A stretch of DNA of 63,857 nucleotides, filler included, from Reticulomyxa filosa (taxonomy: Eukaryota > Protista > Foraminifera), in assembly GCA_000512085.1 (NCBI GenBank). It is 13 parts of 13 records of this genome, joined end to end, with 100 filler letters (N's around TTAATTAATTAA, not from the genome) between each part and the next. Parts side by side here need not be neighbours in the genome. Positions count along the whole stretch, not along the records: positions 13,251 to 16,984 come from ASPP01013841.1; 12 more parts are not named here. One strand, 5' to 3'. Below the pieces are notes generated by a model. That model ran no database searches, was not told where the DNA came from, and saw only the letters and a program-made list of their open reading frames with translations. A program made the translations under genes and the position numbers. Below, piece after piece: positions 1 through 63,857 of this stretch. Position 1 is the stretch's first letter; the number at the start of each line of letters is the position of its first letter.

Positions 1-461
1 TTTACATGTCGCATTTTTTAATTTTTTATTTTTTAGAATTATTATTTTTTTTTTTGTTTTCAGTTTTTATGTTAATTTTGAATTTATCAAATCTTTTATG
101 TTAGTTCATTTGTTGTCGACTTTATTCTTTTTTTTGTAATACGAACAAAACATTACAAAAATTCCAAAAAGCTGCAAAAAAACAATTGATTAAATGTGAG
201 CGCACATGCTTCAAACAATGAAATTAACTGTTATTTAGGTGTAATATTTTTAGTATTGCACTTTAGAACTTTTTGTTTGAGTTTGTCTGATTGAAAGGGG
301 TGTCACCAACGTAAATTTTTTGTAAATGTTTTGCACGTTATTATAGTCTTTGTTTTTTTTTTTGTATAACTAGCATTCAGTTATTTTTTGTTTTTCCCGT
401 TTTGTGCAATTTGAAGAAAGAATAGAAGGTTCCTGGAAGATTCTGCACTGTCAACAAAAAA

Positions 462-2527
462 ATGGAAAAAGCGTCGCCGTTTTTTTTTGTTGAAGATGAG
501 TTATTAAATGAACCTCCAACAACAAAGCTAGAAGATTTGGACGAATTTGTGACAGAAGTCAAGTCAAAGGATGTCGACGAAGTGATGCAAGGCGTACAAA
601 GTGTGCGCGAACTGTTAAGTAACATTGATGAAGATCTCCCAATCCAGGAGGTATTGAGTTCGGGAGTGGTGTCCAATCTGGTCGGTATTGTGTCGAGCAA
701 ATTCGACTTTGCCACAAGCACGAAAGATAAATCTTTGGCAGATGATATCAAAGACAAGCTTCAATTCCATGCCTCTTGGTTATGTATTTTGTTGTTGTTG
801 ACGATGATAGCCCTAGCATTTCAATCCCCGAAATACAAAATGCAAACAATGACTTTGACTTTGGATTGAAAAAAAAAAACAAAACTATATTAATTTTAAA
901 AATAATGGAAAATACGTATGCGTGCATGATTAGGGCGTTGGGCAATCTCGCAACCGGTAATGAGGAACAGCAGAAGCAATTGGCAGATATGGGCTGCATT
1001 GAAGGACTTGTACAACTGTTGAAAAGCACAACGAATACGGAAAACTTCAATCAAGCTGTTTGGGGCTTGGGAAACATGGCCGCAGACTCTGCGATCCTTC
1101 GAGACCAAATCATGCGAGTTAAGTGTCTGCTACGTACGTATGTACTTTTTTTTTTTTTGCTCCTTTTGTACCATGATGAACTTTTTTCCGAATGAAAGAC
1201 CCCCCCCCTTCCTCCTTTTCTTTGGTGTGCAATGGATTCAAAGAGTGGACTGTTGGACATCATTTTGGAAAGCATGGACAAACAACCAGCGGAGACGAGA
1301 CGCGAAATGATATACACGCTCGGTACCTTATGTCAAACCAAACCGTTTCCAGAGTGGACGCAGATTGCCCCATTTTTGCCGTATTTGGTCGGCCTGATTG
1401 CACAACCAACCGACCACGAAACAGTTACCAATACCTTGCGTTGTTTCGATTGTTTAAGCACCGAGGACGATGGCAAAAACGGAGACGAGCCCAAAACTGC
1501 CACTTTTTCCTCGCGCATTGATTCCATTATTCGAACGGGCCTTGTTCCTCTTCTTTTTAAATTGGTTCAACAATACTGTGAACAAGAAGACGACAATCAA
1601 GTAATATCACGTATACATATACGTATATATGTACGTATACTTATTGATTTATTTTGTATAATGTTTGTTTGTTTGTTTGTTTGTGGCTCGTCTCTGTAAT
1701 CACGAAGGTCGAAAGTAACAGACCAAGTCGCAGTGTAATAAGCCTTTGTATTCGCATAATTGGAAATATTGTATCTGGAACTGACGAACAAACACAAGTG
1801 GTCATCAACAGCGGCTTCTTTGACGTCATTGACGTATTCCTTGATCATCCAAAATCAAATGTTCAGAAAATCGCTTGCTGGACTTTATCCAATGTCATCT
1901 CCTGTCTCGAAGGAGATAATAAATTACATCTCTTTCTTCAAAAAGAGCAACTTGTCAAGTATATATGCATACATATATCTATTTATTTTTTTATGCCGTG
2001 CGATGCACGCAAATGTGTCTGTGTGCATTACTTATGTAATTTAGCACATGTAACATATACATATATTAATGTATATGTCACGCATTATTTTGTGTTGGCC
2101 TTTTCCAAGGAAAGTAATTGCGCTGGCAAGACAAGAGAAGGCGGCCTCACTTCGCAAAGAAGCTTGTTGGTGCTTGTACAATGCCATGGCCGGAGCTTCG
2201 TTTCAACAAATGAAGGAACTGGTTGATGCTGGGTTCATAGAGACAATGGTCGAATTGCTGAATTTGAGGGCACGTCATCTCATTTCTTTGTCGTTGACTG
2301 CCTTATCTGCATGTTTTGAACTTTACGAAGAATATTCGTGTTGTCCCGATTCCATTAATCCATTCGTTGAAAAAATGGAAGAATTAGGCGGATTAAATCT
2401 TTTGGAAAATATCCTTGCAACTTCTCAAGGAGATAATTCTGTTATCACAGATTTTATTGCCAAGTTTTGGCCTAATGATGACCCTCTTGTTGATGAGATG
2501 GAATCACTGCAAATTTTTAGTCAGTGA
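462..2527 (+). CDS. Importin-alpha-like armadillo-repeat protein (5 exons; introns at about 779-933, 1118-1243, 1601-1707, 1959-2109)
   Basis: Splicing at GT-AG sites reconstitutes typical importin-alpha ARM repeats: LQFHASW|ALGNLATGNEEQ, QAVWGLGNMAADSAILRD, IRIIGNIVSGTDEQTQVVINSG, QKIACWTLSNV, RKEACWCLYN, MEELGGLNLLENI. Confidence 0.85.
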
Positions 2528-3545
2528 AAAGGCAAATAAAAGGTGAAGAAGGGTTTAAGGACTGTTAACTAACTTATTTATTCTTTTCAAATTTTATGCA
2601 AAAATGGATACTTTATACAATTCATTAAAAAAAAATTATTGTCAATCTTATCAAAATAAAATGCCAAATAAATAACTGGCAAATTACACTTTATTCTCTA
2701 CAACTTCACAGTATATACGTTTTCAAATTTTCCTTTATTTCAAAATATTAGCTTCTGTACAATGAATTATCCATCTTTAGTTACTCTCTTTTAGTGCCAA
2801 CAGAAATTTGTGAACTTTGTTTTGAATATTCAATGATATCTTTCCAATTTGTTTTTTCACACGTGATCGATTTTATCTTAGTTAGTACAATGCTGTATTA
2901 TGACTAAGTTTAGAATTCTGTAATAAGTTAAGCAGTTAATGCTGATAAACAACAGTATTCTTTGAAATATGAATTTTCTTTGAACTGAATTTTACATAAT
3001 ACATGTTTCCTCCAGTGTTTGTGTCGTCAAATATTCGAACAAAGTATCAGTACTAGTTTTTGCTTCCCAATATTTATGATAACCAAAATCTTTGGAAGTT
3101 ATTGCAATTTGTAGCATATTATTTATCTTTTTATAAGTGTTATATTAAGCTTCTGTTTTTTGTGTCCAAAGGGTTGAGTCCTTAGCTTTTTGTGTTTAGA
3201 AGTTATGGTCATATACTTTCTTGCCAGTTAAATTACTTTTCTTCATATCAAATTTCTATAAATTTAAAATAAAATATCTTCTAGTTGAATAACAAACATT
3301 TAATCTTAGATAAAATAACAACTTTAGTTTTTTAAATTTTGTTGATGAAAAGAGAATGAAAAAGTTGTTGTCTAGTCAAAAAAAGTGAAAAAATAGCTTT
3401 ATTAGGTTTGAGAAGCATAGAGATTTGAAGTTGTGGCTAGTTTTATGTTAGATATAGAAAAGAAAAGAAACCAAAACACACTACGAAGTGAACAGTATTC
3501 ACGATACTGGGTTGTGTTATGAGAACTCCTTCGCTCGTTATTCGA

Positions 3546-5361
3546 CTATTCGAAGGGGAGTTGATCATACATATCGATAAGTTCGTCAGCATGGGTTTTT
3601 TCCATTGTGTTTTGATTTCTCGAATCATGAAACCACAACCAATTTGCATTGGAGGAATGATGCGAATTATCGAAATGCCCTTGATAAAACCTTTCACGTG
3701 TGTTGTCTTCCCAGTCCAAGTCCTCTTCTTCCTCTTCCACTTTATATCCGGCGTTTCCAAGGTTCTGTTTTGCGTGTTTTCTCTTTCGTCTTAAGTCATA
3801 ATTATCCTCGTCGGCCTCTTCGTCTTCACCGCATTCTTCCTCACTCTCGTGGTCTGAGTTCCCCGATCCCGGCACATATCCAAACCAGTAATGTTCCGCT
3901 GTAGAGTCATTTTCATCCACACACACATGCATATTATTTTTGCAAGTGTTTATTGTCGCACGAAATATAGAGTAACATGCAAAAAGAGAAAAAAAAAAAA
4001 AAACTATTTGGATCATCAGCATCGTCTTCATCCCCGCTGGTGACATCAAATTCTCCCAAACTTGACAAGTGCTCGACTTTTTTTCTGATTTTGGCTCGTT
4101 CGTATTTCTTCTGCAACGGCGAGATGGATTCGTCCATGACGATGGTGGGGATGTGGTCGTCACGATCTTGCGTCTTGGGCTTTACACAAATGAGGTCGTT
4201 GCTGTCCTCTTCGATGACCTCGTAGAGGTCGTATCTCGTCTCCTCGTCCTCCTCCATGCCGTTGGAGTCAGTTCGAAAATACGTGTTCGTGTCTTTAAAA
4301 TACGTCAAATCAATAATGGCCTCATATCGAGGTCGAATGCGCGATAGCGCATTTCGAGGTTGCGAATGGCTGACGTTGTCGTCTTCCGTTTGTCGGGGCT
4401 CATGACCACGGCGAATTTCATTGTTGCGATAGTTATTGTTATTATTATTAGTGTCATTGTCATCACACTTTTCTTTTCTAGTGCTTTTCCATCGAAATCC
4501 TCCGCGAGGCTTTGTCCTTCGGTTTTGTCTTGCGGCCACAGGCAAACAAGGCTCGAACTTTCTCGTCGGTTGCTGTGGACTTGACAACAAACTAGAATCT
4601 CTTGCTTCGATATTGCGCTCGAGTGAAAGATGTGAACGTTTTGCATTGTCGACAATTGGGTTCAATGGATCATCGTATCCCCTCGTCGGTTTCGTGTACG
4701 TATCGTTGTCGTCTGTACTCATTGACCACCATTGCGCGTTGTTGTTATTGGGCTCTTTTTTCAATTGCTCATTTTTAGTGTTCAAGTATTCGTAGCTTTG
4801 TTTCATTCTTTGAAACATTCCTTCGCTGTTGCGATTGTCCGTCGCTGTTCCGCGGTGCACGTTCGATGGTGGCCCTTTTCTCGTCGTCTTGTTGCCAGTT
4901 GTTAGCTGTGTTAATGTCTGCTTTTGAGTTTCTGCGTTTCTATCGACCTCCTTGCTTTCGCTTGTGTTCTCGGATGGCACTTGTCTCTTGCTTGGCTTTC
5001 GCACCAATCGAAATACGCGCTTTGTATATTCTGCGCTTTCATTGCAAGGGATCGATGCCGCTTCAGATTTAGAATCATCTTGCTGTGATAGATGAAGAGT
5101 TGACGCAAAGGAATGAGTTAGTTCGTCAGTTGCCTGTAAACGTTGACGCTTCGCTCTTTTTTCATATAGTACTATTGTTTTTATTTTTGTGAGTTTTTTT
5201 TATTACTGCTTGTTGGGAAACACGAAACTCGGAAAAAAAAAACACCACATATTTTGAAACAATCTTCAACTCAGAAAAGGTTCCTCATCTTCTTCTCTTT
5301 TTCTTTTCACGCGCAAGAATATCGGTGCCTTTTGTGAACCAGATGATCGTTTTGGCTCCAT
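3546..5361 (-). CDS. Iwr1/SLC7A6OS/DMS4-like RNA polymerase II nuclear-import factor (multi-exon, acidic, with homopolymer frameshifts)
   Basis: A 5' exon missed by the ORF track (about 5361-5272) encodes PIFLRVKRKREEDEEPFL, and the next exon begins EKRAKRQR. Later come YDLYEV and an acidic DENDSTAEHYW..G motif. These match the LRVKRKR N-terminus, YDxY motif and DSNxE..Y motif of the Iwr1 family. Confidence 0.55.
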
Positions 5362-5781
5362 TTGACGCTTTTTTTTATTTTAATCGTCTCCCTTATCTTG
5401 TACTTTTTCTTTATGTTTCGGGTCTTGCACTCCAGTAGTTTTTAGCAATGTCTTCATGTGGTGTGATCGAAATATGGTACGGATGCAATTATTTTAAAAT
5501 GTACAAAAACAGTTTAAGAAAAATTAGATTTTCGTTTTGAGCAACGACTAAAGTTGACTGTATGCCGAAATAATAGACAATGACCTACTTTTTGTTGTTG
5601 TTATGTATATCACAAATTATAAAAATTGTTACAAAAAATACAAAGCATTATGAAGCCACAATAAAGACTCGTGCGTGTTTGAACACCAGAAAGCAAACAC
5701 AAAGCTGACAATTAATTTTTAAGTGACTAAGACAAGCAAGTATATACACCTCGCATATAACCAATTTGCTCTAAAGAATAT

Positions 5782-8352
5782 TTATTTTTTTTTCAAAAGT
5801 GCAACTATGGCAGCGGATCTATTCAAACGACGGACAGCTTCCAAAGGTGTTTCTTTCATCTGTACATATCCACACATTTGCAGACATCAGTAATATTTGA
5901 GTATTACTATCTTACAAGTAATATATACATTACCAAGGTTTCATTTTTCTGTTCTAACAGTTCATTCCATACAGTGTCAGGCATTTGTTCTCGCAAGCAC
6001 TTCAAGCTGTCCAGTATGTTTTTGTTTTCACTCATCACGACCAGGTGTATCATATTTAAGCCTTCAAAATCATGGCGTTTATTCTGTATACGTTCCAAAA
6101 CAAAACAAAAACATTGCAATCACACAATTGTGTAAGGGTGATTACAAAACAACGCAACATTTGTGGTCATCTTCCAAAAGTTGATATTGTTTTCGTTCTT
6201 TGTGATCAGCACAGACATAATGCTTTCGTTCATTTCAGAGGACATCCACAGTGCGAACATCAAAGGTGTTCGGCCAAACTAAAAGCATATTGTTGTAATC
6301 GTATATTTAGTAAGCATATTTTCTTTGCAATAAAAGCGTTGAAACAAAAGAAAAAAAGTACAGTACATTTTTTTTTCGACGTAACGTCGTCAATTGTGAG
6401 AATAATCTTTTCCCAAGATTTGTCGGGCACGTACTTTTTTATCAGCATCAATCGCTTTTGTACATTTGGCAAATTATTTTCGAACAGTAAGTGCACTGCA
6501 TTTTTCTTAAGCTATTTGTATTTATTTATTTATTGAACGCCATTTGTGCATCACATTCGAAATGGAAAAAAAAGACATTACCAAAAAAAAAAAAAAAGGT
6601 TACCCTAATTCCGTGCATTGGATCTCCCAGAACTGAGAGTTTTCTTTGTAGTTAGTCGGAATAAGTGCTTGTATTACAGTGTCATTCAGTTCAGATTGGA
6701 ACAGTATTGCATTCATCAATGGAGTCAAACCTTGCTATTTTTCCAAGTAAAAAAAAAAAAATCTCTGAATTTTTCCACACATTGGTATATAGATTCATAT
6801 GCAAAACATACAAAAGTCTCTGGAGTTTGAACGAAAGTTTGCCATCTCTTTTCGTCTCGAATGTTTTCCTGCAACAAAGCCAAGATCGATGCAAGACTGA
6901 CATTTGTATTGCGAACAGCAAAATTAATGCACGAGTAGTGATCCTTTTGTAGTGTGACCCGAAGCAAAGCATTCAATTGATTCAATATATGTATATATGT
7001 ACATATGTACATATGTGTGAATGTATCCTCTATTAACGTTGTCCAAAGCATTCCACACAGTTCGTGCCATGTCCGGATCGGAAGGGATGAAGAGTTTCAT
7101 ACAAGCAACGGACGTCTGTTTCCACAAGGCCTGCATTAAGGGATATCCGCCGTCGTTGTCCGTTTGTCGGAGTTGTGACTGGACTAACTCGCGCGGAAGA
7201 AAATCGCCGCTGTGCAGGAGCGCATTGGCGTAGCCAAAGGTGACACTGGAATTGTTGGCCATCTGGGACGCGAAATTTCCGCCATTGGAGTTGCGAAAGG
7301 AAAGGATGAATTGGGAGCGGCAGAACTCGTTGGGGAAATACAGCATCAGATTGGCCACGTCTTTGGGATTGAACGAGGCGATTTGCAATTGCACGTCAAA
7401 CGACAGCGTGTCAATGATTTTCGAAGAGTCCATCAAAAACAACTCTTGTCGTGATATTTCGTAAAAAAGGATGCGCTTTGTGCTTCAAATCGGACATGGT
7501 TTTCAAAAGGAACTGCACTTCACATACAATGCTCGCTTTCTCTTTGATAAACAAGATATTCATTTTCACGTCTTTGTATTCTCGAGGAATATTGGGTAGC
7601 TTCGTTTTCTTTTCTTTTTTTCGTCATCGACATTATTACCACTGCTGTTGCTATTGCTATTGCTATTGCTGTGATCATGATCATTGTCTTGATCTTGTCG
7701 CGAATATTCCTCGAAACCATTCTTCACACGTACCACTTTGAACTTGTCGCGATATTGCGAAGAAAGGACAGAGTCGGTAAAGTAATCCAAGCCTTGCATC
7801 AAATGACGTATGTCGACAAACGTGACCTGGCATCGTAACACATCAATGACGTGAGCTGATTTGGGAAAGACTTCGTTTTTGTAGTCCACCTGCGCCTTCA
7901 ACTTGCATCGCTCGTGTGTCTTAATAGGACCTCGTTCAAACGTGCAGCCTTTGCAGGCGCGAAAGATGTCTTCCATTTGAGTTTGGAAAGCGTCGTTCAT
8001 GGTGTGTGCCCTGGTGAGCAGCTCGTTCAAATACATGTCAAAGTCGTATACGTGTTTGGGATGAAAGGCCACATCGTCGCTGCTCGTCTGCATATTCAGC
8101 AGTTGCTGCTCGCTGACTTGGCATCGCAGTCCAAATTCGAGGTCGTCGTCCTGTCGACACTTTTTCGACAGAGGCGTGGTCCACTTAAACTGCGTCAATT
8201 TCTTGTACTCGTCCAAGTGCTGTTCCACTTCGGCCAGCATCTCCTTCTCAAACATTTGCATCGCTTTGTCTGTTTCTTTCGTACATAGCGCTTGAATGTC
8301 GTACCATTTCATGCGTTTTTTGAGTACTTTTTTTTTGTCTTTGTTATTTTTA

Positions 8353-8390
<38 letters not shown>

Positions 8391-9366
8391 CCTTGTCTTG
8401 TACGACAGGCTTCACTTCCTCCATCCACAACAACAAATCTCGATTGTCCAAAACATGCTCCTCCAACCACTTTTGATCGTTGGCATTATCACACAACGCG
8501 TCGATATTCAATATTTGTTTGCACTTGTTCAACATGGCGCTTTCCATTTCATCTTTGCTGTGCAGCCAACACAGATTGAACACGTCACTACTCAGGATCT
8601 TGCTGTGCTTGATCATGGCTAACATGGTTTTAATCAATCCTCTCATGACTAACGAAAATTCTGTTTGTATCATCGTTTTCTTCAATTCGTCGTACAATTG
8701 CTGACACTTGCTTTTTTCCACCATTTGCTTCATCGCGTAATCGCGCATCATTTTCTCTTTTTCGCTCATAAAATTCGCCGCCATCAACACCTTTATCGCC
8801 TGCGTGTTTTGGAACACGATCGCCGTTTGCAGCGCGTGGTCAAACACCTGTCGATGCTCCTTTGGCTTCAGATACTCGGCTTCCAATAAGTAACGCGCAC
8901 ATTTCGCGTTGTTTCCTGTCACCGGGCATACCAAATGTGACAATAGTGTTTCCTTTTATATTTTATTTCATTACATACACCATATAATTTGAAGTATACA
9001 TACAAAAAAAAAAAGAACCCTTTTTTTTTTCCACATTATGTTACTTTGTAAACATTGAACACGAACGCCAGTTCCCATATTATATCCTTATAGTAACGTT
9101 GCAAAATATCCACAAACAATATCTCTCTTTTTTGCGATGCACACATACATGCGTAGGTACATATCTCCACCTTGTTCAATTATTACACACAACAACATAT
9201 GCACGCTCATATCTTTATTTTCTTTTAGCTTTAAACATATTAAATTTTATGCACGTGTATACGTATGTGCATATAGTAAGTATCAAACTGATTTGTCAAT
9301 ACGATTTGCCAACGCTTCAATCTTCTGGATATGCTGCACATGGAGAGGGTCCATCTTCGTGTTCAT
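5782..9366 (-). CDS. Multi-exon protein with ankyrin-like repeats flanking a RelA/SpoT-synthetase-like nucleotidyltransferase domain
   Basis: Core motifs in order (about 7930-7450): GPIKTHERCKLKAQVDY, IDVLRCQVTF, VRVKNGF, then after single-base homopolymer shifts at about 7618 and 7465, EYKDVKMNILF, IVCEVQFLL, AHPFYEISR. Ankyrin-like segments: HALQTAIVFQNTQAIKVLM, DNDGGYPLMQAL, GLNMIHLVV, and the last exon ETPLEAVRRLNRSAAIVALLKKK*. The start at 9366 is tentative. Confidence 0.7.
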
Positions 9367-9984
9367 ATCCGTTATTTTTTTTGTTGTTGTTTTGTTTTAA
9401 ATGTCAAATAGTTAAAATTTGGATAATTTTAAAAAAATACCAGCTCAGATTTTTCATCATTATTGTTGCCTTCAGCTTTCTATTGTTTGTTTTGTATTTC
9501 TTCCTTTCTTTTTTTGTTGTTACAATTGAAAAAACAAAAGACCCAAGCGGATTGTTTTTTTTTCTTCTCGTTTTACACGAAATGAAACCTGATCCATATC
9601 ACAGATTTATCTTCTTTAAAACGTGAATTAGATTTCTTTTTTCTTCGTTTCAATAGCTTGGTTTTTGTAAAAAATTATTTAGGATTCGTACTACCAGTGT
9701 CCTTCAGTTTCAAAGTTTACACTAACGCAAAAATATATCTTGTTACCTTCATATAACAGGAATACTTAATTTAATCTTTGTAAATAAAAGACATACTAAA
9801 AACATCTTTTTTAAGTTGAAGTTAGTTGTTTGGACAATTTGGACTCGTGTTTTTGTTTGTTTTTCCTTAGAAATAAAAAATAAGATTATTCAAATCTTTC
9901 ATGATAATCAATTAAACTTGGATATGCGCGGTGATGACTTCAATTTAAAATAAATTCATTGAATCAAAAACAAAAAACAATAAT

Positions 9985-11575
9985 TTATCTCTTTTCTTCT
10001 TCATCGTCTTCGTTTTCAACCTCTTTGAGCCTCTCACCCAAAGCAAATTGTTTGGCATTTTCAAACTCTTCAAATCTTCTAATTTTTTCAGGAGTAACTG
10101 CCCAAAACTCTGTGGCGACATTTGCCAAGAAATATTGGTCATGGGAAATCAGTAAGACGCCTCCATGGAAGGCTTTGATTGCTTCTGTTAAACTGTCAAT
10201 TGTCTCCATATCCAAATGGTTAGTAGGTTCATCCATGATAAGGAAATGAGGCATAGACCACGTCGCAACGCAAAAAGCGACTCTTGATTTTTGTCCTCCG
10301 CTCAAATATTTCATTTCTTGAGTGTGTTGTTGCCCAGTCAATTGGAATCGTCCCAATTGTCGACGAACATATTGTACCTGTGTAATATAACGATGCAAAC
10401 GACAAGAAGCAATGTTTATTATTATGACAAATATAACAACAGCAATAGCAATAGCAATAGCAATAATAATAACAAAAAGCAGAAAAGCAAAACACAAAAC
10501 TTTGTCTTTTTCTCTTTTTAACAAGTCATCATCGGCAAAACGCTCACAAATAAATTCGATAGCGGATTGTTCTAGATTCAATTGGTCCATGTGATATTGA
10601 GTGAAAAGTGCAATTCTCGCCTGTCGATTTCGCAAGCACTCGCCCTCCAAAGGCTGCACTTTATCCATGATCAACTTGACCAAAGTACTTTTGCCCACCC
10701 CATTGGCCCCAATCATGCCAATGCGACTGTCCATGTCTAATTGGAAGGTTACATTTTTCAAGAGCATGTGATCCATGTTGGGATATTTGAATTGGACATT
10801 GGTCATGCGACAGACGTAGTCCTCCAATCTGCCGACGTCAGGAAACTCAAACTTCAAAGCCTTGCCAGCGAGAGGGGGTTCTAGGAGTTCAGCTTCGGCT
10901 TCCATTTTTTCCAAAATCTTGCGTTTGGACGCGACGGCAGCAGCCATGTTGACACCTTTTAATTAACAAAAGTATGCATTATATAAATATATTTACATAT
11001 AAATAATATATGTGTATGTATACGATTTCTTTTTTGTATTGTTATAAAAAAAAAAAAAAAAAAATATATATAAAATTATATAATGTAATATCCAACCTTT
11101 ATCTTTATACTTTTCAATCCAAGCTTTGATTTCTTTGATCTGTTTTTTCAAGGCCTCATATTCGGTGACTTGTTCTGTCAATTGCATCTGACTTGTTTTC
11201 AACATGGTTTCGTAGTTGCCACGAAAGTAGAGCAGTTTCTTTTGGGTCAAGTGAATGGTGTGGGTGCAAACGGCGTTCAAAAACTCTCGGTCGTGGGAGA
11301 CCACGATGACTGTTTTGGTGTAGTTGTTTAAATAGTTTTGCAGCCACAACACCGTGGGGAAATCCAAGTGATTCGTGGGTTCGTCCAGCAACATCAAGTC
11401 CGGTTCTACAAACAGTGCCTTCGCCAGTTTCACACGCATTTGCCAGCCACCGCTCAAGTCCCTCGTCGCCTTTTGTGACATTTCTTTCGTGAACCCTAGA
11501 CCTGTCAAAATCGTCATCGCCTTCCGTTCTGACTGGTCGTAGTTCAAGTCCTCACGCGTTTCCCATATTATGCTA
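9985..11575 (-). CDS. ABC-F family (GCN20/ABCF3-like) ATPase, 5'-truncated by the contig end
   Basis: LSGGWQMRVKLAKALFVEPDLMLLDEPTNHLD and VVSHDREFL in the first ABC domain, then the linker, then GANGVGKST, LSGGQKSRVAF, MDEPTNHLD and ISHD in the second. No transmembrane domain once intron 10378-10500 is removed. Confidence 0.93.
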
Positions 11576-11614
11576 TTCACAGCACAATTTTTTATTTTCA
11601 AGTGTGGTTCACCC

Positions 11615-11714
11615 NNNNNNNNNNNNNNNNNNNNNNNNNNNNNNNNNNNNNNNNNNNNTTAATTAATTAANNNNNNNNNNNNNNNNNNNNNNNNNNNNNN
11701 NNNNNNNNNNNNNN
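11615..11714. other. Artificial contig spacer N44-TTAATTAATTAA-N44. Identical copies at 13151, 16985, 19301, 34583, 38325, 45425, 48196, 50151, 54270, 55419 and 62728.
   Basis: Twelve identical 100-bp blocks, each with stop codons in all six frames. Confidence 0.98.
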
Positions 11715-11758
11715 TATATATATATACACATATATAAATAGCAGCAAACTGCAAAACT

Positions 11759-12920
11759 TTTTCAGTATCAGGGGTAACGTCTTGCAAGCTCAATCTTTGG
11801 CGAGGCTTTGGTTTGGAAAAGATAAACGGGAGTTCATCGGAATATTTATCGCTATGACGATTGGATTGCTGTGTTCTCTCGAGATCCATTGTCGTTTTCA
11901 TTTTACGAAATTCTGGGATCGGATCATCTGTTTCGGAAAAGCTGATTTCAATTTTCTTTGGGGCTCGTGGATGCGATTGTGACTTGGACTGTAGTTTCAA
12001 TTGTGGTTTCTTTTTCGCTTCTTCTTCCCCTTCATCATCATCATCATCATCATTATTATTATTATCATTATTATTATTATTATTATCTTCTTCTTCTTCT
12101 TCTTCTTCTTCGTCGTCGTCGTCATAGGCGTAGTTGTAGTTATGATTAGCATATTTCTTTTCTTCTTCCTTTGACTTTTCGACTAAATCTGCTTGTTCCA
12201 TGATCTGCACCTGCTTCTTTGGCTTGACCGACTTGGACTCTGTCTCCGTGGTGGTGTTCGGTTGCTCTTCGTGGTCGGGGTTCAGTTCCAACTCGCTCTC
12301 GGCATTGTCATCGTCGTCTTCATCGTTGTGATGATTCTTGTCGTGCTGCTGACTGCTATTGCTGGGAAGACGCGAGTGCTGTTTGCCAGGGGGGTCACTA
12401 TTTCGAGGAGTATTAGAAAAAGGATACTGCGAGACGCGCTCTTTGCCGTAGACCAGTTTGGAATAGCCTTGTGGGAAAAATGAATGCTTCTGCTTTTCAT
12501 TCGTTTGCATGCGATGCACGGCAATTTCTTGCGACACCATCAGATCCACGCGCATTTCCTGTGCCATCTTTTGCGTCTCCTCCACCGTATGCGTATCGAC
12601 AGCGGTGGTCAAATTCACCAATTGTGATTTCATGGCTGATATTTCTTGTTGCAGTATCAACTGATCTTCGTCCATTTCGCCCGCGGATCCTATCATGTCC
12701 ATCAATGATGTAGCGTCGTGCTCCGACATTGGCTCGTCCTTCCCCGTTCGCAACAATCCGATCATCCCCGCCTTTTCGCGACTTATTCGACTGTTCTTCT
12801 TCGAATGCAAAGGCTGGTCTTTTCCATTCGACTCGTCGCTCTCCTCGTCCGCCTCGTCGCCACTGTCGTCGTCCAATACGTCACGATTCCCCGTCGTTCC
12901 GGATGTCTTCGTCTCGCCTT

Positions 12921-12977
<57 letters not shown>

Positions 12978-13041
12978 GGTTCGCTGTCATTTGGTTCATT
13001 ACCTCTTGTCGGATCTGCTGACTCATTTCATCTTCTTGCTG
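11759..13041 (-). CDS. Large low-complexity acidic exon, possibly the 3' continuation of the poly-RPEL gene
   Basis: Open for about 430 codons between an AG acceptor (about 13042) and a GT donor (about 11758). Contains Thr, Asp, Glu and Asn runs. Linkage across the spacer is inferred only. Confidence 0.55.
12921..12977. repeat. (GTC)n/(GTTGTC)n microsatellite encoding poly-Thr
   Basis: Directly visible. Other coding hexamer repeats are (ATTATG)n at about 16540-16590 (NH repeats) and (CCAATT)n at 22651-22686 (PI repeats). Confidence 0.9.
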
Positions 13042-13393
13042 TTAGGTTTTACACACAAATACAAATACATAGTTTATGCTCATTGTTATATCCCTTCTCC
13101 CCCTTTGTTCATATCTCATTGTGTTTCGTAACATGGTGCAAAAAAAAAAANNNNNNNNNNNNNNNNNNNNNNNNNNNNNNNNNNNNNNNNNNNNTTAATT
13201 AATTAANNNNNNNNNNNNNNNNNNNNNNNNNNNNNNNNNNNNNNNNNNNNTTATTATTATTATTATTATTATTATTATTGTTTAGAACAGTTGCATGCAA
13301 AACAAACATAAATTCAAATACAAATTCAAATACAAATTCAAATACAAATTCAAATACAAATACAAATACAATTGCTAGTATTATACAATGTAC

Positions 13394-16300
13394 CTCTTGC
13401 CTCGATTCGGCTAGCATCTCTGTGACTTGTTGATGACTTGTGATGAATGCCTTGGACTGGTCGTGCTGGGCTTGCGCGACGTGGAATTGGCGCAGCTGTT
13501 CCAACTTTGGACGTTTGAGCATGCTCGTGTCCAGCTCTTTGACAAGTGACTGCCGTCGCGTGCGTTTGAAGTGTTCAGCCTCTTGGACATCTTCGAAAGC
13601 TCCGTGCGGCACAATGCCTTTTTCTTGGAGCCAATGCTGACTCGGACGATGTTTCGAGTCAAGCTTTTTGTTTAAGATGTATTTTTTGTTAAGCTTCTCA
13701 AGTTCTTGTTGTTGTTCGGCGACCAGAGCATCGTGTCGCGCAAACTCCCTTGGAATAAGTCCCCTCTCCGTCATGGTCATTTTCGAAGGTCGCAGAGACA
13801 AGCGATGGTTCAAATGGTCCCTGGCCGAGGACGGGTCCACGGACGAATCTTCAATTTCCTTTTGGACAATGCCTTTACGTATCAAAAAGTCTTCTGGAGG
13901 TCTCTCTTCCAAGCCCTCTTGCAATTCGCGTGCGACGGCATGCAGGCCAGAGGACAGTCCATGTTCGCTGTTGACAGGATAGTATAGATATCCCGAGTCG
14001 ACCATGTCTTGGGCGTCTCTTCGCATCGCCAATTGAAATTTCAGGTGATGTTCCAATGTGTGTCTTTCGAGGTCCGCTTTGGCCGAGGCATTGGCCATCG
14101 CATCTTTTGTTGGATCAAACGACTTTCGCATAATGTTTTTCTCTTGCAATTCCGAGTACTCGGGCCTGTTTTTCTTACTCAGCTTGTCTTCTAACATCGA
14201 CTTGGTTTGCGCTTGTGGCAAAGGCGGCTCTCCTTTTTTCGATGCCTTTTGTTCCAATCGTTCCAATTGTTCTTTAGCTTCGTCATATTGCTTTTTTTAT
14301 TTTTTTAAATCAATTAAAAATTTTTAAAAAAATTTATATATAAATTTTTTTTTAAAGTTGAAATTGACAAAACTAAAGCTTTTTCTAAAAGTCCTTTTGC
14401 GACCATTCTAGAGTATTCAGGCCTTTTGGCCAAATGTGCTGTCAAGTCTGCGACGACAGATATCCTCCGTCGTTGCTGTGTGGCCATCGCTTGCTCTGCG
14501 CTGGCAAAGTAGCCCTGAGGCACGACTCCTCGCAACTCCAGATCCATCATGGTTGGCCTTCTTTCACGCTTCAATTGGCTTTGCAATTGGTCTTTGATTT
14601 GATTTTTCCTCAAGACGATACTGTTGTCATTGTCATCATTGTCATCATTGTCGTCGTCGTCGTCAATGGACTTGGCCACGACATCTTTTTGCTGCTCCGA
14701 TAAACTGTCGTTTGCATTCATGTGCAAAATACCCATTGCTCGGATATCGTCAATCGACTTACGACGTTTCAGCTTGTCTTGCAATGTGTTGGCATTGTTT
14801 TGGATCGCCGGTGCCATTTCGGAGGAAAACAATATTTGCTTACTCACCAAATCTTTTTGAGTAGGCCGTTTCATTATTCGATCTTCCAACTCGGCCACCC
14901 TCTGCATTTCATATTCCAAGTCTATGTCCAACTCCTCATCTTCCTTCGTTGTCTCCAGTTTTTTTCCTCCTTTGCTGTGTTCGGGTCCAGTTTGTCCACT
15001 ATCCCTTCTGCTACTACGCCCACGTAGTCTGGTCTTTCCAGTAATTTTTGTTCCAGTTCTTGAATTATGCTTTCTTTTCTGCGATGACCGGAACGGACTT
15101 CTTTAGCCTTTTTTTTTTTCCCCCCCCCCACACCATATTAAACTAATTATAATCAAATAATAATAAAAAAAAATGTATTTGTTTAATGAAACAGTGCAAA
15201 GACCCGTGTTGCAAAGTATCCTTGCGGGACCACTCCAATGGTTTCCAATTTTTGAAAGGGGTTGTACAATTCTTTGAGCTGCTGCGACAAAGAACGAACG
15301 GTCCCTTGTCGCAAAGCTCTGACAGCCTCATCGGCCATGTGTTTGTCCATTTGCAGGTACTCTTCCCTGGTCAGCCCCCTTTGGACCAATTCTCTGGGCG
15401 TCGCGCGGTTCACCATGCGTTGCTTTAGATCTTCTTTCGCCAAGCGCATGCGAATTTCCTTCAGCTCGACAGCAGACTCGGAGTCCTCAAAGTAATCTCC
15501 TTCGGAGGGGATCACATTGCGTTGCTGCAGTACCTGTGGAGTGGCTCGTAATGACAGTCGCCTTTCGAGTTTATTGATGACATTGGCTCGTTTTGCAGGA
15601 AACTCCTACGTATACAATTATGTGATTATATACATATATGCATATATGTATATATGTATATATATATATTGTTTACCTCATAATCATCATTCACACGCAT
15701 GGGTGAAATGGCATCAATGTTGATATTGAACACGACGGCTTGAAGGAATTCGTCGTTTTCCAGCAAAAAAAGAACGCCCTTGCAACTGCTTTTGCAGAAC
15801 GCCGGCGATGCCTTGCAACGCATTATCCAAGTCCAGCCGGGCAGGTAACACTCCTTTCTTTTGGAGATAATGCTCCGTCACGCGCTCTTTCAAGCGCTCC
15901 TGCAACGTTTGCGCGGGCGCGTGCAGCGCCGGGGCGAGACGCTCGCTCAACGCAATGCCGTCATCGACCAGATTTTGATAGTCTTTTCGTCCCGTCAATG
16001 CCTGGTTCAATTTGAAACTCATGTGTTTCCGACTCACCGCTTTGGCCGCCCCGACAATCGATGGAGCCAGTTCGTTTTTGAATCCGCTGTCTCGAGCAGT
16101 CCTGCGATTGTTTGAGGAGGAGACGTGTTCTGTATTTTGTTGTTGAATTCGAGTTTCCAGTGCTTCTGCTTGAGGTTGAAGTGAGTCAGCCTTTATTATT
16201 ATTATTATTGTATGTTGTATGTTGTTGATGTTTGATATATATATTTTGTACACCTTTTTTTTTTTTTCTAAACTAAAGAGACCCTTCGAACTAATCCCAA

Positions 16301-16867
16301 TATTTCCATCTGTTGTTTTGCCATTCGATTTTCAATGCGATCTTCCAACTCAGTTGCAGCAGGTTGCAATCCTCTTGCAATGTGAGCGTTTTTGAACACC
16401 CCCTTTTGTCCCAGTTCACTGATACTTTGCCTGTTTTTTAGCAATTTCTCCACGGCCATTGATTGACGTCGCCGTTTGCCATCCTCATCAATATTTGTTA
16501 CGTCGTTGTTGTTCATTTCAATATCGTTGTTGAAACTGTAATTATGATTATGATTATGATTATGATTATGATTATGATTGTGATTGTGATTTGGGTTTCT
16601 ACAATTGGGCTCGTGACACAACGTGACATCCGGGTAAATCTCTTCCACATGCTTCATAATCACTTCGGCAAACTCTTGCGCTCTTTCATTGGGAAATGGC
16701 ATCTGATCTTTCAAATCGCCCACTGCGCTGGAAAATCGACTGTGTTGCGAAGCCATTTGCTTCAATTGGCTGAAAATCGCCTCGTCGTTTTCGCTTGCAT
16801 TGGCCATTGGCGCCGAGTGTTCATTCGGACGCTCTCCTTCTTCTTTTGCCACAGCCACTTCCTCCAA
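13394..16867 (-). CDS. Poly-RPEL (G-actin-binding) repeat protein with about 17-18 RPEL-like motifs; partial, multi-exon
   Basis: Repeated L..(K/R)L..RP...L..(K/R)G(I/V)(I/L/V) motifs, e.g. LERRLSLRATPQVLQQRNVIP, LEQKLLERPDYVGVVAEGIV, LEDRIMKRPTQKDLVSKQIL, RPTMMDLELRGVVP, RPEYSELQEKNIM, LEERPPEDFLIRKGIV, LSLRPSKMTMTERGLIP, RPSQHWLQEKGIVP. Confidence 0.85.
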
Positions 16868-17084
16868 TTTGCTCTATCGTGTGGAATCAACACCCTTTGT
16901 GCGTGTGTATGTTTGTGACAGTGATATTGGACTCCATCGGACCAAACATATATGACACATGTGACAAGGAGACGAGAACAGGGGNNNNNNNNNNNNNNNN
17001 NNNNNNNNNNNNNNNNNNNNNNNNNNNNTTAATTAATTAANNNNNNNNNNNNNNNNNNNNNNNNNNNNNNNNNNNNNNNNNNNN

Positions 17085-17200
17085 TAACATATTTTGCAAT
17101 TATTTTGTTAAATTCATAAATCCATCATATTTTAATCATCGAAAGCCGAACCCAATGTATTACTATTAAATCTGCTTCTTAATTTGTCTATTTTTTTAAA
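17085..17200 (-). pseudogene. Degenerate fragment of the lineage-specific helical leader found before WD40 repeats
   Basis: The minus strand reads EADLIVIHWVRLSMIKI*WIYEFNKIIAKY with an internal stop. It resembles EVQIILKNWLHCESINWGWIEDFCKIIYEF of the WD40 gene at about 46293-46389. Confidence 0.5.
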
Positions 17201-18109
17201 TTTGTTCAAAAAAGTAAAAATATTTCATATTTATATATATACATTTTGTCTAGTTTACCGAATATAATTTCTTTCGACGTCTCCAATACTTTTTTCTGAC
17301 TCTTTAATTCCAAAATAAAGCATCATCATCACCATAACTTTGATTACCATGACTTATCTTGTATAATGATTGTTGTTTTCATTATTGTGGTATTTGTACT
17401 CTTGATGTTGATACAAACTTTGTCTGCTATACTGATAATCACGATTTTGCTTGTAAACCTGACTGTAACAAAAATTCGAAGTTTGTCCATACGCAGTAGA
17501 AATTCTTTTATGAAAAGTTCTGCTTTTATTCCTTGCTTTGATATTATAAAAAGTTGCATTTTCATTTTCTCCAAACTCGTCGTATGTATATAGTTTCCAT
17601 AACGTAATCTACGACCTCGTCCTATTCGATTATTAGGTTTTGATTTGGTAAATTCACTTGCATTCCTTACTTTCCAACTTGACATTTATAATGTTTATGG
17701 ATGAATTGTCAAAAAAAACGTATAGATTTTTCTTAGCGCTGTCCCCCCTCTCAGGCTTTGTTTGAATAAGACTGAAGAAATTGGAAGTAAAAATTAGATA
17801 ATAAAATATTTCTCAATTATAAATCCGTGTATAAATAATATCACATAAACAAACCATTATGCAATATGACTCTTTTTTATTTTGAAATCTATTTGTTATT
17901 ACACTTAATTCAAAGTTGTTATTCCATTTGCAATACACGATACAAAGGATATAATAATCACATATGCAATCCAAATAGTGGAATTAAAGACAAAACCAAG
18001 ATTAAAATAATGATGACTCACGATATTAATCAATCAAATGAAAAAAAGAAAAAAATGAACTGATAAAAATATACAATATTTTTATAAGGAATTCATTATA
18101 TTTTTTTGC

Positions 18110-19300
18110 CTCAGACAAATTTATACAAATTGAGAAAATAAACTTATCAATACCAATACAATTGACATTAAAAAAACAATAAAAAATAATTCGTTACAGT
18201 CAATTACAGAAATATTGAACTTGTAAACAATAAAAAATTAAAAAAGAATAACTTCCCCTCCCTACTCTGATTTTATTAAAATCAGTAAAAAAAAATATCA
18301 AATTCAGGAAAGACTAAAAAGAAATGGAAGAAAAATATTCAGAGGAAACTCGTGTTAATGAAACCTCAAAAATAAGTGCAATAAACAAAAATCTAAAGCG
18401 ATATTACCAATCACAAAACAAGCTGATTCCATTATTTGATGATCCTGGACAACCTATTGATATTTGCTACATTCGATTGGCTCTTTTGACTTAACGGCAG
18501 TTTCAACAACAAAAAGATAAAATGAAAAACAATCCAGAAACGCAAAAAAGTAAAGAAAGTAAAAATGAAGGAAAAAAAGGAACAGATTTATGAGAATAAA
18601 CATAAAAATTATAAAGAAGAAAATAGAAAATGGCTAAATTCATTAGACTATTCATTAATCTATGCAAGACAGTTGGAAAGAAAAGCAACATGAATTAGAG
18701 TTATGTTATATTAGTATTCGAGAAGAAGCAGGGAGTGGAAAAAGTGTATTGTCTCAAATGATTGCATATTTATGAGGAAATGATCAGATGTGGAATTACC
18801 AATTTCAATACTTGTTGCATATTCCTTTGAGAAAAATTGTAAATCTTTTTCATCACATAAATGAGATGATGATAAAAGTAATAATGATATTGAATACTTA
18901 TGGTCAGCCGTTATCAATGAATTACACATTTCACAATGGGATACAGACGATACTAAATACATTATATATTCAACAAATGAATTATTACTATTAGATGGAT
19001 TTGATGAAATTCAAATGAAATTGAAAAAAACGACCTTTTAAAACAATGACTGCAATATTGCACCTTAAATAAAAATTATTGTATAATAATCGCAAGTGGA
19101 CCCAATGCAACATGTTTGTATCTAAACAATCCAAGAATGTTAAATATCATTGGATTTCAGTCACAAGACATTCAAAATTATGTTTGTTATTATTTTAAAA
19201 ATATTAATGCTAACAATGAATCAGATGTATTAATAAAAAAATTGAATAATAATCCATCTTTGTATTTGAGATTATTTTGTTATTTATCAAGACAAAATAA
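18110..19300 (+). pseudogene. NACHT (STAND NTPase) domain pseudogene
   Basis: YYQSQNKLIPLFDDPGQPIDICYIRLALL, a damaged Walker A (REEAGSGKSVLSQMIAYL*) at about 18720, FQYLLHIPLRKI, Walker B LLLDGFDEI at about 18985-19010, and LNIIGFQSQDIQNYV. Multiple stops and frameshifts. Confidence 0.8.
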
Positions 19301-19400
19301 NNNNNNNNNNNNNNNNNNNNNNNNNNNNNNNNNNNNNNNNNNNNTTAATTAATTAANNNNNNNNNNNNNNNNNNNNNNNNNNNNNNNNNNNNNNNNNNNN

Positions 19401-22400
19401 CAGTCAATCCGGACGAACTTGTTGTCTCTGGCCAAACGCAAACCCAAGAAAAGGACAAAGATAAATCAAAAGAGGAACACAAACAGAGTAAGAGGGAGCA
19501 TCAAAGAAGTAAAGACAAATCAAAGAAACATAAGAAATCCAAAGACAAACCAATCAGCGAAGAAAGAAAAAAAGTCTTGGAGGCTTTTCAAAAGTTACCA
19601 TTTTTAATGAATAGAAGTGAAGGGCACGAAAAGAAAAAAATTACACATAAATGCACATACACACATATACATATATTGTATATAGGAACCCAGAACGATT
19701 TATGGAAGAAAACAAAGAACATTACATGAAACAAGTATTGTCACTATTGCGAGAAATGTTCACTCAAGAAGCAACCGAAAATGGAGTGGACCCCACGACA
19801 TTGGATTTGGAAACAATGGCGACGAATGGAATGCGCCAAGTGGTTGCAAGTGGTCGATTGTTCGAAATAGTTGCAGAGATAATTTTGAGAGAAGACGACA
19901 ACGATAAACCCAATTTGAACACCAATCAGCAGATATTGGAAAGCGTGTTGAGCGATTCCAAATTGCCACCTTGGATAAAAGAAGAAATGTACGTGGAGGA
20001 AATGTTATGCATCAACAACAAGTGCAGCAGCAAAGATTCGAACAAGAATATGGTGGAAAGCCGAAAACCAATGCGCCTTCGATGCGTGGTCTTTTCCAGT
20101 CTTCGAGCTTCGCCCAGCAACAACAAAAGCCTCATCGCTCTCCTCCAAAAGGTAAATTTATTCGAGTTCCAGTTACTCCTTTGATCTCCGATCCGAACAT
20201 TGAGAAAAACGCTCTTTCAACAGGAAATGGTATGTATGAACACAGATACAATTTGTGTTATTGATTATTGTTATCATTTTTATGTTTTGTTGCAATTATG
20301 TAAGACCATTTTTTAATGGTTTGTACGCCAATAGATTCGATCATGGCACAACTGTTTTTGGCTTCTCAATGGGCTGGACTCAAATTGTTGTGCTATCAAT
20401 GTTTATCGTGGACTCCACCCGACAATGTGAGTCTTCTTCTCTTTCTCTTTTTAACAATAAAATAAAAAAATGAACTTATAATGTGTATGTGTATGTTCAT
20501 TTCCATTTCTTATGTGGATACATTACACAGACACGAAACGCCAATGCACAAAAAACATCGAATACGACACTTACCAAAGTTCGCATTGATCACACCCACC
20601 GATTCATTGCACAGTCGTTGTTGAACTTGTTGAAAACAATATTGAATAGCATGTCTCGGTATGTGTGCTGTGTGTTATATGTGTGTGCTCTTTTGTTTCG
20701 AATAAGCATAAACAAATGCAATGTGGTCTGATTCAACACGTACAAATGCGTTAGCAATGGCCATTCCTACACGGATCGCGTAATATCAAAAAAGTGCAAT
20801 GCTTCTGTCCGAAGCATTTTTTCGTTGTTTGTGACATTTGGAAACGGCAGTTTGTCCAGTGAAGAGAAGAAGACATTATTCCCATTGGTTTTGCATGTCA
20901 TTTTCAATTGGGAAAAGTTTACATTTGACGTATTCCAATTGGCGATGAAGCTGTCACGTCGACTTGTGACCTGGATTGAGCCCACGTTAGTCAATGTGCC
21001 CGTGTTGGACAAAACGGGTCCGATAAACCCGTCCTCGATTGTGAAGCGATGGATCGAGTTGATTGGAGAGATTACGCACCGCAAGGCAGAAACCCCATCG
21101 AAAGAGGAGATTGCCTCCAATATGGTTGTGTCTCAATTCACGCAGGCCTCTATTCGCAAGGCCTCGTCGATCGTATCGTCTGTCCTGCCCATCGACGAAG
21201 ACAACGCCATTGCTCAAGCGATTGCCGAAAGTACCGCGATCGCCACAGCTGAAAACAAGGCCGGAGATAAGATCGAAGACAAAGTCGGAGACAAGGAGCA
21301 AACCAAAAAATCCAAAAAATCGAAACGTCGCAGCAGCTTGCTGTTGCAATCCGCAGCCGCGACAGTCGCACAAGCACTGCCGACCCGACGATTTTGTGTA
21401 GTGGCCCAAGGACAAGAGAGCAGCAAAGTGTGGAAAGAGGTGCTATTGTCACCCGAGTTTGAATTTTTGTTGCCAGAAGACAAAGACGGGGGAATGCATT
21501 ACTGTGACACGGACGAGGAAGAGTGGACCGAAGAGGATACAGATACGGATGATCCACTCCGAGGAGGCATTCCTACGCCCAGTCTTTTGGATCTATTGTT
21601 AGAAAATCCCGAGTTGCAAAGGATCGCCGCGGAATTGGAAAGGGAAAAAGAAAAAGCCCCAATGGCGCCTTCCTTGTCGCAATTGGGAAAAAAACCAGAA
21701 ACAGCCCCTCCCCCTTTACCAGTAAAACCACCTTCTGAGGCCGGCGCAGAGCCAAAGAAATCAGAACAAAAGGAAGAGAGAGACGACGAAAAAAGCCAGA
21801 GTCGAAGAAATTGATCATTGCAGACGAACCAATTCCTCCGACGTCACAGTCACAACAGGCGCCAATGGCTTCGAAATTAGACGAAAAACAGTTGCAACAG
21901 CGCTTGGACGATCTGAAGAAAGCGCTCCCGGAGAAAAAGAAAACTTTAGAAGACGAAAAAGAAGAGGTAATTAAAAAAGTTCGAACCACGGTTTTATTGC
22001 GATATCAAAAGGAAATGCGAGAAAAGAGAAGAAAAGAAGAGGCGGAAAAGCAACGACAAGTCCAAGGAAAGCTAAAACGCAGAGAAATGCGATTGCAACG
22101 AAAAGCGAATGCAATTTCACAAAATCAAAAGCTAAGCAAAAAAGAATGGGCAGAAAAAAGTCGAAGAGGATATCAATTGCGACAACAATTTATTGTTGAT
22201 TGGAAGTCAGTCGAGCCTTTGGCAAAAGCCAAAAAGCAGCTCCGAGATTTCCAACACAAACAAAAAAAGGAGGAAAAGAAAAATTTTATTGATGGAAAGC
22301 TTGCCGAAATTGAACAGCAAACCAAAGAAGAAACCGAAAGGGAAATTGAACGATTGGTTGCCGCACAATCTGCTTCCGGATCCACCGAACCAAAAAATGT

Positions 22401-25400
22401 AGTTATGTTTTCAAACATACACATATACATATATAATATATGTATATGTATACATATTTACACGTGCGTGTGCCAAAAAAAAATGGTATTGTTGTCAACA
22501 GATAAGTGAGATCAATGCGATAACAGTTTCAAAACCGGAAGAGAAAAAGAAAAAGACACAAATGATAACAATGCAACGGCACCAATGCCACCAGCACCAA
22601 TGCCACCAGCACCCTTACCTCGTCCACAAGAGCAAGCCCCGCTTCCAGCGCCAATTCCAATTCCAATTCCAATTCCAATTCCAATTGCAACGTCAACTCC
22701 TGCTGAACACGAAAACCAAAAGGAAAAGGAGGAGAAAGAGCCGATTCAGAAACCACGGACGCTGTTAGCCAAAGTCGTGACGGTCGATCCCAAAAACATG
22801 TTACGAGTGGTAAAAGACAAATTAGGGGTGGTCAAATCCGAAAGGGGTTGGACGTTGGACTGTCGCAACGGCTTTGCCACAGCGATTTGCAACTATGGCT
22901 TTTCTTCGGGACGGTGGTATTACGAAGTGTACCTCGACACCCCAGGCCTGAAGCAACTTGGCTGGGTGACACCAAATATCGATTTCAGTCCGGAAGGCCA
23001 AGGAACAGGCGACGATGCATATTCGTGGGCGTACGACGGCTTCCGTCGTCGCAAATGGCATCGCAAAGACGAGGCGTGGACCACCACCAAGTGGCAACAA
23101 GGAGACGTTGTGGGCTGCGCAGTGGATTGCTATCGCAAAGAAATGAGGTTTTATTTGAATGGAGTGGATTTGGGCGTCGCATTTACCAACGTTCGAAGCA
23201 AAGATGGTATATTCCCTTCGCTGACATTGCAAAAAGGAGAAAAGTGTACATTCATTTGCGATATGAACCACTTTTATTTCCCAATCCCTCAAGGCTATGC
23301 ACCTTTGATCGGCGACGACGCCAGATTGCCCTATGCGCTTCGAGCGCGATTGACCGCGGTCAATATCACGGAAATGATCCAACAGCAAGGTTTGTACGTA
23401 CTCTTCCCGCAAGGCGATTTTGAAAAGTGCTGTCGATTAGCCCAGGAGTTTTCGCGACTGGGCGCGGCCGTAAGTGTGCTGCCGCGCTCCTATGTTCCGG
23501 CCTTGACAATGAGTGGGACAGAACCCAATGTGAGTTCGGAAAAAAATACCATGAACAATCAGACCCAGCTCATCTTTAGTGGCAATGCCACCAGAAGCGT
23601 CGTGAGTGAAATTGTGGCGCTGCTGCGATGGCTCTTGCAACGTCCGCAAGACAATGCGGCCTCCAATGATAATACCAGCAGTGGCAGTCGCATGAAAAAA
23701 TCCATGTCCACACCCAGTTTCCACCAAGCCACCGCTAATGCCAATATAAATCTCACTGTCAATGAAAATCTGTCTGTAGAAGGCCATAGCAACAGCGATG
23801 GCCTGACCTTCCCCACGCAAATGGCAAAGAGCACCAGCATTATCTCGGCGATTAGTGAAACATCGCGGTAAGTGCAATGACTGGAACATACAGTTTGGAT
23901 TGGCAGCAGATTGCATTGAATGTGTTGGTTCAAACCTTGAAGGTATGTTCCCCCTTTCTCATTGGAATTTCCCTATGATTATATTATTACATCACACACA
24001 CATACACGATAAATGACCATTGGATTGCGTTCTTGTAACTATTACCAATGATAGAGTGTAAACACCAAAGACGATTTTGCAGGATTCACCGGTGCGCTGT
24101 GCGTGCTGGGAGGATTCCGCGAACCATTGCGCTGTGGCGGCTTTGTTCGTGTCGAGGCTGGCAGTGGCAAGAAGAGCTCAACAGAGACCGCAGTTGTGGT
24201 GAAAGCACCACCCTTCCATGATCGATTGCATGTCGTGTTTCACAAGAAACGAGACGTGATATGCAACACAACCAGCACCATTCGCATCAACGCTAAAAAT
24301 GTTACGCCGGTCAGCGAATTCTTGCCTATTTTTAACCTTTTGAGCGAAAATCCGGAAATATTTGACACGCTGGTGGACATTGTTCGCTGTGATCCATCGT
24401 TCGCAGTATTGTCTTCTCCGGAACAACCCTGGCTGAATCTGTTGCACTCCAGTCGCAACCCAAGAACATTACCAATGTTAACAAGTTCTATCACTTTGCC
24501 TGCTGAAACTCCACTCGCGTATGTTTTGACGCAAAAAAACGAAAAATGACACAAAATTGATGGCAGAATTGAATAGGCAAATGAATCGAAATAAATGAAT
24601 AAATAAATGGAATAAAACAAAACAAAACAAAAAAAAGCATAAGAAACTTAGTTGCAATGATATGCATATGTATGTGTGTGTATATGTATGCGGATCAATT
24701 TACAGAAAAAGTGACGACGAACTCAAAGAGTTGCATGAAGAAAAAACTCCTTTACCAATACCATCTCCAGAAAGCAAGAAAGAAAAGAAGAATGGCGAAG
24801 ACTCGAGTAACAGCAGTCTAGAGCTATCTGCGATATTGAGTGAGCTTCGATATCGAGCAATGGGTGTCGTGGAATCGCTGTTGTCATCGTCTCAGTTGGG
24901 CAGCTTGAGTCCGCAATTGATCGACAAAGCCGTGCGTCTATTGTTGGAAAACGCAGTAATGAACAACACACGACGAAGCAAATTGCCCAGTGCCGATGTG
25001 GAAGACACCATGTTACAAGCACTCCTCTTGCAAGATCGTTTGTGGGAAATTGAAAACCTGATGCTCCCTTGCTTTGTGCAAACACCCTTGGCGCCAATGC
25101 AAATACTACACGAAAAAGATATGGACGACATGATGACGACGGAAAAAGCGGCTCAAAAAATATGGGTGCATTCGAGACCCTTGTATCAGTATGACAAAAT
25201 CGACACTGGTGACAACAAGAATAATTTGTTGCGTTATTATGATAAGCACATTTTACCGAGACTACAAGATCATTTGAAGAAGTATTTCCAGCCCTTTGAA
25301 ATAGCAGATTACACCATGCAATTCCGAAAGCCATTGCAAAGCGGCGACGAAATGACCCCGTTCCAAGTGGCATGGGTGCTGTGCAACAAGCGAGTACCCG

Positions 25401-28400
25401 ACGGAGTGACATTCCCAGACACGGATCGCGATTGGACTACATTGACAGTCGATGACATCCAGCCGGGACAGCATGTGTATGTTACCCCTTATGCCTTGAC
25501 TTCGCCGATGATACATACGCCGTACATGGAGAAATTTGTCGGCCAGGTGGGCCGAGTGCGTTCGACGGACAAAGATGCCGAGTGTGTATTAGTTCAGTTT
25601 TACGATGAGTCGGAAAGTAACACCAATGCATATTGGTTCGAGTCGAGAGTCCTTCGCAGTGCACGACCGTTTTATTACATGAGCAAGTTCAGTGGATGGC
25701 TGGAGAGATATCTCAGTCGCACCGAATGTCTGCAAGCACTCATCGAAATGCAAGAGAAAGCCGTGCTGTTGGCCTTGCAACGAGGGCTGTTCACTTTGTG
25801 TTGTCAGCCAGAGAATCCCTTGCCCCGATTAAAACGCATGTTTTTGGAGCTTCAGCAAAAGGACTACGATGGTGTGGAGGGAAAGAGGCCAGGCAATGAA
25901 GACGCCGTGCCCTCTGTGTCTACGGCCGCTATCAGCAGAGATCCAATCGATTTTGTACTTTCGGCATTGAAACAAGCGATTCGCTTGCGAGAATTGGATA
26001 TGTTGGGCGAGCCATTGTCTGAGAGTGAGGAGCACATTGAACAATTGAACCATAATTTGCAAGAGTATGCACAAAAAGAGGGATTGAGCGAAATTGACTT
26101 GATGACCAAATGGATGCAAAAGCTTGACTATCGTCTCAACGTTGCCGCGACTTTCTATCGGAAAAACGTTTTGTTCCGACATTCCCGTGAATGCGACAGC
26201 AAATTACGAGGATACTCCAAAGCGGTATCCGTGTCAGGTGCATGCGCCCTTGTCATTGTCTTTAGCAAAGAGTCCGAGTTGCCAACGTCACAATATTCAA
26301 GTTAGCCTTTTTTTTTTTCTTTTGTCAGACAAAATAGTATCTTATTGATTGATAAGATGTATTTATTTATTTGTTTGCTTGTTTGTTGTTTGTCTTTAGC
26401 TCACAGCGTAGCGATTTATTCAGATGAAACGTGCCAATCACTTGTGAAAATGTATTCGGCAGGCCAAAAAGCAAAAGACGTCTTGTTGCCTGTTGTGGTG
26501 CCAGTCACGAATGTTGGGTCAAATTGTCTTATCCCGAAATATGCCCATTGATTGAGTTTGAGGTGGTGCCCATCCATCCCGACTTGGGATTGTCCTTTTG
26601 GTTGGTACGCTTTTTGTTGCAGTCGGTGACCATGAAGCCTTGCGCAGAGTCTTTGGAGCTGCTTCACAACATCCAAATGTGCGTGCGAATGATTCAATTA
26701 CTATGCGACCATTGGCAGCTGTTGACCTTGCAAATGTCTCCGCTGAAGCAGGCCTTGTTCACATTGATGTTCCAAATCCTTTCGACGATTAACGTGTTGG
26801 TGAAAGAGCATCGATCCAATCTGATGACTGTCGATATTCAAGATGTGATCGACAAAGGGTTGGAAGTGCTAAAGGAGTTGAATACGGAAGCACAAAAGAT
26901 GTTCGAGGTTGAAAGCAAGGGCGAAGTGACGACCTACTTCCAATTGCTCATGGACATGATGGTATTGGCGGACAAACTGCGCTCTTCTTCCTGCAAGCAA
27001 GTATCGAAAGTGTCATTTGGCATTGGCGGAGTAAGCGATGAAGAGGAGGAGGACAAAGAGGACGCCACCGAAAGTGACACCGTCACCGAGTGGGATTGTC
27101 CGGCATGCACATTGAAAAACCCTTTTGCCGAAGACAAGTGTGGGCTGTGTGGGGCCAGTCGTCCACCGCTCAAGCCCAAAGCCAAACGCGATACCAAAGG
27201 AATGAACGCCAACAAGCTTTTACAGCAATTGATCGGCTTGTCATCGGCGATCGAGTATTTCAAGAACATTGACAAATCGAACAAGTTTGCCACCGAGACG
27301 CTGTTCAAAGGAGCGTGGAATATCTTAAAGCAAGAGGACGACCCCACCAAGCAATGGTTTTTGATTAGCAATGTCCCTCCAGGCCCCGACGATAAGGTAA
27401 TAGATCTCCTTCGTCACTGCGTGTCGCGCATCGAGTCGGACAACCGAGTATCGATCAGTCACATTTATTTGGGAACAGACCCGCAGGCCAAGAAGCCGAT
27501 CACTCGTAAAAGGAAATTTGTGCAAAAGTATATCCCCTCGGATCCAAATCTCAAGGAGTGGGGAGAAAAAGGCATTGTCCATTTCATCGCCACCAATGGC
27601 AAGGCCCGAGCATGGAAGAACCCAATGGACGATGGACTGGTGCAAGTTCGAGTCAAAGGCTTGGCCCTGGGCAGCAGTCCGGCCAACAGCATTGTCAGTA
27701 ATAAGTCCGTCCGTTGCATGACGAAGTCGGAGCTGCACAGTTACGTTGTCGTTGACTTTGGCGAACGAAGAGTGTGTCCCTCATTTTACAAACTGCGACA
27801 CTACTCGTTCACCGATCGCGATGCGTTGCGCTTCTGGAGATTGGAAGGGTGTGCCGAAAACTGCTACTCGCAGTGGGCTGTAGGCGCATCGGCGACAGCG
27901 GATATCGACAGTGATAGCAAATGGGAGGTGTTGTGCGAACACAGCAATGACGAGTTGCTGAAGAAAGCTGGGGACATTGGCGGTTGGAAAATCGAGTCGA
28001 ATCAACCCAAACGGTTCTTCCACAAGTTCCGAGTGATTATCACCGGGGTGAATTCGAGCAACAATTTCGTCTTGGCTTTGTCCGGATTTGAGGTGTACGG
28101 ACACTTGGAAATGCCACCCACCGTCGCGCCGACCAAACAAAAGACTCATCGCTTTGCGGTTGTGGAGGTTGGCAATCCGAGCGTAGAGGTGTCCCAGGCC
28201 TTACTATCGATGAGTGGCATGGCAATCAAAGCGCCGTCGGGAACGGAACTCGAGTATGTGACGACGGAAAAAGAACCCCCGCTTCCTTCGCCTCGCCAAT
28301 TAAGCACACCAGCAGTGACGACCACCATTGGTATTCTCAATGCTGCGATCAAGACAACTCCGGAGCCTCCCAGGCTGGAAGATTTAATGGCCAATATTGT

Positions 28401-30680
28401 AATCCCGCCCAGCGAAGAAAGGTTCGTTGTTGATTCCATCGAAAGCGAATTGCAAGTGAAACGGTTCTCGGAACTGCCTGACGGACATATTCTCAAGGAT
28501 GTGTTTTTGAAAGACTTATTCCTGGTGTCCACTCAAAACGACAGAAACCAACACCGAGTACGCCCTTCCGGCGATTCCGGTCGAGAATTGAAAGACAAAT
28601 TGCAGGACCATTGGAGAGAACTGTTCCAGAAAAAATTAATTGGCGAAGGTCTGACGCGAGAAGAATTTGTCAAAATGATTAGTCCCACTGGCGAAGGCCA
28701 AGACTTGATTTTGTCGATTTGCGAGCAATTCGACATTCAGGACAATAGTCAACAGATATTGTGGGACCAATTCCACGACATTGTCGTCACTCTCATCAAA
28801 GTGAATCCAAAGATTGCTTTGAATTGGATCTTTGTCAATGGCTATGATCATCGTGGCTCCAGGAGGTTTGACAACAACTTTGACAACGCCTGGGCAGACC
28901 AAATGCATTCCAAGAAAAGGTAATTCGACAACATCCTCAAACGGACGCACTGCTACTCCGACACTGGAACGGTCTTGCCGAAAGCCTTGGCTTCAATTCC
29001 TTGCAGCAATTGAAACCTATTCATGTACGACACGTGTCCGAAGAGGAAGTGCAAAGCGATAGTCGATTGCGCGAACTTCTAAACCTGAAAGCGGAAATGC
29101 CAATTGAAACATTGCGATTGCGATTAAGTGCCTTTCAGATTTTAAACATGGTCATCAGCAAAACCTTAGCTTTTATTGATTTGTCGAGATATGAGATGCC
29201 GTCGTCTCTTGCGCATATGCTATGCATTGTTGGAGATGAGTACATTTTTACCAAAATGAAAACAGATTTCTTGCAAAATGTGATGGACGCCACGAGCGAG
29301 GCCGTCGAAAAAAAGCCGGTGGTGAGAATGAACAGAATGAGACTATTGAACAAATTGTCGACCGTCGGAACATTGGACTTTGCCACTGAATCCAACTTTG
29401 GATTTGGTTATCAGCAGTTGAGTCGAGTGGACGAGTCGCAACTACGTCCCCCCAAACCGCAAGGGGCAGATCCATTTGTGGCGTTTGTGTTGGACTTGAT
29501 TGGACAATTTGTGGAGGGTGATACCGGTCCGTATCGACAATACTTCAATGACGTCAGCAGCGAATTGCAGAGTCCGGAGTCGTATCTGTTCCAATTGACG
29601 CCCAACGGACGTAAGCCACAGCTGGATTTGATGAACAAGGACAAATATGTCATTCGTCCGTCACATCCCAATTTATTGCTTTCCGCAACTCAAGGCACGG
29701 AAGAGTCGAATGGAGGAATTGGTGGTGCTGATAAAACCAAGCAAGGCGTGCGCGAAGGCTTGAACATCCAATCCGCCAAAGATAGTGCCAATTTGAAAGA
29801 AGAGCAGTTTGGAATGTTTGAATTTTTGGGCAAGCTCATTGGCATGTGTTTGCGAACGGGAGTGAAGCTCAACTTGTCATTGCCTGCATTTTTCTGGAAG
29901 CCCTTGGTTGGGGTCAGCTGTGGACAGAGAGACCTGTATGAAATTGATACCACCTTATGCAAAGGATTGGAGGAAATTTGGAATTATCCCGTGGAAAGAA
30001 AACACGAATTTGAAAACGAAGTGAAAGAGACTTTCATGACAACACTGTCTGATATGACATTAGTGGAATTGAAACCCAATGGAAGCGACATCCCGGTCAC
30101 CTTTGAAAACCGTCGCGAATATGTTTCCTTGGTGTATCAAGTTCGATTAAATGAACACATGCCGCATGTGGAATGCATTCGTCAAGGAATTCACAAAATT
30201 GTTCCTATTCATCTGTTAACCTTGTTCACTTGGGAAGAGCTGGAAAGATTAATTTGTGGTATTCCAGATATTAACATTGATCTTCTCCGAAGACACACTA
30301 TTTATGACAAAGCCATTGATCCTAACAGCGAGTATATTGAATGGTTTTGGAAAATATTGCACGAGTTCTCACCCGAAAACAAACGCAAATTCATTCGATT
30401 TACATGGGCCCAAGAACGATTACCTAACAACGATGAAGAGTTTACAAGGCTGAGATTAAGATTTTTAATTAAACCTGTCATCAAGAGTGTGGCAAACATT
30501 GACCAGTCACTACCAAAGGCACATACATGCTTTTTCCATTTAGAATTGCCCAAGTACTCAACCAAAGAAATTATGAAAGAACGTCTATTACTGGCCATTA
30601 CAGAATCTCTTTCGATGAATGCTGACGAGCCTGGAAGAGATGATCTGAACCAAGCAATGCAAATAGAGGACGCATACTAA
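19401..30680 (+). CDS. Giant HECT E3 ubiquitin ligase with SPRY, RanBP2-type zinc finger and discoidin/F5-8C-like domains; 5'-truncated, multi-exon
   Basis: SPRY at about 22850-23310 (GRWYYEV..QLGW..GTGDDAYSWAYDG..WQQGDVVGC..FYLNG..LGVAF). ZnF EWDCPACTLKNPFAEDKCGLCG at about 27088-27155. Discoidin-like domain at about 27560-28110 (GIVHFIATNG..WKNP..VDFG..YKLRHY..LRFWRLEG). HECT at about 29400-30630 with GPYRQYF, FEFLGKLIG and LPKAHTCFFHLELPKYS (catalytic Cys at 30528). Confidence 0.92.
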
Positions 30681-31557
30681 CACAAAAGAAAACAATGTTT
30701 CTTATGAACGCTTTACATAAGCTCATAAAATAAATGCTATAAAAAAAATTTGTTCGATATTTTTTCTTTTTTGTTTTTTGTTGTACTGAATGAATAAAGG
30801 AACATGTGCAAATTTTGACTTTTTGTTTGGCTTTCTTTTTTGAAAAATGATTGACCAATCCGCTTTATGATCGAATGATTAAAACTATTGTTGCACTCAT
30901 ATGCCATTGAGCCATACTAACTATATTCATTTAATAAAAAAACATAAACGCTTGATTTGACTAAATGCGTCTAATGCACTTTAATACAATTATAAGAATA
31001 ATCTTACTAATTTCTTATGTTTGTCAAGGAACTTTCGAAATGAATTGCTTGTTTTTTAAAAAAATTCACCTCTTCACAAATTGCTTTAAAAAATGAAATT
31101 CAATACAGTATGTCAATAACAGAAGATTTACACGTACATATAAGTGCTTGATGATGCATAAATGAAAAATCAGCACAATTTATTGATAATATGTGAATTA
31201 AAATCAAGATTGCATTCACCAACAGTACTGTGATGTGATCGACAATTTATATCACAAACTCTATAGAAATATAATTTTTACAATCATGCTACTTACTAAA
31301 TGATTGATATAATTCACATTTCATAAGATAATACAGAATAACAATTATTTTGCAAGTATATACTTTTCATAGTGAAATTTCGACAACGTGATTACAATTT
31401 TCATGTTTCTTCACAATTAGTTACACAAATAGCAAACGTCATTAGTGTATATTATGCTTTTTTTAATTAGTGATATTCATAATAGTTGTAATCATATCAC
31501 TTCTCAACAGCAACAAAAGTTTTCCTAATTAAGGGATTAATAAAGAATGAACAAAAT

Positions 31558-32010
31558 TATTTGATATAATTTTTAATTAAATTGTTATTTTTATCACATA
31601 TTTTCAAAAATAAAATCCAAATTTTACACTTAGAAAAAAAAAATTTTAAAATTTACTGCCACTTGCATTTTTTTCATCTAGTTATTACACTACAAAGAAA
31701 AACGATGTGTCAGTTGAATTTGATCTTATTTGTTACTACTTTAAGTTTTGCTTCGATTAACTTGGATTATCACAAAGTTGATTGTCGGTTTTCTGTATTA
31801 CATTTTTTGTCATCATTTTTTAGTGTAGTCATAATGTTAATGCTAGTTACCAGTTACGTAAACGAATATTTTATATTTTTCATTTAAATATTTGATTGTT
31901 GTAATTTTTTTTAGGAAGAAGAAATAATAACCAGTACAATCATGATAATAATTATTATCACTACAGTTATTATAATCATGAACGTCGCCGCTTTAAACAT
32001 TTTTCATCAA
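31558..32010 (+). pseudogene. Degenerate copy A of a small hydrophobic membrane-protein gene or repeat; inverted paralog of 33815-34290
   Basis: QLNLILFVTTLSFASINLDYHK...FLSSFFSVVIML aligns with the minus-strand copy. Similarity extends into the upstream non-coding DNA and the putative intron. Confidence 0.55.
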
Positions 32011-32287
32011 TATGGACTTCAACCAGTGGTTTTATTAGATAAATTATCTTTTAGTTTTTGTGTGTAATAAGAAAGAACATTTTTTAATTAAAAAATTAAC
32101 TAAAATAAGTATTACCCAATTTTTAATAATTTGATTATCATTTTATTGAAGGTAAATTTAAATGAAATTGAATTTTAATAATTGTTTTGACAATAGCTTT
32201 TTTTTTATGTAACACTGAACAAAATTTTAGTGAAACTTAAAAAAAGGGTTTTTACATTTTTTTAAAACTCATCACAATCTTTTAATA

Positions 32288-33462
32288 ATGAACTCTTTAT
32301 TTCATCGGTTAGCAAACATTGGGACGGACTGGTTAAAGGCTTTAAAAACTGATGGTTATGTGATTTTGGACAATGTTGTTGAGCCACACTTTGCACAGAG
32401 TATGCTTTGTGAACTTAAACCTCTTCGAGTTATTATATTTATATCTTTTAATGAAATTTTTTTAAAATATGAAAAAATATTATATATAACATAAATAACT
32501 AGGAATTTGGACTCTTATATAAGTGCCATTCACATGTCCACAATAATAATGATAATACATATTTAATTGAAAAATCAAATGTTTGGGAATGTGAATTGCA
32601 TATGTATAAAGAATTACAAGATATATGTCCCGATTTAACTCGATTTCTTAATGATAAATCTTTATGCAATATATTTAATGATTCCAAGTTTTTTCCCTAT
32701 TCTTTTACTCATCATGTTAATAAATTATTATTTATTTGTTTATAATAAATATCAAAACATATAAATAAATATTCAAAATAATAAATATTAGACTTTAAAA
32801 TTATTATATAGTGAAAATGGTGGTTGTTTCCCACTTCATTTTGATTCTGATTATCGAATTGACCATAGAAGAATAACTGCAATTTTATATCTCAATGTAT
32901 GATATATATTTATATATTTGAATAATAATTAATTCATTAATAATAATAACAACAGGAACATTTAAATGATAATAATAATGACAATGATGATGACGAAAGT
33001 GAATCAGGAGGAGAATTAAAATTGTATCCAATAACACGTCCTTGTATAAAAATTCCAGCAAAATTTAATCGAATGGTATTATTTAGTAGTACATTAATGT
33101 TACATTCCACTTCTCCAACTCATTATCCACGTTATGCTTTAAATTTATGGTTACATTGTGATAAATCAAAATCTAACATTTCTATTGATACTAATCAATA
33201 CCAAACGCATTGGTGGAATAATCCAGAAAAAGTTAAATGTATGGCTAAATATATGTATCACAAAGAATGGAGGGATAGTATTCTTCGAGCTCATCAACCA
33301 ACTGATAACAAAGTTCAAACTCTTTTGAAATCTCATGATAGAGATTTACAGGTGTCTTTACACAAATTGAAACCTTGGATTAATGAGGTTTTTGCACATG
33401 CTCATCATATTCAAAATGGTGGAGTTGATAACACTCCCATTATTCCTTGGTTTTCTCTTTAA
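32288..33462 (+). CDS. 2OG-Fe(II) dioxygenase (prolyl-4-hydroxylase/EGLN-like fold), multi-exon
   Basis: ALKTDGYVILDNVV. An exon at about 32792-32896 reads GGCFPLHFDSDYRIDHRRITAILYLN (HxD). Then GGELKLYP..IPAKFNRMVLFSSTLMLHSTSP..RYALNLWL supplies the distal His and the 2OG-binding Arg. Confidence 0.85.
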
Positions 33463-33814
33463 CTTTTTTTATTTTTTATTTTACTACAATCAAATAAATT
33501 CATACAGACGTATGATCGATAAAAAAAGAAAAAGTACATATAATTCCCTTTCACAGGGCTCTCTTCTTGTATAAGTTTTGTCAAGATTTGTCATATCAAA
33601 CAGAAATTTAGGTATTGTACTATTTTTCTGGTTTATCATATGTGTCAAATAATAAATTAATGAAGATAAGCTCAAATTATAATTTTATATTGAAGTAAAA
33701 GCAATTTGATAAATTAAATTCAAATTTAAAGTTTTTTCAAAATTTATCAAGTCATCTAGTTAAAAACCTTTAGGATAATCAGATCAAACTTTTTCAAAAA
33801 ATAAAATTTCTACT

Positions 33815-34290
33815 TATTGTTGACTGTAATGAATATTGCCAAAATGACGACGTTCATACTGCTGATGATTGTGAATATAATTACTGCTTCTTCCTCCTAA
33901 CAGAAATAACAATAAATAAATATTCGAATAAAAAATATAAAAATATTTGTTTACTTAACTGGTAAGTGGCATTACCATTATGATCATACTAAAAAATGAT
34001 GATAAAAATATAATACCGAAAACTGACAATACAGCTTTGTAATAATCCAAGTTAACGGAATAAACTAGAGCAGCAAAACTTAAAGTAATAACAAACACGA
34101 TTAAACTCAACTGATAGGCATTTGAATCTTGGCATTTACGTACTAGTTGGCTTACATGTTTCATGTTCATCTTTTTTCTTTATAATAACTAGCTGGTAAA
34201 AAATTCAAAGGACAGTAAATTTAAAATTTTTTTTCTAAGTTATAAATATTTATATTTTATTTTTTGAAATTATATGATAAAAGTAATAAT
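33815..34290 (-). other. Copy B of the small hydrophobic membrane-protein gene (possibly intact, with an intron)
   Basis: MNMKHVSQLVRKCQDSNAYQLSLIVFVITLSFAALVYSVNLDYYKAVLSVFGIIFLSSFFSMIIMVMPLT, followed by a GT..AG intron and a further hydrophobic exon. Confidence 0.5.
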
Positions 34291-34682
34291 TTGATTAAAT
34301 CATATCAATAATTCATTCGTTCTTCAAATTACAAAATAAAATTAAAATATAATTGCTCAAACATATTTATAGTGGCAAATTCTTTTGATAAAACTAAAAC
34401 TTGGATTATAATAGTAAATTATTGATCATTTTGATTGAAATTGTGCATTAAAAAATTTTTTTTGAATATATATATCTTTCATCATTTTATATATTAATAT
34501 TGTTTCAAATATCTTTTTTTGATTTTTGAAATTGTAACGAAACAATTCAGACATATTCTATCTTTATAATATACATTGGATTNNNNNNNNNNNNNNNNNN
34601 NNNNNNNNNNNNNNNNNNNNNNNNNNTTAATTAATTAANNNNNNNNNNNNNNNNNNNNNNNNNNNNNNNNNNNNNNNNNNNN

Positions 34683-34692
34683 CAATAATTAC

Positions 34693-34749
<57 letters not shown>

Positions 34750-35869
34750 TGCCAATCCCAATCAAAATCCCAATGCTAATGCAAACAGTAGCACGGTGCA
34801 CATTAGAAACATTGTAGTTTCAAATAGTCGACCGCCAAGTAATTGGGCACAGGGTTTGAAAACAAAGCCGCAACATAGTGCTTCACCACAGGACAATAAG
34901 AGGCTAAACCCAACAGCAAGAGTGCTCTCCGACAAACAACAAGTGTCTGGTGCGACAAGAGTTCCTCCGCTTGGAACTGGACCTGGAGTTGGGGCTAAGA
35001 GAGTCCCTGCATCCGCAATGGAATCGCAAGCTGTCCAAAGCAGAGATCCCCCGCGAAATGAAGACAATACTGCCATGCTTGGAGTCAGAGGTGCGCCAAG
35101 GAACAAATCCAACGCAAACGATAAAACAGGTCAACTGACCAAACACGATTAAACTTGACTTTTATATTGGATGAGTTTGTTCGATTGATTCGACTATCAA
35201 TTAATCAAAATCTAATTTTCACACACAAAAAAAAAAAAAAAAAAAAGAAAAGGCTATGTTTCAAAACTTGTTGATTTCCTTTTTTTTTGTTGTTGCGTTA
35301 CTGTGTTTCTGTTTTGTTTTGGCTTAACATTTCTTCCATACTCACCTTTTTCTTTTTGCCTTTTGTGCGAAAAATGTGCAGAAAATCCTTTTGCCACAGA
35401 CGTAGAACGGTTAAGTCACGTTGTTCAAGTTGTGAATGCCCGAAACGAACGGGATATTGCCCCTTTACGTGCAGCATTGAAGGAGTTTCATGTTGAATAC
35501 CAATCCATTGAATCTCATAATGGATGTGTATTTATTGCGTTCTTTACCCCAAATCACGCTAAAAATGTAATTCGAACTTTTAAGCATCCTCATTTTTCAT
35601 TTCAGGAAATTACAAACGAAGCAATTTTGGCTTCCTTGAAAGAAGTTGTACCACCTGCTAAAAGACCACAAACCGATATGGTTGTTGGTGCTAGAAAAAT
35701 ACATCATTATTTGAGTGGGGCTGGAAATATGTCCCAACCACCTCAAAACAAGAATTTGCGTACTTTTGCAGAGGAAAAACAATTGAGAAATCAACAAAGG
35801 TTTGACAGGGATATCACAAATGCCCAATTTGAACAACACTGTACTGAGGCTTCCTCTTCATGGAAGTGA
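34683..35869 (+). CDS. R3HCC1/R3HCC1L-like protein C-terminal part (RRM-like domain plus conserved tail); intron 35130-35381
   Basis: The intron phase is consistent (ACAG|GT...TGCAG|AA). An RRM-like segment (HVVQV..VFIAFFTPNHAKNVI) is followed by PPAKRPQTDMVVGARKIHHYLSG and a charged tail ending in W, similar to the RPxT...ARR...LG tail of the R3HCC1 family. Confidence 0.5.
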
Positions 35870-36895
35870 GATTCGTTGTTTTATTTCTTTTGGATTTAAC
35901 AAAAAATTATGAACAATTACGCTTTTATTACCATTTTTATCTTTTTTTATTTTTATTCTTTTTTTTGTTTTTTTTTTTCCCCTCATTTGTTTATCCAAAA
36001 GTGTCGTATGTTTTTTTTTTTTTTGGTTTTCCATCCAATTCATGGAAGACAAACTGTTAACTAATGATTGATTGATGCAATTTTGAGAAAGACAAAAGTA
36101 CATTTAAAATCAATCAAACTGTGTCAAAAAGAAATGTTTTGTCTCAGGTGTTTATTTTTATTGCCTGTGCCAAATTAAAATTTTTGATATAGTTATCTTC
36201 TTTTTCGTTTTTTGTCTGTTTTGTTTTTGACAGTTACTGAAGAATGTTTATTGTACAGCCTTGACCATTGTTAAAAATGCTTATTTTGTTTGTTTTTTTG
36301 GTTTTTACTTTGTGGCAATACCTTTTATTCAATACTTTGTGATACAATTTAAGCAATGTAACTGGAAAAGAATTGAATGTTCATTTTATTGAAATTATGA
36401 TCTGCAAAAAAAGACCCTTAAAATAAATCCACTTGCAAATTTATTCGTGAACTTTTAAATATATTTTTAAAACAAATATAATGTTTTTCAGGCAAATTTT
36501 TTCTTTATTTTTTCATCGTTTTTTACACTTTTATCAAAACCAAATATATTTTCAAATTCTTCAGGACGTGTAGGTATCATTTCAAAGAATATTGAAAAAT
36601 GTTTTGGCATCTTGTGATTGCTTCCACAGTATAAATATTTAGGATTTGTCGAGAGGAGATTGTTGTGTATTGATTTAAACATCCCTAGCTCCTTTATCTG
36701 GCTTCACCAAAATTAAACATCTTAAAAAGGATTAACATTTTAGAAAAGTACACCACACAAGAAACAAAAAAATGGCGTTGGGACAATCGACCAGACAAAA
36801 ACGCGAGGGAAGGAGGAAAAAAAGATAAACTATTCCATTTTCAAATACAAGTGAAACAGAACTATTTTGTATGTGTTTCTTTTTTTTTTTTGTTA

Positions 36896-37978
36896 TTAGA
36901 CCCCAGCTCGCTTTAAAAAATACAATAATAAAAATAATGAAAGGCAAAAAGAAAAAGTGAATATGTTCAAAAAAGTCGTACCGGGAGGAACAGTTGCAAT
37001 GAAACAAATAGACAGACAAATAAAATATGTAAAGCAAAAAGAAAAGGGGTCATTTGTTTCATTGAGTTGATCCCTCTTGCAGCTGGGGATATTGTTTAAC
37101 GAATTTTCAATTTGCGAGCGTAAAACATACAATGGAATCAAAGTTTTATTGGACAACTTGCTTCCAGTCAAAGGAGAGATATCATTATTTCGCAGCCAAT
37201 CCTCAATGGCCATGCGTTCATAGACATGTCCATCAGCTGTCACAACGGGGTCTTTCATTATCGTCATCGTAATCGGACATAAAAATTCGTCAGGAATGCC
37301 ATTGGCAGTGGGGCTGTTATTATCCATTGTTGACGCTTTTCCGTCCTCGGTCGCCAATTTGTTTTCGTTTTGTTTGTCATTTTCAGAATGAATGCCATGC
37401 ACATTTCTGTGATGACTCGACATCAACATTGCTTCACGCGACTTCAATTCTCCCAACAAATTGCTGCAATTCGAGTGATATTTTGAAATGCTGTCATGCG
37501 TTACTTCCAATTGCTTCAATCTGGCCTGACATGTGACCAGCACCAGTTCCTGAATTGGCAACAATAAAAAGTTATCTTTAACAGTGGAAAGGTTGAAGTA
37601 ATTCAATACAAAAAATATAAAAATATAAATATATAAATATATATACATATATATATGTACGCATATAACAAAACTTGTTCTTGAATTTCACCTGTAACGG
37701 ATCGCTGTTGAGAGTCTAGAGTGTTAAGCAAACCCAGCAAAGCTTGGCGGATTTCTTGTAAGTGTTTCAAATTATTTAGTTTGCTGATATGCGCTTTGGT
37801 TTTGTCCATTTGAATTTGCCATTCGTTTAACCGCAGCATCAACTCATCTGGATTGGAGTTCCAGGATATAGTTTGCGAGGGTCTTCTTTTCGCATTCAGC
37901 TTGTCCATGATCGCCTTATTCCCTTCGTTTATATTTTCATTGATACTGTTATTATTGTTATTATTGTTGTTATTATTA

Positions 37979-38031
<53 letters not shown>

Positions 38032-38324
38032 GTTGTTGTTGTTAGCATTGATGGCATTAGTATCAATAGCAACATTTGGCTTGGTGTTGCTATTCTTGGT
38101 ACTGGTAAGGAGAGAAACAGCTTGTGGAGGAGGAGGCAGCTCCACTGCGGGCATGAAATCGGCCAGGGATTGATTCCTTTTTTTTTTGCGTGTCTAACAA
38201 GGACGAGGAATTGGGAATAGCGGCCAATTTGCAAGAGGAGCGTATGTTGGCATTTTCAGTGTGTTTGGAGGTCGCGCAAGATTTTTTTGCCAACTGCTGG
38301 TGCTGATGCTGTTGTTGTTGTTGT
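36896..38324 (-). CDS. U-box E3 ubiquitin ligase, 5'-truncated
   Basis: IPDEFLCPITMTIMKDPVVTADGHVYERMAIEDWLRNNDISPLTGSKLSNKTLIPLYVLRSQIE, preceded by a coiled coil and a poly-Asn tract. Confidence 0.9.
37948..38043. repeat. (ATT/GTT)n microsatellite encoding poly-Asn on the minus strand
   Basis: Directly visible trinucleotide run. Similar tracts occur at about 8355-8390, 12030-12125 and 34693-34750. Confidence 0.95.
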
Positions 38325-38424
38325 NNNNNNNNNNNNNNNNNNNNNNNNNNNNNNNNNNNNNNNNNNNNTTAATTAATTAANNNNNNNNNNNNNNNNNNNN
38401 NNNNNNNNNNNNNNNNNNNNNNNN

Positions 38425-40300
38425 TGTTACATACTCGTTCGTCGATCCTGGGTAATGTCTCCAAGCTATCAAATACTCACTAACGCCACTGTTTTGGTCC
38501 ATTTTGACCGTTATATGTTAAAAAAAAAAAAAAAAAAAGTGAACACAAATACAACATATAATCCACACACATTTACATGTACATATATACTCCCTTTTTT
38601 TTTCCCTTCGTTAAGTAGATGATTACAAAAAAAAAAGAATTTAACTTTGGAGACAGAGAGTAATCCAGAACTTTTTCAGGAAAGAAGGTCCCCGTCCGAG
38701 CGTATTTTCTTCTTTTCTGAAGGACGTCCATGTTGTTCTGAGTATATTCTCGACACGTTTTGCAAAAGTAGTCACTGTAAGGATCTTCATTATACGTTTT
38801 CGTTGGAAATATTGCATTCACGTCGCATGGGCAACTTCATTCCCCCCCCCCCCATCATCATCATCATCAATCAACAAATGGCATTAAAAAAAAAATTGCT
38901 TTGATTTAGTCAAAATTTTTTATTCTCTCTCTCTCTCTCTCTCTTTCTCTCATTATATTTATTTATCTCTTCTTCATTAAAAAAAACAACAACAAACGAG
39001 ATATGAGAAGACACGTTGCAGTCACAGTAAATAGCAAATCTGCTGGGATTGTCGTCCATGCCACATTCAAAGCACGTTATATGTGCAGCTGGGTCTTCCG
39101 GTTTGATAAGTGTCCCACCAAAGATTTGGTGTCGATCTGTTTGTAAACAGTAGAAGAGATAGAAGAGAATCATATCCGATATACATGGATATACATATAT
39201 ATGTATATGTATATGTATATGTATATATTACGTAATACAAACGCAACATTGAAATCGATTAAAATACCAATCGACACAAGATGCAGAACTTTTTCTCACA
39301 ACATAATATAAATGTCCAATGACAAAACAAAAGCCCTCTTCACTAATGAAATGCTTTTTCTTATAAGTGATAAGATATTTCTCACGTCTGTTTATATGTA
39401 TGAATTGTTTTTCCACAAATTTTTTTTTTTTTGAAAAACGGGGGGGGGGGGGGCACTACAGCAACACTCAAAAAAAAAAAAAAAAAAGGGGGGGAAAAAA
39501 AAGCAAACCGCTGGGTAATGGCACATTTGAAGAGCAATGCGTCAAGATTGCTTATCACTTGTTTCTCTCTTTGGACAAACAAGTGAGTAGAGACATTGGA
39601 GGTGTCAGAAGAAAGAACGCATTGTAACAAGTCGGGCAAACTGATCCATTTGCCATACAAACTCTGATCCTCGGTTGCTTTGCAACCTTCTTTTGCTTCA
39701 AACAACTCAATGCTATAACTGGCTTTGTTGCTCCCTTGTTGTTGCTGTGGACTTTCTTCTCTATTCCCAACGGTGGACACTTGAATATGCTGATGCACAT
39801 ATGTGTCTCTTTCCAAAAAATGCTCGTCGTTTGACAAGTCAATCACTTCGACGTTCAGTGGTCCATTCTCTTTATTTTGTGCTAAAGGGTCTTGCCATTT
39901 TTCTTTTTGTGTCCCTTTTGCATTGTGATCTTGTTCATGCTCTTTATTTTTTGATTGATTTACTTTCGGTCTTTTCTGTAAAATCTTTTTTTTTTTTTAT
40001 GTGAATCTCCTTTTTTTTTTTTTTTAGTTTTGTGACACACCTAACCCTGATAGACTGGGCTCGCTTGTACTTCTTTGGCTGAGGGGCCAGTTCTGAAACA
40101 TTATCCGGCGGCAAACGACGCTTGGCTATATTCTCTGTGAGACTCTTCAACGTCTCATTATATTGATGATTTTGGAGACCCAGATATTCTGGGTTCAACG
40201 CTAGGCTATCGTCATTCAAGTTCATCTCCGTTCTCAAATCTATCCGTCGTACAACATTGACTTTGTACTACTCTTTTTCTTCCTCCACAATCTTGCTCAA
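38425..40300 (-). CDS. Multi-exon hypothetical nuclear protein with a PHD-like Cys cluster
   Basis: Exons encode ITCFECGMDDNPSRFAIYCDC and DYFCKTCREY, plus a basic PQPKKYKR segment. The exon structure is only partly resolved. Confidence 0.45.
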
Positions 40301-40932
40301 CTTAATTTAGGGGAAGTAGAAGAGGAAGGAGCAGTAGATAACGATTTTTTAGTCGCCAATTTCCTAGTATGTAGGAACATGGTGGATTATATCTTCGATT
40401 TTTTTTCCCAATTGCTGTCCTCCTGTGTTTGGAACCCAACCGAACAAGAGAAATTTGAAAGAATTTAAACTTGCAAAATGGAATCTATTGCATTTTAAAA
40501 TATCTATTATTGCAACCACCCTAAAATAGCAGCTGCTATTATAGTTATTTGCATTTCCCAAATCTAGTGATGTGATTCAAATATATTGAATGATCGAAAT
40601 ATTAAGTGACCAGACACGCATCAAATGTGTAAATATATTATTATTTAAATTTAGTTACTAATGTATGAGTGGTAACGCCGTAATTTATTGTATCAGTTTT
40701 CTTTACATATTACAATGTTAAGTTCCCAAAGATGAAAGATTTTAGTTTGAAAATTAGCATAAAAGTTAAGAAGAATATGCATGAAATAGAGTGGATAAGT
40801 TTATATTAATTACTTCCAATAAAAGTAAATACTGACGTTGCACAAGGTTGTGAAAATCTTCCCAATTAGGATACGCACTTCGAAATCCATTTACGAAAAG
40901 TTTGAGAGTAAAACGCCGTGCAACCTGCGATA

Positions 40933-41991
40933 ATGTTGAGACCCAAAAAAAAGACAAATTCTACAAAGCAAACTGCGTCAAATTCAATTGCCCATGACAA
41001 ATCATTTCGCGATAACCTACAAGAATTATTGAAAAATATGAATGAAACTCTGCCAGTGCTGGAGAACGAGCACCGATTGTTGAAGTTTTTAATTTTTCGA
41101 AAAAGAAACTACCACCGTGTAAGAAAGCCATTTCAATACTTGATGGAAGTGCACCGAAACCACACAAAGCTATTACAACATCTCAAACATATATCCCAAG
41201 TTATTCGTTATTTCCTAACACAATACCACACCGGCGCAATCGCGCAACAGCATCGCCAAGCGGTGGAGGATATGCTCAACCATTGTGGTGAGCAAACGCA
41301 TGTTTTCATTGGAAAAGTGTTAAAATGTAGTGGTGGGTTTATTGGCGAGTATTTGACTACTCAGCACCATATATCACTCTGTTACACCTCCTTGAGCATT
41401 TTAGGACGCTTTCATTGCATCATCGTCTTCTTAAATAACACACTTGCACGATGTTTGAACTCCACGTCCATGCATTGGTACCATAGCCTTTCTGAAAAAG
41501 ACGTAAAAACTTGTCACCATGCATCATTTCCTGTTCGTGCTTTATGTGTGTATCGACCACATAGAGAAAAAAAAACCTCCAGTACCATCAAAGAGAAAAT
41601 AAATTACTCGGAGATGGACAAACTTGTGGAAGCAAGGAAATGTGCTATCATTGAAGACAAAAAAGTTAACAAAAATTTAACATCTGTGATAACCCCGAAG
41701 CCCACTTCAAACGAATACAAGAATACAATGTTGCAAAAACTTCAAATTAAAATCTCTGCAAACAATGTCAATGCTAAACCACCCGTAGCAACAAAGAGAC
41801 CACTCACCCAAATGAAAAGCACTGACGTTACAACAACAAAAAATCAAAATATCATCTCTAAAAAGAAAAAGGTAAATTCAAATCAACAGTCTTCGAAGCC
41901 GGTTGACACCAAGCCGGAAAAAAAAGTAGAGGAAATAACTCAAGTACCGCAAGATGAAATTGACAGCATTTTTGACGATCTAGACATTTAA
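40933..41991 (+). CDS. NEPRO/Rmp1-like (DUF4477) nucleolar protein, single exon
   Basis: LENEHRLLKFLIFRKRNYHRVRKPFQYLMEVHR resembles the DUF4477 E..L....Y(K/R)..N.HR motif. It has a Lys-rich tail ending DEIDSIFDDL. Confidence 0.55.
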   Translation: MLRPKKKTNSTKQTASNSIAHDKSFRDNLQELLKNMNETLPVLENEHRLLKFLIFRKRNYHRVRKPFQYLMEVHRNHTKLLQHLKHISQVIRYFLTQYHTGAIAQQHRQAVEDMLNHCGEQTHVFIGKVLKCSGGFIGEYLTTQHHISLCYTSLSILGRFHCIIVFLNNTLARCLNSTSMHWYHSLSEKDVKTCHHASFPVRALCVYRPHREKKTSSTIKEKINYSEMDKLVEARKCAIIEDKKVNKNLTSVITPKPTSNEYKNTMLQKLQIKISANNVNAKPPVATKRPLTQMKSTDVTTTKNQNIISKKKKVNSNQQSSKPVDTKPEKKVEEITQVPQDEIDSIFDDLDI

Positions 41992-42269
41992 TTTTTGGAA
42001 TAATATCGGTTTGGTAATTTTAAATGTTAACATTTAGATGATATCGTATTATCAAGGTTTGTGTTAGTTGCTACATTATTCAGTCTTTCTTTTCATCAAA
42101 ATATGTCTTCAAAAATTTGAAAAGAACTAATAAAAAAGTTATATCTAAACGAGAAAAAAAAAACAAATACAGACCCAAAACAAGAGTGTTAAATCCAAAA
42201 AAAAATACAAAAAATAATTGGCTCACATTTCATAGTGGCATTTAAAACACTAAGATCATTTTAAATTAA

Positions 42270-44342
42270 CTTTAACTGTGTACCCGATTTTCTTTGTCCA
42301 TATTTCGCCTTTTGACGTTTTAAAAATGATTGGCTTGCCTTTTGGATCATATCTTTTTTTAATACACAAACAAAATAATTTTTTGTCTTAAATATTTTAT
42401 TTTTTTTTGGCTGAGTCGAATGCAAAACTGTGGGCCATTGATGGATATCTTGACAACAGTGAGGTTGTCAACAAAAGTGCCATCTATTGTCACAACTGGG
42501 ACAAATTCAATAGTTAGTTTAGAAACTAAAGTGTGAGGTTGGAATTGAGCTACACGTCCTTCCAAACGATCACGAAAGTCTTTTGGCCTCATATTTTGTT
42601 AATTTAATGCCCTTAATATTTTTCTCTTTATCAATTCCAACAAATATGCTTCCGCCTTCACTGTTCACGAACGCGTTTACTGCGTGTTCACTTCTCTCTA
42701 CCAATCTATCAAACAGATGCAATCATTGACAACGCTGCCCACGTAACATATATAGTTATTCATTTATGTAATGTCAAAACAAACTAAACTCAGATAATTC
42801 AAATTTATCGAATGAAATAAGTTCATTTTGCAATGGCCTGTTTTGGTCATCGAACTGAGTTTGCAATACATAAAAAGAGGCATTATATAAAGTCATGGTT
42901 CTCTCAGCATTCATGCATTGGATCAACATTTCATCCAACAAGCGATTGATTGGACGAACATTGACAGCAAATTTTCCGTCGTTACTATCAAAAAGACAAG
43001 GGCCCCCCTCTTTCAGTTTTCCTTTTCCATGCAAGGTTTCTTTTTCGTCTTCCACATTCCAACGCGCACTTTCTTCCAATGTGACTTGATACATCCCCAA
43101 CTTGCAATAAATCCATCCGTTGCCCAATCGAGAAGGGAGCAATGCTAGTGTTCCAACCTGATCATTAGAGCGTCCGCTTCCAAACTCTCCGCTCACAAAC
43201 TCAATTTTTTTCCCCTTTTTTTTTTTTTTTTTTAATTTTTTTATTTTTGAGGAAGTGAAAAAAAAAAAGAGGAAATTTTTTTTTAAAAAAAAAAAGTGTG
43301 CGTATAAGACAACAACAACATTATCACACACGTAACATATTTTCCTTTGTATTTTGTAGTGGGTGCTGGAGGTGATTTTCGTGCCAAAGGGACTAATGTA
43401 CGGCTTCTTTGCATTGACACGGTTGGGTTTATCATTTCTTCAACCGAGAGACCATATGGATTGTTTTTGTTTTCAGTTTCGCCCGTTTCACCCTTGGCAA
43501 GTATGTCATCCGCGGTCAGTGTTTTTTTAAGTTTGCGATCCGTTGGTTTAACAACGTTTGCTTGCACTGGCACATCACGTGTGCCTTCTTTTACCACTGT
43601 GTTATTGTTATTGTTGTTGTCGTCGGTGTTGGTGATCAAAAGATGTGCCTTGTTTTGAGATGGTTTGGTCGGCGGCTGTTTTGGTGGTAGTTTTGGAACG
43701 GGAGGGGGAGGGCAATTGCTTTGCTCTGTTTCTTTGTTCTTGGTGTCGTCATTTCGCGGGTTGTTCGATTTTGACAATGCTTTCGCTTTTTGCTTTTCAG
43801 GCAACTTTTTTTTTTTTTTTTTTTGGGTTATTAGTTTAAAAAAAAAAAAAAAAATATGCAGATTTACCTTTGGCATTCCCGGCAATGGTGAAGGAGTACG
43901 TATTTCACTTTTCTCCTATTTTTGATATAAACAACATTAGAAATGGCTCGCATCAACAATTTTTCCTTGTTTTTGTGCTTATTTTTTTATTTGCCAAACA
44001 AAAAATGTGGCGAACAGCTGCTGGATTGGTCTTAGAAGTTCTAGTGCTCAACGCGTCACTTTTGGTTGGCTTCTTGGTCGATGTTGAGTTTGTCTTACGT
44101 GCAGATGATGGAGACGGCTTGTTCGCCTGCTTTTGTACTTCAGGCTTTTTTTTGGAAGCTGCTACGACACTGTAGGAAACTGAAGGGGGTTGCTTGGGAT
44201 TAGGCCCAGCGTTTGCCGTTTTTTCGGAATTGCTTTTTGTTTCCTCACTTTTCTCATTGAGAGACGACGGAGGAACAGGGGCGAGCTTTTTTGGAGGAGG
44301 TGGTGCCATTTTTTTAGGCGGAGGTAGTGCAATTTTTGACAT
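42270..44342 (-). CDS. Multi-exon hypothetical protein with a Pro/Lys-rich N-terminus and a beta-rich C-terminal region
   Basis: ORF segments 43953-44342, 43283-43885, 42774-43331 and 42359-42592 are on one strand and separated by GT-AG introns. PPPKK and PPPPVPKLPP motifs are present. Confidence 0.6.
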
Positions 44343-45179
44343 TGTAACACTTTAATTGAAAACGTCTCTTTTGATATTTAGAAAAAAATTTTATGACACA
44401 GGGACAACGTCACACACAAAGTTATGCTTTTAAACAAAACAACAATATTTAGTAAATACAAGATAAAAATGAATGCATATATATAATTTCTTATTTAAAT
44501 TCTTAATTTCGAAAATATATTATATTAATAAAAAGTGCAAAGCATGTACAAATTTTGGTGTATACATTAAATATAATATATTTATTAACTACATGAATAT
44601 TTATTAGTGTACATATTATATTTTCATAGTTGAAATAATATGACGTATTGTGATAATATAATATTAAGAAAATAGTATATTGAAAATTATGACAATAACA
44701 ATTCAAGATTAACATTCAAGATACGTTATTGTATTGACTATTATTACGTTTAAACTGTATATAATCATTAATAAATACATAGTGATATTTGATAGATTAA
44801 AGCAAAATAATAAATATTTTTAAAAATATTTCTTTAATAATATGTTTATAACTAATTATTTACATAAGATAATATGAAAAATTAATTGACATTTTCGTTT
44901 TATCAAATGATCAAATAAATCAGTATGTATTGTACGTAAAATAGAAGAAATTATTCAAATATTTTGATCAAACATTAATTGAATGCTTTTTCTTCTTTCA
45001 AATATAATTGCATCATAGAATTACTTGTCCCATTTGCAATAAGATATCGATATTTTTTCAACTTTAGTAGTTGTTTGTACATCCAATTAGATTTTATGAC
45101 TTGTTAACATTTTATTTGTAAAATCAAAAAAATATGTTAACTTCGCTGATTGAAAAAAAAATATATAAAGTATTATTAT

Positions 45180-45310
45180 AAAATATTTTGAAACTGCTAA
45201 GAAAAGTTGATAAATTTCATTGTTGCTATATAATCACAATTGTCAACTTTTTCTAAAAATTTTGAAAAATCAATAAAATATTCAAATTTTTCAAACAATT
45301 GGTCTAAATG
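45180..45310 (+). repeat. AT-rich dispersed repeat, copy 1 (about 130 bp)
   Basis: AAAGTTGATAAATTTCATTGTTGC..ATTGTCAACTTTTT..AAAATCAATAAAATATTCAAATTTTTCAAACAATT also occurs, diverged, at about 51075-51190. Confidence 0.65.
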
Positions 45311-46124
45311 TCGTTTCATACAAAAATGCAAATTTATCGCAAAATACTGAATGATTTTGGAATTATTTTATTGAATTTCAGTTATGTTTTTTTTAAACTA
45401 ATAAATAAAGGAAAAAAGGTATACNNNNNNNNNNNNNNNNNNNNNNNNNNNNNNNNNNNNNNNNNNNNTTAATTAATTAANNNNNNNNNNNNNNNNNNNN
45501 NNNNNNNNNNNNNNNNNNNNNNNNTTATTGTTTTTCTTTGTTTGATTTTACTCTGTTTTGTATTTTACAAACGTTTTTTTTTTTGAAACTTTTATACGTA
45601 TCAATTTCGGCTGCTTCATCACACACCCGTCATACCATTATATAGAGAGTTACCGGCTCACGCGAAAATAGATATACAATCAAAATCTTCTTATATTTAG
45701 TACAAATATATAAGCAAACATATGTAAGATTTTAGACTTTTTCCGCAATATTAATTTTGAAAGAAAAAACACACGTATATTTTTGGCTGCCCACTCTAGG
45801 TTCAATGTTCCCTTTTTTAAGTTAAAAAAGAAATTGTTGTTTACAAAATTTACTCCTCATTTCACCATTATAGAAAAGCCTTCAAAGGGCATTTTTCTTA
45901 TTCAATTGCTGTATGGTTTGTCAGAATTGATTAGTAATACAACAAAATTCAAAGAGGTCACTATTGGAATTTTATTTGGAAAAGGTTGGGTTTCTGTGAG
46001 ATCGTTATAAAAGTTTTCCGACAAAAACTCTACTTTCCATCACCTGCGTAAAACAAGGAAAGGGGGGTGTAAAAAAAAAGATCAAACAGCGCCTATTTTT
46101 GGTGAAGCCAGACTTTATAAAGGA

Positions 46125-47360
46125 ATGGATCAGTCAAAACTAAATGGAAACGTAAATACTGCGACTAGTCCCGTAAAACAAGTGAAAAATTTGGTAAGAC
46201 AGTCGTGTATTTCATGCGCAAAAAAAAAAAAAAAAAAAATGAAAAATAAAAAATAAAGAAAAACAAAACAAATGACAATAAAAAAAATTAGACACAAAAA
46301 GAAGTACAAATTATCCTAAAAATTGGCTTCATTGTGAGTCAATTAATTGGGGATGGATTGAAGATTTTTGCAAAATTATTTATGAATTTGTTGAGTCATT
46401 TAACTTTTTTCTCCCTTTGTTTTTTTTTATCTCCTGGCAAGGTAAAAACATTCCTTAAAAAAAAAAAAAAAAAATGGTAAGGCGAAATATTTTATGCAAG
46501 TGAAAACTTTCAAACGGCGCTTACGCAATGTAACGAATGTAAAATTTTCGCCGGATGGTCTTAACCTTGCCTGCACTCAAGGCAAGATGATTCGACTATG
46601 GGATATACACTCTGGTAGAACGCTTTACAAATTCGAAGGGCATTCTGATTGGGTGAATTCTGCGCACTTTTCGCGCAGGTCGAAAAAAATGGTGTCATGT
46701 TCACGTGATCAGACCATCTGTATATGGGATACGTCCTCTGGACAAAAGGTGCAAACGTTGAATGGTCATTTGAGTAATGTAACAGGTGCACAATTTTCGC
46801 CAGATGATCAAACTGTTGTGTCATGTTCGTGGGATCAAACCATTCGATTTTGGGATGCTGCATCAGGGCAAGAAATACAAAAACTGCAACAACTACCAAT
46901 TATGCTGAAAAATGTGCAATATTCTCTTGATGGACGTACCATTTTGTTTTTTAATTTAAATGAAATCCAAGTCTATGACTGTGAGTTAACTCGTCAAATA
47001 CACAGAATCGAAACACACAACGGTATCCTAAATGATGTGCAGTTCTCACCAGATGGTCGTACCATTGTGTCTTGCTCAAAAGACAGAACGATTCAAGTAT
47101 GGGATACAAAGACAGGAGAACAGGTACAAATATTTCAAGGACATCCCAAAAAAATATGTGCAGTCAAGTTCTCTCCTGATGGCTCAAAAATTATGTCCTC
47201 TTCTGCCGATCAAACCATTCGGATATGGGATATGAAATCGGCACTACTACTACAGACACTGAAAGGGCATACCGATATTGTGACAAGTTTTGATTTGTCA
47301 CCAGACTGTAGCACTATTGTGTCATATTCTCATGATAAAACAATTCAATTCTGGGGATGA
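46125..47360 (+). CDS. WD40-repeat protein (about 7 repeats) with a lineage-specific N-terminal leader; 3 exons
   Basis: GHSDWVNSAHFS..SCSRDQTICIWD, GHLSNVTGAQFSPD..SWDQTIRFWD, FSPDGRTIVSCSKDRTIQVWD and others. Exon 1 is about 46125-46193, exon 2 about 46293-46389. Confidence 0.92.
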
Positions 47361-48295
47361 ACAATGGCATTACAACATTTCTTTAGCTTCAAGAGAGTAA
47401 ATTGAAAAAAAAAGAAGTTCGCTCAAGAAAAATTGCACCGTGCACCACCAAGAAATATGAACAAAGATCAATGAAAGATAGACTGAATTTCTAGCGAAAA
47501 CGGTTGGGTGATGTCCAAAATTTTTACTTAATAAAGTTTTTCGAAAATATAACTTAAAGAAAGTTTGGCTTTTGACTTTGTCTTTGCAATAATTTTCAGA
47601 AAAACCGTACTAAAATTATAATTGAATGAGGACAATAAAAACTTCAGAGATCTTGTAGTGACACTACTTACGTTACAATGGAGTCAGTATGCTCCAAATA
47701 TTTCAATTTTCTTTTCAATTTAATTTCACAAAACTCATTTTCACTTTTCTTAAAAAAGTACTTTCCCGCTCCAGATTCTCCACAATCTACGAATATAATC
47801 CCAATTAAATACAAAAATCAAAATATTTCTCTACAGAAAATTTTGGTTAATTTTTTTTTAATTGTTTATTACTTTCTTAATTAGAAATATATTATTGGGA
47901 ACACGATATGCAGTCCACCCAATGATAGGCTTTACATCTCTGTGAAGTGATAATTGATGTTTATTTATTTTGAACTTTTACAACAAAAAAATTATGTTTC
48001 ATTGATAAAAATGCAAATGTTTTTATATTGGCTCATTTTAGGGGTTCTTTTTGGTATTGATTATACGGAATAATCTACGTATAAAAATAAAATAGGAAGA
48101 TTTGTGGGTATAAACCTTTGTTTATGTTGTATTGCCCTTTAATCAAACTTGAGGACATTTTTAATGTCCTTTATTAACGTACAAAGCACAGGGGGNNNNN
48201 NNNNNNNNNNNNNNNNNNNNNNNNNNNNNNNNNNNNNNNTTAATTAATTAANNNNNNNNNNNNNNNNNNNNNNNNNNNNNNNNNNNNNNNNNNNN

Positions 48296-48477
48296 AATTT
48301 CTTGCCCACCTTATAAAAGCTTGGTCGAAATTCTCCATAAAAGATAGGTATAGACACACTAGGATATCCACACTCTCTGCCATAAAACTGATTGTCATAA
48401 ACCCTTAACTTGACGCGTATGGTTCTTTAAACGCTCCCTAATTGGGAGCTGAAGTTATGAGTTTCGAAAGAAGTCTA
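48296..48477. mobile_element. Terminus of an IS5-family/RPE-like element inserted in fur
   Basis: The minus strand switches abruptly from Fur sequence to TAGACTTCTTTCGAAACTC. From memory this resembles the terminal inverted repeats of Rickettsia RPE-1 and Wolbachia IS5 elements. An internal hairpin GCTCCC-TAATT-GGGAGC lies at 48433-48449. Confidence 0.5.
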
Positions 48478-48734
48478 TTGCTCTCCATAAGTTCGTACCT
48501 AGCTTTCCCTTCTCTAAATTCCAGCTTCTCGATGATTCCATAGCTCTCAAATAAGTTGATAGTACGATATACAGTTGCTAAGCTGATGCCAGAATCAACT
48601 TCACTGGCTCTCTTATAAACTTCATCTGCATTTGGATGATCTTTAGCTTCAGAAATAACTTGTGCAATCACCTTTCGTTGCTCTGTCATTTTTAAACCTT
48701 TATCAATACATGCTTATTCTATCTTTGAAACCAT
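48478..48734 (-). pseudogene. fur: Alphaproteobacterial Fur-family regulator pseudogene
   Basis: MVSKIE*ACIDKGLKMTEQRKVIAQVISEAKDHPNADEVYKRASEVDSGISLATVYRTINLFESYGIIEKLEFREGKARYE. There is an in-frame TAA at 48714-48716, and the His-rich metal-binding/dimerisation half is missing. Confidence 0.88.
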
Positions 48735-48856
48735 ATACCACTGCTTTACTCAAAATATATTCAACTATTATAATATTTATTAAGCTTCTTCTAGTTAAAA
48801 AGTAATTTTTATATATAATGGGGATGATTTAAAAGAACAATTAACCAGAAAATATC

Positions 48857-49594
48857 ATGGATGAAGTTAATGTTATCTGTATGAAATGGGGAACTCTCTA
48901 TTCCCATGATTATGTGAATAATTTATATAATTCGGTCAAAAAAAATCTTAAAAAGCCATTTAAATTTATTTGTTTCACCGAAGATGCGACTAATATCGAC
49001 AAAGAAATCATAATTAAACCGTTACCTGAAGTTAATGTTCCGGATAAACACCAAGTTTCCCCATGGGAAAAATTAGGTGCTTACGCTAAAGACTTAGGTG
49101 GTCTTTCTGGAAAGACCATGTTTTTAGATTTGGATAATATCATAGTTGATAATATCGATTGCTTCTTTGATTTTTCTAATAAACTTTCCATAGTAGAGAA
49201 TTGGACACAAATTGGTAAGGGAATTGGCAATTCTACTGTCTTTGTTTTTGAAATAGGTAAATATTCTTTTCTATTAGATAACTTTAATAAAGATCCGATG
49301 AGTGTTATCGAGAAATATGACAATGAACAGATATATGTTTCTAAAACTTTAGGTAATGAATTAGTTTTTTATCCTGAAACATGGTGTAAAAGTTTTAAAA
49401 AGCATTGCCTAAGGGGAAAAAGATTTTTCAAATATTTTGTAGAACCTAAAATACCTTATAATGTTAAAATAATCGCCTTTCATGGACATCCTCGCCCTCA
49501 TGAAGCTCTAGAAGGTAAATGGCCTGGTACCATTATACCATATTTTAAAAAACCTAAGTGGTTGGCAAAGTATTGGGTTATAGCCAATGATTAA
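48857..49594 (+). CDS. Bacterial GT-A fold glycosyltransferase
   Basis: VICMKWGTLYSHDYVNNLY..FICFTED, DxD motif FLDLD, and IIAFHGHPRP. Intronless, and overlaps the start of the next gene as in an operon. Confidence 0.8.
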   Translation: MDEVNVICMKWGTLYSHDYVNNLYNSVKKNLKKPFKFICFTEDATNIDKEIIIKPLPEVNVPDKHQVSPWEKLGAYAKDLGGLSGKTMFLDLDNIIVDNIDCFFDFSNKLSIVENWTQIGKGIGNSTVFVFEIGKYSFLLDNFNKDPMSVIEKYDNEQIYVSKTLGNELVFYPETWCKSFKKHCLRGKRFFKYFVEPKIPYNVKIIAFHGHPRPHEALEGKWPGTIIPYFKKPKWLAKYWVIAND

Positions 49595-50107
49595 TTTTAA
49601 ATATAACCAGTTAGTTATATTACCTCTTACATTATTAATTGCGTTTCTTACCAACCTTTTAAGCATTAAAGCTGTACTGGTCATTATTGTTTACATTTTA
49701 CTTTGTTGGATGTACTTCAAAAATCGGTTAAAGCCTTCGTTAAAGTTCGCTACATATATATTGATATTTATCATAGCTATAATGCTATCAATGCATTTAT
49801 TTCCTGGATTTCATAATATTAAAATAGCAGATAACATCGTTTTATCAGAGAATTCAACCCCTTATAGTTTATGGTTAAATATTGATCAGGTAATTATTGG
49901 TTATACAATTCTATATTTTGCTTATATCCATATGTGACTAATCGCTTTTGAACCTAAGATCCCGAATATTCTATTCATTTGGGGATTAGTAAATCTATTC
50001 ATTGTCTGCGTATATGAAGAAGCTTTATTCAGAGTATTTTTGCAAGGCTCATTAGACAAATATTTTAGCAAACTACCATTTGCAGTAATTTTAAGCATTA
50101 TCATTGC
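49587..50107 (+). pseudogene. CPBP/Abi (CAAX-type) intramembrane metalloprotease pseudogene
   Basis: Hydrophobic N-terminus (HLFPGFHN..YSLWLNID), then an in-frame TGA at 49935-49937, then LIAFEPKIP..VCVYEEALFRVFLQ (EExxxR motif). It is truncated before the His motifs. Confidence 0.75.
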
Positions 50108-50150
50108 TGTCCTTGCCCCGTAAAATTGATGCAGAAACAGGTTAGTAGTT
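50108..50150 (+). mobile_element. Possible IS3-family terminal inverted repeat at the contig end
   Basis: TGTCCTTGCCCCGTAAAATTGATGCAG starts with TG exactly where CPBP homology stops. It resembles IS3-family ends. No transposase sequence is visible. Confidence 0.35.
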
Positions 50151-51074
50151 NNNNNNNNNNNNNNNNNNNNNNNNNNNNNNNNNNNNNNNNNNNNTTAATT
50201 AATTAANNNNNNNNNNNNNNNNNNNNNNNNNNNNNNNNNNNNNNNNNNNNCATAAAACGATATCTTATGATGATAATTGATTTTTCATTGGGAAAATCAA
50301 TTATCATCATAAGATATCGTTTTATGCGTTCAGTTTTCTTTGCAACCTACTGTATGAAATCTAAATTATCACGTTTGTTTGATTATTATATGAACAATTG
50401 CCTTATTTTTATCATCTTTGACATTATATTTGCGATTTTACATTTGAATTTTGAGCAATTATTTGATAGTATTGTATCATGTTCTATATGTATTTGTATA
50501 CATTCATTAGTAAATGCGAAATTTATATATGTACTTATTTGTTTTAATGTGAATGATTGATAACTATACTGTGAAACGGTCAATTATATACAGTATATAT
50601 TGTTGTCTGTTTCTAGTTTGTTGAAATTTTCATATAATGTATAAACATACTTTTAAAAATACATAACTACTGGAAAATGTTGGATTTAGACAACATTCAT
50701 ATTATGTTGCTAATCTTAATACTGTACTATTTAGTAACAATATAAGTATAACACTAATTAACTGGCTTATAATTGCATTTAAGCACATAGAATGCAAAGT
50801 AAAGTTGATACATAAACAGTACATTATATAGCTGATTGATTTCTTAATGAAAAAACAATATTCATACTTAATTTTTTAAAAATATATATTGACCATGTAG
50901 TTTTAAAATATCATTTCGGTTTTTATTAAATATTTACTAATTATTTCAATATTTTGTCATTTATTTATTTTTAGTACTTTGAAAAAAGTACTTTTCTCTG
51001 AGAAAAAAATTTTCTTAAAAACTACGCAACATAGAATGATAATTTTTTAAAAAATATCTACTCATTGAACTTTC

Positions 51075-51190
51075 CGAAAATGCTTTAAAAAAGTTATCAA
51101 ATTTCATTGTTGCGACACAGTCAATATTGTCAACTTTTTATCGAAAATTTCAAAAATCAATAAACATTCAAATTTTTTAAACAATTAGTA
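51075..51190 (+). repeat. AT-rich dispersed repeat, copy 2
   Basis: AAAGTTATCAAATTTCATTGTTGC..ATTGTCAACTTTTT..AAAAATCAATAAACATTCAAATTTTTTAAACAATT, homologous to 45180-45310 on another contig. Confidence 0.65.
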
Positions 51191-53313
51191 AATATATAAT
51201 AAAACCAAAATGATATTTAAAAACTATATTATTCGTTATATTTTAAAAAATTAAGTCTGAATGTTGTTTTTTCATGAAGAAAATCAATTATATAATTGAC
51301 CGTTTATGTATCAACTTTAATTTGCATTATACTGTTATTCATTTTATTTAATCTAAGTTTTGCATTGTATTATATAATTTTTCCAATAAGTTAGTATTGT
51401 GTATTGAGTTTCTGTATGTAGCGTCAACTTTTTTAAATTATAAACAATTTAATAATTCTTTTTCAGATTTTTGCCAATTTAATTGTTATGTACTAAATTG
51501 TTTTAAAATTGACAATACATTGATAAATACGACTTACTGATTTTATACATGACGTCACAGCTGCATCATTTGAAGAATCACATTTCACAATAAATCATTT
51601 GTTTTGTTTTAAATGAATCAACAATTATTCATTATATTACATATTTCAATTAATATAATGTGTTATCTTGTTATCATGTTATCCAACTGTAACTAATTGT
51701 TCCAATTTGTTTTTTTATATTATTTTTGACTGTCGTTGACTTAACTATGTACTATATTGTACATTTTATAATATTTATTATCTTTTATCTAATGTCGTCT
51801 TATTTTTATCATACACTAACATAATCACAAGCATGTTCAACTAATACATTAACTATTAAATCAATATATAATCTTAATGTTTCAACATTTTTCTTGATAA
51901 CTACATTATATCAGATAATATAACTCAAATATCAAGTCAATGTTTGCTTGTATTAATTGCAATAAAATATAAGTTCTCGAAATTTAGTCTTGAAATGCAA
52001 AAATCTGATTTATTTTCAGCAAAATAGTTTTTCCACCAAATAGTTTATACATTAAATAATTTCGTCAAAATCATTTAAGTTTTGTGCAATAATTATTTCA
52101 TATAAGTATACTGTCAGACATTTGTACATTAAATATCTTAAAGCAATAACACATCTTGTACGTTGCTTTCCAATCCAAAAACTGTATCATAAATTGTGGA
52201 AAACGGTCTATCATCAGTAGAATTAGTGCTATATTCATCATAATCATTATCATATAATGACTCATATTAACAATTAATAAACATATCTACCTTTTTTATT
52301 CATTATTTTATGTGTATTGCTATTTGCAGAACAATTTTACTTGGTCGAGACAAAGGCGAAAAATAGCCATGTTGATGAGCACACGTCCATGATCAAAATA
52401 CATCATTTGTAAATTCGGGAAGCTTGTTGTTGTTTCTACCGACTTTTTTTTTACGTATGTATACCAGTATGATAAAGTTTTTGCCTTTTTGTTCTACAAG
52501 GAGTGCAGAAAAGGGGAAGAGGGATCAAAATGAAGAACAAAGAGGAGGATCGACCAAGAACAAGTACAAAAAAAAAAAATGGACAAAAACAATAACATCA
52601 ATAACTTCTTTTATTGTCTTTGGCTTCTTGCCGTACGCAAATCGATCAACACATTTTTGTGCTTGCATTTCTTCGTGACACTTTCGGAGAGTTAGCACTT
52701 TATGCATTCGTTTCCGTCATTTTTAATGCCATGCCAATGCTATATTGCTTCCAAATGAAAGTTAAATTAATTCCTGTTTACCCAGTGATCATCTATTTCA
52801 GTTTTAAGTATAGCAATTTCTTGCTAGTCTGCAGCTCCCTTTGCTACTAACCTGTTTTGAACTGTCAGAACTTACCAGCCCTTGTGCGTTTTTGTTCATA
52901 AAAAAACAACTGTAATGTAAAATAATTCAGTGAAAAAATTACGCGAATAAGAGTTTTTAAAAGAATAAAAAAGTACTGTTCCATTTTAGACAACATAAAT
53001 TTTATTTTAAAAGATATTTTTTCAAAAATCACACTGAAAAATGTCTCAAAGTTATGGTCATTATGCAAGGCAGCAAGGATCCAAAAAGAAAGCGCATTTT
53101 TTTCTCCAAAGGCCGAGTTGAAGAGGGAGAAAAAAAAAAACACTCAAGGAAAAGGGGAAAAAAAATTAATCAAAACGGTTATTTTGTGCACCTATAAACA
53201 AACAACATAAAGGCCAATTTCAAATGCCACAAGCAATGAAAATCAACTGAAGCAAACTTAGTTTCGAACAACAAGCAAAAAAAAAAAAAAACACATTTTT
53301 ATTTGTTTCTTTC

Positions 53314-54103
53314 TTATGAGGAAGCAACACTGTCAAGAGCTTTATTGACGACGTCTAGCAATTTTTTTAGTTCATCTTGGCATTGTTCATCGTGTTTATT
53401 GTCTTGAGTGACCCCTTCTCCTTGAGGATTTTCATCACTTGAAGGTTGTTGGGTAGCTTTTTTTGTTTCTTCAATGCTTTGTTTAATGGTGGTTGCCACT
53501 TCTCGCAGTTTCTCAACCCCCACCGTGGATCGCAGCAATTGAGATATGTCTTTTGCTTTTTTTGTTGTCACAGGCGGAATAGACTCGCTTTGAATTGTCA
53601 ATGTTTTGGCATTGCCGTTCGTTGTTGGACGAGTGGATGAATATCTCAGCTCTTCATCTTTTGTGTCCAAAGAAATTGTTTTCGATTCAACTTTCTGCGT
53701 TAGGCTGGGAAGATCCACATATTTGTGTCGCCTCAATTCGTCCATCGTTATGCGCTCATGTTCATATTTAAATATTTTTTCCATTACACCTATTTTAACC
53801 CAATTTCCAGTTTTTCAATTCATTTGTTTATTTGTTTATTTGTTTATTTAGTTTTTTTTTTTTTTGTTTATGTTTTTCCAAATAAAATAAAAAAATAAAC
53901 TCAAAGCATCAGTTGAAACTAAAGGCAATCTTCTCCAGTGTGCCAAAACATCGCGTAAACGACCAGATATAATAAATCGAAATGCTGGATTGGTCGGACT
54001 AGCAAATTCATATGGAGGTGCTCCCACGAGCATCATAAAGAGCATTACCCCAAGACACCAAATGTCTGCCATCTCAGGTGAATATTCTTTTTTTGCATAG
54101 ACC
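53314..54103 (-). CDS. Ser/Thr protein kinase (CAMK-like), C-lobe and tail only
   Basis: VYAKKEYSPEMADIWCLGVMLFMMLVGAPPY (subdomain IX) and EHERITMDELRRHKYV (subdomain XI). Confidence 0.88.
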
Positions 54104-54369
54104 TATGTTCCACATGGGAAAAAGGGGGGGAGAGGAGGGACAACACAAATTCACATTTTTTCTTCAAGAAAAAAAGTTTTAAACAAACAAAAAGGAAGGA
54201 CCAAAAATAAGCTTACGTATAATCGTCAAAAAAAAATTTGTCTAGTTCTTTTTTTTAAAAAAAAAAAAANNNNNNNNNNNNNNNNNNNNNNNNNNNNNNN
54301 NNNNNNNNNNNNNTTAATTAATTAANNNNNNNNNNNNNNNNNNNNNNNNNNNNNNNNNNNNNNNNNNNN

Positions 54370-55260
54370 TTTGATTTTGATTTTGATTTTGATTTTGATT
54401 TTGATTTTGATTTGCATTTGCGTTTACATTTGCATTTTCGTTCTGTTGTTCATTGTCATGTTTGTTTTCGTCTTTTTTAAATATACTAAAATGATGTTGG
54501 AGTTGGAAGCCGTGTGCCGTGTCATCATCTACTTCATCGACAAGAGAATGAATATAATCTCGAATTTTTTTGCGCACTCGATACGATATGTTGACTTGCC
54601 AGTCGCTCGTTTCACACACATAACGTTTGTATAGCACATATGCCATCCTTTTGTATTTGTTCTGTTGCGCACGGGTGGGGAGACGTATACCCCCATTCCA
54701 ATCTTTGTACACAATTGCCGACTTTGGGATGTCACGACCATTATATGGCATTGGTAGCATCACCAATCGATATGCTAAGTCCACATATTGTTTCAATAAT
54801 ATAACATATATGTACATATATATACATATATATGTATATGTATATGTATATGTATATTTATATATATGTATGCATATGTGTATATGTAAATGTATATAAT
54901 TCAAACAAAAGATTAACAGTTGATGGAATGAATAGCCTTCATGGAATTGTGTTGATGCTCTTCAAAGACACTTTTTGCCATTTGCAGATATTTACCGTCT
55001 GTTTCTGGATCAAAAATATACGTGTCAATGGATGCAATGGACACAGTGACACTATCGCTACGATTATGATCCTGGCTAGTGATAACCGCAGGGGGATGTA
55101 TAGTCGAAGTGGAAGCTGACTGAACAGATTGCACAGACATCAAATTGCTTTTAATGATTTCGACCATCAAAGGGAGAAGATACTCGGATTCACTCAAAAG
55201 CTTCTCTTTGAACTGAGTAAACTCCACACAAGACAGCAGGCATTCCATGCTAAACCTGCA
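54370..55260 (-). CDS. RGS-domain protein fragment
   Basis: FSMECLLSCVEFTQFK and, after a long insert, AYVLYKRYVCETSDWQVNISYRVRKKI match the RGS signatures (FSxEN..F and Y....S..EVNI). Confidence 0.75.
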
Positions 55261-55377
55261 CATTCCACAATTGATGATATTGAAAAGAGTCAAATATTTG
55301 TATATGCCATCCTCATTATGAACATATACATCACAAATTTGGAAAAACTAAAAATGAAAATAAAAAGCAAAATTATT

Positions 55378-55418
<41 letters not shown>

Positions 55419-56277
55419 NNNNNNNNNNNNNNNNNNNNNNNNNNNNNNNNNNNNNNNNNNNNTTAATTAATTAANNNNNNNNNNNNNNNNNNNNNNNNNN
55501 NNNNNNNNNNNNNNNNNNTTTTTTACTATGTATAAATCAAAAAAAAATTTTAATTGTTTGTCCAAAGGAAAAACAAAGCGTGAAATTGAGTTGAAATCCA
55601 CTTATGACATGTATATCTTTTTTATTCTTTAAAAATAAAATAATTATTTGTGTGTTAGATATACTAAAAAACAAAAGAAGATGCAAATGTATTTGTTTTT
55701 TTTATAAAGAAAGAAAGTTGTAGAAGGGAAAAATGGTTAATGATGAAGAAAAAAAAAGGTGAAAAAAAAGATAAAAGAGATTATAAAAAAAGTTTATTGT
55801 TATGATTATGTAAAAAAAAGGATAAAAAGAATAAAAAATTGAAAGTTTATTTTTTATATTTTTTTTAACGTTGAAACTATACTCTAAGAATTGTGTATCC
55901 AGTGGATCTCAACAAAAAAAAATTTTGAATTTTTCTTTAGTGGTCATGTACATAGGTGGAACAATTCTTTGCTTTGATATTTATTTTTTTTAAATAAGAC
56001 GCAAGAAACCATGAATCAACAAAAAGTAATTTTTTTTTTGAGATGAGAAATTATGAACAATTCTTGCTTTTGGTTTCCGCAAAATTATATTCAAAATAAA
56101 TTCCACAAGACAATTTCATGGATAAGTTCATGCTTAAGTACAAATGGAATCTTTTTTTGAACCACAATTCAAATGTAAAAGAAGAGTTATTATTTACTTC
56201 AGACCACAAACTATCAAGAAAGTTTATAAATTTTTTGGGATGTTCACAAAAAAAAAAAGGAGAAATTTGAAATAACG

Positions 56278-57897
56278 ATGATGAAAACGGTAACCAAGAA
56301 CATCTCTTTATTCAAGAGTCTATACTGCAAACCAAACTACAGTCCCCTCTTCCTCCACTCTCTACGACAAAAGAGTCAGTACGATATTTTTTTGGAACAA
56401 CAACACGAAGGAAACGAACTTAAAAAAAAAATACAAGGGCGAAACGGGGCATTAGTAAAGACAGTGCCACCTCCACAATCTCGTAATGTAAGACTATTGA
56501 TTAAACAAATGACAACAATTGATGACATTATTGAATTCCTTCAAAATACTCCTTCTCAAGATACAAGTGTTTATACTGTAGCAATTAAAAGATGCTCTGA
56601 ATTAAAACAACCAAATGTATTTCCTCAAATTATACAATTAATTTATCAGCAAAATCTTCAATTGGATATTATTTTTTGTAATAATACTTTGCATTATTTG
56701 GGTATTTGGAATAAATTTGATCTTCAAAAAAAGCTATTTGAACAATGGTTCATTCATAAACAATTCACATCAAATACTATACCTTTTAATCCTGATGTAA
56801 TAACTATATCCACAATGATTAAAGGTTGTTCAAAAAAAGGTGATGTTAAACAAGCATTATATTATTTTCAATTATTAGTTAATGATTACAATCTTAAGCC
56901 AAATGGAATAACATGTAATACGATGTTATCAGTATGTGCAAATTCATGTGATATGGACAGTGCTGAAATAATTTGGAAGACAATGCAAAATGAGGCACAC
57001 ATTCAAATTGATGTTATTGCAATTACTTCAATGTTGAATGTATATGCACAATGTAGAGAATCAAAAAAGATGATGGATTTATTAAATTATTCGCAACAAC
57101 ATGAGCATTTTATTTCAATTAATGAAATAACATGTGCAACTATAATGTCAGGATTAATAAGAGATAATAAGATTGACGAAATGTTTGATTTTTATCAAAA
57201 TGAAATTCCAAAATTATCATTAAAAAATAATATTGATATAAATTGTAAAAGATTTATTAATTTAAAGAGTATTGGACATTTGAAAAAGATGGAAATGTTA
57301 AATGAAAATGAATCAGATAAACTATCATATCATCATCAACAATTTTTAAATATATTCTTTAATGAATTATATCCTAATACTAATAAAGCTTTAATTTCTA
57401 TTGATGAAAGAGATATGGAAAAATTGATATGTTCATATGTATTATTGCACAAAAAAGATTGGATAGATGCAGTACAAGATGTGGAAAGAATATTAGATCA
57501 AAAATCAAATTTTAGCCATTCTTTTAATTATTGGAGTATTGACATATTCAATAAACGACAACTATTATTAAATTTTAATTTAATGTCAGCAATATCAACA
57601 AATTTTTTTTTACGTTATTTGATGACATTCAAAAGAGATGAATTAAAATATGAATTCAAAAATGGTCCAATCAAGGTATTATGTGGAAAAGGTCAATATT
57701 CAAAAATAATTAAAAAAGGAGGAATTTGTGAATCTCCAAAAAAGAAAAGCATTGAAAATGAATTCAAAAAATGGAAGATTCCAATTCGTTTAGAACAAGA
57801 TCAGTTTAATCAAGCAGTGTGGTGTTTGAATCAAGATGATGTAACATTATTTTTTAAATTAGTTCCTCCTGGTGAAGATTGTTTGAAGTGGTGGTGA
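56278..57897 (+). CDS. Pentatricopeptide-repeat protein with a C-terminal SMR-like domain
   Basis: PPR motifs PDVITISTMIKGCSKKGDVKQALYYF, PNGITCNTMLSVCA, DVIAITSMLNVYAQ and NEITCATIMSGLI. The C-terminus LNFNLMS..FFLRY..IKVLCGKGQYS..NQAVWCL is SMR-like. The N-terminus is basic and presequence-like. Confidence 0.85.
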   Translation: MMKTVTKNISLFKSLYCKPNYSPLFLHSLRQKSQYDIFLEQQHEGNELKKKIQGRNGALVKTVPPPQSRNVRLLIKQMTTIDDIIEFLQNTPSQDTSVYTVAIKRCSELKQPNVFPQIIQLIYQQNLQLDIIFCNNTLHYLGIWNKFDLQKKLFEQWFIHKQFTSNTIPFNPDVITISTMIKGCSKKGDVKQALYYFQLLVNDYNLKPNGITCNTMLSVCANSCDMDSAEIIWKTMQNEAHIQIDVIAITSMLNVYAQCRESKKMMDLLNYSQQHEHFISINEITCATIMSGLIRDNKIDEMFDFYQNEIPKLSLKNNIDINCKRFINLKSIGHLKKMEMLNENESDKLSYHHQQFLNIFFNELYPNTNKALISIDERDMEKLICSYVLLHKKDWIDAVQDVERILDQKSNFSHSFNYWSIDIFNKRQLLLNFNLMSAISTNFFLRYLMTFKRDELKYEFKNGPIKVLCGKGQYSKIIKKGGICESPKKKSIENEFKKWKIPIRLEQDQFNQAVWCLNQDDVTLFFKLVPPGEDCLKWW

Positions 57898-58500
57898 AAA
57901 AAATAATTTCGGCTGTTGTTTTTGATTGAAAATTATTTGAATTATTAGAGTTTTAAGGGTGCAAATGATTAATTTCAGCAAGAGATTTCTTGGAAAGAAG
58001 AGTATTTTCAGCTCCTTTTTTTTATCATCAATAGTTTGAAGAAGCTATTTTTGAGTCATTTCATTTTGTCATAATATGCAATTCAGTAAAGGAACTATTT
58101 TTTTTTATTTAATTTATGAAAGAGTCAACCGAAATAGACTCTTTGTTTGCATTGAAACAAGTGTTTGTGCTTGAACTTTGCAATGCATGTGCTTGTGGTA
58201 ATTGTAAAGTTGTAAAATGGAGTTGGAGATTGTTTATGGAGACACATTTCAATGACGTCTTCATGTTCGAAATAATAAAATGCAGACATTGTACAAATTG
58301 CACTTCTCTTTTATTGTATTCATTTCGTAAAAATGTTAAAGCATCAAGATAACTCAAAACGCTCGAAAATATTTGCTGATGGTATGCAAGATAATATTCA
58401 ACAGAGGCATTCAATTTTTTTATATGAAGCCTAACAAATAAAAAAAAGAAAATCTAAGTGGAAATATTTGTTGCAGTTGATAATACATATATGTTTAAAG

Positions 58501-60077
58501 TTAATAAAATACAGAATCTCTGGTGTAATGTCTTTCAAATTCTCTGTATCCTTCCCATTTTCCTTTCTTCCACAAAAAGAATGTCAGTTCGCAAGAATTT
58601 ATATCCAAAGTTGTCCTTTTTTTCAATATCTCTTGCACACAATAAATTCCAGCAGCCCGAATTTCAGCTTCTAGTTCTCCAGCCTTGAGAACATGCTTTC
58701 CACTTTGCAAATAATGAGACAATTCTTTGCTAACATTAGATTTGAACACGATCATTTGATCTTTGATTAAAACACAAGGAACGACATTATCAATGACCGC
58801 AGATACATTCATGTCTTTTTCTTTGAAAGGACGCAAATTGTTTTGCAGTTCCATCAAAATAAGTTGTGCTCGTTTGAAAAAAAAGACTTTGTCAAAAAAG
58901 AATCATTTAAGCTGGCGAAGTCATTGACAAATGCCCGCAGCAAAAAACTGCAAATATTTTGATAGTACTGCGGCGAGTCATTGTGATCTTCTTTTTTTTC
59001 GTCTTTGTTGGTATCACAAACAAATTCCATTGTTAATTTGGCATGCTGTTCCTTCAAACGATTCACAAGCTCAATAACTTTTTCAAATTTCCAATGAAAT
59101 ACGATGGTGTCATTTATGCGATACAATACTGAATTGTCTGGAATTTTTTCTGAAACACTTTTGTCAGTGCAAGACAACACATATGTGCGATTAGGTCCCT
59201 CACCATTTTTCTTCAAAGCTGGAGCTAATTTTATACCCAACGGATAAGTGTTAAATGTAACCGTAGCGCTATTCTTTATATTATTGTTATTATTGTTATT
59301 TATTTTTATTATTGTGTTTACACTTTTATTTATTTATTTATATCTGTTTGAAACGTTTAAACAAATATATATGTACATATACAAAACAGCGAGTTGTTTG
59401 TACAAGTGCATATAATGATAAAAGTAATCTGCAAAATCTTTCATTTCATATTCTTTTGTAATTACATCGGCAGCTTCTACCAACACATCGACAATCATTT
59501 GACAAAGACATTTTAATGACTCATGTTTTGCATAGGGAATATCAAACAGTGCGGAAATATCCTCAGCTTTCAATTGATAGAAATTTCTTGCATCGTTCAT
59601 TATTTTCTTTGAAATCATGTTTTTTAATCCCACTCCAATTGTCAACGACGCTCCACGACCATTACATGCCTCGTGCAAGGGCTTTCGATAGCCGCTTCCA
59701 AATTGCAACAAACAGTATATAAATGTCGCGTTGATGATTTCCCTATTTGTCAATGAAGATGCTTTTTCTTCGGAGGCTTTTTTTGGGTCTTTGTCTTTTG
59801 ATGAAGGCGGCTCCCAATTCCATGTATGAGGGGTAAATGCACCTTTTACTTCTTTGCTGTTCAGCGATTTTGCATACTCATCCAATTTCGAAACGTTCAG
59901 TTCTACGTACTTGCTATGTTTTATAAATTCTTCGCACGAAGTGTTAATCAAAACCACTGGGTCGGTTTCGTAAGGAATTAACGCATTTTTTGGCCAACGA
60001 AAAGGAATTGCAGGGCAATAATCATCGGACAAGAAAAAAGATGCCAATGAAGAGGAAACCTTTTCTTCCGCTTGCAT
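58501..60077 (-). CDS. Queuosine-5'-phosphate N-glycosylase/hydrolase (QNG1/DUF2419)-like protein with a PDZ-like insertion
   Basis: SCEEFIKHSKYVELNVSKL and LLQFGSGYRKPLH. After a frameshift in the homopolymer at 58894-58899: VFFFKRAQLILMEL, AVIDNVVPCVL, EAEIRAAGIYCVQEI, LTFFLWKKGK..RHYTRDSVFY*. Confidence 0.75.
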
Positions 60078-60578
60078 AATGTTTAACGTAGCTATTTATT
60101 TGACTTTATCAGGGAGCTGGAACGAACTTTTCCGTTTCTAGTCTCAAAAGACCGAAACAGTGCAAAACTATAAATTACGAGAAAGAGCAAAACAGTGGTA
60201 ATTGTTATTGTAATTTCGGTTTGCACTTTCCTTTAAAGGGCTGAAAACTTGTATTAACAAACATTCTGATATTTTCAAAATCTCTATTTAAAAAAATGAT
60301 GGTAAAAAGTAATTTACCTTTCTGTTTTTTGCCAAAGAAGTGACTGTAATTGAGTAGCAAAATGATGTTTGAAACGTATTGTTCAGCAAGAAAAGACTTG
60401 TTTGAAAAGTTAAAATTTTGCATTGACTTCAACAATAACATATTGAAAAACGACAGACGTTGCATCGATTTGTGTCAAAATGTTCAGAGAAAAAGTGGAA
60501 ACACGCGTTTCTAACGCGGTAAAATAACAAAAAAAAAAACAAACGGAAAAAGCAAAGCAACTTTCACAATTCGATAAC

Positions 60579-62627
60579 TTAAAGATTCGGTTTTCCTTCA
60601 TTGAAACGATTATCTCGACCTCTATCTCTAAATCCTCCATATCCCCTTCCACGGAATCCATCTCCTTTATTATCATAGTTGTTTCCGTCCTGATTGCCTC
60701 TGAAACCGTCCTCTCTTCCAAAACCACGGCCTCGCCCTCTTCCAAAGCCACGCCCTCGTCCTCGCCCTCTTCCTCGGCCACGATAGGAAGAAAAGCCTTC
60801 ACCGTTTCCATCATTATCGTCATATTTTGGGGCAAAGTTGTTATTACTACCATCAGGAAATGGAGGTGGCGGCAGTGGTGGCGCCCCACCTGCGTGATTA
60901 TCAAATTTATTGTAATGACTATTAGAATTCCCATAGAAGCGATTATTGCCTCTCCCACGACGATATCCTGAATTATCACGGTCGTAGCGATTATGTGTGT
61001 CGTTTTCATTATCATAGGTTGGCGGAGGTGGTGGTATTGGGGGTGATATGAATTCACCTCCTCCAACGTCGTTCAGGCTTCCGCCTCCTCTGTTGGAATT
61101 ATTATTTGAAGTGCAGTAAGGGTTATCAGTTAGGAAGTTGAGTTTAAACCAGTTGATCAATGTTTTGGGATCATCGAATATGCGATTACGGAATTTGTAT
61201 CCTTTGTAGGAAAGCATGATGTATTCGCGAAGAATTGTTTTTTTGCCTTTGGGGATATAAGATAGCAAGAAGAATCCTGGATGTCTGTGACTATAGGATA
61301 ATGTATACACAGTCTTCATTGCTCCTTCTTGCTTCCATTCATCTCTTAACACTGTCTCAATGTCCGCTTCATTACCATAACGAAATCTTGGATGATCTGC
61401 TACTTGTTGAACCCAAGCATTCATGCGTTCTCTATTGTTTATTTATTTATTTGTTTGTTTGTTTGTTTTTTCGTTCGTTCATGTACTCCATTTCATTTAA
61501 TTTGCCTTTCTTTTCATTCACTTTTTTCTCCTCATATTTGGCAATCACTCAAAAAAAAAAAAAAAAAAGATCATCACAATTGAACACAAACCTGAAAGTA
61601 GTGTTGATTTCATCCAAATCTTCAAACTTTTCATGGCAGTCTAGCCACGGGATTGTGAGTGTACGGCCCACACTGTGGGGGTTGTCATTGGGTTTATCTG
61701 CTTCATGGATGACAAAATGTACATACAAATCTGGGTCAAAAGACATTTTCCACGTCACACTCATGTAGTTTAGGCCTCGCGTTGATGGCCGAAATAGCAT
61801 TTGTCCATTCGTCTTGGATTCGGCTAACCTTGCAATGGCTTCCTCTTTCGTCACATTTTTGAATTTGGGGAAATTGATATTTCGAGGAACAAATGGTCTT
61901 TTTTTCAGCATTTCTTTTTGCATTTCTTTTAAGGCTTTTTTCGTGTCTTCTTCTTCGTTGCAAGGCTGCAGATAATTATCGGCACCCATTGGTTTCTCGT
62001 ATAGATTGTGTCTATTTGCTATAATGACAAAAAAAAAAAAAAAAACATGTACATATAATATATGTGCATATAATTAAAATAATGAAAAAAAAAGTGAACA
62101 CTAACCCATGTCATCGGGCAAGCATGATAATTTTACACTAAATCGATCTTTATCGATGGCAATAATCCTAGCATTGATCCAGCGCTCTTCTCCAATGGCA
62201 TTGCTGATTTCTTTTTTACGTTCTTGTCGACATTCTGGATTTTGATAATCATCTGCGTATTTGTCGCGAAGCGACATCATTTTGTTGGCCAACTCAAAGG
62301 AAATTTTGTCGGCGGGGATGAATGCGTCCAGACCATTGGAAAAAGCGCACTTGACACCACCAGAAGAGATTGATTTGACTTCGACGGTCACTAGCATGCC
62401 GAGTTGCAATGTCTGTTCCGATTCTCCAGTGAGCAAATGGAAGAGCTCATTACTTGGAATTGGGCCAAAGGGGTCTCTGGGATCGCGAAAGCCTTGCTTC
62501 ACCTCTTCTTTGATTTGTTGCAATTTCTGGGATATCCGCAGATTTTTGTCCTGGAACATTTTTTCTGCAAAGAATTCCAAATACAAAGATTCAATACGAT
62601 TACGATTTTGTATTGACCTGTTCTTCC
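60579..62627 (-). CDS. SPT6: Transcription elongation factor SPT6, C-terminal part (S1 domain, tandem SH2-like domains, RGG tail)
   Basis: FRDPR..LFHLLTGESEQTLQLGMLVTVEV (S1), RNINFPKFKNVT..FRPSTRGLNYMSVTWK, FEDLDEI, HPGFFLLSY..GYKFRNRIF..LINWFK, and an RGRG-rich tail. Confidence 0.93.
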
Positions 62628-63857
62628 CCCGCACACATACAAAAAGAACCGAGTCAATATTACAGTAGCAACAAAAAAACAATTTATTATTATTATTATT
62701 ATTATTATTTTTTTTTTTTTTTTTTTTNNNNNNNNNNNNNNNNNNNNNNNNNNNNNNNNNNNNNNNNNNNNTTAATTAATTAANNNNNNNNNNNNNNNNN
62801 NNNNNNNNNNNNNNNNNNNNNNNNNNNGTGCATATCAATGATGTCATCTTGTTCTTTGGTGGATGAGATAATAAATTTGTTGATGTTGTTGTTTCAAAAT
62901 CAGTGCACAAGTATTCAATCAGAGAAAACAAGTGGATGGCATTTCAAAATGCTTTACCCAGTCGATTAATATATTTTATTTTAATATTGAGTAAAGAGAA
63001 CAATCATGTACACATTATTGGAGGAAGAGATGATGAAAACTAGAGTGTGTATGGGATCACTCAGTATTGGTAATGATTTGGAGATTACGAACTCGTAATT
63101 CGTGGTGGTTTGAAAATCGATAATGTTATTTATATCACATAGCCAAAAATCAATATAAGCCAATCTGTGATTATCAAATGAGTATTAAATTGCACGGACA
63201 TTGCGTAGAAAAACTCGTGAGCAATAAGAGCACAAAAACAATTACTTTATTGGTGGATCGCCAAATGAAAAAAGCATAGCTTCTGAATATGGAATAATTC
63301 GATTGTGGAGACCATTACAAAATATTATCCTATTTTTAAACTGTATTTATTCCATTCATATATCATTTAAATAAAACTAAAGTTAAGGAATTTTTATTTC
63401 ATTGACAAAAAAAGATTGCTAATTAAAAAAATGCCATTTATTGAAAACAATACAAAATATGGACAAAAGGCAAAAATTTGTAAATTTTTAAAGACAAAGT
63501 GGTCCAACTTTTTAAATCATATCATATGAATAATTGTTTCTATTGTCATTACCGTCAATATATGGATAACTGTCACATAAATAGTAGATTTAATTCTTCA
63601 AAAAAATTTCAACAAATTGAAAAAAAAAAATGCATTCATGTTTTTACTAAATAAAATAAACCAGTGACAACTCTTACTTTCTTTAAATACTTCACTTAAT
63701 ATCTCACTCTTAAACAATCTTCACCCGGAGGTACTGTTTCAAAAAACAATTGAACATCTTCTTCATTCAAATACCACACTGCTGGGTTTTCTTTGTCTTG
63801 TTTCAATCGTATTTGTATCTTCCATTTGTTCAATTCATTTTCAATACTCTTCTTTTT

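Follow-up and report, generated by a model that had tools for sequence, protein, structure and literature searches.

A multi-RPEL protein of Reticulomyxa filosa: core of a foraminiferal array family and candidate G-actin reservoir

The DNA analysed in this study, referred to as the window, is a stretch of 63,857 nucleotides joined from records of the foraminiferan Reticulomyxa filosa. On its minus strand, from 16873 to 13394, lie five exons of about 1,049 codons with both ends open (Table 1). The gene is truncated at both contig ends, leaving its middle portion in the window, and homologues extend upstream of exon 1 with further motifs. The four introns are AT-rich (8–26% GC). The junction at intron 1 restores a 35-residue spacing and agrees with paralogue P0002, and that at intron 3 agrees with P0005, P0006 and P0032. 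The neighbouring contig (11715-13150) was tried as a continuation of the gene and rejected, as it shows no similarity to any long homologue.

Table 1. Features of the multi-RPEL gene, in window positions.
Feature	Position	Strand	Content
Exon 1 5' boundary	AG acceptor 16875-16874	-	end open; earlier exons off contig
Exon 1 of preserved part	16274..16873	-	200 codons; conserved helical segment, Asn-His low-complexity tract, motifs 1-2
Motif 1	16453-16394	-	exon 1
Motif 2	16348-16289	-	exon 1
Intron 1	16191..16273	-	83 nt, GT-AG, phase 0
Exon 2	15677..16190	-	motifs 4, 5 and degenerate 3, 6
Motif 3, degenerate	16160-16101	-	exon 2
Motif 4	16010-15951	-	exon 2
Motif 5	15905-15846	-	exon 2
Motif 6, degenerate	15797-15740	-	exon 2
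Frameshift 1	15765..15771	-	7-base homopolymer, one base too many
Intron 2	15606..15676	-	71 nt, GT-AG, phase 0
Exon 3	15204..15605	-	motifs 7, 8, Arg-less 9; then first GVVPQGYF linker
Motif 7	15569-15510	-	exon 3
Motif 8	15428-15369	-	exon 3
Motif 9, Arg-less	15290-15228	-	exon 3; then first GVVPQGYF linker
Intron 3	15108..15203	-	96 nt, GT-AG, phase 0
Exon 4	14374..15107	-	motifs 10-14; acidic linkers
Motif 10	15056-14997	-	exon 4
Frameshift 2	14959..14965	-	7-base homopolymer, one base too few; acidic linker, motifs 10-11
Motif 11	14889-14830	-	exon 4
Motif 12	14784-14725	-	exon 4
Motif 13	14586-14521	-	exon 4; then second GVVPQGYF linker
Motif 14	14445-14386	-	exon 4
Intron 4	14291..14373	-	83 nt, GT-AG, phase 0
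Exon 5	13394..14290	-	motifs 15-20; terminates at GT donor
Motif 15	14194-14129	-	exon 5
Motif 16	14044-13985	-	exon 5
Motif 17	13924-13865	-	exon 5
Motif 18	13813-13754	-	exon 5
Motif 19	13675-13610	-	exon 5; then GIVPHGAF linker
Motif 20	13534-13475	-	exon 5
Further intron, start only	13251..13393	-	runs off contig end

The five exons had been recognised in an earlier, sequence-only reading of the locus, but the two one-base frameshifts that they need went unmentioned there. With these shifts allowed, no in-frame stop interrupts the coding sequence and the splice sites are intact, and each shift sits in a 7-base homopolymer, of which the exons contain just two; both are likely sequencing or assembly errors. 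At the first, all four paralogues tested align through in the shifted frame, and a small intron in its place was rejected, as it would delete residues conserved in all four. The second, located by frame logic and so less exactly than the first, falls in a linker that is unbroken in homologues; the small introns considered in its place were, judged by eye, dissimilar to the AT-rich introns. That the window copy is a recent pseudogene, as the frameshifts and the several family paralogues in the R. filosa records might suggest, is very improbable given where the shifts lie, the otherwise open frame and the intact splice sites.

The motifs were assessed against six actin-contact positions drawn from the MAL-actin structure paper (PMC2583105), namely helix-1 hydrophobics (-7, -3), the invariant Arg, the helix-2 Leu (+6) and cap hydrophobics (+11, +12), a pattern that was written after the sequence had been seen. 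Seventeen motifs possess the Arg, a cap residue and at least five of the six contacts, and 14 possess all six, against means of 0.53 and 0.04 (maxima 4 and 1) in 1000 shuffles. The three of the 20 that fail are motif 9, which is without Arg, and the degenerate motifs 3 and 6. The total is thus 17–18, with a ceiling of 20, and the initial estimate of about 17–18 agrees with the 17 that pass plus one Arg-less copy. The canonical core RPxxxEL is not followed, with the RP dipeptide in nine of the 20 motifs and absent from 11, and an acidic residue at +5 in seven; motifs 4, 5, 12 and 16, for example, have neither the Pro nor a Pfam match. As the Pro is missing from MAL RPEL1 too, and binding does not require the Glu (PMC2583105), this lowers canonicity rather than function, although Pro loss in MAL RPEL2 cost 16-fold and RPEL-like motifs of myocardin can be weak binders (PMC2583105).

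Recognition by existing profiles is poor. PF02755 reports five of the 20 motif windows, at 14–20.5 bits, none of which reaches the 23-bit whole-protein cut-off, and three exon frames scored singly reach 21.5–22.6 bits against that cut-off; paralogues and orthologues pass it (30–83 bits). An HMM whose training set was 41 canonical motifs, drawn from 31 other proteins, gives three window motifs at least 5 bits and eight at least 0. That few motifs score with an RPEL HMM is the outcome that the sequence-only reading had named as counting against it, but the RPEL identity is upheld by the contacts and by profile A1, built from the window only, whose top matches among 177,635 PDB sequences are the RPEL domains of Phactr1 (E 2e-12) and MRTF-A (4e-10), with a weak match to ArhGAP12 (PDB 6gvc, E 0.21). 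The poor Pfam scores reflect divergence from the animal/fungal model, not absence of RPEL.

The linkers of the array fall into two classes. Two-motif cassettes with a 45–48-residue linker of the P-x-GYF type recur at least four times, and a 35-residue linker of the AP-x-LQ type recurs five to six times, five linkers being exactly 35 or 36 residues; the proposal of a recurring spacer and a higher-order unit therefore stands. GVVPQGYF is present twice and GIVPHGAF once. The 35-residue spacing of the core falls below that of the Phactr1 and MRTF-A chains in the PDB (38 and 44), while paralogue P0002 has arrays with 38–39-residue spacing and the N-terminal array of full-length relatives has 44–46. 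This natural series of 35, 38 and 44–46 residues offers a test of the effect of spacing on cooperativity and stoichiometry. The kinase switches proposed at RRxS sites before several motifs were borne out in part, in that RRx[ST] is enriched in the window protein (seven versus 0.6 in shuffles), but conservation of the four named sites is uneven across three distant orthologues: one retains the basic pair and Ser in all three, two retain the Ser in a weaker basic context, and one is without Ser in all three. In MRTF-A, phosphorylation within a spacer lowers actin stoichiometry (PMC4963197).

Judged from protein alignments, the window encodes a fixed-order core belonging to an RPEL-array family of foraminifera. 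The Elphidium protein P0005 is collinear with window residues 30–1006 (29%, E 8e-90); the claim of collinearity is based on such alignments and not on a best-match test of position specificity, in which 11–13 of 19 steps were increasing. Collinear orthologues occur in foraminifera, and they show what the sequence-only reading had overlooked, that the window holds only the core of a protein 2.3–2.6 times longer. Orthologues are 2,400–2,700 residues with about 30–38 motifs, and full-length relatives give 31–38 profile matches at 0 bits or more and 18–29 at 5 bits or more, laid out as a variable N-terminal tandem array, the fixed-order core and a conserved coiled-coil C-terminal domain. A likeness of the orthologues' N-terminus to capping-protein-interaction proteins was considered and gained no support from Pfam. 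Fixed order and position-specific linkers kept over deep divergence exceed the needs of a simple sponge.

Conservation is concentrated on the predicted actin contacts. When 13 selected motifs are compared with three distant foraminiferal orthologues, identity is 66% at contact positions and 31% elsewhere in the motif; the RPEL Arg is retained in 32 of 39 cases and other Arg in 60 of 176, while contact hydrophobics are retained in 180 of 186 versus 335 of 501. Not every copy would bind canonically, because all three distant orthologues lack the Arg of motifs 2 and 10, and that of motif 9 is missing from each of the five homologues aligned there.

Directly after the last motif, relatives carry an unnamed coiled-coil domain of around 600 residues. 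It was not found in the window, where tblastn with the proteins that contain it returned nothing, and by homology the window's own gene would carry it on another contig. Five proteins holding the domain whole or nearly so match no Pfam family there at cut-off, no strict RVxF occurs in the five C-terminal-domain proteins scanned for it (P0005, P0168, P0169, P0003 and P0162), and ESM Atlas gave no usable match. Foldseek gave no match at E <= 0.001 with either of two models of the domain, though the last 230 residues may still have a known fold; its hits to F-BAR/BAR were weak (E >= 0.078, TM about 0.14/0.28, rmsd 22–24; model pLDDT 71.6, pTM 0.38). VIA returned only generic coiled-coil matches, that to BAR (Z 10.6, rmsd 6.2, 218 aligned) being tied with unrelated coiled coils. 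In all five long relatives scanned, only RPEL passes a Pfam cut-off, so that a bulk-binding role has no competitor among known effector domains.

Binding to actin was modelled with ESMFold2, where motifs 4–6, paired with a stand-in actin in two copies, scored 0.59 and the best of three controls 0.01; runs share at least 54% of contacts, with partner pLDDT of at least 54. Of 78 solved complexes, 51 pass the mark, as do two of 108 mismatches, but passing scores of 0.60 or below comprise five of the 78 solved complexes and all four passing mismatches (of 180), and the pass may be memory because RPEL-actin complexes have already been solved. The prediction therefore lends weak support to G-actin binding by the window motifs.

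The protein repeats, around 30 times or more, a motif whose animal counterparts bind free actin, and it likely keeps many actin subunits in a store from which they can be released. In the preferred reading, to which a probability of about one half is given, the giant foraminiferal RPEL-array protein is an anchored, releasable, non-polymerising and multivalent G-actin reservoir. As in MAL, each intact motif would fold on binding and cover a single monomer at its subdomain 1–3 cleft and subdomain 3 ledge, and because these surfaces are covered the monomer would be barred from filaments. Many weak sites would act as a high-capacity buffer, releasing monomers where free actin drops, while the C-terminal domain may oligomerise or tether the chain and some Ser sites preceding motifs may tune release. 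Of the roles suggested earlier (storing, transporting, nucleating or sensing actin), storage or sensing is consistent with RPEL biology but nucleation is disfavoured; RPEL domains sequester monomers or inhibit polymerisation (PMC2583105; PMC2626280). A more elaborate form of the reservoir, in which a storage chain of 270–300 kDa loads 30+ monomers, is bundled or tethered by the lineage-specific coiled-coil domain, moves along the reticulopodial network and gives up its load on phosphorylation where pseudopods or chamber scaffolds form, is speculative and unlikely to hold as a whole; if true, it would represent a polymeric analogue of thymosin-type buffers and a novel means of shipping actin through a giant cell.

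A G-actin sensor, in which actin loading of the core changes how the C-terminal domain is folded, where it lies or what it binds, and the array sharpens the response instead of storing actin, is rather unlikely. Actin acts likewise on MRTF, Phactr and ArhGAP12, all characterised RPEL proteins are effector-linked sensors (PMC2583105; PMC7599070), and the preservation across foraminifera of core order, linker classes and even Arg-less copies, the conserved domain directly after the core and the effect of spacer phosphorylation in MRTF-A (PMC4963197) all agree with it. The lack of a catalytic or known effector domain, or of a strict RVxF in the five C-terminal-domain proteins, argues against a sensor, however, and 30+ motifs with a freely expanding N-terminal array surpass known sensors.

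It is also conceivable, though improbable, that the 35-residue cassettes template actin, aligning monomers into a nucleus or feeding filament ends, for which tandem-WH2 nucleators are a parallel. The core spacing, tighter than in Phactr1 and MRTF-A, and the dynamic F-actin meshworks of foraminifera (PMC6410838) would suit such a scaffold, but the actins sequestered in the 3:1 MAL complex are not arranged as in a filament (PMC2583105), and the repeats of Phactr3 are inhibitors of polymerisation (PMC2626280). The low scores with canonical models, and the positions at which loss of the Arg is itself conserved, might instead suggest a mostly structural helical repeat derived from RPEL, with few copies binding actin and the others binding another partner or each other; this is improbable, as the actin-contact positions, on both helices and at the Arg, are precisely the conserved ones in most copies.

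No paper was found on RPEL in Reticulomyxa, in foraminifera or in protist domain architecture, although structure papers on Phactr1 and ArhGAP12 may survey non-animal RPELs. Characterised RPEL proteins are low-copy animal actin sensors, whereas the foraminiferal family has ten times the motifs and no known effector, and with it RPEL would gain a first candidate for use in bulk storage. The family also provides a concrete, expressible molecule for the question of how actin is supplied in giant foraminiferal cells, with their fast pseudopod remodelling and chamber building.

Array length alone is not unique, since unrelated protists hold arrays of 15–23 motifs, which the sequence-only reading had overlooked. 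Among the best 150 library matches, 18 have at least 10 matched stretches and eight at least 15. Uncharacterised examples include CAM9195659.1 of Chrysoparadoxa australica, which combines multiple RPELs with EF-hands, and the protist protein P0013, with ADF/cofilin and six RPEL motifs; fungi have RPEL proteins with 2–3 motifs (bioRxiv 10.64898/2026.05.25.727616). The P-x-GYF linker was found in none of six other-protist multi-RPEL proteins tested, in which the foraminiferal C-terminal domain was also unmatched, and on this comparison the other arrays look like independent expansions.

In comparison with known systems, Phactr1-4 (PDB 4b1z) are the family that profile A1 matches best in the PDB and share close-packed tandem motifs, but Phactr proteins end in a triple RPEL with an RVxF PP1-binding tail, whereas the foraminiferal orthologues have no RVxF after the last motif, far more motifs and a different 600-residue C-terminal domain. 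The ArhGAP12 family joins a RhoGAP to one RPEL, whereas the foraminiferal proteins are multivalent and have no RhoGAP match. MRTF-A/MAL (PF02755; PDB 2yjf, 2yje, 2v51, 2v52) has the same motif and contact positions as the window, and its spacer after RPEL2 aligns with the AP-x-LQ linker, the 35-residue core linkers resembling an MRTF spacer shortened by nine; in spacing it resembles the 44–46-residue N-terminal array of the full-length relatives. Of the myocardin/MRTF features (SAP, SRF-binding, transactivation), none accompanies RPEL above the Pfam cut-off in the five long relatives. MRTF-A possesses three motifs, against 17–18 in the window and about 30–38 in full-length relatives, and animal RPEL proteins generally possess one to four, compared with around 30 or more in the foraminiferal protein.

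The open reading frame of the RPEL-array gene is carried by five exons, as the sequence-only reading had proposed, with GT-AG, phase-0 introns between all five (83, 71, 96 and 83 nt; GC 8–26%). Neither end of the gene is closed: an acceptor lies upstream of exon 1 and a donor downstream of exon 5. The 13 contigs are connected by 12 identical 100-base linkers (N run, 12-mer with stops in all frames, N run), so adjacency across a linker is not evidence of genomic linkage.

Coordinates of the RPEL-array gene and of other frames in the window
Feature	Position	Strand	Remarks
RPEL-array gene contig	13251-16984		3,734 bases, one of 13 contigs
Exon 1	16873-16274	minus	
Exon 2	16190-15677	minus	
Exon 3	15605-15204	minus	
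Exon 4	15107-14374	minus	
Exon 5	14290-13394	minus	
ABC-F-like frames	9985-11658	minus	by eye; two ATPase domains
Acidic low-complexity frame	11659-13041	minus	460 codons; adjoining contig; no similarity to RPEL family
Long multi-exon gene	20732-30680	plus	SPRY, zinc-finger and HECT ligase regions by eye
Contig of the next frame	48296-50150		may be contaminant or transfer
Glycosyltransferase-like frame, bacterial type	48845-49594	minus	249 codons, intron-free, low GC
PPR-like repeat frame	56230-57897	plus	555 codons; repeats by eye

In MAL RPEL2, actin is contacted by L118, I122, R125, L131, I136 and L137 (−7, −3, 0, +6, +11 and +12 relative to the Arg), while the Glu is dispensable and the effect of the Pro depends on context, according to Mouilleron et al. 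(2008; PMC2583105). A pattern of these six positions, composed after the sequence was seen and tolerating at most two additional residues ahead of the Arg, found 17 motifs that have the Arg, a cap residue and five or more of the contacts (1000 shuffles: mean 0.53, maximum 4), 14 of them with all six (mean 0.04, maximum 1). Together with motif 9, which lacks the Arg, this agrees with the earlier count of about 17–18; motifs 3 and 6 are degenerate. Few motifs scoring with the RPEL HMM had been named beforehand as grounds for rejecting this identity, and Pfam did report PF02755 in only 5 of 20 motif windows (14–20.5 bits), with single exon frames at 21.5–22.6 bits against a cut-off of 23; RPEL identity is nonetheless retained on the PDB ranking of a profile built from 19 window motifs alone. 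This placed Phactr1 (E 2e-12) and four MRTF-A chains (4e-10 to 2e-9) at the top, followed by designed PPR proteins without a passing stretch and then single Phactr1, MAL and ArhGAP12 motifs. Taken by itself, the downstream frame of exon 4 had MRTF-A, spacer included, as its sole PDB match at E < 10 (E 0.25). A canonical HMM (41 motifs from 31 proteins, 83 of 161 proteins having been excluded as foraminiferal or foraminiferal-like) scored three window motifs at ≥5 bits (shuffle maximum 0) and eight at ≥0 bits (shuffle maximum 2), and the RP dipeptide is retained in only 9 of 20. Because contact pattern and PDB ranking agree, while canonical models score poorly, the motifs are divergent RPEL motifs.

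The closest named relatives are all Reticulomyxa filosa records, including at least six partial paralogues (P0001, P0002, P0006/P0003, P0024, P0032 and P0079). The survey for foraminiferan orthologues proposed earlier was fruitful: P0005 of Elphidium margaritaceum (2,423 aa) is collinear with window residues 30–1006 (29%, E 8e-90), as are P0169/P0171/P0172 (2,647–2,698 aa; one cluster labelled Bolivina argentea and Nonionella stella, the species label being uncertain) and the ENA protein P0168 with the window core. MMETSP is a transcriptome collection, and the MMETSP identifier of the EukProt entry for P0005 thus indicates that the family is expressed. In full-length members, a short N-terminus leads into a homogeneous tandem array, which is followed by the fixed-order core that the window encodes and then by a conserved ~600-residue domain. 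The tandem array differs in length and period (44–46 residues in P0169, ~38–39 in P0002). A profile derived from the window motifs, whose 19 matches in the window itself are circular, finds 31 stretches in P0005 and 37–38 in P0169/P0171 at ≥0 bits, or 18 and 28–29 at ≥5 bits. A short N-terminal motif pair is conserved in residues 1–80 of P0005 and P0169/P0015; it presumably resembles capping-protein-interaction regions, for which Pfam gave no match there.

Seven matches to the C-terminal domain came from 7,991 scored candidates of comparable length, and three more from 7,981 longer candidates; those with a name are all foraminiferal. The domain is absent from the window, although we infer that the window gene has it. 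Array and C-terminal-domain proteins pair at two Reticulomyxa loci with equal longest contigs, P0006/P0003 (26,372) and P0001/P0162 (11,755), and this agreement suggests split annotations of whole genes. An AlphaFold2 model from 11 sequences (mean pLDDT 71.6, pTM 0.38) has long helices at 38–313 and a helical bundle at 364–592; Pfam, ESM Atlas, Foldseek and VIA placed the domain in no family or fold. Between the last RPEL and this domain lies a PP[VI]PxR motif (P0005 1782, P0168 1186, P0169 2067), which we take to be like an SH3-domain ligand, preceded by an RRGS-type site; both are conserved in the three distant orthologues and were not found in P0003 or P0162. Among other foraminiferal arrays, P0014 shares a distant version of the domain, P0019 consists almost entirely of a 35-residue paired array that escapes Pfam, and P0036 combines RPELs with coiled coils.

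Searching 1.84 billion representatives yielded 816 matches at E ≤ 0.001; among the best 150, 18 had at least 10 matched stretches and eight at least 15. Eight of these 18 are labelled foraminiferal and one Chrysoparadoxa australica (a stramenopile, with EF-hands), the rest being mixed or unlabelled. Long RPEL arrays therefore recur in protist databases, and the window family stands out by a conserved core of fixed order, together with a linker and a C-terminal domain of its own. In a separate family (P0008, P0011, P0025, P0081 and P0018, one from C. australica), RPEL arrays of 10–17 matched stretches and ~38-residue period are interleaved with EF-hands, possibly as a calcium-regulated actin binder, and P0013 combines an ADF/cofilin domain with six canonical RPEL motifs. 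An automatic annotation already calls one paralogue an "RPEL repeat protein". Literature searches covering few subscription journals returned nothing that combined RPEL with Reticulomyxa, with foraminifera, or with the domain architecture of protists; the motif is known, but the giant conserved array family appears undescribed.

We favour, at a probability of about one half, an anchored multivalent reservoir in which the many RPEL sites would hold G-actin, because the sites number at least 30, the N-terminal array expands and no effector is known. A cooperative sensor acting for the conserved C-terminal domain is a tentative and rather unlikely alternative. A scaffold templating actin is improbable. 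RPEL motifs lack structure on their own and occupy the cleft and ledge of G-actin, and in the MAL complex actin is sequestered in a non-filament arrangement (PMC2583105); Phactr3 repeats inhibit polymerisation (PMC2626280). Foraminiferal cells maintain dynamic meshworks of F-actin, accompanied by granule traffic (PMC6410838). A pseudogene is the least credible reading of the window copy: it has one frameshift in exon 2 and another in exon 4, at the two 7-base members of the five homopolymers of at least 6 bases in the exons, but all four paralogues tested cross the first shift in the shifted frame by alignment, no in-frame stop occurs across ~1,049 codons, and both shifts are probably assembly errors.

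A repeat protein mostly without actin binding is likewise improbable, and most intact motifs are predicted, with good probability, to bind G-actin. Across 13 cleanly aligned motifs (1, 2, 4, 5, 7, 8, 10–14, 16 and 17; seven degenerate, absent or gapped ones omitted) and three distant orthologues, whose mutual relatedness makes the counts non-independent, identity is 66% at contact positions (n = 234) vs 31% elsewhere in the motif (n = 661), the RPEL Arg is retained in 32/39 cases vs 60/176 for other Arg, and contact hydrophobics in 180/186 vs 335/501. Losses are shared as well: the Arg is missing from motif 9 in 5/5 homologues and from motifs 2 and 10 in all three distant orthologues, which lack motif 18 altogether. 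The modelling with actin proposed earlier, here by ESMFold2 with motifs 4–6 (102 residues) and two copies of a conventional actin from a metagenome contig, alignments not being used, scored 0.59 (runs 0.59, 0.34 and 0.66; contact agreement at least 54%, partner pLDDT at least 54) vs 0.01 for the best of three controls. Of 78 solved complexes, 51 reach the mark, as do 2 of 108 mismatches; at scores ≤0.60, however, only 5 of the 78 solved ones reach it, along with all four passing mismatches of 180. The predicted complex thus lends weak support to binding, and its score may be driven by already solved RPEL-actin complexes; foraminiferal actins are distinct paralogues (bioRxiv 10.1101/064030), whereas the partner was conventional.

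The higher-order repeat unit noticed earlier can be described as two-motif cassettes of two kinds with acidic or variable stretches between them, since the linkers fall into two types by spacing and sequence. Arg-to-Arg distances are 35–36 for five AP-x-LQ-type linkers (40 for a sixth) and 45–48 for the P-x-GYF type, of which linkers 7, 9, 13 and 19 are alike (pairwise z 5.7–10, except 7 vs 9 at 3.8). RRx[ST] occurs seven times in the window protein vs 0.61 in shuffles, and is also enriched in orthologue cores (5 and 6); 4/9 basic-basic-x-S/T sites fall within the RPEL motif itself. The basic pair is retained in 3/3 distant orthologues at S138 and at the Ser that precedes motif 4. At S519 and S999 the Ser is kept with at most one Arg upstream of it, and S723 is replaced by Asn in 3/3. 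In MRTF-A, a phosphomimic at S98 cuts stoichiometry by about one actin (PMC4963197), a precedent for phosphorylation tuning of RPEL stoichiometry, though at an ERK site. The MRTF-A spacer also aligns with the window 35-residue linker, which looks like an MRTF-A-like spacer nine residues shorter.
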